Positions 1 to 45,594 of a stretch of DNA of 45,594 bases are shown in pieces. Made by a program: the position numbers and the translations under genes. Position 1 is the first letter of the stretch. Each line of letters starts with the position of its first letter. Location of the stretch: positions 76,906-122,499 of the IMG/VR virus record IMGVR_UViG_3300009550_000010. The stretch is one strand, 5' to 3'. The DNA is from a virus. The notes below the pieces were generated by a model. That model had not been told where the DNA came from. It did no database searches and was given only the letters and a program-made list of their open reading frames with translations.

Positions 1-175
1 CTCCTTTCAGAGGATTACTTTTACCCATACGGATTCCTCTCAACTGTCTCTTGAGAGGATTGGTTTCAGTGTCGTCAATAATTTTCAAACCTTTTACCAT
101 ATCTCCTATGCTAATCGGTTCTCCAACCCTTTTGACGAATCCACTGCCTTCCATGAATTGCTTGAATGTTTTCAT
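1..175 (-). CDS. Partial small protein with T4 capsid-targeting-like N-terminus (putative internal head protein); runs off window
   Basis: Hand translation: ATG at 175 overlaps the gp13 stop (TAATG); MKTFKQFMEGSGFVKRVGEPISIGDMVKGLKIIDDTETNPLKRQLRRIRMGKSNPLKG with no stop before base 1. Confidence 0.7.
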   Translation of the reverse strand, partial: MKTFKQFMEGSGFVKRVGEPISIGDMVKGLKIIDDTETNPLKRQLRGIRMGKSNPLKG

Positions 176-1026
176 TATCCTATAAAGTCTAGTGGTGGTA
201 ATTCGTATTCTGTAGTCATCTTATCTTCAAGTGCTTGTATTTCAGCAACACCATCCTCGTATATCTGTCTACCATTCAGTTCAACACCACCTGGTAATTT
301 GACTCCTTGGAATTTTATAAGATTCTGACCCCATTGCTTTTTCAATTTTGCAGTAAAATATCTTTTAACCCATCTATCGTTGTAAACCTTTGGATAATCA
401 TTAGGATCTAATACCCTATAACATTCTATGATAAGATAGTCATCATTTTTCATACTACTATAATCACTATCGATGTATAATCTATTCTGTCTTCTGTTAA
501 ATCTTATCTGTTTATCTGGGTGTAATATAAAATCTATATCCTCAAGATATCTCTTTGTCTGAGTGTAACTCAATAACTCCATAGAACTAAAGTAATATAT
601 CTCGTTCAAAAATAACTGATATGTTATGTTGAACATGTTAGATGCTATCGCACGACTATCTACTTTCCATACTTTCTCAATGCCTATAATACTATCTGGT
701 ACTTGTATAAAGTTCTGTGTCTCTTCAAATGAAAATACGGTAGTGCCTATACCTGTTATGTTTACACTTGGAGATGTAGTTGTAGTGAGACCTATTGATG
801 TTTCTTTACCCTCTGCACTGGTTGCCTGTATAGTATCTGTAAAATTCTCTGTTATCTTGTGCTTTAGATACATCTTCTCTACACCGTCCATATGGCGATC
901 TTGATAGAGAGTGAAAACATCGTCTAAGTTATCTTCTATCTGTTCATCAGCTACATTGATCTCTAAGACAGGATAACCCAACTGCCTCTTGCCATATTCA
1001 ATTAATTCCTGTCTAGTGCTTGGCAT
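175..1026 (-). CDS. gp13: T4-like neck protein gp13
   Basis: N-terminal RQLGYPVLEINVADEQIED and C-terminal KKQWGQNLIKFQGVKLPGGVELNGRQIY motifs typical of gp13; position after baseplate and fibre genes. Confidence 0.92.
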   Translation of the reverse strand: MPSTRQELIEYGKRQLGYPVLEINVADEQIEDNLDDVFTLYQDRHMDGVEKMYLKHKITENFTDTIQATSAEGKETSIGLTTTTSPSVNITGIGTTVFSFEETQNFIQVPDSIIGIEKVWKVDSRAIASNMFNITYQLFLNEIYYFSSMELLSYTQTKRYLEDIDFILHPDKQIRFNRRQNRLYIDSDYSSMKNDDYLIIECYRVLDPNDYPKVYNDRWVKRYFTAKLKKQWGQNLIKFQGVKLPGGVELNGRQIYEDGVAEIQALEDKMTTEYELPPLDFIG

Positions 1027-1043
1027 TTCTATCTACTTTTTTG

Positions 1044-1050
1044 TATTTAT
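1044..1050 (-). promoter_or_regulatory. T4-type late promoter box (ATAAATA)
   Basis: tatttat on + strand, just upstream of the gp13 start at 1026. Confidence 0.7.
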
Positions 1051-2618
1051 GCAGTACGTCTGATACAAACATCGACCTCATCACCCACGGTGAGACCAGT
1101 TGCATCAGTAAATGTTACAGATGGACTTCCAATTGAATAATCAATTCCACTGAATAATTGGATACCGTTGACATATACTTGCATATTGTCCTCACTTATA
1201 TCAGTTGAGGTAGGAGTAAAGTTTGTTTGTTGATCTGTAGCAACAAAGGCATCTTCAGCATTATCACAAACTATTTCTACATGTGCTCCCTCTGCACATG
1301 GCACCACCAGAGTTACAGGAGCAGCAACACCAAAGTCAGACCCGACTCTTTGTTTTACACCATTGACGAATACTCTAAAGTTTTTCTGGGCTGATAAACT
1401 TCCTGAGAGAGGAAATAGTACTTGACCCTGTGTCGCTGTAAAGTATTCCTCATCAATCGTATGACCGAAGTAAACAATTGATACAACCTCAGTACCTGCA
1501 GTTATTCCTTCCTCAAATGTGATTGTGGAGTTACTTGATGTTGTAAAGTCTTTTGACGCATTGCCAGCACCTTGTGGTCTTTGCTTTACACCATTTACAA
1601 AGACTTGAGTGCTATATGTGCTTGTGCCATCATTGTGTGGGTGTGGAGTGCTGAACGCTGTTTGTCCTTGTGTTGCTGTTTGAATACCTGCAGAGATTGT
1701 TGTTGCAGCACCTGTAGCACCACCCCCACCACCTGATAAAGTCTTGAATGAGAGAGAACCCGATCCATCCGTGACAAGAGCTTGGTCTTCATCCCCGTCA
1801 GATGTGGGAAATCTGAATCCAGATATCGTTGATATACCAGTCGAATATATGTTTGCATGTATAGCATTATTAGAAAATGTAGCGATACCAACTGATTTTA
1901 GATTATCCACCTCAGTGTGACCGTCTACATCAAGACCAGCTGAGAATGTTGCATCCTCACCAACAGTTAAGGCATCTAATGTAGTTGTGCCATCTACATC
2001 TAAGTTTCCATTAGCGTCAATGTTACCTGCTATTGTTAGTGAAGATGCCATATCAACAGCACCATCTATATCAACAGCATCTAAATTTGTTGTACCATCA
2101 ACATCAATATTACCACTTATATCTAAACCTACAGCTGTTATAATTCCTGATAAATTTGCACCTGCTCCTGTGATACCTGCATTGTGAACAAACGTGTTAC
2201 CTACGTTGTATCCAGTTGAGTGAACAAATACCCCATTACCACCTATCTGAAATCCAGTGGTGGTAATTGTTGTTGCTGACCCTACATTTATTGTATCAGT
2301 TGATTCGTCAAGAGTTATACTACCACTACCAACAGTAAGAACACCGACTACTCTGCAATCTCCTCTTACTAATAAACTTGTTGTTGCACCACCTACGACT
2401 ACTGCAGTAGAACCTGATCCAAATGTTGATATTCCAGTCGCTGCTAAATGCTTTAGATGTCCACCTATCTCTACTATTGATGTGGTGCCATCGTTAATTT
2501 CTGTGAAGAGTTTACCGTCATACGTGTTTAGAGCTAATTCACCTAGTTCTAATTGTGCTGCGGTAGGAGCGTTGTTCTGTACAGACGAACGCTTAATTTT
2601 TATAACAGGAGATGCCAT
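1047..2618 (-). CDS. Tail fibre / virion fibre protein (523 aa)
   Basis: N-terminal MASPVIKIKRS...LELGELALNTYDGKLF docking-type domain; G/T/S-rich shaft with LDVDGxT repeats; three C-terminal copies of an AT(Q/D)(G/Q)Q..F...V(F/Y)VNG beta domain. Confidence 0.8.
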   Translation of the reverse strand: MASPVIKIKRSSVQNNAPTAAQLELGELALNTYDGKLFTEINDGTTSIVEIGGHLKHLAATGISTFGSGSTAVVVGGATTSLLVRGDCRVVGVLTVGSGSITLDESTDTINVGSATTITTTGFQIGGNGVFVHSTGYNVGNTFVHNAGITGAGANLSGIITAVGLDISGNIDVDGTTNLDAVDIDGAVDMASSLTIAGNIDANGNLDVDGTTTLDALTVGEDATFSAGLDVDGHTEVDNLKSVGIATFSNNAIHANIYSTGISTISGFRFPTSDGDEDQALVTDGSGSLSFKTLSGGGGGATGAATTISAGIQTATQGQTAFSTPHPHNDGTSTYSTQVFVNGVKQRPQGAGNASKDFTTSSNSTITFEEGITAGTEVVSIVYFGHTIDEEYFTATQGQVLFPLSGSLSAQKNFRVFVNGVKQRVGSDFGVAAPVTLVVPCAEGAHVEIVCDNAEDAFVATDQQTNFTPTSTDISEDNMQVYVNGIQLFSGIDYSIGSPSVTFTDATGLTVGDEVDVCIRRTA

Positions 2619-2646
2619 CAGTTACATTCGGTATATACCTAAAGTC

Positions 2647-2675
2647 TGACTGTATATACAGTCAAGGATATTTAT
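2647..2675 (-). promoter_or_regulatory. Late promoter box (ATAAATA, 2669-2675) followed by a perfect 18-bp palindrome TGACTGTATATACAGTCA (2647-2664) in the fibre gene leader
   Basis: Read directly; a second palindrome GGTATATACC lies at 2630-2639. Confidence 0.65.
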
Positions 2676-2683
2676 GTTATAAT
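2675..2683 (+). promoter_or_regulatory. Extended -10 sigma70-type promoter (TGnTATAAT) for the + strand genes from 2706
   Basis: tgttataat at 2675-2683, about 22 nt before ATG 2706. Confidence 0.55.
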
Positions 2684-2705
2684 TAGTCTGTAGGGATTAT
2701 TATGT

Positions 2706-3416
2706 ATGAAGAGAACACTTGTCGTGCTCACGGGACCTCAAGGGTCGGGCAACCACCTATGGTCAAAGATCTTATCACTTCACCAAGATGTTTTCGGTTG
2801 GAAAACGCTGCTTGACAATTATTGGGAAGCACATCGTTTTAGCGAACCCTTTGCAGAGTATTGGAGAAATCCAGAAACACTGCATAAATTCGACTGGTCG
2901 CAAAGTCAATATTTTTTTACTTCGATTAGTATCCCGCTTGGCATAGAAAGTAAAGGGACAAAATGGTGTCCAAACGTGGTGCAGTTTTGCACGAATGCAA
3001 AGGACTTGGGTATAGATACCAAAGTCTTAGTCATAGGAAGGGATCAAAACATACTAAGGAATCAGCAAAGTAGAATTAGAGAAGAAGCTACTACCAGACA
3101 TTTCTTAGATCAATTACCTAAATTTGAGAATCCAACATTCTTAAGTTACGAGTTGTTATATTTGTACAAACAAGAGTATTTGAAAACATTAGACATAGGA
3201 ATACCAATTGCATGGTATGATAAAAGAGTAAATGAAATATTAGAACTTGATGCTAACTCAAAGTATATCGAATATGTTAAAGACAATCCTCTTGATGATG
3301 GTAATAAGACTGGAGTTCCCTTTCCATGGAACCCAAACCACCCAGACGCAAAAAAACCTATACTAAAAGATACTGATCATGCGTACGATGAAGGATCGAA
3401 TGGAAAATGCTGCTAG
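2706..3416 (+). CDS. P-loop sulfotransferase-fold protein (family B, copy 1)
   Basis: N-terminal VVLTGPQGSGNHLWSKIL loop, downstream VLVIGRD and FLSYE motifs; paralogue of 3566..4183. Confidence 0.6.
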   Translation: MKRTLVVLTGPQGSGNHLWSKILSLHQDVFGWKTLLDNYWEAHRFSEPFAEYWRNPETLHKFDWSQSQYFFTSISIPLGIESKGTKWCPNVVQFCTNAKDLGIDTKVLVIGRDQNILRNQQSRIREEATTRHFLDQLPKFENPTFLSYELLYLYKQEYLKTLDIGIPIAWYDKRVNEILELDANSKYIEYVKDNPLDDGNKTGVPFPWNPNHPDAKKPILKDTDHAYDEGSNGKCC

Positions 3417-3672
3417 GATTTGGAAATATGCACTCGGATCATTCTCAGACGACAGAACAAAAGAATATGACAATCACATACTTGTCGTACGGTCTGTTAT
3501 ATTTTTTACCTACCTTATTACTAATTGCTTTATTATTAGCGGAGTAATCCGACACTGGAACGCCAATGAAAAAACTACTGATTGTAACAGGACCTCAAGG
3601 ATCGGGGAATCACCTATTCGCTCGACTCTTTTCGATGCACCCGAACGTGATAGGTTGGGAGAGTCTACATGA
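3400..3672 (+). CDS. Small hypothetical membrane protein of a type seen in cyanophages
   Basis: Likely start ATG 3400 after AAGGA; IWKYALGSFSDD followed by a hydrophobic segment ending GVIRHWN; 3' end overlaps the next gene by 107 nt. Confidence 0.6.
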   Translation: MENAARIWKYALGSFSDDRTKEYDNHILVVRSVIFFTYLITNCFIISGVIRHWNANEKTTDCNRTSRIGESPIRSTLFDAPERDRLGEST

Positions 3673-4183
3673 TAATTATTGGGTGCCTAGTGACGAAGAA
3701 CCATTTGCAAGATACTGGGTATATCCCGAAGAACTAAAGTTTCCAGAGGGAAACTTTTTTTGTGCTAATGTTAGTGTGCCTTTCTTCTATGATGGAGTAA
3801 GACAAACACCCAAAATAAAAGAGGTTGCATACGAAGCAATCAAGCAAGGTGTACAACCTATTATTGCAGTTATTGTTAGAGATAGAAATATAAACGAGTT
3901 ACAACAAGTAAGAGTTGGTGGTGAATGTACATTGGATATTGCTACAGAATATTACAAAGACATCGCATGCCACTTTATAGATCATGAAGCATTCTTCTTA
4001 TACAAAGAAAAGTATATTGAGTATCTTGGTCGTTTGTTAGAATTTCCAGTCATAAAAGAAGGCATCGACAACTTTATAAGCGTCGATGCCAACCATAAGT
4101 ATGTCTTTCCCTGCAAGAAGCATTGGTTAGACGATGAGATCCGTAAGGGTCGTAAGACCTTTAAACAACGGCTAGAGGAGTAG
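3566..4183 (+). CDS. P-loop sulfotransferase-fold protein (family B, copy 2)
   Basis: IVTGPQGSGNHLFARLF, EPFARYW, IVRDRNI and DANHKY, colinear with 2706..3416. Confidence 0.6.
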   Translation: MKKLLIVTGPQGSGNHLFARLFSMHPNVIGWESLHDNYWVPSDEEPFARYWVYPEELKFPEGNFFCANVSVPFFYDGVRQTPKIKEVAYEAIKQGVQPIIAVIVRDRNINELQQVRVGGECTLDIATEYYKDIACHFIDHEAFFLYKEKYIEYLGRLLEFPVIKEGIDNFISVDANHKYVFPCKKHWLDDEIRKGRKTFKQRLEE

Positions 4184-4835
4184 CAGTGTTCTTATTGCTG
4201 ATCTCTATAAGATCTTCTCTCATTCTCTCAACAAGTGAAAGTACACGAGACTGAAGTTCTGCACTACCTTCAACTAATTTTGAAAGTGCACGTCCACCTA
4301 AGTTTGAGTGGAAACCTTCGTCTTTAGCAATAGTTGCATATCTTGTGGAGATGAATCTATCTTCTACACAGTCTGCCATTTCGTTCCATACTGCTTCTGC
4401 TCTTCCTTCTGCTACCAACTGGTATGCAGCAAGTGCAGCAGGGTCTTCTGATGCTTCATACTTCTCAAGAAGTGATGCACCTTTCGCCTGAGGCTTTTCT
4501 GCCTCTGCAGCGAATGCAGCAGCAACGTCAAGCTTTTCGCCTGTGATGTGCTCGATTACTTCCTTTACCATACGGAAGTGCTTTGCTTCGTCCAAAGCTT
4601 GCTTGCTTAGTAATTCTAAGTCTTTTACGTCTGTAGAAGGATCTGCAGAAGCGACCTGACCAGCGATAGCATACATGTTTTGAGCTTCGTTGACCATGCG
4701 TCCACGGAAGTGCTCAACTAGATACTTATCACTTGGGTTGGAAGCGAAAAAACGACGAACATTTGATTTGGATGTTTCAAATAGTTCTTTGTTTCCTTCT
4801 TTGATCTTCTTTACGAAATCTGTTCCAGAAAGCAT
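4161..4835 (-). CDS. Ferritin-like diiron-carboxylate protein
   Basis: Helical protein with the E / ExxH / E / ExxH pattern: NEAQN, DEAKH, AEGRAE, DEGFH; likely start MLSGTDF at 4835, downstream of a CTAAATA box. Confidence 0.75.
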   Translation of the reverse strand: MLSGTDFVKKIKEGNKELFETSKSNVRRFFASNPSDKYLVEHFRGRMVNEAQNMYAIAGQVASADPSTDVKDLELLSKQALDEAKHFRMVKEVIEHITGEKLDVAAAFAAEAEKPQAKGASLLEKYEASEDPAALAAYQLVAEGRAEAVWNEMADCVEDRFISTRYATIAKDEGFHSNLGGRALSKLVEGSAELQSRVLSLVERMREDLIEISNKNTATPLAVV

Positions 4836-4860
4836 TGTTAATTTACCTTTATCTACGTTG

Positions 4861-5373
4861 TTATTTAGCATAAACAAAAAAGAGTCGTTTATGACCCTGT
4901 TTCACATGTTCAGTTTCAATACACTTTACAGTATAATTGAAACGTGATGCAATATTATTTATCTTTTTTTCTGTCCATGGATACCAAACTATGTCACCAT
5001 AGTCTGCCCAATCATGTGGTATACCAGGATTAACTCTAAATATTGCTTCTTTCCGAAATAATTTATCTATAATTTCCATCTGATTGTCAATCACGCTTTC
5101 ATCACCAAAATTTATAGACCCAAGAGCAAGCACTATATCAAACTTCATAGTGGTACTAAGTTCTTCAAGGGGTAACTTTATGTCAGCACTATTGTTATAT
5201 GGATCTACACCTATGAGTTTATGAATTTTTCCTTTGAATTTATTATACCCACATCCAACATCTAAGACACTAGAAGGTTTCTGAGCATTAACATAATCGA
5301 CCAACTGATAGCCAGAATACTCAAGAGATTCAAAATTTTGGTCTTTCCAGATTCCACTAAAATAAGATTCCAT
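4861..5373 (-). CDS. Class I SAM-dependent methyltransferase
   Basis: Motif I VLDVGCG, IGVDP, FDIVLALGSINF; likely start 5373 (TAATG overlap with upstream stop). Confidence 0.8.
   Translation of the reverse strand: MESYFSGIWKDQNFESLEYSGYQLVDYVNAQKPSSVLDVGCGYNKFKGKIHKLIGVDPYNNSADIKLPLEELSTTMKFDIVLALGSINFGDESVIDNQMEIIDKLFRKEAIFRVNPGIPHDWADYGDIVWYPWTEKKINNIASRFNYTVKCIETEHVKQGHKRLFFVYAK
4862..4868 (-). promoter_or_regulatory. Late promoter box (CTAAATA)
   Basis: tatttag on + strand, upstream of the ferritin-like gene. Confidence 0.55.
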
Positions 5374-6155
5374 TATGCAAAGTCTATAATATCCTGACAA
5401 TTATAAAAACCTATTGAGGTGTCCCAACTAGGTGCTAGTGTCAATGCAGGTCCTATGCAATAGTTTCTTATGTATGCAAGATACTCCTTCTGCCCATTTG
5501 CATCCCACTCAAACCCTAACTTATCTAAGAAGTGTCTAGTTGGACAAGTTATAAAATTTGGTTTTATTGCTTTTCTGAAAAATTGTCTCATTGATAGATT
5601 ATGTTTCTTATTATATTCTTTGAAACTCTCAACATTACGTGGATCATGTTTACCAATCTCCTCATCAGGATCATCCACAACCTGCCATGCTGTGTACTTA
5701 GGATAATTCTTAGCAAATGTCATAGATGTCAACCATCTATCATCACATAGATCTTTATCTCTTAATACAAAGATCATTTTATTATTAGGAAATGTTTTAT
5801 CTAACCATTCTAAGTTCTGTTTCTCACAAAAGAAATGGCACTTGACCATATAATTTTGTTCATTATTCACCTCTGCATATGGTTTCAATGCTTCTTCAAT
5901 AAAACTTTCTTTGGTATGGTATTTTGGTAGGTCTTGAAATCCTTCACCAAATTCACAACCAGGTCCGCTGAAATGACCTTTGTGTTCAACATAATACTTT
6001 GTTTGTACTCTCTCCCACCTTTCATCATTGAAATCTGATGTACTGAAATTGAATTTCTTACAACACCTCAATAGAGAATCTATTTTTGCCCACCCCGAAC
6101 CAGGTATACCAATAAAGAATACTAATTTTTCAGGATTGAATTGAGAAGATGTCAT
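5373..6155 (-). CDS. P-loop sulfotransferase-fold protein (family C, copy 2)
   Basis: VFFIGIPGSGWAKI, VKCHFF, FPNNKMIFVLRD; strong paralogy to 6130..6876; likely start 6155. Confidence 0.6.
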   Translation of the reverse strand: MTSSQFNPEKLVFFIGIPGSGWAKIDSLLRCCKKFNFSTSDFNDERWERVQTKYYVEHKGHFSGPGCEFGEGFQDLPKYHTKESFIEEALKPYAEVNNEQNYMVKCHFFCEKQNLEWLDKTFPNNKMIFVLRDKDLCDDRWLTSMTFAKNYPKYTAWQVVDDPDEEIGKHDPRNVESFKEYNKKHNLSMRQFFRKAIKPNFITCPTRHFLDKLGFEWDANGQKEYLAYIRNYCIGPALTLAPSWDTSIGFYNCQDIIDFA

Positions 6156-6876
6156 TACAATTATGAAAAACAAATGGTGCGTCGAACATTGGTACTTCTG
6201 ATTTGAAAAATTGATGTACCATAATCAATTTATCATATTCCTCTTTCCCTTCATCATCCCATCTATAATCTAATAGATCTAAGAAGGTCTTATTAGGTTG
6301 AATTATAAGACACTCATGATCTCTTACAAATTCTCTAATCATTTTATCATGTCTTTTCATAAATGACCACATCTTATTATAATTTTCAGGATGATCTCGT
6401 ATGAATGTATATTTCATCCAAGCCTTGTATGATGGGTATCGACCAGTAAAATTCATGGCAGCATTCCATCCTTCCCAACATAACTTGGTGTCTCTTAGTA
6501 CCAAGATAATTTTATTATTAGGAAAATTCTTTTTCAACCAATTAAGGTTCTTTGTCTCTGCAAAGAAATGTGACCTAATAAGATAGTTCTGATGATTGAT
6601 CTCAGTGAATGGTCTGAGGCACTCTGCCTTGAAAGATTCTTTAGTGTGATTCTTTTCAAGATCATCAAACCCATCACCAAATTCCATCATAGGATCCCAG
6701 AATGCTCCCTTATGGTGAACACACCCAACCCCTTGTTTTCCTGTCTCTTGTCTGTCTTCTCTTCTGTCAGTATTATTGAGATTCAATTTACCACAACAAC
6801 CTAGTAGTAGTGACAGTTTTGCCCATCCACTACCAGGTATTGCAACATAAAAAATCAACTGCTCGTCAGAAATCAC
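6130..6876 (-). CDS. P-loop sulfotransferase-fold protein (family C, copy 1)
   Basis: IFYVAIPGSGWAKL, IRSHFF, FPNNKIILVLRD (the FPxxKxIxxxRD pattern is typical of sulfotransferase-fold proteins). Confidence 0.6.
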   Translation of the reverse strand: MISDEQLIFYVAIPGSGWAKLSLLLGCCGKLNLNNTDRREDRQETGKQGVGCVHHKGAFWDPMMEFGDGFDDLEKNHTKESFKAECLRPFTEINHQNYLIRSHFFAETKNLNWLKKNFPNNKIILVLRDTKLCWEGWNAAMNFTGRYPSYKAWMKYTFIRDHPENYNKMWSFMKRHDKMIREFVRDHECLIIQPNKTFLDLLDYRWDDEGKEEYDKLIMVHQFFKSEVPMFDAPFVFHNCNDIFSIQS

Positions 6877-7058
6877 TTCTTAGCAGTTGATTTTGGTTTT
6901 GGTATTGAAGCCTCTTTGAATTCCTCTTGAGGGGAGGAGAGTGCTTCTATTTGAGATTGCATCACTTGAAGTTTTGCTTCAAGTGAAATATTCATAGCAG
7001 TGAGCTGACTTACTTTTGCTTGATAAACCCGTAGAAGAGCGTTGACCTCTTCATTCAT
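6873..7058 (-). CDS. Small coiled-coil protein, possible fibre assembly chaperone
   Basis: Heptad pattern YQAKVSQLTAMNISLEAKLQVMQSQIEAL; directly after the fibre gene; own CTAAATA box. Confidence 0.6.
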   Translation of the reverse strand: MNEEVNALLRVYQAKVSQLTAMNISLEAKLQVMQSQIEALSSPQEEFKEASIPKPKSTAKK

Positions 7059-7078
7059 AATTCATTATATAACTGGTT

Positions 7079-7085
7079 TATTTAG
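7079..7085 (-). promoter_or_regulatory. Late promoter box (CTAAATA)
   Basis: tatttag upstream of 7058; would also drive the overlapping enzyme genes 6876 to 4861. Confidence 0.6.
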
Positions 7086-7088
7086 TGT

Positions 7089-10000
7089 TTAAAAAGTGCC
7101 CCCATCTATGTTTATATTTTCGATTGAACGAGTTGTTCCAGAACAGGATATTACTTGTGATGTACCTGCACAGTCATTGACGTAAAGTGATCCGACTTCC
7201 ATTCCACCTGCTGTGGAGTTTGTCATAACACCTGAACTTTCTGTAGCAACTGCAGAAACTACAAACCTTGCAGTGCTATCATCCCAGTAGAACGCTGCTT
7301 TCTTAGCAGATCCACTGTAGTAGTTCATAACAAGACCAACGTCTTTGTTAGTATCAGAACTAAGGTTACCACCATCAACCTTTTGAAGTTCCAACATGGT
7401 GTCTTCAATGGTTGTGTTTGTGGTATTGATCTGTGAGGTTGTACCGTTGACTGTTAGATTTCCACTAACTGTGACGTTTGCAGAAGCAGTAATGTTACCT
7501 GTAACTGCTAATGTCGATCCGTCAAATTGTAGGTTGTTGCTATCTTCTAAAGCACCTGATGTACCAGCAATAACAACACGGTTGTCTGTTAGGTCACTTA
7601 CTGTGGCAGAAGAGAGTGTTGTCTCTGCTCCAGTAATTGTTGCACCGTTATTTGCAGTTATGTTACCAGTAACAGCAAGAGTAGATCCGTTGAATGTTAG
7701 ATTTCCAGAATCTTCTAAAGCACCTGATGTACCAGCGATAACAACACGGTTGTCTGTCAAGTCAGATACAGTTGCAGAACTTAGAACTGTTTCTCCACCA
7801 GAGATGTTTGCTCCACCATTAGCATCGAATGCACCACCAACTGTTGTAATACCTGTGACGTTTACAGCAGCGAATGTAGCACCACCAGATCCACCTAAGA
7901 TTGACTCAGATAATTTCTCGAATGTCACCTTACGGTTTGTACCACCTGCACCATCATCAACGATGAATAAATCAGCGTCGGCTAGTGTTGTGGTAGCAGT
8001 TCCTCCATCAATATCTAATGAAGTAATTGGCACTGTTCCAGCAGTAAGTCCACTACCAGATCCAGTAAATGCACCACTGGATAGAGTGACTCCACCTGAT
8101 GTGGTAACTCCTGTAACGCTTAGATTCTCTACTACGTTTACAGAGTTAATGTTTACAATGTCACCTAATGACTTCCATGCAACTGACTCAATCTCATCAC
8201 CTACTGTTGCTCCTGAAGCAAGAGTAATTGTGTTTGAGTTTGTTTGAGTGTAGTCAGTGCCTGTAATTAGACGAACACCGTTTTGGTATACATCTACAAA
8301 TCCGTTTGTGTATCCAGCAGAAACTGTGAATGCAGTCTGACCTTGAGTAGCAACAGTTGTTTGAGATGTTTGGAATGTTGTTGCAGCAACACCAGTTGTA
8401 GCAACGTGTGCTACACCATCTGCAACTGTGTACGAGTCAATACCATTTCCAGTAAATTTGAATGCAGTAACAAGACCAGCAGAACCAGTATTTTTTATGG
8501 CACCAACACCAGCAATCAGACCAGCACCAGTTGAATTTCTTAGTGGTGCAGCACTTGTAATTTGACCATCAACATCAAGTGTACCACCGATGTTTGCGTT
8601 CTTGACGATACCAACACCACCGTCTACCTTCAATGCACCAGTAGTATTACTGGTTGATTGAGTAGTATCATTGATGTCTACATCACCTGTTACATCTAAG
8701 TCTGTTAGTGTTCCTACTGATGTAAGAGAACTTGCTACAACACTTGATCCAAGAGTAGTTGCATTTAGAACTGATGCGTTATTAATCTTATATGCTTTAC
8801 CAGATGCAATGTTTAGGTTCTCAGAAGATCCTAAGTTATCACCTGTTGCTTCAAATTGGAATGTTTTATTTCCGTCTCCTGATACGATTGTGATACCACC
8901 ACCGTTTGCAGCAGCGTCATCAGCAGCACCTGTACCTAATTCTAAGTTCTTGTCATCCACTGACATTGTAGTGGAGTTGACAATTGTTTGGGTGCCGTTG
9001 ACTGTTAAGTTACCAGAAATTATGGTATCATCAGCAATCGTTGTTGTACCACCTGCAGAATCAAGTGTGAGGTTGCCTGAAGTTGTTGTTACAGTATTTC
9101 CATTCAATGAAAGATTGTCTACTGTAGCAGCACCTGTGACCGCTAGTGTAGTACCATCAAATGTTAGATTTCCTGAATCCTCTAGTGCACCAGATGAACC
9201 TGCAATAACAACTCTGTTGTCAGTAAGGTCTGAAACTGTGGCAGAAGAAAGAACTGTCTCACCACCTGCAATGTTAGCACCACCGTCAGCATCTATTGCT
9301 CCGTTGATATCAACTGTTCCAGTAAATGTTGAGATACCAGAAACTTTTAGTGTTGTAGCATCAACCTGACCACCTGTTGTGATACCAGATACTGCGATTG
9401 AACTAAAGTTAGCACCTTGCCCACCACCAAGAACATAATTCTTAATTCTTGAGGCAGCAGTCTTTTTGTTAGCACCACCTGCACCATCATCTACTAAGAA
9501 GAGGTCAGCATCTACGATTGCTCCTCCAATATCTGTAGCACCATCAAGGTCAATTGCTAATGCTGGAAGTGAACCTGCTGTTGCTCCTGATAGAGATCCA
9601 GTGTGAGTACCGTTTGTATTACCTGTTACGTTACCTGTAAGGTTACCGTTTATAACTCCTGTAAATGTCGATATACCAGAGACTTTTAGGGTTGTTGCGT
9701 CGAGTTCCCCTGCAGTTGTTATACCAGAAACATTTATTGCTGTAAAGTTAGCACCTGCACCACCACCAAGGAAGTATGACTTCATCCTTGAAGCAGTAGT
9801 CTTCCTATTTGTGCCACCTGCACCATCATCTACTAAGAAGAGGTCAGCGTCAGCAATAGCAGCACCAATATCAGTTGCACCGTCTATGTCTAATGCATCT
9901 ATATCAAGTGCACCAGCATTGAATCCAGATCCTGTGTCCCAAGTTAGTGTTCCACTACCATCACTTCTAAGAAAACCACCACTCGTTGCAGAAGCAGGGA

Positions 10001-10277
10001 ATGTGTAAGTTTGGTTACCGCCTATGTTTGCAGGGGCACTAAGGGTGATGTGATTGGCACCATTATTGGAACCTTCAACAAGGTTTACACCAGAACCACT
10101 GGTTGCTGTCTCAACCGTCCAAAAACGCTGTGACCCTATGAACTTATTATTTGATGTAGTAGAGTCTATACCAATGTATAGATCAAACTTATCGACTGTT
10201 AGAGCAGGTTCACCAGCTTGTAAACCAGGTAAATTAGAGAAATTACCTCTCTTAAACTTCAGGATTGGAGAAGCCAT
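7089..10277 (-). CDS. Long tail fibre protein with internal repeats (1062 aa)
   Basis: N-terminus MASPILKFKRG...GLQAGEPA; three DADLF(L/I)VDDGAGG repeats; three LSSATVSDLTDNRVVIAG repeats; two GNLTVNGT motifs; ends IDGGTF. Confidence 0.85.
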   Translation of the reverse strand: MASPILKFKRGNFSNLPGLQAGEPALTVDKFDLYIGIDSTTSNNKFIGSQRFWTVETATSGSGVNLVEGSNNGANHITLSAPANIGGNQTYTFPASATSGGFLRSDGSGTLTWDTGSGFNAGALDIDALDIDGATDIGAAIADADLFLVDDGAGGTNRKTTASRMKSYFLGGGAGANFTAINVSGITTAGELDATTLKVSGISTFTGVINGNLTGNVTGNTNGTHTGSLSGATAGSLPALAIDLDGATDIGGAIVDADLFLVDDGAGGANKKTAASRIKNYVLGGGQGANFSSIAVSGITTGGQVDATTLKVSGISTFTGTVDINGAIDADGGANIAGGETVLSSATVSDLTDNRVVIAGSSGALEDSGNLTFDGTTLAVTGAATVDNLSLNGNTVTTTSGNLTLDSAGGTTTIADDTIISGNLTVNGTQTIVNSTTMSVDDKNLELGTGAADDAAANGGGITIVSGDGNKTFQFEATGDNLGSSENLNIASGKAYKINNASVLNATTLGSSVVASSLTSVGTLTDLDVTGDVDINDTTQSTSNTTGALKVDGGVGIVKNANIGGTLDVDGQITSAAPLRNSTGAGLIAGVGAIKNTGSAGLVTAFKFTGNGIDSYTVADGVAHVATTGVAATTFQTSQTTVATQGQTAFTVSAGYTNGFVDVYQNGVRLITGTDYTQTNSNTITLASGATVGDEIESVAWKSLGDIVNINSVNVVENLSVTGVTTSGGVTLSSGAFTGSGSGLTAGTVPITSLDIDGGTATTTLADADLFIVDDGAGGTNRKVTFEKLSESILGGSGGATFAAVNVTGITTVGGAFDANGGANISGGETVLSSATVSDLTDNRVVIAGTSGALEDSGNLTFNGSTLAVTGNITANNGATITGAETTLSSATVSDLTDNRVVIAGTSGALEDSNNLQFDGSTLAVTGNITASANVTVSGNLTVNGTTSQINTTNTTIEDTMLELQKVDGGNLSSDTNKDVGLVMNYYSGSAKKAAFYWDDSTARFVVSAVATESSGVMTNSTAGGMEVGSLYVNDCAGTSQVISCSGTTRSIENINIDGGTF
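7543..7757. repeat. Near-identical 47-bp direct repeats, 168 bp apart, within the fibre gene
   Basis: tcttctaaagcacctgatgtaccagc(a/g)ataacaacacggttgtctgt at 7543-7589 and 7711-7757; a more diverged third copy near 9176-9265. Confidence 0.85.
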
Positions 10278-10328
10278 ATTAGCTGTTTAAATTCTTTTTT
10301 GTTTTACTTCACATTAACATAGGTATTA

Positions 10329-10354
10329 TGACTATACAGTCAAAATATATTTAT
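10329..10354 (-). promoter_or_regulatory. Late promoter box (ATAAATA, 10348-10354) followed by hairpin TGACTGTATAGTCA (10329-10342) in the fibre gene leader
   Basis: Read directly; same arrangement as 2647-2675. Confidence 0.6.
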
Positions 10355-10671
10355 CAAAAATCACCTGCATCTAGATTAATTTTATCGTCTAGAGCAACGT
10401 CTAATTCTTCAATAGTTTCGGTGGATAAACCATCAGAAGCAGCAGCATTCACCACCTCATCAGGGTTTACGAACTTAAATGCAGAAGTAACTGCATCAAA
10501 AACCAACACAAATCTATCACCGATTCCTTGTCGATCTACGTCGTTTAGTTCTGATAAATTCTGTGCCAAAGTTCCTGTACCTCCTCCTCCTTGTTGTACT
10601 TTCAATGACGATCCAGCTCCCAACTTTACGCTGAAAGATGATGAACTTGTCAGTGAAACTTTATATCCCAT
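10354..10671 (-). CDS. Small virion protein, probable fibre adaptor
   Basis: LSELNDVD motif, LVFDAVTSAFKFV, C-terminal LDAGDF; start overlaps the upstream stop. Confidence 0.65.
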   Translation of the reverse strand: MGYKVSLTSSSSFSVKLGAGSSLKVQQGGGGTGTLAQNLSELNDVDRQGIGDRFVLVFDAVTSAFKFVNPDEVVNAAASDGLSTETIEELDVALDDKINLDAGDF

Positions 10672-11009
10672 TAGGTTATAGTTGGATTGACTAATGCTTG
10701 ACCACTGATTACTTTTTCTTTTTTACCAGTGACATCATTAGTAACTATTACATCATAATTATATCTACCTGCAGTTATAATACCACTTTGAGTATCAGTC
10801 AATGATATAGTAATCTCACCGTTTGATGGAGTAGTACCAAACGTAACACCAAATCCAATAGAACCTGCAGAAGTATGATGCTTACGCATTTTCGCTGCTA
10901 TAGATCTATTAGTTAGATTCAACGCTGACCCATCAGTCTGAGTTATGTCGAACTGAGCTTCAAAGTCAGTTCCCTGTTCAATTTCTATGTTAAAGACAGG
11001 AACTGCCAT
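10671..11009 (-). CDS. Small beta-sandwich virion/baseplate accessory protein
   Basis: IEQGTDF...LNLT...AKMRKH...GEITISLT...GRYNYDV pattern common in phage tail accessory proteins; ATAAATA box at 11032-11038. Confidence 0.7.
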   Translation of the reverse strand: MAVPVFNIEIEQGTDFEAQFDITQTDGSALNLTNRSIAAKMRKHHTSAGSIGFGVTFGTTPSNGEITISLTDTQSGIITAGRYNYDVIVTNDVTGKKEKVISGQALVNPTIT

Positions 11010-11030
11010 ATTTACCTACTTGTATCAATG

Positions 11031-11237
11031 TTATTTATCACGTATCATGTTTTTCAACTCCTCAATCTGCTGACGGAGTGAGTCTATCTCGTTTTGTTGC
11101 CTATTCCTTACATCCTTTTCATTCATATATCTCTCATAGGCAGACGAGTCAGTGTTTACTATCGCCCTTGTCTTCACATCCCTCTTCAGATTTGGGTGAT
11201 CCTCCACCTTGATCTTTTTTGATGGGGTATGTTTCAT
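11031..11237 (-). CDS. Small hypothetical protein with C-terminal coiled coil
   Basis: KVEDHPNLKRDVKTRAIVNTD pattern seen in marine T4-like phages; GGAGG upstream. Confidence 0.7.
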   Translation of the reverse strand: MKHTPSKKIKVEDHPNLKRDVKTRAIVNTDSSAYERYMNEKDVRNRQQNEIDSLRQQIEELKNMIRDK

Positions 11238-11282
11238 CTAAAGTTCCCTCCAGAATTTCTGCTGCTAAAGAATATGCGTTGA

Positions 11283-11417
11283 TCATGATGCACAAGCACA
11301 GTCATCACAGTCATAACATTCACAGTGAGTGGGGCACTTACAACCACATCCAATACAAGGTTCTTGTATCTTTTGGTGTTGATGTGCTGCTAGGTTGTCT
11401 AAAAAATCGTTTATCAT
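11283..11417 (-). CDS. 44-aa Cys-rich metallothionein-like peptide (not in ORF track)
   Basis: Hand translation MINDFLDNLAAHQHQKIQEPCIGCGCKCPTHCECYDCDDCACAS; ATGA overlap with the upstream stop. Confidence 0.7.
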   Translation of the reverse strand: MINDFLDNLAAHQHQKIQEPCIGCGCKCPTHCECYDCDDCACAS

Positions 11418-11551
11418 AATTTTTTGGGGTCTTCACCAGGTACTTGTGTGTAAGGTTTGTCGCCAGGTAACTTTTTCATTTTCTTATCTATTTTTTTAAG
11501 AATGTCCTTTATAGGAGTAAGTTCCTCTTGAAATTGTTTGAATGTTTTCAT
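11414..11551 (-). CDS. 45-aa peptide with T4 capsid-targeting-like N-terminus (not in ORF track)
   Basis: Hand translation MKTFKQFQEELTPIKDILKKIDKKMKKLPGDKPYTQVPGEDPKKL; TAATG overlap with the upstream stop. Confidence 0.7.
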   Translation of the reverse strand: MKTFKQFQEELTPIKDILKKIDKKMKKLPGDKPYTQVPGEDPKKL

Positions 11552-14500
11552 TATGCCAGAGAGATAGCCCTAAAGTCAAGTAATTCGGGTGATTGTGCTT
11601 GATTAGATGATGAAAAGACAACTTTGACTTGGAATCCATTATAAGCAGGTAAATTTTCTGCAGTAAAAGTATAGTCATTGAATTGACCTTCTAAACTTGC
11701 AGGTATCTTTCTGTCAGGTTTACCATTATTATTCTTACCATTTATAAGGAATCCACCAGAGTCTAAGTTTTCAAAACCAGGCATCAACTCAAACACTTTG
11801 TCAGTTTCACCACCACCATCAACTCTTTGAAGTCGATACAATACTCTAACATCACCAGCTCCAGTTATATTTGCACCAAATATGACTTTGAGACTTGTAG
11901 CAGGGTTTTCTAGTTTGATTAGTTTAGTAACATATGCCTGATCATGAGGATCTTCAAGTAAATTAGATCTTCTGTCACTGATGTAGTTTACAACAGGTTT
12001 GTTGACTCTTGATGATTTGGTATTCAACGAACTATTGAATACGTTGACAACAGGAGATACATTCTTATCTGATGTACTCAATGCAACATCCATTGTAAGT
12101 GATTTACCACCAGGTAATTGTTTCAATGCATTCTGATTTGCCTCATTGACAAGAGATGCAACTAATCTAGGTGATTTGTATTTTGTCTCTTTAGTGAGAG
12201 ATAATGGAGCATAACCTTTGTCAATAAATGAAGTTTCATTACCACCAATACTTGTTCCACTACATGTTCTTAGATTTGCCTCAACCTTTGTATTTTCAGG
12301 AGCACTAAAGTTTATAGTTGGTTCAATTGATTCAAATTGAATATTAGATGAACCTCTACCAGATTCTCCACCACCATGCTTATCTCTATCAAATAGTACA
12401 TCACCAGTGATTCTTACATGATAATCATCAAGAGTTATCTTACCAACAATGTTACTAGACACATCAGCAAGACTGTGTTCTGTGTTGATTTTCCTAAGTG
12501 ATACACCAGATAATTCATACTTTTGTATTGGATCACCAACTGCATATGTACGTGTAAATGTATTATCTACACCTCTTGATATAGTACCACTTAATTGATT
12601 TGTACCTACAGCTGTGTAACTTATAACTTCTTCTCCAATTATGGCATAGCCAGGATTACTTGCAGTAACTTGTGCACCCTCAAAGAAGTTGAATCCTAAA
12701 CTACTACCAACACTGATTAGACTTGTTGCACTCACAGCATATCCTACTGTCAATGTTGTAGGAACAGCATCTCCAGTAATACCTGAGATAGCAACTCTGT
12801 TTTGACCAGAGTGTAAGTTATGATTTGCATGAGTCACCTTGAAGTGCTTACCATCAAACTTACCACTATTAGTAGTAACTGATGCTGGAATTATGCTTGG
12901 TATTGTAACTCCATAACCAAGATTAGTATCTTGAACTTGTATCAAATCAGTTGTATTGAAATCTGTTCCAGAAACGTTTGTAAGTTCAATAGCATTGACA
13001 CCTGTTGTTACACCAACAGTCACTAATAAGTTCTTTCCTAAACCCCTAGCACCAATCGCACCAGTTATAGTATCTCCAACTCTATATCCTGATCCAGTAT
13101 TATTGACTGTAATTTGTGTTATGACACCACCTGAAACTGTGGCAATACCAGTTGCACCAGTTCCATTACCTGTGACAGCGTTGAAAGTGATTGCTTGAGC
13201 AGCACCATCTTCATATCCTGTACCCTCATTTGTAATAATAAGTGAGGTTCCAGAAGCACCACCACCAATATGTGCAAGAAGATTAGATACAAAACCAGTT
13301 GAACTTGTATTATTCTGTTTGACTTGTGATCCCACATGTATAACAGAACCAGAACCACCAACTATAGATGAGTTCAATCCCACAGTTACTCTCTTAGAGA
13401 ATGTCTCAATTGGATTTGATGACAATCTATTTCTAGAAGCGTTAGTACCCAAATCAGGGTTGAAGAATCTTAATGTTCCAACCTCTGTTGTAAATTCTGC
13501 CTTATATGCCTTATACTTTAAGTCTTCTAACTGAGATGGAGTCCAAGTAGATCCGTTTTGACCTTTGAATAATGAACCTTGAGTAGGTTGTTTTGATACA
13601 ATAACCTTACCTAATTCAGGAGAAGCAGCAGTTGAAATATCCTCTTCACCTATCTGACATATCCATGTCTGATAGTCTGCATCAGCAGATCCAATTACAA
13701 ATGCATACTCACCCTGTACACAATATACTGGATTAGTAAATCTAAAGTTTGTAGCAACTGTACCATCTGATGATACATTCACCTGATCAGGAGTTAGAAT
13801 AACTCTCGCATGCTTCAATACTTTATTAGTTGGATATCCATTCTCTACAGATACGATTCTTACATCAACTGGTAATGATTCAGATTTTGTTAGGAAGTAG
13901 AAATCTACAGATGTCAAGAATATACCTGTGTCTTCCTCAACAAAGAAACTCTGTGCTAATGGATCGTCATCATGATCTCTTGCAGGTTCTACAATAACTC
14001 TTTCAGTAGTTCTCTCAATAATCTCTGTATGATGAATAATTACAGGAGGTGGAATAATAGGAGGTGCTGGTTCAACTCTAGTAATTGTTGTTTCAGTGAC
14101 CTCAAATCCTTCAGAGAAGTGATCTGCACCTGCAGATGTAAAGTTCTGACCTGTTATTACATCTTGTGGTCTTATGCTTGTTACAGAAGCAGTGTTAGTA
14201 CCATTTTGGAATGTTCCCTCTGGGATATAATAACAACCTTGGAGTGCACCATACTCATCAGAAATAAGTCTTATTTGAGTCACATCTGCCTCTGCACCAC
14301 TTGTCTCACCAACAAGTCTCATTCCTGTTGTAACGAATCCAAAATAGTTTCCATCTGATTTTTGATTCAAACTATCAATATCTACATTAATGATGGTGGA
14401 AGTTTCTGTATAAGAAGATGATATACCTAATGATGGGGTATATGGATTAGATGGATATGTAATTATTGGATTATTGAACGGACCAAACTTATGATTGGGT

Positions 14501-17500
14501 TGACATACACGGAATCTAATGTCAGCACTCTGACTATTATTCTGTGTAGAAACTGCTAAACCACGCACAGTTTCACCTATTTGGAAAGCACCTTGTACAG
14601 GTGTAACTTCTAAAAGTTTTGGTATAGTACGAACATTATTTTCAATCATGTCAATACCAGACCAATATGTCAACATATTAGTATTGGGTTTTAATCTTGA
14701 CGCTGTGAAGGCAATGTTCTGCTCTCTCATTTGAGGAACAGGTTCTGTCTCAGAAATAAAATCATTACTGAATCCTATTCCACCATCTTCTGTAAAGAAG
14801 ACTCTATTGACAAATATATCTGAGTCTGGATTGAGTGTCATTACACCACCCCAATCTCTGAAGGCATAAGGGTTTACACTTTCAACTCTTGTCGCAAATG
14901 GTTGCTCTCTATCTACAACCTCAGTATAATCCAAGGTTACATAATCACCAGTTTTTCTAATATTAGGAGAACCAAGATCATCTGTAAAACGAGCGTCCAC
15001 AGTAGGATCTGCAGCACCATTTGTTCCGACTACTGACTCTGATCCTAGAAGAAGATCAATACTATCATGGAATTTTCTTGCTACTAATTTACCATCTTTG
15101 ATATCATACTTTAGTGAATCAATTGTTTTGTCAGCTACTTCAAATGAATTGAATGGATCAACAACAAAACCGTTTTTGAATCTATCTAAACCTGTAGCAG
15201 GGTCTTTAATTACAAGACTATCTGTTTTAGATTCTAATAATGATAATGCTGTTACTTCTTCTACGTTCGCTATTCTAGTTTCTAATTTACCAATATCCTT
15301 CATAGTATAACGTTTATTGGCACGGAATTCTAACTTGACATCCTTGGTTGCATTGTAAACGTAAGGTGCATAGTCAATTCTTGCTAATTCAAAAGACTCG
15401 CTTATTGGATCTGGTTCTACTGGATTCTCAGCAGGTACACCTTCCTTTATAGTAAATGTTTTATCCTTATTGACATATAATCTATCAATTCTACCAAGAT
15501 AGAAATTATAGTCAAAAGTTATATTCTCATCAGAAACTAATACAGACGCTGATTGACCACCTGCACTAAAATCTCTTGCATCAAATTCAAACGGGGATCT
15601 TGATCCTGAATATGGAGCGACTCTTGGTCGTGCATCAATAGTATCAACGTTCCTAATATCTTCAAATGCTGGCGAGATATCGTAATATTGTTGTGGATAA
15701 CTACTTGCAGTAACAATATCACCAGAGTCTTCTGAGTTCACAACATAATGATCAAAATAAACTTTGAGTTGACCCTGTGGTTCTGGGAAGTTTGCTTTTC
15801 TTACTAATCTACCAAAATCATAGAACTCAGCTCGCTGACCCGAATCCAGAATAAAATTGTTTCTGATGTTAGGATCACCAGCAGAAGAAGAAGAAAGATT
15901 TGCAGTAACGCCACTCTCTGAGAACGTAACCTCTTCAGTATCTTGGAACTTATTACCATTTGTGAAAATTACCTCTACTTTGTTTGCAGATTTTCTATCA
16001 AGAATAAGTGCAGAAGCACCAGAACTCTTACCTACACCAACTTCACCAATAATAAGATCAGAGTTATTGCCTGTAGGTCCATTAAAAGATGCTAGAGTTA
16101 GAGTAGGAACTGTTGGAGCACCAGAACCCGAAGATTCAAATACTGCAGTTACTCTTACAACATCAGGAACCCCAAGAGATATCTCTCTATCTTGAACTCT
16201 AAGTCCAAATACCTCACTTGGTGTTAGACCGTCAGTGATTGATGAACTTACACCAGAATATGATCTATTTGATTTTGTTATCAAAGTAGTTTGATTTCTT
16301 GTGAGAGATTTTTGCTTTGATTTTACCTTACTCTTTTGATGTGTACTTTGTACTACAACATTACCTGATTGACTTGCAGTCAATCCAGAAATTGTAACTG
16401 ATTTACTACCTGTTGCAATAACAACTTGATCAGATGTAAGTGCCTGTACTGATCCATCATTGTAAGTTACGTTATATCTTTCTTCATCAAATGGAGCATA
16501 CACCAAATCAGTTCCAGTTAATGATGGAAGAGTCAATTGACCATTACCATCAGTGCTCTGTGATGTATCTTCTTTTCTGAGAAATAAAGTTGAGTCTGTC
16601 AAGTCAACTGATTCTATATTGGTATTGGGCATTTGTGCATACAAGAACCCAGCTGTAGAATTTTTTATTTTAGATGATAATATCTGTAGACCACTTACAG
16701 TGACAGTAGAACTTGGTAATGCCTTGTGACATATTCCAGAAATAGTATCTGGTGCAGCGACAAGAGTTATGGTATTACCAGATGTGCTTATAGCACTCAC
16801 CACATTATATGTGATGTCATTATTAGCAGCTATCTTATAAGAAACAACATCACCAACTTTGAAGTCAGGCACCCAACCAGTTGTACCACTTGTTACTGCA
16901 CCACCATTTGTAATAGTAAATGATCTTCCACCAAAATCTTTTTTAGTTTCTAATACTACATCAGCAGCAAAAGTTCTACTTGCTGCAGTTGATCTAACCG
17001 ATTTTACATCTGAAAGATCAAACTCAGTTACAGAGGTAATTATCCTACCATCCTGAACACCATTGATAATTATTGCTTCGTCAATAATAAACTTACCTTG
17101 TGTCTGATTCAAGGTTACTGATGTAGAATTGCTGACAGCACTTCTTATGTAACCTTTAGCACCACTTGATGCACCTTCAACAATCGCAGGGACAGATATA
17201 GTATGTTCTTTATTAAGAACTAATTGTGTATCTGTTTGTATGTCCATCAAATATAATTCATATACTGATGTGTCGCCTGTGTATCCAGCGTTTTGAAGTT
17301 TGTAATCATATATTCTAGCTCTTCCTATACTATTACCTGCAGCAGATGACTTAGTAGATCCTAGTCTAGCACTTCTAAGGTCAAGAAAATCGGAGGTAGC
17401 AGCAGCAAGATTTATTCTTGCAGCACTTAATACATTATTAACTCTTAGTCTATTACCTGCTTGAAATGGAACTGCAGAGTTTTCAATTTTTTGTGTGGTT

Positions 17501-18636
17501 CTTGGTTTCTTTACATCTAAGTAAGCGTGACCAGATGTTTGTACCTCAAATCCTCTTACATATGCTTTACCTGGTCCTACTCTAATATTCAATAGATCTT
17601 TACTTGGAGTATTTCCTTCTTCTGTTTTTTGATTTCCGTAGTATGTTCCGAAATAATCAAACCTATCATTCAATGATTCTTTCGCCTCTAAGTCAAACTT
17701 AGTTACAAAATAATTACCACTCTCATCAAATGTTCTTCTTGCAAACTCGTCAGCAATGTGATTATAAACAGTTCTATCTACAATTAATTTTTCCTGACCT
17801 GCATCAGTTCTGAACAGTTCGATAAAGTTCTCATCCTGAAAGTCTGTTAGACCTTTTTTAGTAAGAGATAAACTAACCTTGAGCCTATCAGCACCTGGAG
17901 CAGTAAAATTGGAGAATCCAGCAGCATTATCGTATAGACTAGGATCATCAACAGCAGTGACAACATCCTCCTTGACAAAGAAACCCACTCTGTACGAGGG
18001 AGTATTGGAATATTGATCGAGAATAAGTGTCTCATTAGCAACCTCCACGAATGCACCACGAGCAAAGAAGACACCTCTATTCATAGTAAATGAACTAGCA
18101 GTGCCAGTTGCATTTGATAGAATACAGGTAGCAAAGTCACTACCATTTGTTATAGTAGTAGATCCGTATGTAAAATCAGTAAGAGTGACTAAGTTTTCAC
18201 CATCTAAAAAATATTGATTTTCTAAATCATTAGAAGTGCTTTCAAACTTAATGTATAATGTTGTGCTACTTGTCGTTGATTTTGTTGATGATAATACCTG
18301 AAGAACTTTCGCCTTGATACCAGATGTCTTTCCCTTTATTCTAAGACCAATTAGTTTATCGTAATATGACTCTACAGGAACACCAAAAAATGTAGACTCA
18401 ATTTTAACAAACGTATATGCTGGATCGTAGTTGAATTTACCAGGAATCACCATAGATCCCTCTTTGAATATATGCTTACCAAACTTCTCAATCTGCCCTT
18501 GTAGGATAGATTGTAGTGTGGTTAGTTCTCTTGCTTGTACAGGAGTGCCAGGTTTGAATAAGACTCTATTGAAATTCTTTGCTGAATCAAAGTCATCAAA
18601 ATATGGGCTGACATTTAGGTTGGTGTTCTGTGGCAT
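11551..18636 (-). CDS. Large virion structural protein, DUF4815/VrlC-like (2361 aa)
   Basis: MPQNTNLNVSPYFDDFD...RVLFKPG.PVQARELTTLQSILQ, APGADRLK, ARRTFDESGNY, DRFKNGFVVD, DPLAQSF motifs; follows gp8. Confidence 0.85.
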   Translation of the reverse strand: MPQNTNLNVSPYFDDFDSAKNFNRVLFKPGTPVQARELTTLQSILQGQIEKFGKHIFKEGSMVIPGKFNYDPAYTFVKIESTFFGVPVESYYDKLIGLRIKGKTSGIKAKVLQVLSSTKSTTSSTTLYIKFESTSNDLENQYFLDGENLVTLTDFTYGSTTITNGSDFATCILSNATGTASSFTMNRGVFFARGAFVEVANETLILDQYSNTPSYRVGFFVKEDVVTAVDDPSLYDNAAGFSNFTAPGADRLKVSLSLTKKGLTDFQDENFIELFRTDAGQEKLIVDRTVYNHIADEFARRTFDESGNYFVTKFDLEAKESLNDRFDYFGTYYGNQKTEEGNTPSKDLLNIRVGPGKAYVRGFEVQTSGHAYLDVKKPRTTQKIENSAVPFQAGNRLRVNNVLSAARINLAAATSDFLDLRSARLGSTKSSAAGNSIGRARIYDYKLQNAGYTGDTSVYELYLMDIQTDTQLVLNKEHTISVPAIVEGASSGAKGYIRSAVSNSTSVTLNQTQGKFIIDEAIIINGVQDGRIITSVTEFDLSDVKSVRSTAASRTFAADVVLETKKDFGGRSFTITNGGAVTSGTTGWVPDFKVGDVVSYKIAANNDITYNVVSAISTSGNTITLVAAPDTISGICHKALPSSTVTVSGLQILSSKIKNSTAGFLYAQMPNTNIESVDLTDSTLFLRKEDTSQSTDGNGQLTLPSLTGTDLVYAPFDEERYNVTYNDGSVQALTSDQVVIATGSKSVTISGLTASQSGNVVVQSTHQKSKVKSKQKSLTRNQTTLITKSNRSYSGVSSSITDGLTPSEVFGLRVQDREISLGVPDVVRVTAVFESSGSGAPTVPTLTLASFNGPTGNNSDLIIGEVGVGKSSGASALILDRKSANKVEVIFTNGNKFQDTEEVTFSESGVTANLSSSSAGDPNIRNNFILDSGQRAEFYDFGRLVRKANFPEPQGQLKVYFDHYVVNSEDSGDIVTASSYPQQYYDISPAFEDIRNVDTIDARPRVAPYSGSRSPFEFDARDFSAGGQSASVLVSDENITFDYNFYLGRIDRLYVNKDKTFTIKEGVPAENPVEPDPISESFELARIDYAPYVYNATKDVKLEFRANKRYTMKDIGKLETRIANVEEVTALSLLESKTDSLVIKDPATGLDRFKNGFVVDPFNSFEVADKTIDSLKYDIKDGKLVARKFHDSIDLLLGSESVVGTNGAADPTVDARFTDDLGSPNIRKTGDYVTLDYTEVVDREQPFATRVESVNPYAFRDWGGVMTLNPDSDIFVNRVFFTEDGGIGFSNDFISETEPVPQMREQNIAFTASRLKPNTNMLTYWSGIDMIENNVRTIPKLLEVTPVQGAFQIGETVRGLAVSTQNNSQSADIRFRVCQPNHKFGPFNNPIITYPSNPYTPSLGISSSYTETSTIINVDIDSLNQKSDGNYFGFVTTGMRLVGETSGAEADVTQIRLISDEYGALQGCYYIPEGTFQNGTNTASVTSIRPQDVITGQNFTSAGADHFSEGFEVTETTITRVEPAPPIIPPPVIIHHTEIIERTTERVIVEPARDHDDDPLAQSFFVEEDTGIFLTSVDFYFLTKSESLPVDVRIVSVENGYPTNKVLKHARVILTPDQVNVSSDGTVATNFRFTNPVYCVQGEYAFVIGSADADYQTWICQIGEEDISTAASPELGKVIVSKQPTQGSLFKGQNGSTWTPSQLEDLKYKAYKAEFTTEVGTLRFFNPDLGTNASRNRLSSNPIETFSKRVTVGLNSSIVGGSGSVIHVGSQVKQNNTSSTGFVSNLLAHIGGGASGTSLIITNEGTGYEDGAAQAITFNAVTGNGTGATGIATVSGGVITQITVNNTGSGYRVGDTITGAIGARGLGKNLLVTVGVTTGVNAIELTNVSGTDFNTTDLIQVQDTNLGYGVTIPSIIPASVTTNSGKFDGKHFKVTHANHNLHSGQNRVAISGITGDAVPTTLTVGYAVSATSLISVGSSLGFNFFEGAQVTASNPGYAIIGEEVISYTAVGTNQLSGTISRGVDNTFTRTYAVGDPIQKYELSGVSLRKINTEHSLADVSSNIVGKITLDDYHVRITGDVLFDRDKHGGGESGRGSSNIQFESIEPTINFSAPENTKVEANLRTCSGTSIGGNETSFIDKGYAPLSLTKETKYKSPRLVASLVNEANQNALKQLPGGKSLTMDVALSTSDKNVSPVVNVFNSSLNTKSSRVNKPVVNYISDRRSNLLEDPHDQAYVTKLIKLENPATSLKVIFGANITGAGDVRVLYRLQRVDGGGETDKVFELMPGFENLDSGGFLINGKNNNGKPDRKIPASLEGQFNDYTFTAENLPAYNGFQVKVVFSSSNQAQSPELLDFRAISLA

Positions 18637-18638
18637 CT

Positions 18639-20174
18639 TTAGAATTCTAAGACGATTTTAATATCTTCACGTTGATTGGTTGCCCTTGTTACTTCTGGTC
18701 TATTGTCTATGTAAACAATGTCTCCAGAATATTTTTTGATCTCAGGGTTGGCAAGACCATTTGTATAAGATTGACCAAAGTAATACTTCTTGTTACTTAC
18801 ATCGGTTGATACACCTGTGAATGACGTATCAATAGATAAGGTCTCTGTACCAGTTGTTGTTTCTACAACTATGTTGGTGTTACCACCTGTACCTGGTGAG
18901 GACGTGAATCTATTTAGACTGAAACCGTAACGGGGAACTGAGGATCCAGCTCCTATGGTAGCAAGCGATCTATCTTGCCAATACTGTAAGGTTTTTGTTA
19001 ATGGATCATATCCAACAATCTTACCAATAGCGGTAGAACCTGTACTAACAGTCTGTAAAATTTCTCCATCAGTTTTTACTGATATACTTGTAGTAGCAGC
19101 ACCTGTCAACCTCAGACCATATAGACCTGATGCAGAAGGTGTATCCAATATATTTGTACTATCAAATACTTGTGGATTTTTTACTATTCCAATACGAGCA
19201 AACTGGTTACCTGTTGGGAAATCTGGGTTTGTTATATCGCTATTTTCTATTCTTGAATAGATCAATACTTTGTTTGATCCTAATTCTCTGTATACATCAG
19301 CACCATGTCCACCTGCAGGTGGGATGATTACTGAGAATGATGCACCTGCACCAGTTACCACTGAGTCTACGTCTAAAGTTGCAAACGAATATCCACTTCC
19401 ACCATTAGTGACCTGAACAGAAGAAGCTTTACCATCAATAAAGGTGACAGAAGCAAGAGCACCTGTGCCATCACCTTTTATAGGAACATTATTTTTTGTG
19501 CCAGTTATTTGATATCCTGTACCACCATTTTCTATCACTACAGTCTCTATTTTACCATCAACAGCATTACCTCTTACATCTGACACATCGGTATTAGATG
19601 CCCAATCAGATGGGAGTGGTATAAAGTCAGCACTATCAAATTTTACGATGTCACTTGGTTTGATTGTATACAAATACTTCCAAACATATCCATCAGATTC
19701 TAATCTTGGTTCTAAATCAGTATGTATTGGTTCGTCCAGCGAAACGATACCATTACCACCATTTGAAGGACTAGCTCCATTTGATATACAAAGATATACT
19801 CTGAAATCTTTGTTCATCACATAATAATTAGAATTATATAAATTAGATGCACTTGTTTGTGGTGTCAATTTATTGATGCTATAGTCGTGTCTATACATCT
19901 CATAAATTGTACCTGATGACCAAGTAATTTTTGTAACTACTCTGAGTACATCAGATGAATTAATTTTTTTAGCAGATATTAGAGTATCATATATGTCATC
20001 ATGCTGATCGAAATTGTCAATCGGGGATGGAGTGCTTGTATTCCAATCCGAAGCTTTCTCTGTAGCATTTGGTAGACCAATAAAAACGTAAAAACTATTG
20101 CTGGCGTTTCCTATTCCGCTAACAAAGTTTGACGCATTCAAGACTCTTATCTGATCAGTAATGATCGCTGGCAT
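18639..20174 (-). CDS. gp8: Baseplate wedge subunit gp8
   Basis: YYVMNKDFRVYLCISN, DGYVWKYLYTI, KYSGDIVYIDNR...QREDIKIVLEF. Confidence 0.9.
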   Translation of the reverse strand: MPAIITDQIRVLNASNFVSGIGNASNSFYVFIGLPNATEKASDWNTSTPSPIDNFDQHDDIYDTLISAKKINSSDVLRVVTKITWSSGTIYEMYRHDYSINKLTPQTSASNLYNSNYYVMNKDFRVYLCISNGASPSNGGNGIVSLDEPIHTDLEPRLESDGYVWKYLYTIKPSDIVKFDSADFIPLPSDWASNTDVSDVRGNAVDGKIETVVIENGGTGYQITGTKNNVPIKGDGTGALASVTFIDGKASSVQVTNGGSGYSFATLDVDSVVTGAGASFSVIIPPAGGHGADVYRELGSNKVLIYSRIENSDITNPDFPTGNQFARIGIVKNPQVFDSTNILDTPSASGLYGLRLTGAATTSISVKTDGEILQTVSTGSTAIGKIVGYDPLTKTLQYWQDRSLATIGAGSSVPRYGFSLNRFTSSPGTGGNTNIVVETTTGTETLSIDTSFTGVSTDVSNKKYYFGQSYTNGLANPEIKKYSGDIVYIDNRPEVTRATNQREDIKIVLEF

Positions 20175-20197
20175 TATACTATTAGACTTTTGTTGTT

Positions 20198-20204
20198 TAT
20201 TTAG
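20198..20204 (-). promoter_or_regulatory. Late promoter box (CTAAATA)
   Basis: tatttag upstream of the gp8 start. Confidence 0.6.
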
Positions 20205-23200
20205 GTGTAATCAAGAAGTAATTTATTCGTTCTTTGGATTTCTGGAGCAGTTGAAAGTCCAGTCAGACCCTCAAGTGTATTCACTGTAAATGATGTGCCG
20301 ATTGTTCCTGTGGTAAATTTTGCCCAACTAAACTCTCCGTAGAACGCACCTACACCTGATGTAAGACCCGTAAAGTTCAGTTGATGATTAGTTTCAATAT
20401 TTGCAATTACTCGCATAGTTTCACCTATACCAGCAAGAGGTTGTACGTGACCCACTTGATAAACACCGTCTATAAATGAGTTACCCACACCAACTGTTGA
20501 TCCTCTTGTTTGTGATAATGCTGTGACACCACCACCAACTGCACCAACATTTGAACGACTGACGACAAAGTAATCACCTGTTCCTATTCCTGTTTTAGTG
20601 ATAGAACCAAATTGATTTTCTCTGAGTGGTGAATTTTTAGGTATGAAAAATTCAAATGTGATCGCCTGTGCAGATACACCAATACCTACAATCTTACCTT
20701 CATCACCAGAACAATTAACACCCTCAATATCTTTTATAGGCATGACAAAACCTGTTGTTCCAAAACCAGTATTATCTTGAGTGTCAATAATCCTTATATT
20801 GAATTCAGTATCATCAGGCTCCTCAGTTTTTCTAAATCCAAGACTACCACCATCAGTGTAGACTGATGTATGATTAGAGGCGATACTTCTTATGATTTTT
20901 GCTGCAGGGAATATTCTTCCAGCATACACAAGTCTTGATTTAGGTATGACCTCACCGTTGATCATAAGATCCTCTTGCTGCTTACTCCATACAATAGGGC
21001 GAACAGTAGATCCATTTGCTCCAGTAATTCCTTGACCTTTATAAACGTTTGTTTGTAAAGTATCTCTTGCTATTGTATCAGTTATAATTCTTTGATCCTG
21101 ACTCAAGAATGATGGGTTGGATGGTGTTTTTAGTATTTGTATACCATCACCTTTCTTTATACTTTCTGGTGCAGTCAGTAGTGATATATCTGCATCAGTT
21201 CCTCTGTAAAATAATACTTGTAGACTGGATCCTGATCTTGGTGCTTCTGTGAACTCTATCTGAGTTCCTCCATTGAAGGTATATGCCTCATTTGGTTTCT
21301 GTAATACATCATCAATGAATATTAGAAGAACTTGATCAAGGTCAATCAAACTTCCCGTATCGGATTCTATACTTATTGGTTCATTATCCTCAGTAAGAGT
21401 AAATACACGTCTCTGATCATTGAATTGATTTGAAAAATTATCTAAAACCTGCAACTTACCAAATACCCATCCAGCAAATTCATCATCTTGAGTTTCACTT
21501 ACAGTAAATGTGGCGTTTCTGAATGTACTTCCTATACCCACGTTGGTTGGTATACCTACAATCTGCAATTGCTCACCAGCAGTATATCCATAACCTGTGT
21601 TTATAAGATTACTACCTATAATACTAAGACCAACTCCTACTGACACAGAGACTGATGCACCAATACCTGTTCCTGAACTTACTAATTTGAGATCATCATA
21701 TGGAACTGGATCATCAAAATCAATCTTAGGTACATCTGTAAAGGTATATCCTACACCTGGTGTATTCATGAATATATTTTCTATATGACCTGCTCTTACT
21801 GTAAAAGTTCCAGCAGCACCTGTAGTAGGACTACCACCCCTTACATATACTTGATACGTTGAAGGTCCGTTAATATATCCTGTACCCGTAAATGCCATAG
21901 ACACTGTAACCGTGCCAAATCCTGACACCACTGCTGTTGCAATACCTGCTCTTTGGTCTTGATATCCATAACCTTGTGTGTTTCCGATTGATATTATTAT
22001 ACCTTTCCTTGGTAAGTTGTTAGCATTTACATCTGAGATACTATAAGATTCTGAAACAAAATCTTGATTAGCATTACCAGTAAACCTAACCGATGTTATA
22101 CCAGGAGCAGAACTACTTATAAAGTCATAATCTATGTCTGGTTTTTGGAATATATTATTTACGAGTATGGCACCAAAATCACTTGTGATACCAGTGGTGT
22201 TTGATCCGTCAGAAGTTATTGTAAATGTTTTACCAATACCAGTAAAGTTGGGAGAAATATCATCCAATATAAGGTTACCATCATAATCTGATCTGATGAA
22301 TGTTCTTCCTTGAAATCCTGATCCAACTGGTATATCAGATAAAATTAATTGATGTGTACCAATACCTGCATTGACTAAGGTTATACCAATACCTACAAGT
22401 GCCTCACCTTTTGTTTCTGCAAATCTGAATGTGTTAGGGGCATCTTGAATTATAAAAAAGTCATTATTTGCAAGTAGAGGAACTGGTGGGTTAAGTGATC
22501 TTATTTTTACCTTTGTTCCAGTTGGTAATATTTCTGACAGGGCAAAGAAAGAACTACCTGCAAAGTTTTCAGATGAAACTCCAACTGATTCTCTATTACC
22601 ACCAAAAGGCACATCAGCAAAAGTAATCTTATCGTTTATAATATTATAATCACCAAGTTTTAATTGTACTGCTGTATTTGCTGCATGGGATCCTTTCTTA
22701 GTTCCCATCCATTCACGATCAACTAATAGATTATTAGCATTTCCATTATATCCAACAACCTGTATTCTCATAATCTCCTCATCTATCTGAATCAGATCAT
22801 ATGCTTTCAAGAAAGAAGCATCACCTACAAGTATTTCTCTATTAACTGCTGTTACAATAGTGGTTGCAGCACCCACTCTTGTATAGAGGGGAGATTGTAT
22901 TACATTATCAAGAGCAATGATAGCCTTTGTTAGTTTTTTTGCAGCAGTAAATGAATGTGTTAGTCCAACACCAACTGTAGTGAGACCAATTACTGTTCCA
23001 GATTTTGCATTTGCTTTACTTGATGCTAATTGTATTTCAGTTTCACTTTTCTTTATTGCAAATACAGATAATGGCATTGTTGTAGCTGCTCCTACACCAC
23101 CACTTCCATGTTGTATACCTATCGCATCTCCACCAGTTGCATCATATGTTAATTCTTCTCCAGTAATATAAAAATGATTTGGTATAACAATCGTATCGGA

Positions 23201-23344
23201 TGAAACTATAACCACACTGGTACTAGACCCGTCAAATCTTTTCGTAAAAATTGAGTCACTCTTATGTGTCAGATTGAAAGTTTGTTGAAAACTTTCTGTC
23301 TCTGAGTTAAACGTTTTATTGATTGACGATAATGTAAATGACAT
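20201..23344 (-). CDS. Baseplate structural protein, resembling the C-terminal part of cyanophage gp7
   Basis: Lies between the gp7 N-part and gp8; shares IPNHFYITGEELTY-type repeats with 23353..31500. Confidence 0.7.
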   Translation of the reverse strand: MSFTLSSINKTFNSETESFQQTFNLTHKSDSIFTKRFDGSSTSVVIVSSDTIVIPNHFYITGEELTYDATGGDAIGIQHGSGGVGAATTMPLSVFAIKKSETEIQLASSKANAKSGTVIGLTTVGVGLTHSFTAAKKLTKAIIALDNVIQSPLYTRVGAATTIVTAVNREILVGDASFLKAYDLIQIDEEIMRIQVVGYNGNANNLLVDREWMGTKKGSHAANTAVQLKLGDYNIINDKITFADVPFGGNRESVGVSSENFAGSSFFALSEILPTGTKVKIRSLNPPVPLLANNDFFIIQDAPNTFRFAETKGEALVGIGITLVNAGIGTHQLILSDIPVGSGFQGRTFIRSDYDGNLILDDISPNFTGIGKTFTITSDGSNTTGITSDFGAILVNNIFQKPDIDYDFISSSAPGITSVRFTGNANQDFVSESYSISDVNANNLPRKGIIISIGNTQGYGYQDQRAGIATAVVSGFGTVTVSMAFTGTGYINGPSTYQVYVRGGSPTTGAAGTFTVRAGHIENIFMNTPGVGYTFTDVPKIDFDDPVPYDDLKLVSSGTGIGASVSVSVGVGLSIIGSNLINTGYGYTAGEQLQIVGIPTNVGIGSTFRNATFTVSETQDDEFAGWVFGKLQVLDNFSNQFNDQRRVFTLTEDNEPISIESDTGSLIDLDQVLLIFIDDVLQKPNEAYTFNGGTQIEFTEAPRSGSSLQVLFYRGTDADISLLTAPESIKKGDGIQILKTPSNPSFLSQDQRIITDTIARDTLQTNVYKGQGITGANGSTVRPIVWSKQQEDLMINGEVIPKSRLVYAGRIFPAAKIIRSIASNHTSVYTDGGSLGFRKTEEPDDTEFNIRIIDTQDNTGFGTTGFVMPIKDIEGVNCSGDEGKIVGIGVSAQAITFEFFIPKNSPLRENQFGSITKTGIGTGDYFVVSRSNVGAVGGGVTALSQTRGSTVGVGNSFIDGVYQVGHVQPLAGIGETMRVIANIETNHQLNFTGLTSGVGAFYGEFSWAKFTTGTIGTSFTVNTLEGLTGLSTAPEIQRTNKLLLDYT

Positions 23345-23349
23345 GAGGA

Positions 23350-23356
23350 TATTTAG
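23350..23356 (-). promoter_or_regulatory. Late promoter box (CTAAATA) overlapping the gp7 stop codon
   Basis: tatttag; only 5 nt separate it from the ATG at 23344. Confidence 0.5.
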
Positions 23357-26300
23357 ATGGTTATTGTTGTATCACTAGGGACGTTATCAGGTTTATCAAT
23401 TCTGATTTCAGATGTTCTCACAATATATGCTTTGTTCGCTAAAGGTAAAAATGTCATAATAACATTGCCACTACTTAGTATGATTTCAGTATTACGAACA
23501 TCACGTTTCTCATCAGCAGCATTTGATATATTATTGTATTTGTTAAAGTTGGCATTACCACCAAATGAGTTAGCAGATACTTTGAACACTGATCGTTTAT
23601 TATCAGTTGTGTTCTCTATCTCTACCGTATATCTCATTGATGTGTAATTACTGAATGATTTTGTAGAAACAATTGCTGCACTTGGAGATGCACTTGCACC
23701 AATAGTTGTTCTAGTTGCATTCAACTCACTATCACCAACTTCAAGGTTCATAATATTACTTGATACAGATGAAACAGTTGTAGCAATACCAACAAGTGTT
23801 GAAAGTGTTTGTATTGTTACACCTATACCTGAAACTGGTGTATATTTGAATTGAATTATACCACCTGATATATCAAGATCAAAATTGCCTTGTGTCACTC
23901 CTGTTCCAATATTAGTGTAATCAGTAAAGTCAATATCACCTGTACCGTCACATAAGAAACTGTACTCCTCGATTTCTTTTTGACCTGATCCATTGTGAAC
24001 TACAAGTATGTCGCCACTTTGGAATTTGGTAGAATCAACCTCAAAGAAAACCACAGTAGATGGTGATCCAGATGCAGCAAACGCTGATGATACACCAACC
24101 TTCTCTACATGTGCGAAAGCAGTTGTACCTGTACTTACACTATTTGGTATACCTTCTTTATGGAAGGTTACATCATAAGTGAATGATGCGTTGAAAGGTT
24201 TGAAAGATACTGATACACTGGTTCCAGATATTGTAGCAGTAAATTCACCTAAATCAAAAGCATCAGATAGATCTGCATACTGGTTTATATAAACCTTCGC
24301 AGTATCATGAGTTACTATAAATTCACAGTATTGTGTAGCATTGTAGGTAACCCCAAGTGATGAATCAAGAACTACCTGTGCATAATATTTTACAGCAGAG
24401 AAAGAAGCAATACTAAATGTATCAATTTCAACTTCTCTTATCTTGTCAGGATCACTATAGAACTGAGGACTGATATCATCTATCTCAAGAACTCTATTAG
24501 TCTTACATAATAATGAGTCACCGAATCTACTATGCCTGAATACTACCTCATCACTGATTGTTTCTGCAGCGTTTGGTAATTCATATCCAGTATCATGATC
24601 ATGTCTTTCATAAATTTTTGCTTTATTGTCAATCAATATAACTGAAGTACCTGCAGTTCCCACTGCTGTAATTTGAGAAGTTGTTCCAATTCCAGTTGGT
24701 GCAGATGATATAAGAAGATCTGAGTGTTTTTTGAATCCACCAATATGTGCTAAAGAATCAACAGGCTCACTCCAAGAACTTATACCAACAAAACTCTTGA
24801 GTGAATAAGCAAAGTTCTGATAATAGTCACTATCCTGAATTCTTTGATTAAACTGATTGAGTTTACCAGTATCTTTCTCCCAACCATATATTTTCTCTAC
24901 AGATACACCTGTATCAAAATCACCACCATAACTTTCAATACTCTCAATTGTTCCTCCACCATTAGATATCTTACCAACAATCTGATCACCAGTGTTAAAT
25001 CCTACTATGGAGTTAACTCTCAATACATTGGTTGTTTTACCATCACCAAGTATAACTCTCGCCTCATTACTACCATTATAAATTATCTCATTATTTACAA
25101 ATACACTCTCTTTCAAAGTAAGATCAAATTGTGCAATATCTTTCTTATTCGTTACAGTTCCATAATTTCCATAATCATGTGTGCCAGGTGGGGTATCCAC
25201 GTCATAAGTAATAATTGCTTGATTGACTTGACCAGGATTAGTTGTCACACCTGTTAGTGTGAAGTATTGATAATTATAGTCTACTGAATTATATCCAGTA
25301 CCAGTCGTTACACCAGTGTTCTCCACAAAAACTTGATCACCCACAGCGAAGGGGAAACTCATTGATCCAAATCCTAATGGGGAAGGTGTTTTGAGTCTAA
25401 GGGTAACTGTTGGTTCAGCATATGTTGCACTTATAATACCAACACCGTTTGTATTATCTACTGCAAGAAGTTTACCATCTCCAGCTGATAAGTTACCACC
25501 ATTCTTGATTATCTTGACATTACCAACACTATTACCAGTCAATGTTGCAACAAATTGTGCCTGTGGATTTACTGTATTTGTTTTTGAGTTGAATAGTACA
25601 AGGTTGGGAGTTGTTAGATAATTATTTCCAGTTGATGTAATTGCAACTGTATCAACTGCAAAATTATCCTTCAAGAACATTACTTGTGGCATCGCTGCCT
25701 GTGGTTTCAATGTTCTATCTGATGGATAGTCAAATCCAAAGTCAATAATATCAACCTTATCAATAGCACCTATATTTTGACCTACTGCTTTTAAGTCAAC
25801 TGATGATCCAGTGGTTGATGCAACGGATACTCTTGGATTATCTTTATAACCTACACCACCAGAAGTAAGGAGAATCCTACCAATAGGTCCTGTAACATTT
25901 TTAGAAGTTGTTGTATATCTAATGTCTGAAGTAGTAGTATAACCCACTCTCTCTGGTATTCTTGAGATATTGTATTTGAACGTATTTGATGTAACTGTGA
26001 TTATCCCAGTTCTTATATTAAATTTACTATCATTTACAGTAATTTTTCCATAATCAATAATTTGATCATCTATTTCAATAATCTTACTATTATCTTTACT
26101 TGAGAAGTTATAATACAATACATTAGGAACTTCCTTTGTAAATCTAACAGTCTTTGTAGCAAGAGCATCGCCAGGTACACCTGAATTTGTAATTTCAATT
26201 GCAGACTTACCAGATCCCACAAATTCTTTTTTGAAGTTCTGATCCTCATAGAAATCTAAGTTGACATCAGCAAGTGTTGATGAAGACAAATCAAAAGTTA

Positions 26301-29300
26301 ATATATCACCAGTGGTTACACTGATAGGAGGATTAATGGATGAACCTACACTTACAAATCTTGTATTATCACTGTAAGTTGCAACTACAGTGCTAGTGGC
26401 AGCTGATACAACCGTTAGATCAATAGTATCTTTTGCTTCTAATGTGTGTGGTGCAAGAGTATGTACAGTGACCTCATTGATTCGTAAATCACCATTCACA
26501 TTGCTTCTTTGTGATACAAATGAGTGAGTGTTGCCAATTCCTAAAATCCCATCAAACATGACTTGTTGTAGGTCTGAACTAATACCTGCTAGAGTTGTTA
26601 CTATACCAACTTTATTAGCGTCAATAACTTTGATGAATACATCTGGTGGTAATGGACGCTTGAATCCACCAGCCACACGCTTCATTGCATCTGTTTGATA
26701 TGTAAGTGAAGTACCAGCACCTGGTGAATAAGTTACTTTTTCACCATCTCTAAATGGGTGCCTTGGTAAGAAGATTGTTCTATTTGGTATGAACTGATCG
26801 CCAAAATCAAGTGTAGATACAGTTGATCCAATACCTACACCAAAAGTGAGACCAACTCCAACATCACCATCACCTCTGAAATATTGTGCCACCTCACCTT
26901 CTACAAGGGTATTATTTTTTGGTGTAAATTTGAATTCTTTTTCTAATCGTACAACCGAGCATCCATACGTGTGTGCTGCTGCAACTGTTCCATTTTGAGC
27001 ACGAATTAGATCAAGTTCATTATGAAGAGTATCAATACCAAAGATAAGAAACTCTTCTGCCTCTATTTTTATAATATCATTGATACCAAATTTATTGACA
27101 GACTCTTGCATTCTTACACTTGTTGTAAGACCCACACTCAACATTGCAGTTCCTAAACCAGAACTTACCTCTCTTACTTGGATCTTATGATTTCCATCAA
27201 ATGTATTTGAAGCACTATGTATTATAACATTTGTAGAATTTGATAAACCATGAGCACCAGTAAATATACCAGTTGCATTTTTACCATCAGAAATAAATTT
27301 TATATTACTATAATCAATGATTTCTGATGAAATAGAAGATATGCCTGGTCCAATAACTTCAGCAATCTCACCAAGGGCACCAAATCCTCTTGTGTCTGTA
27401 TTATCAAATACGAGTTTATCTCCTACATTGAAATTTTCACCATCTCTTACAATAGTAATAGAGTCAATAGAACCCGTTTGAACAGATACTATTTTACTTG
27501 TTTCTTTTGTATTCTTATTAGAGTTTGATATAAACTCATAATTTTTTGTTTTATGTGGTGTGGTATTTCTTACTAATCCAAGTGCAACAGGATCAAGGTC
27601 TTGATTTGATGTAAGTGCATTATTGAATGTATCGTATTTTGAATTATATGTGTCACCAATTACATATGGGAATTGAGGTTCTCTGACACTGAAAAAAGGA
27701 CTATTAGTGTTTCCATTAATTCCAGTCTCGACTGTTGTGTAATATGCATAGATTCCATTTGGATAATCAGGAGTAATTGCAAATCTGCCATTATGCTCGT
27801 CAAGATCGCCCAATCCCTCAACATATACGTAATCCTCTATGAAAAATCCTGATGGGTATTGTAAAGTTGGAGGTCCGTCAACCCTAGTCAGTGGTTTATA
27901 ACTTGATTGTATGTATGTAAGACCACCTGTACCATCTGCATTTTTGAAACAATGAGGACCGTAAATCGGGTGACCATCATACGCATATCCTAAAATAGGT
28001 GAGTGTTCTACCCCTTTATCATTAAAGAAATCTCTCAGATTACGTGGAACAAAATAGTTTACATATGGATTACCAACAGAAGTAGCAGTTTCATAGAAAC
28101 CATCATCCTGTGACATATCGCCACTCTTTGCATATCTTGCTACTTGATTTACAGTCCAGTTATCAATGTTAGCAGAATAAATCGCACCAGAACCAGGTGT
28201 CTTTGCTGAGACAGTCGTTTTAGGTTGTGTATATCCAGCACCTTTATCAATCATCTCAATTGAGACTATCTGACCACCTGATACAATTGCCTTTGCTTTT
28301 GCTCCTATTCCATCACCAGCAATAGTGATGTCTGGTGTACTAAAGAAATTTTCTCCACCATACTTGATTATAATTTGATCAACATGACCATTTACAATGA
28401 ATGGTTGTAGGAAGGCATTTTTACCTTCTTGGGTATCAATACTTGGTTTGAAGTTATCGTTTACAACCGTAGAACCGTACTCAGAACCATCTCTAGAGAC
28501 ATGAACTGAATCAATGTTTCCTCTAATAACGGGGGTAGCGGTTGCGTTTGCTGTAGTAATACCTTGTCTTCCGTTGACTCGAACTTCAATAGGAGGATCC
28601 TGAAAAGTTTGTTCTCCGCTACCTGTAGATGTAAGATTGACATAATCTAATAAACTCGTTGAAATCGATACTCTAAAAGAGTTGTCTGATGTTTTTATGA
28701 TATAGTATTGTGCTTGATTTGTCAATCCACCAATAGCACCTGCACCCTGTGAATATTTTACAATCTCACCAGAAGAAAATCCATGATTGTTTATATTAAT
28801 AGTATCTGTAAATGTATTGATACCAGTAATAGTAGTTACAAGTCTATTATTAAATGTCGCATTCTTCTCAATAAGAATTTTATCGACTTTTTTTCTTGGA
28901 ATAAAAGTAGAAAACTTATGTGTACCTCCACCACTACCAGATATAGGAATAACTCCAGTACCTGCTAATGCGTCTGTATCATTATCTGCTAACTGTATTT
29001 CATGCTCATTTACAAGTATTGTGAAGTACGATGCGTTATCTATAAGTTTGCCTGGTGTAGTTCCAATACCAATAGCGTCTGTATTGTTAGTATTATAAAT
29101 TATCTGCTCACCAGATTTCAATCCATGAGGTGTCTTGAATGAGAACTTGTTAAGTGAAGTATTGACCACACCACCAGTTGTAGTAGAGTCAAATGAAACT
29201 ACTTGTGGTGTAAGAACCATTTTTGGTTTTAGTATAGCACCATCACTATTACCACCAGTAATGGTAACATTAGGATCTTCTTGGTAATCAACACCACTTG

Positions 29301-31500
29301 TATCTACAAGGACATCTATGATAGTTCCTGATAATTGAGATACAACTGATGCACCAATACCTGTATGACCTGTCTGAGTTACAGAGAGTCTTGGTCTATT
29401 GATTACGTCATATCCAGATCCAGTGTTTAGAACATCAACCGATTGCAGCGATCCATAATAAACCTTGTCTGTAGATTTATATGAATATATCTCGACACCA
29501 TTTGCAAATAAACCAACACCACCCTGCACAGTCTTTTCTTTAGATATATCATATTCGGGAACAGGAAACTTACGAAGTAATCTCTGACCACCTATTGATG
29601 AATTATAAACTATCTGAGGAGTCAGGAAGTGGGTTGTAATACCTAAAAGGTCAGATCCTATTACAGAAGTAATATACTGCCCTCTACGTACGTTCTCAGG
29701 GGTGTATGCTAATGCTAGAGTATTCTGATCTATCTTCTTGACATAATATGATTGATTCTCAATTAGATTAGTTAATTTAGTTGAGTCTGAAGTGTAGTAA
29801 ACTAATTCACCATCATTATAGTTGTGATCGGTTACAGTAAATTGACTTGTATCAGTGGTTATACCTGCAGTAGAAAATGTTCTGATTCTTTTCTTAGGAT
29901 CAATCTGCCAATGAGGAAGACTGTTTGATGCTACGTATACTTCTTCACCTTTAGAGTAAGAGTTTTGTACGTCAACTGCCTGACCATCTTTAGTTTTGAG
30001 TTGTCTTCGTATAAAGTACGATTTTGTTATATCAATACTAGGTGCGTTTAGTCTTATTGTATTTGATAACGGTGTGCCTGTAATACTACCTTCAATTACA
30101 ACTTCGTCTTGATCTATGACATCCACAGTATCGCCTTGATATAAAGCATGGTCGCTGGTCAAAAGAATACTATAGTTATTTGGTGATATTTGAGTAATAG
30201 TATTGATTTCATATCTTGCAGCAGTATTTCCTATCCATGTAGACCATCTCTTATGGGATTGTTCAATCCCAAGAGTGCTTACATTAATTGAACTACCTGT
30301 TTGCTGTGTTTTTGCAGATCCATTAAAGTTATTGACTACACCAAGTATCTTCAAGTTTACTGGTGAATTGATATCTCCGTCTTCATATGATACTGCTCCT
30401 CCACCCTGTGTCAAAGTAGATCCAATACTTACTGCAGTGGATAGAGTAGAAACACCTACAAACTGCGTATAATTCTTTGATGTGTATGGGAGAGTGGTCT
30501 CACCAAATACTAAATTACCAGCATTATCAAAACCAACTGTACTATCTACGTCAATTATGGTAGTGCTGATACCTGATGTTTTAGTTACGAAGGTCTTTGC
30601 AGTCTGAGTAAATGCACCAATCTGAGTTCCTTTTGATATACCTATCTGATAATAGTTTTTACCTGCTACAAATGATTTTTCTACACGGTATATTGAACCA
30701 CTTACTTCACCTTGTGTAAGTGTCTGCCCTTCAATTTTCAAAGGATTTCCACTTATTGCCTCGCATAGAACTACATCTGCGACAACGTAATCCGCATCAG
30801 ATGGTCTAATCATCTGTTTTGCGGGTTGAATCATCTCAACCTTCTCACCATATAGTCCACCAAATAATATCTTGAACGCTTCTTCTGTTCCTTTTGATTT
30901 GTAGAAGTCAGTTGACTGTCTTATAAAGTTTGGTTGATTTACTTGACTATTGAGTTTTCTTTCTGAGAAACCAGGTAATACCTGTTTCTTCAGTTTCTTC
31001 AAAAACTCAGTGAGGAAGACATTACTGAGATTAGTTACACGAGCATTTACTCCATGTGTTGATATTCCACTACTTGAAAAAGTAAGACTCTCTGGTTGAT
31101 TAGTTTTACTATTATTTTCTATTCCACTAAAACCTCTAACACAACCAGTAAATGATGTAGTGCCTATTCCTGTGTATGTTATTATCTCATTGTCAATCTT
31201 CAGTAGACCGTAAGTTGATGGCCACCCCTTTGTAGAATCTACGAATATTGTATTACTTACATTATTGACTGCAGAAGTGAGTGAGGTAAATCCAGTCAGC
31301 ACCTCATCGTTAAGAAAATCAAGACTCTTATATTCAACTATATTGTCAGCGATATCAACTGTTCCACCTTGAAATTCTTGAGAGATATAATACTGCTCTA
31401 AGAAATTCTCAAGGTTTGGATTTTCCGTTGCGATAGATTGGGGTATTTGACCCCTAACTACCTCATGGATTTTGACTTTAGTAATTGATGTGTTTATCAT
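23353..31500 (-). CDS. gp7: Baseplate wedge initiator gp7-like protein with YHYH-like domain (2715 aa)
   Basis: FLEQYYISQE, FYKSKGTEEAFKILF, IQDSDYYQNFAYSLKS; YHYH-like segment HSPILGYAYDGHPIYGP...DLDEHNGRF; follows gp6. Confidence 0.85.
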   Translation of the reverse strand: MINTSITKVKIHEVVRGQIPQSIATENPNLENFLEQYYISQEFQGGTVDIADNIVEYKSLDFLNDEVLTGFTSLTSAVNNVSNTIFVDSTKGWPSTYGLLKIDNEIITYTGIGTTSFTGCVRGFSGIENNSKTNQPESLTFSSSGISTHGVNARVTNLSNVFLTEFLKKLKKQVLPGFSERKLNSQVNQPNFIRQSTDFYKSKGTEEAFKILFGGLYGEKVEMIQPAKQMIRPSDADYVVADVVLCEAISGNPLKIEGQTLTQGEVSGSIYRVEKSFVAGKNYYQIGISKGTQIGAFTQTAKTFVTKTSGISTTIIDVDSTVGFDNAGNLVFGETTLPYTSKNYTQFVGVSTLSTAVSIGSTLTQGGGAVSYEDGDINSPVNLKILGVVNNFNGSAKTQQTGSSINVSTLGIEQSHKRWSTWIGNTAARYEINTITQISPNNYSILLTSDHALYQGDTVDVIDQDEVVIEGSITGTPLSNTIRLNAPSIDITKSYFIRRQLKTKDGQAVDVQNSYSKGEEVYVASNSLPHWQIDPKKRIRTFSTAGITTDTSQFTVTDHNYNDGELVYYTSDSTKLTNLIENQSYYVKKIDQNTLALAYTPENVRRGQYITSVIGSDLLGITTHFLTPQIVYNSSIGGQRLLRKFPVPEYDISKEKTVQGGVGLFANGVEIYSYKSTDKVYYGSLQSVDVLNTGSGYDVINRPRLSVTQTGHTGIGASVVSQLSGTIIDVLVDTSGVDYQEDPNVTITGGNSDGAILKPKMVLTPQVVSFDSTTTGGVVNTSLNKFSFKTPHGLKSGEQIIYNTNNTDAIGIGTTPGKLIDNASYFTILVNEHEIQLADNDTDALAGTGVIPISGSGGGTHKFSTFIPRKKVDKILIEKNATFNNRLVTTITGINTFTDTININNHGFSSGEIVKYSQGAGAIGGLTNQAQYYIIKTSDNSFRVSISTSLLDYVNLTSTGSGEQTFQDPPIEVRVNGRQGITTANATATPVIRGNIDSVHVSRDGSEYGSTVVNDNFKPSIDTQEGKNAFLQPFIVNGHVDQIIIKYGGENFFSTPDITIAGDGIGAKAKAIVSGGQIVSIEMIDKGAGYTQPKTTVSAKTPGSGAIYSANIDNWTVNQVARYAKSGDMSQDDGFYETATSVGNPYVNYFVPRNLRDFFNDKGVEHSPILGYAYDGHPIYGPHCFKNADGTGGLTYIQSSYKPLTRVDGPPTLQYPSGFFIEDYVYVEGLGDLDEHNGRFAITPDYPNGIYAYYTTVETGINGNTNSPFFSVREPQFPYVIGDTYNSKYDTFNNALTSNQDLDPVALGLVRNTTPHKTKNYEFISNSNKNTKETSKIVSVQTGSIDSITIVRDGENFNVGDKLVFDNTDTRGFGALGEIAEVIGPGISSISSEIIDYSNIKFISDGKNATGIFTGAHGLSNSTNVIIHSASNTFDGNHKIQVREVSSGLGTAMLSVGLTTSVRMQESVNKFGINDIIKIEAEEFLIFGIDTLHNELDLIRAQNGTVAAAHTYGCSVVRLEKEFKFTPKNNTLVEGEVAQYFRGDGDVGVGLTFGVGIGSTVSTLDFGDQFIPNRTIFLPRHPFRDGEKVTYSPGAGTSLTYQTDAMKRVAGGFKRPLPPDVFIKVIDANKVGIVTTLAGISSDLQQVMFDGILGIGNTHSFVSQRSNVNGDLRINEVTVHTLAPHTLEAKDTIDLTVVSAATSTVVATYSDNTRFVSVGSSINPPISVTTGDILTFDLSSSTLADVNLDFYEDQNFKKEFVGSGKSAIEITNSGVPGDALATKTVRFTKEVPNVLYYNFSSKDNSKIIEIDDQIIDYGKITVNDSKFNIRTGIITVTSNTFKYNISRIPERVGYTTTSDIRYTTTSKNVTGPIGRILLTSGGVGYKDNPRVSVASTTGSSVDLKAVGQNIGAIDKVDIIDFGFDYPSDRTLKPQAAMPQVMFLKDNFAVDTVAITSTGNNYLTTPNLVLFNSKTNTVNPQAQFVATLTGNSVGNVKIIKNGGNLSAGDGKLLAVDNTNGVGIISATYAEPTVTLRLKTPSPLGFGSMSFPFAVGDQVFVENTGVTTGTGYNSVDYNYQYFTLTGVTTNPGQVNQAIITYDVDTPPGTHDYGNYGTVTNKKDIAQFDLTLKESVFVNNEIIYNGSNEARVILGDGKTTNVLRVNSIVGFNTGDQIVGKISNGGGTIESIESYGGDFDTGVSVEKIYGWEKDTGKLNQFNQRIQDSDYYQNFAYSLKSFVGISSWSEPVDSLAHIGGFKKHSDLLISSAPTGIGTTSQITAVGTAGTSVILIDNKAKIYERHDHDTGYELPNAAETISDEVVFRHSRFGDSLLCKTNRVLEIDDISPQFYSDPDKIREVEIDTFSIASFSAVKYYAQVVLDSSLGVTYNATQYCEFIVTHDTAKVYINQYADLSDAFDLGEFTATISGTSVSVSFKPFNASFTYDVTFHKEGIPNSVSTGTTAFAHVEKVGVSSAFAASGSPSTVVFFEVDSTKFQSGDILVVHNGSGQKEIEEYSFLCDGTGDIDFTDYTNIGTGVTQGNFDLDISGGIIQFKYTPVSGIGVTIQTLSTLVGIATTVSSVSSNIMNLEVGDSELNATRTTIGASASPSAAIVSTKSFSNYTSMRYTVEIENTTDNKRSVFKVSANSFGGNANFNKYNNISNAADEKRDVRNTEIILSSGNVIMTFLPLANKAYIVRTSEIRIDKPDNVPSDTTITI

Positions 31501-33629
31501 TAATACCCTGAACCAGAGCTGCTAGATGAATTTGATGATGTTGATGATGAAGATGATGTATATGTGGAACTTGAAGATCCAGAATCAGATAGAATGTTCG
31601 GTGTTGATGTAATGAGTTTACTGGAGTCAGAGTGTGATGATCCTGTCATTTTCTGCCCATTGTTCATCGTATGGAAAGGTCCGAAGTATGGTTGACCGTC
31701 AACATAACCTACCAGTTGAGTTGACCCAGTTGTGCTTGATATGATAGCACCCCTTACCTTAGATCCGTTTGAGTAACTTGATTGTACATCAAATCTTGTG
31801 CCTGATGTATTTGCACCTGAAGCAATAGAGTCTTGCCTCATATAGAAATTACTCTGAGTAACATCAAACTGTAAATACAATTCCTTTCTTGCTAATACAT
31901 CATTAGACAACGGAATTGCTTGAACCTCCACAATATTGTTTGGTTGAACGGTAGATGTTATATTCACAGTATCTATAATGATTTCTCCCTTCTTATAATC
32001 AATAGTACCAAAGGATTTAGAAAGAATTTTGATGTCAGCATCAGATACAATCTGGAAGAGTATCAAATTACCCTTATCAGTCCCTGCTATCTTCTCATCA
32101 CTGAAGTAGACTGTACCCACTGTTCCTGAAATTGAGAATCCAGTTGACTTGATATTATAAGAACTTTCTGGTGCGTAGAATTCATTATCGTAACATAATT
32201 CATACTGTGCAAACTGATTGATCTTAGCGTTCAGGTTTCTTCTAATTCTTACAGTTGTAATGTTTGAAGTAATTGAAGTATTGACACTATCAATCAATGA
32301 TAGTATCTTACTATACTTGAATCTACCACCAAACTTATTTAACTCTGTACCGCCTGAGAATGATGCAATAGCACTGATAACTTCACTCTTCAGATTATCA
32401 GGGTCACCAATAAAGTTTGCATTATAATAGACTGTACTATCAATCTCAACATACATGAACTTGAGGTCTACAAATTCAGGCACTATACCTGCAACAGAAT
32501 AACTTTTCAAAGAAGACAATATCTGCTTCTTAGTAAAGTCAGATAAGAAGTTACCATTTCTAGGTTTAGCTGCAATGAATACTCTTCCATACTGAGGAGG
32601 ATCTAAATCTTCTCCACCGTATGCACTGACTGATTCAATGTTAGAGTATACAGTTGGTAGTATTGCTTCATAGTCAGATGCAGTAACTGCCCTGTGCTGT
32701 GAGGCATATCGCCTTGGAGCGTAGTATTTTACGCTCTGTAGGGATTCTATCTCATCACCATTATCAGACGGTTCATTGACTGTTAGTATAGGTGTGTAGT
32801 TCTGAAGAGTGGCACCTTCTTGATCTATTAGTTTACCAGAGAATGAGAAGTCTCTGACACCATTGCCATCAGAACCATTAGTACGGATATAGGATATTTC
32901 AACAACGTTTCCTGAATCCAGTTTTTTTCCAAAGATGTTATCACCAAATAGAAGTTCATATTTTTCATCTGATGTTTCCTGTAGTAGATAAATGTTTGAT
33001 GTAGAAGTAATACCAAGAATATTATCAACTAAACTAAATTGTGTCTCTGTAGTAGATGAAACATTATCCCTGACCTTGACTCTTATAGTAGATGTGTCTA
33101 TACCATCATTAGGTAATACATATCTTTGATTTTTTTGACTACTATCAACAACAAAATTAGTTTCTAGATATTGACCTTGATATATCTCTAATGTACCAAC
33201 TGCCTCACCATTCTCTGCTGTACCAGTCACCTGCTCTGGAATAGAAAAAATATAACTTGTATTTGACACTCTACCATTTGATATAATACCAGGTTGAAAC
33301 TTAATTTGTGTTACTGTACTTGATAAATCTGAAATATTATAATCTACCTTTGCCTTTGCTGCTCTTTTTGATCTAGGAACATAACCAATATTTCTCGCTA
33401 ATGATACTACGTTTTCTCTTATTGTAGCACTGTCAATGAATGTCTCGTTCACTGCCATATTGGTATTGAACGCTGTAATATATGTGTTATATGCTAATAG
33501 ATTGATTACTACAGATAAGTTAGAACCCTCAAAATCAAAATCAGTAAAGTTACTGTTTGATCGAAGATAATCCTTGATCGAGGTCTTTATATCCTCGTAA
33601 TTGAGGTTTGTGTATTGTTGCAGTGCCAT
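31500..33629 (-). CDS. gp6: Baseplate wedge subunit gp6
   Basis: FTDFDFEGSNLSVVINLLAYNTY, RENVVSLARNIGYVPRS, YELLFGD, RAVTASDY, GGEDLDPPQYGRVFI. Confidence 0.95.
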   Translation of the reverse strand: MALQQYTNLNYEDIKTSIKDYLRSNSNFTDFDFEGSNLSVVINLLAYNTYITAFNTNMAVNETFIDSATIRENVVSLARNIGYVPRSKRAAKAKVDYNISDLSSTVTQIKFQPGIISNGRVSNTSYIFSIPEQVTGTAENGEAVGTLEIYQGQYLETNFVVDSSQKNQRYVLPNDGIDTSTIRVKVRDNVSSTTETQFSLVDNILGITSTSNIYLLQETSDEKYELLFGDNIFGKKLDSGNVVEISYIRTNGSDGNGVRDFSFSGKLIDQEGATLQNYTPILTVNEPSDNGDEIESLQSVKYYAPRRYASQHRAVTASDYEAILPTVYSNIESVSAYGGEDLDPPQYGRVFIAAKPRNGNFLSDFTKKQILSSLKSYSVAGIVPEFVDLKFMYVEIDSTVYYNANFIGDPDNLKSEVISAIASFSGGTELNKFGGRFKYSKILSLIDSVNTSITSNITTVRIRRNLNAKINQFAQYELCYDNEFYAPESSYNIKSTGFSISGTVGTVYFSDEKIAGTDKGNLILFQIVSDADIKILSKSFGTIDYKKGEIIIDTVNITSTVQPNNIVEVQAIPLSNDVLARKELYLQFDVTQSNFYMRQDSIASGANTSGTRFDVQSSYSNGSKVRGAIISSTTGSTQLVGYVDGQPYFGPFHTMNNGQKMTGSSHSDSSKLITSTPNILSDSGSSSSTYTSSSSSTSSNSSSSSGSGY

Positions 33630-34033
33630 TATAACCTAGTTGGTTCTAAAATAAAGTTTAGCGATTGAGAGGGAGTGGATAATCCTACAATGTCATAATC
33701 TATAGTGATATCAATAGCATTTTGATCGGGGAAAGAATTCACATTTACTCTTTGAAGCAACACTCTTGGTTCAAAGTTAGTAATCACCGTTTCGATCTCA
33801 TTCTTTATAGGATCGACATAATCACTGTTTGCCAATTCAAAAAGAGCTTGTTCTACTCTTGTTCCAATTAAATCATTGAAGAAAACTTCTCCTATTTGTG
33901 TCCTTACCAAATTCTGAACAGATCTCTTGATTGCATCCTCATTTTTTAGAGGAAGTATATCATTAGTGATTGGATGACGCTTGAATGAAAGCGATATATC
34001 TTTAAAACCTTGAGATGTTCTTTGAACTGGCAC
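33629..34033 (-). CDS. gp25: Baseplate wedge subunit gp25
   Basis: FKDISLSFKRHPITND, AIKRSVQNLV, ITNFEPRV. Confidence 0.92.
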   Translation of the reverse strand: MPVQRTSQGFKDISLSFKRHPITNDILPLKNEDAIKRSVQNLVRTQIGEVFFNDLIGTRVEQALFELANSDYVDPIKNEIETVITNFEPRVLLQRVNVNSFPDQNAIDITIDYDIVGLSTPSQSLNFILEPTRL

Positions 34034-34053
34034 TATTTTACTACGATCTCGTG

Positions 34054-34068
34054 TATTTATCTATTTAG
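34054..34068 (-). promoter_or_regulatory. Tandem late promoter boxes (CTAAATA, ATAAATA) at the head of the baseplate operon
   Basis: Minus strand reads CTAAATAGATAAATA upstream of gp25. Confidence 0.75.
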
Positions 34069-34075
34069 AGGCAAT

Positions 34076-34100
34076 AAAAAAGGGAGTCGTAAAACTCCCT
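34076..34100 (-). terminator. Rho-independent terminator ending the enzyme-island transcript
   Basis: Minus strand AGGGAGT-tttacg-ACTCCCT followed by a T run. Confidence 0.8.
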
Positions 34101-34150
34101 GTTCTGAAAAAGACTAATAAACCCTCCGTAGCCAGTTGATCTGTCGGATT

Positions 34151-34354
34151 TCACTCGTCTTCTGTATCCTCGCCCAAATACTCAACTCGTACATCATCAG
34201 GATGGGGAGTACCAATGGAATAAAAGTCGTCTGCAAAAGTTTGCGTAACGTCCATCATTTCCTCTTCTGTAATAGAAGAATGTACCTTTTCTTCCCCAAC
34301 GTATATATCGTACTTTGCCACCATTGTTACATCCAATACACTATTTGTAACCAT
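34151..34354 (-). CDS. Small acidic hypothetical protein
   Basis: KYDIY...ITEEEMMDVTQTFADDFY..G.PHP; start abuts the upstream stop. Confidence 0.7.
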   Translation of the reverse strand: MVTNSVLDVTMVAKYDIYVGEEKVHSSITEEEMMDVTQTFADDFYSIGTPHPDDVRVEYLGEDTEDE

Positions 34355-35113
34355 TTATAAGATTCTTGTTTTCTCGTGACCGACTCTGCATTTAGGATCT
34401 ATCCATATTTCATAACCTGCTTTGATTGCATCTAGACAGAAAGAAACGTCTTCACCACACATGTCTTGCACCTCTCCTGACTCAAATACTTGCATCTGAG
34501 GAGCAAACCAAGGGTACTTCATTTCTTTATTCTCAAATACACCATTCTTAATAAGTAACCAACCAAACCCAGTATAATCAACTGTGAACGGTTTGCGTCT
34601 CTTGACAATTCCATCAACCATCTCATGATTCATGACTCCACCATTTTCTTTGAAATCATCTTCTTCCATCCAGTGTGCACATGATGTAGTACGTCCATCT
34701 TCAGTTACATACCATCCACCTGCTAGATCTTTATCCATCCATACAAGACGATAGAACTGTTCGATACCAAATACTATATCACTATCAATCCATAACTGAT
34801 AATCATACTTTAGTTTACCATCCCAAGGTATCTGATCAGGTCCTCGTAATACATTTGCACCAAGACACTTACATCTGGCAAAATTAACCATAGATGAATA
34901 GTCTTGCGATATTTGAATACTTGCACCCTGCTGCACTAACTCGAAACAGAGAGATACAAAGTTTTTCAAATAGATGTATGATACTCCTCTACCTGGTAAA
35001 CAGAAAACTATACTCTTCCCTTTGATAAGAGGTCTAGCATTCTCTATAGAAAATTCATTACTTGCTTCTTCTGGGTTAGGTGCAGAAGATACCACCTTGA
35101 ATCCTTTTGCCAT
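34355..35113 (-). CDS. GT-A fold glycosyltransferase-like protein
   Basis: DxD motif LWIDSDI, VNFAR, YTGFGWLLIK, GEDVSFC, VGHEK. Confidence 0.75.
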   Translation of the reverse strand: MAKGFKVVSSAPNPEEASNEFSIENARPLIKGKSIVFCLPGRGVSYIYLKNFVSLCFELVQQGASIQISQDYSSMVNFARCKCLGANVLRGPDQIPWDGKLKYDYQLWIDSDIVFGIEQFYRLVWMDKDLAGGWYVTEDGRTTSCAHWMEEDDFKENGGVMNHEMVDGIVKRRKPFTVDYTGFGWLLIKNGVFENKEMKYPWFAPQMQVFESGEVQDMCGEDVSFCLDAIKAGYEIWIDPKCRVGHEKTRIL

Positions 35114-35146
35114 TACAAATGATCGCTGTCAATTCATTATACTGAT

Positions 35147-35752
35147 TTATATAGTCGATGTCAATTTACCTATGATATAATCTGCGACTCTCTTATGACC
35201 TTCAATATTGAAGTGGCAGAGCGACCTTTTCTTTGTATCGCTATAATAGTATTTTTTATTTTTTCTTCTACCTAATAATGTTTTTTCCCTATCCATAATG
35301 TTGGAGTTGGCGATTGTCTGCAATTTACCTTTACAATTTCTACTCCAAATATTATCACCGTACACATTATAATATTGTAATAAGAGTAGAGGAATATTTT
35401 TTTTCTCAAACTCCTGTTCTAAAATGTAACGATTCTTGTAAAAATTCAGTGCACCCACTTCATCATTATAATAATTTTCATAAAAAATAGAATCCTTAGT
35501 AGGGATTAGTTTTTTGTTAAAATGTACTCTCTCACAATGTGTCAACATTATAATTGCATGATCACATATATTATTTTCTAAAAATTCCAATGTTCGCATT
35601 GTAATTAAGTCATTACTTGCACAACCTATAGAGTCATTGAGATGATCTGCTTTGAAATGTTTACTTACTAATGTAGAAAACCTCTGACCCTTACGATCAT
35701 CTAACTCACCTCCAAATGTATAAGAGCAACCATTAAAATACAGAAACATCAT
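35147..35752 (-). CDS. SGNH-fold hydrolase/acyltransferase-like protein
   Basis: YFNGCSYTFG, GCASND, CHFNIEGH; likely start 35752 or 35749 after GGAG. Confidence 0.65.
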   Translation of the reverse strand: MMFLYFNGCSYTFGGELDDRKGQRFSTLVSKHFKADHLNDSIGCASNDLITMRTLEFLENNICDHAIIMLTHCERVHFNKKLIPTKDSIFYENYYNDEVGALNFYKNRYILEQEFEKKNIPLLLLQYYNVYGDNIWSRNCKGKLQTIANSNIMDREKTLLGRRKNKKYYYSDTKKRSLCHFNIEGHKRVADYIIGKLTSTI

Positions 35753-37124
35753 ACTTCTCCGAAAATAGTTCTGCATCTTCCCATGTATTCACCATAGGTT
35801 TTCCCTTTATGTTTAATGAAGTATTCAACAATACAGGACAATCTGTTCTTCTATACCACTCCTCCAGTATGGGTCTCAGGATGCTCTCCGATGTCTCAGG
35901 TACCGTTTGTACTCTCGCACTATTATCAACGTGTATACAAGCAGGTATCGCCTTTGGTTGCTTACACTGATAGACATAGGACATGTATCTCGAATGGGAA
36001 GGCATATCAAAGAAGTCCTGACAATGCTCCTCCAAAACCGCAGGTGCAAAGGGTCTGAACTTCTGTCTCTTTTTGATCTCATTTACTCTGTCTTTGTTTG
36101 CAATTTTCCTCGGATCCGCCAATAGACTTCGATTACCGAGAGCACGAGGACCAAACTCAGCACGGCCATTTGCAACGCCAGCGATTCCTTTTTCGATGAG
36201 GCAGTCAACTATTTCCCTTGGATTACAGTAATGTTGTATATTATATCCCAAGTAGGGAGAGAATTCAACCTTGCCACCATATGATAGCAATGCTGCTCCT
36301 AAAGCACCACCTGCGTCACCAGGATTCGGCATGATCCACATATTGTACATTTCCCTCAAACCAGTGTTGCAAACACAGTTGAGTGCCACTCCTCCACCAT
36401 AACAAATGTTCTCACTGTACTTTGCTGCTCTTGCGAATATCTCATTGAGTTCTAATTGCAGTATACGCTCTGCACTCTTTGCAATATCAAACTTATCGTA
36501 AGACTCAGGTATCTTTACACCCTTATGACAATTCTGATGCCTCAGTCTCTCCACCACGTTCATATAAACAGGATTACCATATGCTGCCATACCCATAAAG
36601 ATATATTCTTCATCTAAAGGTCTAAGACCTGCCCATTTGGTTAATGCACTATACCACAGTCCAATAGAGTTGGGATATCGCTGCGACCAGACTTTTTTAT
36701 ACTTCGCCTTACCTTCTACCATCTTTGCAGTCCATATAGACGTACAATCCCATTCTCCGATACTATCAATGACTACACATGCTGCTTCTTCAAATAAAGA
36801 TGTCTGAAACGCTGCTGCAGCGTGAGAAAGGTGATGTGGGAAATATTGAGTCGGTTTGAGTCCTAAATGTCGTTCACTGAAAGTTGTACTGTATTGACCT
36901 GCATAAAACTGTCTTGTTTTCTTCAAAAGCGGTTTTTCGTAAAAAGCAATGTCATCATTACCTTCATGCATATTAAATATCTGTGCAGTGGCAGATGCAG
37001 TGCAATCTAAGTTGCGATCATGTTTTTTCTTGGAATATCGTTCTGAATGTGTTGCAAAACGTATTTTGCCATCGTTTACAACAGCAATTGCAGAATCGTG
37101 GAAACCTTCGCTAAAACCAATCAT
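35733..37124 (-). CDS. O-carbamoyltransferase, NodU/CmcH family
   Basis: GFHDSA, HHLSHAA, DSIGE, GGVALN, GDAGGALG, EFGPRALGNRS, RPFAP, HVDNSARVQTV, LNTSLN. Confidence 0.95.
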   Translation of the reverse strand: MIGFSEGFHDSAIAVVNDGKIRFATHSERYSKKKHDRNLDCTASATAQIFNMHEGNDDIAFYEKPLLKKTRQFYAGQYSTTFSERHLGLKPTQYFPHHLSHAAAAFQTSLFEEAACVVIDSIGEWDCTSIWTAKMVEGKAKYKKVWSQRYPNSIGLWYSALTKWAGLRPLDEEYIFMGMAAYGNPVYMNVVERLRHQNCHKGVKIPESYDKFDIAKSAERILQLELNEIFARAAKYSENICYGGGVALNCVCNTGLREMYNMWIMPNPGDAGGALGAALLSYGGKVEFSPYLGYNIQHYCNPREIVDCLIEKGIAGVANGRAEFGPRALGNRSLLADPRKIANKDRVNEIKKRQKFRPFAPAVLEEHCQDFFDMPSHSRYMSYVYQCKQPKAIPACIHVDNSARVQTVPETSESILRPILEEWYRRTDCPVLLNTSLNIKGKPMVNTWEDAELFSEKYDVSVF

Positions 37125-37765
37125 AATAACTTCATTATATCAGATGCAATCATGATATGCCCAAGTTTATTGGGGTGATTACCTTTTGCTCGTGGATATT
37201 TGGATTTATTCAACTGCAAATCAAAAGGCATCTTAGTTCTCTTGTTTATAGTCATCATTATGTGAGGAATCGACATATTTGTCAACTTGTTTTTTATAAG
37301 ATGAAAAAATAGCATTTCATCAGACTCACCATACTTATCATGGTACAATTCCTCGTAATATCTAATCCACCACTCTTTTCCATCCATAATATTCCCAGTG
37401 CTCATATAATGTTCTTTATCAACCATAATACTGTCCCACTCTGACTGTATTTTTGGTTCTCTACGATATCTTACATTAGGATAAAGTTTTTTTTGTATAT
37501 TTCTCTTATACCTTGTTGCTGTACCTCTTTTATCGTACCATTCAGTTCTACTAGGGTGTGTCATTTGGGCAAGGACTAAATCAAACTCTGAAATATCACT
37601 TTCTAAAAATCTTCTTGCAATACCGTGATTTGATAAACCATTCCAACCTAAATTTGTGACTTCTGCGTTTATTCTACGACCTACAAGAGTACTGAAACAC
37701 TCTTTGGATCTATCATTCAGTTCATCACCATTTGTCCAACTACATCCTATTGTTAATAATTTCAT
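37121..37765 (-). CDS. SGNH-fold protein
   Basis: TIGCSWTNG, GLSNH, AQMTHPSRTEW, NHPNKLGH. Confidence 0.7.
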   Translation of the reverse strand: MKLLTIGCSWTNGDELNDRSKECFSTLVGRRINAEVTNLGWNGLSNHGIARRFLESDISEFDLVLAQMTHPSRTEWYDKRGTATRYKRNIQKKLYPNVRYRREPKIQSEWDSIMVDKEHYMSTGNIMDGKEWWIRYYEELYHDKYGESDEMLFFHLIKNKLTNMSIPHIMMTINKRTKMPFDLQLNKSKYPRAKGNHPNKLGHIMIASDIMKLL

Positions 37766-38279
37766 GAATCTTATTTGCGATGACTTTGTGCCCTATTGTA
37801 GTCGGATGTCGAGTTTCATCCATTGGAAAATTCAAATCAAAGATATTCAGGTCAAATTTCTTTGATTTAGTGAACTTATCCGTTGTTACTATTATACATG
37901 GTATATTGTTGATTGCAAAGTAATCTCGAAGTCCTTCAATAGCGAAATTTTCTTCACAGTCACCATATACATCATCATACATGTTCTCATACCAATATTT
38001 CCATATCTTCTTTCTCTTTTCTGTCAATCTCTTATGATTGAGTGCAATACCAATCTCAACCCACTTTTTTTCGTCATGATACTCATGTCTTGAACGGGAT
38101 GTCAATTGTATAATCGCTAAATCGTAATTTTTAGGACTTTCTTCGATAGTTGTTCTCCATATAGAGCGATTACTATAACCAACCATAGCAATGTTGGTTA
38201 ATTCGGCATTTAACCTACTTGCAAGAAATTTTGGATAGTCTCCAGCAGCAAATGACGAACCGTTAGAAAATATTTTCAT
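37740..38279 (-). CDS. SGNH-fold protein
   Basis: SNGSSFAAG, GYSNR, IQLTSRSRHE, RHPTTIGH; likely start 38279. Confidence 0.7.
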   Translation of the reverse strand: MKIFSNGSSFAAGDYPKFLASRLNAELTNIAMVGYSNRSIWRTTIEESPKNYDLAIIQLTSRSRHEYHDEKKWVEIGIALNHKRLTEKRKKIWKYWYENMYDDVYGDCEENFAIEGLRDYFAINNIPCIIVTTDKFTKSKKFDLNIFDLNFPMDETRHPTTIGHKVIANKIHEIINNRM

Positions 38280-38877
38280 AAACTTCTTTTGCAATCATCT
38301 GATGACCCCTTTTATTAGGATGACCAGTAACATAGTTCTCAGGATGCCACCTTTTACCACCCAATAATTCTCTTACGTTCATTATTGGTTCTTTATCGCA
38401 TAATTCAGACCATGATGAATTATTATATGAACCCAATTTTTTTATATTCTGTATACAGAGGAAAAAGTATCTTATATTTCTTTTTTTAAAATAATTCTCT
38501 AATAAAAATTTGTTTTTATGAAAATTTGCAAAATCATCATCAACATTTTGAAAATTCCTGTAATATTCCAATGATCCTTCGTCTTGATTTTCGGCAGTGA
38601 TGTGAAAATACTTTTTTCTACCTTTTTTCAACAATTCTCTACGAGAAAATTTGGTAAATTGAATTACTGCAATAGATACTGGATTTTTTTCACAAAATTC
38701 TAAAGTAGTCCTTAATATTCCATCATTACTCTTACCGCATTCACCAATACTTTTATAAATGCGAGGTTTTGCACCATCCCTTAGTCCCATTCTGGCGACT
38801 AGATGAGGATAAGCGTCTTTTTCGGGATTTTCAAGTTCATCACCATAGGTAAATGAACATCCATCAAATAATATCAT
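38263..38877 (-). CDS. SGNH-fold protein
   Basis: FDGCSFTYG, GKSND, IQFTKFSRRE, GHPNKRGH. Confidence 0.7.
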   Translation of the reverse strand: MILFDGCSFTYGDELENPEKDAYPHLVARMGLRDGAKPRIYKSIGECGKSNDGILRTTLEFCEKNPVSIAVIQFTKFSRRELLKKGRKKYFHITAENQDEGSLEYYRNFQNVDDDFANFHKNKFLLENYFKKRNIRYFFLCIQNIKKLGSYNNSSWSELCDKEPIMNVRELLGGKRWHPENYVTGHPNKRGHQMIAKEVYENIF

Positions 38878-39473
38878 CTAAATGACCTTTGTTTTATGTG
38901 ATTGATAATGTCTTTCGCAAGAAGATTGTGTCCTAATGAATTTATATGCCCTCCACCATTGGGTTTTTCAGTCGGATATCCATCTATGACAAAATCATAA
39001 TCGATATCTATCTTTGAATTGGGTACAGAAAGAAAGATGAGAGGAACACCCTTTGATTTACAAATACTTTTGATATTATTATACACCATTCTCTCATAAG
39101 CGTTAGCTTGTGTCTCAGAATAGATATTCATGTAGTAGTCTTTCCAAAATCCTTGGTCTATAGAAGACCTATACTTTGGATTTCCAACATAACCAGGATT
39201 TACTTTCATCCACTTCTGTTTTTTGTCAGAATACCATTCAGTTCGATTGCGAAATGACATCTGAATGACCACTAGGTCACACTCATCCAAAAAATTATAG
39301 TTATCAACAGAAATATTCCTAAGAATTCGTAAATTACTTGCCCCTGACCTCGAAAAATTATATTCTTCCGCTTGAAAATGCTCTGATACCTTTCTACTGT
39401 ACCTTTGTGTCTCATAATCTCTCAAATATCCCTTTCCTTCAGTGAAAGAGCATCCATCAAAATAAAATTTCAT
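38874..39473 (-). CDS. SGNH-fold protein
   Basis: FDGCSFTEG, GASNL, IQMSFRNRTEW, GHINSLGH. Confidence 0.7.
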   Translation of the reverse strand: MKFYFDGCSFTEGKGYLRDYETQRYSRKVSEHFQAEEYNFSRSGASNLRILRNISVDNYNFLDECDLVVIQMSFRNRTEWYSDKKQKWMKVNPGYVGNPKYRSSIDQGFWKDYYMNIYSETQANAYERMVYNNIKSICKSKGVPLIFLSVPNSKIDIDYDFVIDGYPTEKPNGGGHINSLGHNLLAKDIINHIKQRSFR

Positions 39474-39628
39474 TCAAAATGGGGTTTTACAATCACTTGA
39501 TCTACAGTATAGCACGATTTTACTCCTGCTTTGATCATTTGTTGAAATGTTACTCGTTTTTTTTCTGCTTCCTCTTCAGAAAGGTGATCAAAAACGAGTT
39601 TTTTGTCTAAGTAAACGTCAAAATCCAT
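39470..39628 (-). CDS. Small hypothetical protein
   Basis: Likely start MDFDVYLD at 39628; stop overlaps the next start; resembles 34151..34354. Confidence 0.6.
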   Translation of the reverse strand: MDFDVYLDKKLVFDHLSEEEAEKKRVTFQQMIKAGVKSCYTVDQVIVKPHFE

Positions 39629-39700
39629 GTTTTGCCAAAATTCGAGTAAACCTTGATGCCACAAACACCATTAAAGTCACTTTGTAGTCATCGGGGGTCT

Positions 39701-40099
39701 TCATTTACCATTACTAATTACAATTCGGGTCTTACAACCCTTAGAACCTCGTACTAAACGCTTTTTAGGACCTTCAGTCTTGACTCTTTGCCACTCTTTT
39801 ATTCTATCATAGCGATCTTCTGTGAAAAAGTACTGTTTGATGTACCATTCTTCCCAGTTTTTATGACCTTTATGACGATTACACTCTTCACAGCAACAAA
39901 TACAGTTAGGTGTCTCGTGTCTGCCCCCTAGAACTTGGGGATGAATGTGATCTAAGGTCATTTGATCACGATGTTCTCCACAATATGCACAAACATGGTT
40001 CCATTTCCCCTTTATATCGTCCTTCCATCTCTTCTTTGCCTCTGATCTCGTTTGTGCCTTCATCTGATACAGGTATTCCTGTGGAGAAGCGAGTAGCAT
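39701..40099 (-). CDS. HNH endonuclease
   Basis: CAYCG...LDHIHP...GG...N...CEECNRHKG zinc-binding HNH pattern. Confidence 0.9.
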   Translation of the reverse strand: MLLASPQEYLYQMKAQTRSEAKKRWKDDIKGKWNHVCAYCGEHRDQMTLDHIHPQVLGGRHETPNCICCCEECNRHKGHKNWEEWYIKQYFFTEDRYDRIKEWQRVKTEGPKKRLVRGSKGCKTRIVISNGK

Positions 40100-40133
40100 A
40101 TGTTCTATGTGTGTGTTCTAACTTATATATGCT

Positions 40134-40217
40134 CTACTCTTCGTAAATATATGGGTCTTCCCTACGTAATTTCCACATTTTATAGCGGAAACGTATCGCT
40201 TTTATTAAACGTTTCAT
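40134..40217 (-). CDS. 27-aa basic peptide (not in ORF track)
   Basis: Hand translation MKRLIKAIRFRYKMWKLRREDPYIYEE; overlaps the 3' end of 40180..40728. Confidence 0.5.
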   Translation of the reverse strand: MKRLIKAIRFRYKMWKLRREDPYIYEE

Positions 40218-40728
40218 AGATTCGGTGTGTAAGTATTCGATGACCAACCCTGTCAGGGTGTTTTGTTGCACCTAAAGGGATGTCAGGAGTATTTAGTTGC
40301 ACATCATAACCGTATTTTGAATCTTTAGAGTTTGTTAAGAGTAACAATTCTGTATTATTTGCTGCAAAATGATCGATGATTGCCTGTCGAAACATAAATT
40401 CATCACTTTCGCCTAATTCTTCACTATAATAGTCTCTATAGTAGTCTAAAAACTTCCTTCCTTTGCCTCTACCAGGATTAATATTCTCCCATTTCCCATC
40501 AATATAGTATTCTGTTCGGTTTTTATACGTCATTTGTATGACTCCAAGTGAAATATTACTCAAATCTTGCTCAATTGTCTTTCGATATATCTTTCGATTG
40601 CTACAACCTGCCTCTGATATGTCTATATAATCTTCATTCCATCTCTTTGCAAGTAGGTTTGCAAACCTTTCGTCTCTATTTTCAAGATTAGCACCGTATG
40701 TCCACGAGTCCCCATTAAATAAAATCAT
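40180..40728 (-). CDS. SGNH-fold protein
   Basis: FNGDSWTYG, GCSNR, IQMTYKNRTEY, KHPDRVGH. Confidence 0.72.
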   Translation of the reverse strand: MILFNGDSWTYGANLENRDERFANLLAKRWNEDYIDISEAGCSNRKIYRKTIEQDLSNISLGVIQMTYKNRTEYYIDGKWENINPGRGKGRKFLDYYRDYYSEELGESDEFMFRQAIIDHFAANNTELLLLTNSKDSKYGYDVQLNTPDIPLGATKHPDRVGHRILTHRIYETFNKSDTFPL

Positions 40729-40780
40729 TCGATCCCTTCATAGTATAATTAAGTAGAGGTTCTTTCAACGGTAACACCGT

Positions 40781-40787
40781 TATTTAG
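40781..40787 (-). promoter_or_regulatory. Late promoter box (CTAAATA) heading the SGNH/carbamoyltransferase/GT gene run
   Basis: tatttag upstream of 40728, followed on the minus strand by a hairpin (AACGGT/ACCGTT arms, 40767-40781). Confidence 0.5.
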
Positions 40788-40813
40788 ACTTCCAAATATT
40801 TCACAAATGTTTA

Positions 40814-40842
40814 TTGAATTTTTGTTTCAGTTATGCTATGAT
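40814..40842 (+). promoter_or_regulatory. Sigma70-type promoter TTGAAT-N17-TATGAT with extended TG
   Basis: -35 at 40814-40819, -10 at 40837-40842, upstream of 40895. Confidence 0.5.
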
Positions 40843-40894
40843 AAAAATTTATCTATCTTTATAATCAAATGATACACCTTATAGTAAGATAACT

Positions 40895-41842
40895 ATGAAA
40901 CCTAGATTCCACATGCATCCTGGTGTTGGATGGGCAGCAACCACGCCTTTCTATTACACATTACAGCATTTGAATCGCTATATGACAACAGGTGTCAATA
41001 AAGAAGTTCAATACTGGGCATTAGCATCAAGAGAAAATACATTTGACTTTCATAGGTATAAAGCAAAAAGAATATCGAATGCATTACACCAAACTGGTTT
41101 AAAAATCAAGAAACCACCTCTTGCAAAAAAATTACATCAAAATGTCTTTACAAAATCGTGGTTAGAGAGATGGTATACCCCACCGTTTACTGTCGAAAAT
41201 TACTTATCATATTATACTCTTCTCAATGACCATAAAGATGACTATGCTGCTGTTGGTGATTTTTCAACCAATAATGTTGATATACCTGATGTATTCTTAT
41301 GTTCGATTGCTGAGAAACTACTTGAACACTTTGATGTCAAAGTAACGATTACATTTGCAGACCCCATCACCCGTTTCTACTATGAAGTCGGTAGATTATG
41401 TGGTATGAGGCAATATGGCACACTTGCTGCTCTTGGAAAACAACAGAAATTATTTAAGAGTTATATTGATAGTAAAAAATTTGAAAGCAGTGTCTTCGAC
41501 AGACATAATGTAGACTATGCACAAACTTACAACAAATATTGCAAGGCATTTGGTAAAGATAATGTATTACCTATCATCATGGAAGAGTTTTGGGAACCAA
41601 AGAAAGAGAAAGAACAAAAAGAGAGACTATCAGAATTCATAAGTTATAGAATAGATAAAATATCACCAAATTTCTTTTGGCCACTGTCACATGCAGATGA
41701 TACATATCTTTTAGATCAATCCAAAAGTGTCAATGAACCACTGACACCCGAACTGATTAAATATGCAAAAGAACCCATGAAACACTTTTATGATGATTGG
41801 GCAAAAGTTCTTCCGATGCCAGAATCATGGAACTATGATTGA
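40895..41842 (+). CDS. Sulfotransferase-fold protein (family A, copy 1)
   Basis: HPGVGWAATTPFYYTL, KE, VGDFS, VKVTITFADPITRFY. Confidence 0.7.
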   Translation: MKPRFHMHPGVGWAATTPFYYTLQHLNRYMTTGVNKEVQYWALASRENTFDFHRYKAKRISNALHQTGLKIKKPPLAKKLHQNVFTKSWLERWYTPPFTVENYLSYYTLLNDHKDDYAAVGDFSTNNVDIPDVFLCSIAEKLLEHFDVKVTITFADPITRFYYEVGRLCGMRQYGTLAALGKQQKLFKSYIDSKKFESSVFDRHNVDYAQTYNKYCKAFGKDNVLPIIMEEFWEPKKEKEQKERLSEFISYRIDKISPNFFWPLSHADDTYLLDQSKSVNEPLTPELIKYAKEPMKHFYDDWAKVLPMPESWNYD

Positions 41843-42788
41843 TTTCTTATTAAATGCAGGGACTGGTTGGTCTGCAACCACACCTTTTTATTTTACTCTT
41901 GCTAAACAGCAAAAGTATTGTCATAGTGGGCATCAAAAGGAGATGGGTTATCTCAAACTCATGAGTAAGAAGTCAAAACAAGATATATCAACTTATAAGC
42001 AAACTATACTTGATAGAACAAGATCTAATGAAGATTGGATCAAAATGGTTGACAATAGAGAGTTTGTATCAAGAGAAGAGACAGAAGAATTACTCAAACC
42101 TCCTTATACCATTGATAGGTATATTGATTACTACCTCAGACTACACGAAAAGACAAAAGGCACCTATCAGGCGGTGGCAGACTTCACAAACTATAACTTT
42201 GAACTACCAGAAGAGTTTCTAATGGAGTGGAGAGATAAGATGTCTCAACACTTCAACGTAAAAGTCACCTTTCAGTTTCGTGACCCGATTCGTCGCTATT
42301 TCTCTGAGGTTGGTAAGTTTATTCAGCACCCTCTTATACTAACAGGTATTGATTCTCATAAGATCAAGCACAATGCCTATGTTAAGTCAAAGCAGCATAT
42401 CAAACTCTTTCGTCACTACATCTCATCATATCCTATCTTCCCACCTGCATACTATACACAGAACATTCAGAAGTTTGTGAGAGTTTTCGGTCAAGAGAGA
42501 GTCTTGCCGATCATTATGGAGCAGTTTTGGAATCCAGAGAGACAAGCAGAACAATGTGAGAGACTTTCGAGATTCCTAGACTATAAGATTACAAAGATAC
42601 ATGAGAATGTCTATTACCCCGACAGAGGAACCAAAGCACCACATTACGTAGGTCTCAAAGATCAATCTGGTAGTGACTTCGAGGACATGACTCCTGAGTT
42701 ATACGAATGGTCTAAACAGTATCTGGGTTTTGTATATTCAGACTGGGAGAAATGTTACGAAACCCTACCAGAGGAATGGAATCGTTGA
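41835..42788 (+). CDS. Sulfotransferase-fold protein (family A, copy 2)
   Basis: NAGTGWSATTPFYFTL, QKE, VADFT, FRDPIRRYFS (3'-PB-like motif); likely start 41835. Confidence 0.72.
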   Translation: MIDFLLNAGTGWSATTPFYFTLAKQQKYCHSGHQKEMGYLKLMSKKSKQDISTYKQTILDRTRSNEDWIKMVDNREFVSREETEELLKPPYTIDRYIDYYLRLHEKTKGTYQAVADFTNYNFELPEEFLMEWRDKMSQHFNVKVTFQFRDPIRRYFSEVGKFIQHPLILTGIDSHKIKHNAYVKSKQHIKLFRHYISSYPIFPPAYYTQNIQKFVRVFGQERVLPIIMEQFWNPERQAEQCERLSRFLDYKITKIHENVYYPDRGTKAPHYVGLKDQSGSDFEDMTPELYEWSKQYLGFVYSDWEKCYETLPEEWNR

Positions 42789-42813
42789 CAGGTAGTAAAG
42801 AATACTTTATAAT
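42785..42813 (+). promoter_or_regulatory. Perfect consensus sigma70 promoter TTGACA-N17-TATAAT
   Basis: TTGACA at 42785-42790, 17-nt spacer, TATAAT at 42808-42813. Confidence 0.9.
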
Positions 42814-42834
42814 AAAAGAGTAACGACGGTTACG

Positions 42835-43000
42835 TCGGGAGTGACTGAATAATCTTTCTGGCAAATGCTGGATAAGGTGATGAGACACAGGTGGTGCTGC
42901 TTCGAGAGAAGAATCGATTTACCAATCGGGTCTCAGGCAAGAACGTTTTTACTCTGTAGTAATGCCCGTTCTTTATTGGTATACAGGAACCCAATCTCCC
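42835..43000 (+). ncRNA. Structured ncRNA, probably the manA RNA motif of cyanophages
   Basis: Closing stem GGGAG/CTCCC plus T run; inner helices TGAGAC/GTCTCA, CTTC-GAGA-GAAG (GNRA loop), CGATT/AATCG, AAGAACG/CGTTCTT, TTACT/AGTAA; core ACAGGTGGTGCTGC recalled from manA (not searched). Confidence 0.75.
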
Positions 43001-43063
43001 TTTTTTCCTCTTTTCATGATGGGACGTTGTTGATTAGAGGAACCCTTTTTTATTTGGAGAGTT

Positions 43064-43153
43064 ATGCCTTTATTTCTAATTGTACTCGGAGCATCTGGAT
43101 TGGGTGCTACTCTTGCACTATACATACTTCGTAAGTACGATCCTCACGCATGA
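43064..43153 (+). CDS. 29-aa single-pass membrane peptide (not in ORF track)
   Basis: GGAG RBS at 43056-43059; MPLFLIVLGASGLGATLALYILRKYDPHA; ATGA overlap with the next gene. Confidence 0.65.
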   Translation: MPLFLIVLGASGLGATLALYILRKYDPHA

Positions 43154-44277
43154 AGAAACCTACATTGTGTATGTTAGCAGGGCATGGTTGGTCTGCAACC
43201 AGTCCTTTATACTACACTTTGGCACACAACCATAATTATTGTCATGGTGGACACTATAAAGAAAATAAGTATCTAGAACATATCTATCATTATAATAGAG
43301 GAGATGAAAAGTTACTAAATGAAAAAAGATTTAGATTTCGCCAACTCTTCAATGGTTTAAAGAGAGATCAAGAAGACGGTCCAAAAGCAATGACATTTGG
43401 TGAGAGAGATAGACCATCTACAGTATTACATACAGGTGGACCTAATGCTCATTGGGATCCAGAATTTGTAAATGATTTCTTTTCACTACCACATACCTTT
43501 GAAAAGTATATTACTTACTATAAGAAACACTACGAAGCAATCAAAGATACTTATTCAGCAGTTTCCGATTTTACTATCAATAATATCTACAAGCCTGAAT
43601 CTTTTATAAACATAACTGCTAGGTATCTAAAACCACATTTTAATGTCAAGGTATTGATGATATATCGTGACCCTGTTCAAAGATTATGGTCAAATATACA
43701 ATTTACATGGTTTCAAAAAAATAAACATAGAGGATGTGTTGACCCATATCATATGTTCTGGAGAAAGATAGCACATCATTACGATGATCCGAAAGAAAAA
43801 GACTATGACTTAAATGTTATCGAAGCTTACACAGAAGGGTATCGAAGATGGAGTAATGCTTTTGGTAAAGAGAATGTTCATAACATAGTCATGGAAGAGT
43901 TGTGGAGTGAGGATAAAGATATCGCTCAAAAGTCAAAGAGAGAGTTATCAGACTTTTTAGAGTATGAAGTTACTGACCTGTTTGCAAACTGTTTTGTACC
44001 TGAACAGGGCTCTAAAGCACCTCATGTTGAACATCTCTCAGATCAATTTATGAGTAATCAAGTTGATCTGTCAGAAGAACAACTCAACACTGCTAGAGCT
44101 TTGATGGATAGAGCATATCTTAGATTTGAGGAAATGTATGGTTATATTCCAAAAACATGGACAGAACTCAAGAGTGTGGAAGTACCAGATCTAACTAATC
44201 CAAATGATTATGATATCGAGGAGGTATTGAGAAGAGATCCATTATCAGGTCCTCAAAAACTTTCTGATTATAAATGA
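43150..44277 (+). CDS. Sulfotransferase-fold protein (family A, copy 3)
   Basis: LAGHGWSATSPLYYTL, YKE, VSDFT, YRDPVQRLWS. Confidence 0.72.
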   Translation: MKKPTLCMLAGHGWSATSPLYYTLAHNHNYCHGGHYKENKYLEHIYHYNRGDEKLLNEKRFRFRQLFNGLKRDQEDGPKAMTFGERDRPSTVLHTGGPNAHWDPEFVNDFFSLPHTFEKYITYYKKHYEAIKDTYSAVSDFTINNIYKPESFINITARYLKPHFNVKVLMIYRDPVQRLWSNIQFTWFQKNKHRGCVDPYHMFWRKIAHHYDDPKEKDYDLNVIEAYTEGYRRWSNAFGKENVHNIVMEELWSEDKDIAQKSKRELSDFLEYEVTDLFANCFVPEQGSKAPHVEHLSDQFMSNQVDLSEEQLNTARALMDRAYLRFEEMYGYIPKTWTELKSVEVPDLTNPNDYDIEEVLRRDPLSGPQKLSDYK

Positions 44278-45014
44278 AACTTATCACACTTGGATGTAGT
44301 TGGACATTTGGTATCGGGTGTGGATATGAAAGAGGTGAGAATATAAAACAATACAAAGCACACTGTACAAGTGAAGAGAATGCTAACAAGTATTCTTTTC
44401 GTGCTCTATTATCAGAGAGACATGGGTACATTAACCATAATCTCTCAAGAGGTGGGTCAAGCAATCAAATGCAGTTTCGGAAAGCGACCAAGTATTTCAC
44501 AGAGCGTCCACAAGAAAAAACTATAGTCTTATGGGGAATCACTTCAACCGCCCGTAATGAAGTCTTTCTGGCGAAACATCATATACTCAAAAATATTGCT
44601 TATAATACCATGTATCGAAAGGTCAATGCAGTGGAGTATGCCGAGAACTTCTACAATCATGAACACGAGGTGAAGATACTCGCACAACGAATGCTTCACT
44701 GGAATCTCTTCTTTGAATCACTGGGTATAGAGAACTATTGGTTTGATACATTCAATACTCACAAGTACCCTTACGAAATACCAAGACTTCTACCAGTAGA
44801 CCTACTCACTCGTATGACAGTTGAGGATCAGACATACCATGAGTCAACATGGCAACCAATAAACGAAATTACTGGAGAGACAAAGAAAACCACTGAAAGA
44901 AGAATACAACTGGGTGTTATCAAAAGTTTACTCAACCCTCACTCAAAACATCCTACCAAGAAGGGTCATGCTATGATAGCAGATATATTTGACAAATGTC
45001 TAAACCTAAGTTAA
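44274..45014 (+). CDS. SGNH-fold protein
   Basis: TLGCSWTFG, GGSSNQ, WGITSTARNE, KHPTKKGH. Confidence 0.7.
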   Translation: MKLITLGCSWTFGIGCGYERGENIKQYKAHCTSEENANKYSFRALLSERHGYINHNLSRGGSSNQMQFRKATKYFTERPQEKTIVLWGITSTARNEVFLAKHHILKNIAYNTMYRKVNAVEYAENFYNHEHEVKILAQRMLHWNLFFESLGIENYWFDTFNTHKYPYEIPRLLPVDLLTRMTVEDQTYHESTWQPINEITGETKKTTERRIQLGVIKSLLNPHSKHPTKKGHAMIADIFDKCLNLS

Positions 45015-45594
45015 CTCTTATTGGTGGATATGGTTGGGCAGCAACTTCTCCTCTCATGTATACTCTTCAAAGGAATGCCAAGTATACTCATTTTGGTTAT
45101 ACAAAACATTTTAGATACTTAGGAAATCAATCAGACAAGGAAAAGAAGAAGGTATCTTATATCTACAACAAGGTTTGCAATGGGACTTGGGAAAACTTCA
45201 TGAGTGAAGAACCAGGCACTCATCGAATGAATCTAACGAGGGATCTTGAACCTCTTTATGATTTTCCTCGTAAACACTTTACTCAACTTATCACTGGTAA
45301 TCCTACTATCTCTAAGTACATGGATTACTATCATGCACTTCATGATCATGTCATCTCCAAGGGTTATAAGTCTGTAGGTGATGGTTACTCAGGTTATCAA
45401 TACTACAGAAAAGAGTTTAGTCAATTCTATCGGATACTTATGTCTGAGTTTGATGTCAAGTTTCTCGTGATTGTCAGAGATCCTGTTCGTCGTGCTTTCT
45501 CAAATTATCTTGCTAAAGTTCAAAAGTCTACAGACCGAAAACGTAAAAATCTACCACTACCATTCAAAGTTAATGATTATATAAAAGATCTAAA
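44996..45594 (+). CDS. Sulfotransferase-fold protein (family A, copy 4), partial; runs off window
   Basis: Hand translation MSKPKLTLIGGYGWAATSPLMYTL...SVGDG...DVKFLVIVRDPVRRAFS, no stop to window end. Confidence 0.72.
   Translation, partial: MSKPKLTLIGGYGWAATSPLMYTLQRNAKYTHFGYTKHFRYLGNQSDKEKKKVSYIYNKVCNGTWENFMSEEPGTHRMNLTRDLEPLYDFPRKHFTQLITGNPTISKYMDYYHALHDHVISKGYKSVGDGYSGYQYYRKEFSQFYRILMSEFDVKFLVIVRDPVRRAFSNYLAKVQKSTDRKRKNLPLPFKVNDYIKDL

Follow-up and report, generated by a model that had tools for sequence, protein, structure and literature searches.

Why does a phage keep a row of diverged, similar-looking enzymes beside a single carbamoyltransferase gene? The window analysed here, a stretch of 45,594 nucleotides from a marine T4-like phage, encodes seven SGNH-like paralogues of 182-246 aa with pairwise identities of 19-32%, labelled W1 to W7 by window position. 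An earlier note, made from the sequence alone, had proposed that they form a distinct cytoplasmic SGNH subfamily with a Ser-His dyad. Its open reading frames all lie where it placed them, and its count of seven is right for the window; the genome holds at least eight copies, one of them outside the window. The array and its surroundings comprise:

34081-34100, minus strand: terminator-like hairpin (8-bp stem and T run) between the glycosyltransferase and gp25 genes; a pattern match only
34355-35113, minus strand: GT-A-like glycosyltransferase, 252 aa, DSD motif at 110-112, phrog_1574 at 6e-114; last gene of the minus-strand arm
35147-35776, minus strand: W1, SGNH-like paralogue, 209 aa; GCS; HFNIEGH; His for Glu in the RxE block
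35733-37124, minus strand: NodU/NolO/TobZ-type O-carbamoyltransferase, 463 aa; Pfam Carbam_trans_N at 1e-33, Carbam_trans_C at 5e-51
37121-37765, minus strand: W2, SGNH-like paralogue, 214 aa; GCS; 4-nt overlap with the carbamoyltransferase start
37740-38294, minus strand: W3, SGNH-like paralogue, 184 aa, TTG start; GSS; Glu at His -3
38263-38877, minus strand: W4, SGNH-like paralogue, 204 aa; GCS; 49% identity to the eighth copy
38874-39473, minus strand: W5, SGNH-like paralogue, 199 aa; GCS; HINSLGH
39701-40099, minus strand: free-standing HNH endonuclease gene between W5 and W6; Pfam HNH_5 at 1.9e-10
40180-40728, minus strand: W6, SGNH-like paralogue, 182 aa; canonical GDS; heads the minus-strand arm; copy chosen for AlphaFold2
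40895-41842, plus strand: sulfotransferase-like paralogue, 315 aa; alignment A3
41790-42788, plus strand: sulfotransferase-like paralogue, 332 aa; alignment A3; overlaps the preceding paralogue
42785-42813, plus strand: perfect sigma-70 consensus (TTGACA-17-TATAAT), 6 nt upstream of the manA RNA; a pattern match only
42819-43005, plus strand: manA RNA (RF01745), 177 bits (gathering score 55.2); forms the leader of the three genes that follow
43150-44277, plus strand: sulfotransferase-like paralogue, 375 aa; Pfam Sulfotransfer_1 at E 2.7e-4, below cut-off (20.8 bits; cut-off 22)
44274-45014, plus strand: W7, SGNH-like paralogue, 246 aa; GCS; overlaps the flanking sulfotransferase-like genes by 4 nt and 19 nt
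44996-45592, plus strand: fourth sulfotransferase-like paralogue, cut off at the contig end
G000:C1:73421-74041, minus strand: eighth SGNH-like copy, 3 kb outside the window and flanked by the genes for the terminase subunits

Five paralogues had been said to form an overlapping chain with the carbamoyltransferase, and the measured overlaps bear this out: along W5-W4-W3-W2-carbamoyltransferase-W1 they are 4, 32, 26, 4 and 44 nt, the last being shared between W1 and the 3' end of the carbamoyltransferase gene. Unlike these chained copies, W7 is coupled to sulfotransferase-like genes. The HNH gene is probably a mobile insertion that interrupts the array and stands outside the pathway. Since the window ends where the contig ends, the plus-strand arm of the cluster is truncated. 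The array is not a chance pattern, as a profile built from the seven recovers the eighth copy (E 1.5e-44) and 1,970 cluster representatives at E<=1e-10, nearly all from uncultured phages. The family is large, phage-borne, unnamed and uncharacterised.

Among its 150 best relatives, 46 match the uncharacterised Pfam family DUF6071 (PF19547), down to E 2.3e-21, and 19 match Lipase_GDSL_2; UniProt attaches automatic SGNH names to some members. DUF6071 is a longer sister clade of the window's proteins, homologous and with the same conserved blocks, but of about 250-290 aa against 182-246 aa, and the copies of this phage stay below the DUF6071 Pfam cut-off (best 12.9 bits, for the eighth copy, against 27). 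The copies of Ralstonia phage RsoM2USA are long (284 aa in the one tested), and the relatives P0201 and P0198, of the 280-aa class, match DUF6071. Our literature search found no paper that mentions DUF6071. The proposed subfamily is not wholly unknown, given this sister clade, the UniProt names and precedents in CE2, SASA and PatB1. Every paralogue shares 55-86% identity with a protein from another contig, against only 28-49% with its best paralogue; by these identities the duplications are old, the copies retained and orthologues present elsewhere. Such a history fits the suggestion that each paralogue serves its own acceptor.

The AlphaFold2 model of W6 (pLDDT 94.8, pTM 0.90) finds only SGNH hydrolases as its top PDB matches (Foldseek; E 3.5e-6 to TesA and CE2), and PatB is among its SGNH structural matches. 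VIA-align superimposes the model on TesA 4jgg (Z 15.9, rmsd 2.3 Å, 146 residues) and on CE2 2w9x (Z 14.3), and carbohydrate acetylesterases match too; in profile alignments, Blocks I, II and V fall on those of 6v8i, 6hfz and 9otv. Predicted structure and structural matches agree on the SGNH fold, which is an ordinary one. The best matches are TesA-type thioesterases/lysophospholipases rather than carbohydrate esterases, with Z scores nearly tied (15.9 against 14.3); function cannot be read from the shared fold.

The active-site residues are more particular. Aligning the seven gives nine invariant columns (G16, S18, G22, S54, N55, R83, H188, G193 and H194 in W1 numbering), and the blocks common to the paralogues are G[CSD]S, SN, [TS]xxxRx[EH] and H[PIF]xxxGH. 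Here the motifs of the earlier note proved accurate. The nucleophile block G[CSD]S[FWY] reads GCS in W1, W2, W4, W5 and W7, GSS in W3 and GDS in W6; the next residue is F, W or Y. Cys thus takes the place of Asp before the Ser in five of seven. H[PIF]xxxGH occurs in all seven and the [TS]xxxRxE-like motif as such in six, W1 having His for Glu. The DxxH Asp is missing throughout: the residue at His -3 is S, K, E, V, G, A and H in W1-W7, with Glu in W3 only. Between the RxE block and the His lie 90-136 residues, and alignment gaps are concentrated there. When conservation was counted over 150 relatives, S8 was kept in 149, H157 and R71 in 147 each, N44 in 144 and G41 in 134; E73, and likewise a Cys directly before the nucleophile Ser, were found in 119. 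Judged from this conservation, the paralogues are likely to be active enzymes. Across the family, these relatives lack the Block III Asn as well as the Block V Asp; R71 (147/150) and E73 (119/150) occupy the expected Block III position, and either could complete the active site. The loss of both canonical residues is upheld, but a strict Ser-His dyad is not. As proposed, the seven look cytoplasmic: neither a signal peptide nor a membrane segment was detected in any of them (19-residue Kyte-Doolittle scan), since G[CSD]S begins at residue 6-16 and no 19-residue mean exceeds 0.93.

The carbamoyltransferase matches phrog_1601 at 3e-89 but is not a NodU orthologue, as it scores 141 bits against a cut-off of 1000 in the NCBIfam NodU model. 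The product of 34355-35113 gives weak matches to glycosyltransferase PHROGs, and its low-confidence model (pLDDT 59), whose top Foldseek matches are all GT-A glycosyltransferases (E about 1e-6), makes it a likely GT-A glycosyltransferase-like protein. The A3 alignment profile of the sulfotransferase-like proteins matches sulfotransferase 3rnl at 1.7e-8 and heparan sulfate 3-O-sulfotransferase 5 at 0.014. The neighbours in the window are sugar-type enzymes, by the GT-A fold matches and by a sulfotransferase profile that leads to carbohydrate sulfotransferases. Elsewhere, family members keep company with sugar-nucleotide genes: they adjoin a CTP_transf_3 cytidylyltransferase, or epimerase/GDP-mannose dehydratase and radical SAM-SPASM genes, or lie near a UDP-glucose/GDP-mannose dehydrogenase. 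The manA RNA is about 88-91% identical to its cyanomyovirus counterpart; it is a riboswitch candidate whose ligand is not known.

Linkage was followed in 80 contigs with a related carbamoyltransferase. An SGNH-like copy lies within 10 kb of it in 74 (1-9 copies each) and directly downstream, in the W1 position, in 54; a GT-A-like gene is present in 79 and sulfotransferase-like genes in 63. Linkage among these contigs largely reflects shared descent. Two distant phages show it as well: in RsoM2USA (344 kb), whose carbamoyltransferase is 41% identical to the window's, all three genomic copies lie within about 5 kb upstream of that gene, the nearest overlapping its start, and the single copy of Pelagibacter phage Mosig lies 2 kb away, in a cluster annotated with aminotransferase, epimerase and radical-SAM-type genes. 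The association is not obligatory, as S-SSM5 and S-SSM7 have the carbamoyltransferase and lack the SGNH-like family, and the family occurs with no carbamoyltransferase nearby in C48C1 (55 kb away), L098, L101 and L105.

Building on what the analysis shows, namely the fold, the conserved residues, the paralogy, the age of the duplications and the gene linkage, we propose, with a probability of roughly 0.5, that the paralogues tailor a glycan in the cytoplasm as Ser-His esterases or transacylases, with a separate substrate for each; activity, chemistry and glycan substrate are the inferred parts of this proposal. The nucleophile would most likely be the Block I Ser and the base the Block V His. 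A near-invariant Arg in the loop that follows strand 3, mostly accompanied by a Glu at +2, replaces the Block III Asn; an invariant Ser-Asn is added to Block II, and the Arg and/or this Asn may complete the oxyanion hole or bind an anionic substrate. The setting would be a phage glycan-tailoring cassette in which a GT-A glycosyltransferase and an O-carbamoyltransferase are joined by four sulfotransferase-like enzymes, with part of the cassette lying behind the manA leader RNA. The paralogues would take off or transfer O-linked acyl or carbamoyl groups, each at a different sugar position or acceptor; the copies diverge chiefly in the two loop regions that form the SGNH substrate cleft. Virion proteins, host envelope precursors or a nucleotide sugar could carry the target glycan. 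Known SGNH O-acetyltransferases are extracytoplasmic and have a membrane partner, which counts against this proposal.

The copies might instead be dedicated partners of the carbamoyltransferase, the one next to it serving either as a carbamate hydrolase in the manner of an editing decarbamoylase or as a shuttle that passes carbamoyl via the Ser to an acceptor. The overlapping copy directly downstream in 54/80 contigs, the three RsoM2USA copies that abut the carbamoyltransferase, and saxitoxin clusters, which pair SxtI and sulfotransferases with a GDSL-like SxtL proposed as a decarbamoylase (PMC2679770), speak for such a partnership. We regard it as unlikely, however: most copies do not adjoin the carbamoyltransferase (W7 lies with sulfotransferase-like genes, the eighth between terminase genes), many relatives have none nearby, the SxtL role is itself a proposal, and a shuttle is unnecessary because TobZ-type enzymes pass carbamoyl directly from carbamoyl-AMP to the acceptor (PMC8670742). 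That E. coli and Pseudomonas TesA/TAP lead the structural matches (Z 15-15.9), and that the phage proteins are likewise soluble, single-domain and of similar size, would suit acyl-CoA thioesterases/lysophospholipases that remodel host lipids or acyl pools, apart from glycans. This is quite unlikely, as no linked lipid-metabolism genes occur in the contexts seen, where the neighbours are sugar-type enzymes, TesA keeps the full S-G-N-H set with its Asp, and a general lipase role accounts poorly for eight old paralogues.

Hypermodification of DNA or nucleotides, in which the carbamoyltransferase acts on a hydroxymethyl-pyrimidine or DNA-linked sugar and the SGNH enzymes then attach groups to the modified base or cut them back, appears distinctly improbable. 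DNA decoration is common in T4-like phages and radical SAM genes often adjoin the family, but DNA modification is not known to involve sulfotransferases. A phage carbamoyltransferase of the same family does make 5-carbamoyloxymethylcytosine on DNA and 5hmdCTP (PMC8670742). That activity, however, accompanies a neighbouring dCMP hydroxymethylase of the thymidylate synthase family, and PF00303 has no match in this contig or in a 100%-complete 192 kb relative; in unmodified contigs the carbamoyltransferases adjoin glycosyltransferases, as here (PMC8670742). Least probable is the tailoring of a small metabolite, whether secreted or kept inside the cell (aminoglycoside-like, Nod-factor-like or radical-SAM-modified) rather than a polymer or virion. 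The combination of carbamoyl-, sulfo- and glycosyl-transferases with an esterase mirrors natural-product and Nod-factor tailoring, radical SAM/SPASM genes adjoin family members, and a 602-aa radical SAM protein in BFVD has a domain matching the W6 model; yet the cassette is located among virion genes, and no scaffold genes (NRPS, PKS, precursor peptide) or exporter were found among the window ORFs scanned.

Among known systems, TesA/TAP (E. coli thioesterase I 1ivn; Pseudomonas TesA 4jgg) is the closest structural match (Z 15-15.9, rmsd 2.3-2.6 Å, ~146 residues), comparable in size and single-domain. However, TesA retains all of Ser-Gly-Asn-His together with the DxxH Asp, a set altered in the phage proteins; it is periplasmic, acts on acyl thioesters and lipids, and is 13-18% identical to them. 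CE2 esterases (CtCE2 2wao, CjCE2B 2w9x) share the fold (Z 13.4-14.3) and act on sugar O-acetyl groups, and many have a Ser-His dyad without the Block V Asp (PMC9487903). They are secreted, retain the Block III Asn and have an N-terminal beta-sandwich domain, whereas the phage proteins are cytoplasmic and single-domain, with Arg-x-Glu replacing that Asn. SGNH active sites without Block III Asn occur in the SASA family, which uses a residue adjoining the Ser instead, and in B. cereus PatB1 (DHHW family), where an Arg guanidinium sits in the oxyanion hole (PMC9487903). The PatB1 Arg belongs to Block II, whereas the phage Arg comes after strand 3, at the place of Block III. PatB1 and OatA-type enzymes are extracytoplasmic with MBOAT or AT3 partners, which the phage set lacks: neither this contig nor a complete relative has an AT3 or MBOAT gene. 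In Nod-factor tailoring, NodU/NolO, NodH and NodC are part of the pathway's enzyme set. That set and the saxitoxin set (SxtI, SxtN, SxtL) show the same combination of enzyme classes as the phage cassette, namely an O-carbamoyltransferase, a sulfotransferase, and a GDSL-like hydrolase or GT-A glycosyltransferase. The likeness is an analogy of classes without orthology, and the phage cassette stands apart in its viral setting, its eight SGNH copies and its lack of scaffold genes.

The seven SGNH-like open reading frames W1-W7 lie at the positions described in the earlier note, and nine columns are invariant in their alignment. The nucleophile block reads GCS in five copies, GSS in one and GDS in one, H[PIF]xxxGH occurs in 7/7, and no copy has an Asp three residues before the His, a position taken by Glu in W3. 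The [TS]xxxRxE stretch at the Block III position (the RxE block) is present in six copies, and in W1 His replaces the Glu; the motifs are thus all as the earlier note described them. Neighbours in the overlapping chain W5-W4-W3-W2-carbamoyltransferase-W1 overlap by 4-44 nt. As had been noticed, signal peptides are lacking: the GxS starts at residue 6-16 and there is no hydrophobic segment (highest 19-residue Kyte-Doolittle mean 0.93), features from which the paralogues are predicted to be cytoplasmic. A further copy precedes the window by about 3 kb and lies between the genes for the two terminase subunits, small and large:

G000:C1:73421-74041 of the source contig (L009:11407-12042 in the retrieved locus), minus strand: eighth SGNH-like paralogue, 211 aa, 49% identical to W4.

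An unknown 193-aa ORF accompanies this paralogue as an insertion between the terminase genes, and a radical-SAM-like ORF (L009:8303-8935) is found between the sheath and terminase genes. Identity among the eight copies is 19-49%, against 55-86% between each copy and its counterparts on other contigs, and a complete relative has about 10 copies, a pattern that marks the duplications as old and retained. Divergence in length and sequence is strongest between the RxE block and the His (spacing 90-136 residues), a region that contains loops lining the cleft in SGNH enzymes; it would fit a different substrate for each paralogue.

Over 150 aligned family proteins, the loss of the canonical Block V Asp and Block III Asn, first noticed in the window copies, proves to be family-wide.

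Residue counts among 150 relatives, in W6 numbering
Position 6: Gly, 150/150
Position 7: Cys 119, Asp 17, of 150
Position 8: Ser, 149/150
Position 12: Gly, 147/150
Position 36: Asn, 143/150
Position 41: Gly, 134/150
Position 43: Ser, 128/150
Position 44: Asn, 144/150
Position 71: Arg, 147/150
Position 73: Glu, 119/150
Position 157: His, 147/150
Position 158: Pro, 139/150
Position 163: His, 139/150

The GxS nucleophile of Block I stands just after strand 1 and aligns to the GDS of 6v8i and 9otv, and G41, aligned to the N-x-G-x-G-G of 6hfz and 6v8i, is the Block II Gly of the oxyanion hole, followed by an extra conserved Ser-Asn. At Block III (GxND), the loop after strand 3 carries T-x-x-x-R-x-E and no conserved Asn. 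This loss excludes the canonical SGNH type but not the superfamily, as the accepted members SASA and PatB1 are also without the Block III Asn. Only the His half of the Block V DxxH is kept: Pro, Lys, Ser, Asn or Glu stands three residues before it, with no conservation of Asp, and it is followed by Pro and xxxGH, a pattern common to many SGNH enzymes. The conservation of both the Ser nucleophile and the His base argues for active enzymes, in which Glu73 may restore the triad from another position and Arg71 or Asn44 may form the oxyanion hole.

An SGNH fold, and not some other fold, is predicted for W6 by AlphaFold2 (pLDDT 94.8, with the 150 relatives as alignment). The model has the three-layer alpha/beta/alpha architecture and central parallel sheet of SGNH/GDSL proteins and matches TesA (4jgg) with a VIA-align Z of 15.9 and an rmsd of 2.3 Å over 146 residues. 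Z reaches at least 8 for 201/1000 chains compared, and the 50 listed are SGNH/GDSL-type esterases, lipases and acyltransferases; all top PDB matches are SGNH hydrolases, PatB and carbohydrate acetylesterases such as the CE2 esterases (Z 14.3) among them. In HMM alignments, Blocks I, II and V fall on those of solved SGNH enzymes. A profile of the seven paralogues matches 8,377 cluster representatives (50%-identity clusters) at E≤1e-3, 1,970 at E≤1e-10 and 81 at E≤1e-30, throughout single-domain proteins of about 170-280 aa. No longer fused forms appeared in a weak search of a 5.8-billion-protein set; BFVD, by contrast, holds a 602-aa radical SAM protein and a 432-aa protein, each with a domain matching the W6 model. 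The former (A0A6J5LTW5, uncultured phage; E 1.9e-8, TM 0.72 for the SGNH-model domain), together with radical SAM/SPASM genes that adjoin family members in three unrelated contigs (L101, L105, L095), hints at a recurring radical SAM/SGNH partnership.

Among the 150 relatives, 46 match the Pfam family DUF6071 (PF19547) at E≤0.01, 19 match Lipase_GDSL_2 and 13 Lipase_GDSL. The genome's own best DUF6071 score, 12.9 bits for the eighth copy, misses the cut-off of 27 bits, and a match to one of the seven window proteins has an E of 0.017. As so many relatives pass while the window proteins score below the cut-off, the latter belong to a shorter sister clade of DUF6071 without a Pfam model. Scanning the seven against Pfam gives nothing significant (Lipase_GDSL_2 at ~0.011 in two of seven), against NCBIfam no match, and against PHROGs one weak match, of W3 to phrog_18434 (E 0.0063, unknown function). 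A literature search found no mention of DUF6071, and the retrievable names of family members are only 'hypothetical protein' or the automatic label 'SGNH_hydrolase domain'. At BLAST sensitivity the family is nearly absent from deposited and isolate phages: tblastn against 50,697 deposited phage genomes gives no match for W6 and only AG-345-D19 and C48C1 for W4, and RsoM2USA_200 finds only itself among deposited phage genomes. A related-locus search with W6 alone returned just two near-identical contigs.

The source is an IMG/VR virus contig of 122.5 kb, estimated as 59% complete, of which the window is the final 45.6 kb. T4-type virion genes lie within the window (gp25 and gp6 baseplate proteins, gp8, giant fibre-like ORFs), portal, sheath, terminase, gp15 and neck genes just upstream, and nucleotide-level matches of the window are only to Prochlorococcus and Synechococcus myoviruses; gene content and matches together indicate a T4-like myovirus of marine origin, not yet in culture and probably a cyanophage. 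In the 45.6-kb window of mostly virion genes, the T4 late-promoter motif TATAAATA has 0 occurrences where ~5 are expected by chance, and by this count the phage's late promoters must differ from those of T4. Between fibre genes, window 2706-6876 holds a second enzyme cassette with weak matches to Sulfotransfer_3 (6130-6876) and to diiron PaaA/PaaC-like proteins (4161-4877), which may be part of the same tailoring system.

The main cassette has two arms. The minus arm consists of W6, an HNH endonuclease, W5, W4, W3, W2, the carbamoyltransferase, W1 and a GT-A-like gene, in this order. From a 166-bp AT-rich spacer the plus arm diverges, comprising two sulfotransferase-like genes, a sigma-70 consensus, a manA RNA, a third sulfotransferase-like gene, W7 and a fourth sulfotransferase-like gene, inside which the contig ends and truncates the arm. 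For W7 the coupled neighbours are sulfotransferase-like genes, not the carbamoyltransferase. The features outside the SGNH array proper are:

34081-34100, minus strand: strong terminator-like hairpin between the GT-A-like gene and gp25.
35136-35164, minus strand: second perfect sigma-70 consensus, inside the W1 3' end and just upstream of the GT-A-like gene.
35733-37124, minus strand: carbamoyltransferase; Carbam_trans_N (Kae1-like) 117.3 bits versus 24, Carbam_trans_C (YrdC-like) 173.1 versus 27.
39701-40099, minus strand: free-standing HNH endonuclease, splitting the SGNH array between W5 and W6.
42785-43005, plus strand: perfect promoter consensus TTGACA-17-TATAAT, then the manA RNA 6 nt on.

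The hairpin that divides the GT-A-like gene from gp25 suggests separate transcription of the enzyme arm and the baseplate genes. With both Carbam_trans domains above the Pfam cut-offs, the carbamoyltransferase is of NodU/NolO/TobZ type; as a NodU equivalog it is out (141 bits, cut-off 1000). For the GT-A-like gene the model is of low confidence, its structural matches are uniformly GT-A enzymes, and a DSD motif is present. Among the four sulfotransferase-like paralogues of the plus arm, a match to Pfam Sulfotransfer_1 scores 20.8 bits, below the cut-off of 22, and their profile matches the sulfotransferase 3rnl (1.7e-8) across the RDPVxR block (RDPxxR, 3'-phosphate-binding) and also heparan sulfate 3-O-sulfotransferase 5. 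A 17-nt hairpin-forming sequence, TGGTTGGTCTGCAACCA, occurs at 41864-41880 and 43185-43201 (plus strand), near the 5' ends of two of these genes; since it encodes the conserved G-W-S-A-T motif of both, its recurrence probably follows from conservation at the coding level. The HNH endonuclease, probably a homing-type insertion, could help to shuffle the cassette.

The manA RNA (RF01745) belongs to its family with 177.1 bits against a gathering threshold of 55.2 over the full model length (1-192), is ~88-91% identical to copies in many cyanomyoviruses and leads an operon of sulfotransferase-like, SGNH-like and sulfotransferase-like genes. Such RNAs are riboswitch candidates that in cyanophages precede genes for sugar metabolism, among others (PMC2864571), and the position directly upstream of a sulfotransferase/SGNH operon is a new gene association for this orphan riboswitch candidate.

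The linkage of SGNH-like genes to the carbamoyltransferase extends to other genomes. Of 80 viral contigs whose carbamoyltransferase shares 66-98% identity with that of the source phage, 74 have 1-9 copies within 10 kb, and in 54 the gene immediately downstream of the carbamoyltransferase, on the same strand, is such a copy; the GT-A-like gene (252 aa) is found in 79/80 and sulfotransferase-like genes in 63/80. Shared descent accounts for much of this linkage, which is independently supported by two distant phages. In the 344-kb Ralstonia jumbo phage RsoM2USA (carbamoyltransferase 41% identical to the source phage's), the genome's three copies are all found in the ~5 kb preceding the carbamoyltransferase gene, and the closest of them overlaps the start of that gene; Pelagibacter phage Mosig has a single copy 2 kb away, in a cluster annotated with aminotransferase, epimerase and radical-SAM-type genes. 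The linkage is not obligatory: in C48C1, 55 kb separate the copy from the carbamoyltransferase gene, and in S-SSM5 and S-SSM7 a carbamoyltransferase occurs with no SGNH-like copy. Elsewhere, family members adjoin genes of sugar-nucleotide metabolism: a CMP-sugar-type cytidylyltransferase, epimerase/GDP-mannose dehydratase and radical SAM-SPASM genes, or a UDP-glucose/GDP-mannose dehydrogenase.

The reading that we prefer, with a probability of about 0.5, is that the paralogues are cytoplasmic Ser-His esterases or transacylases, which would tailor a glycan jointly with the glycosyl-, carbamoyl- and sulfo-transferases of the cassette. The earlier note had seen in them a distinct cytoplasmic subfamily of site-specific acyl or carbamoyl transferases or editing esterases, with a different acceptor for each; its observation is confirmed and this interpretation is supported in part, the cytoplasmic clade standing and its function being one that we infer. 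That the paralogues serve the carbamoyltransferase in particular, as decarbamoylase or carbamoyl shuttle, is rather unlikely; a decarbamoylase role has been proposed for SxtL. A complex prediction for the carbamoyltransferase with W1 (score 0.00, mark 0.32) bears on binding neither way. Hydrolysis of lipids or thioesters in the manner of TesA, to which the W6 model aligns, is improbable. Hypermodification of DNA, on the model of the 5-carbamoyloxymethylcytosine system (PMC8670742), is improbable and is weakened by the search for dCMP hydroxymethylase (PF00303, thymidylate synthase family), which had no match in the source contig (59% complete) or the 100%-complete relative, and carbamoylation of hydroxymethylcytosine is put low for this reason; small-metabolite tailoring is very improbable.

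The glycan-tailoring reading has a more elaborate form, which is tentative and itself unlikely, namely that a glycan made by the phage receives its O-substituents (acyl, carbamoyl, sulfate) in a combinatorial pattern, which the SGNH paralogues would write and edit jointly with the carbamoyltransferase and the sulfotransferase paralogues. Each SGNH paralogue would serve one position, the manA RNA, sensing a sugar metabolite, would control the plus arm, and the most plausible carriers of the glycan would be the fibres and baseplate of the virion itself or a precursor of the host surface. If this held, the phage would encode a glycan-code system whose basis is a cytoplasmic SGNH clade with an Arg-based active site. 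If the enzymes are active glycan tailors, uncultured marine T4-like phages hold eight to ~ten position-specific ester-editing enzymes, and ester editing alongside carbamoyl- and sulfo-transferases would suggest that phage-made glycan chemistry is far richer than known. Possible roles are receptor binding, stability and escape from grazers or defences on virions, and superinfection exclusion on host envelopes. As the family is large (1,970 representatives), has no studied member and is nearly absent from cultured phages, one biochemical characterisation would annotate thousands of proteins.

Among known types, a periplasmic O-acetyltransferase of the PatB/OatA/OafB type is rejected, there being no signal peptide, fused membrane domain or AT3/MBOAT gene; PF01757 and PF03062 had no match in the source contig or the 100%-complete relative, the controls of this search did match, and a PatB/OatA-type membrane partner may come from the host. 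CE2 carbohydrate esterases combine an N-terminal beta-sandwich domain with an SGNH domain that has the Block III Asn, whereas the phage proteins are single-domain, with GxS at residues 6-16 and without this Asn. In the 5-hydroxymethylcytosine carbamoyltransferase system (PMC8670742) a dCMP hydroxymethylase co-occurs, for which the source contig and the 100%-complete relative gave no match. Each single deviation of the active site has a precedent: many CE2 esterases rely on a Ser-His dyad, SASA enzymes are without the Block III Asn, and B. cereus PatB1 has an Arg in the oxyanion hole (PMC9487903). Their combination with a Cys before the Ser and a Block II Ser-Asn is particular to this clade, and with its Cys-Ser, Ser-Asn and Arg-x-Glu but no Asp the active site offers a natural test of the extent to which SGNH catalytic machinery can be remodelled. 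The fold is thus ordinary, and what sets the clade apart is its predicted cytoplasmic location, Arg-x-Glu in place of Asn, the missing Asp, and multi-copy arrays in phage glycan-type cassettes.
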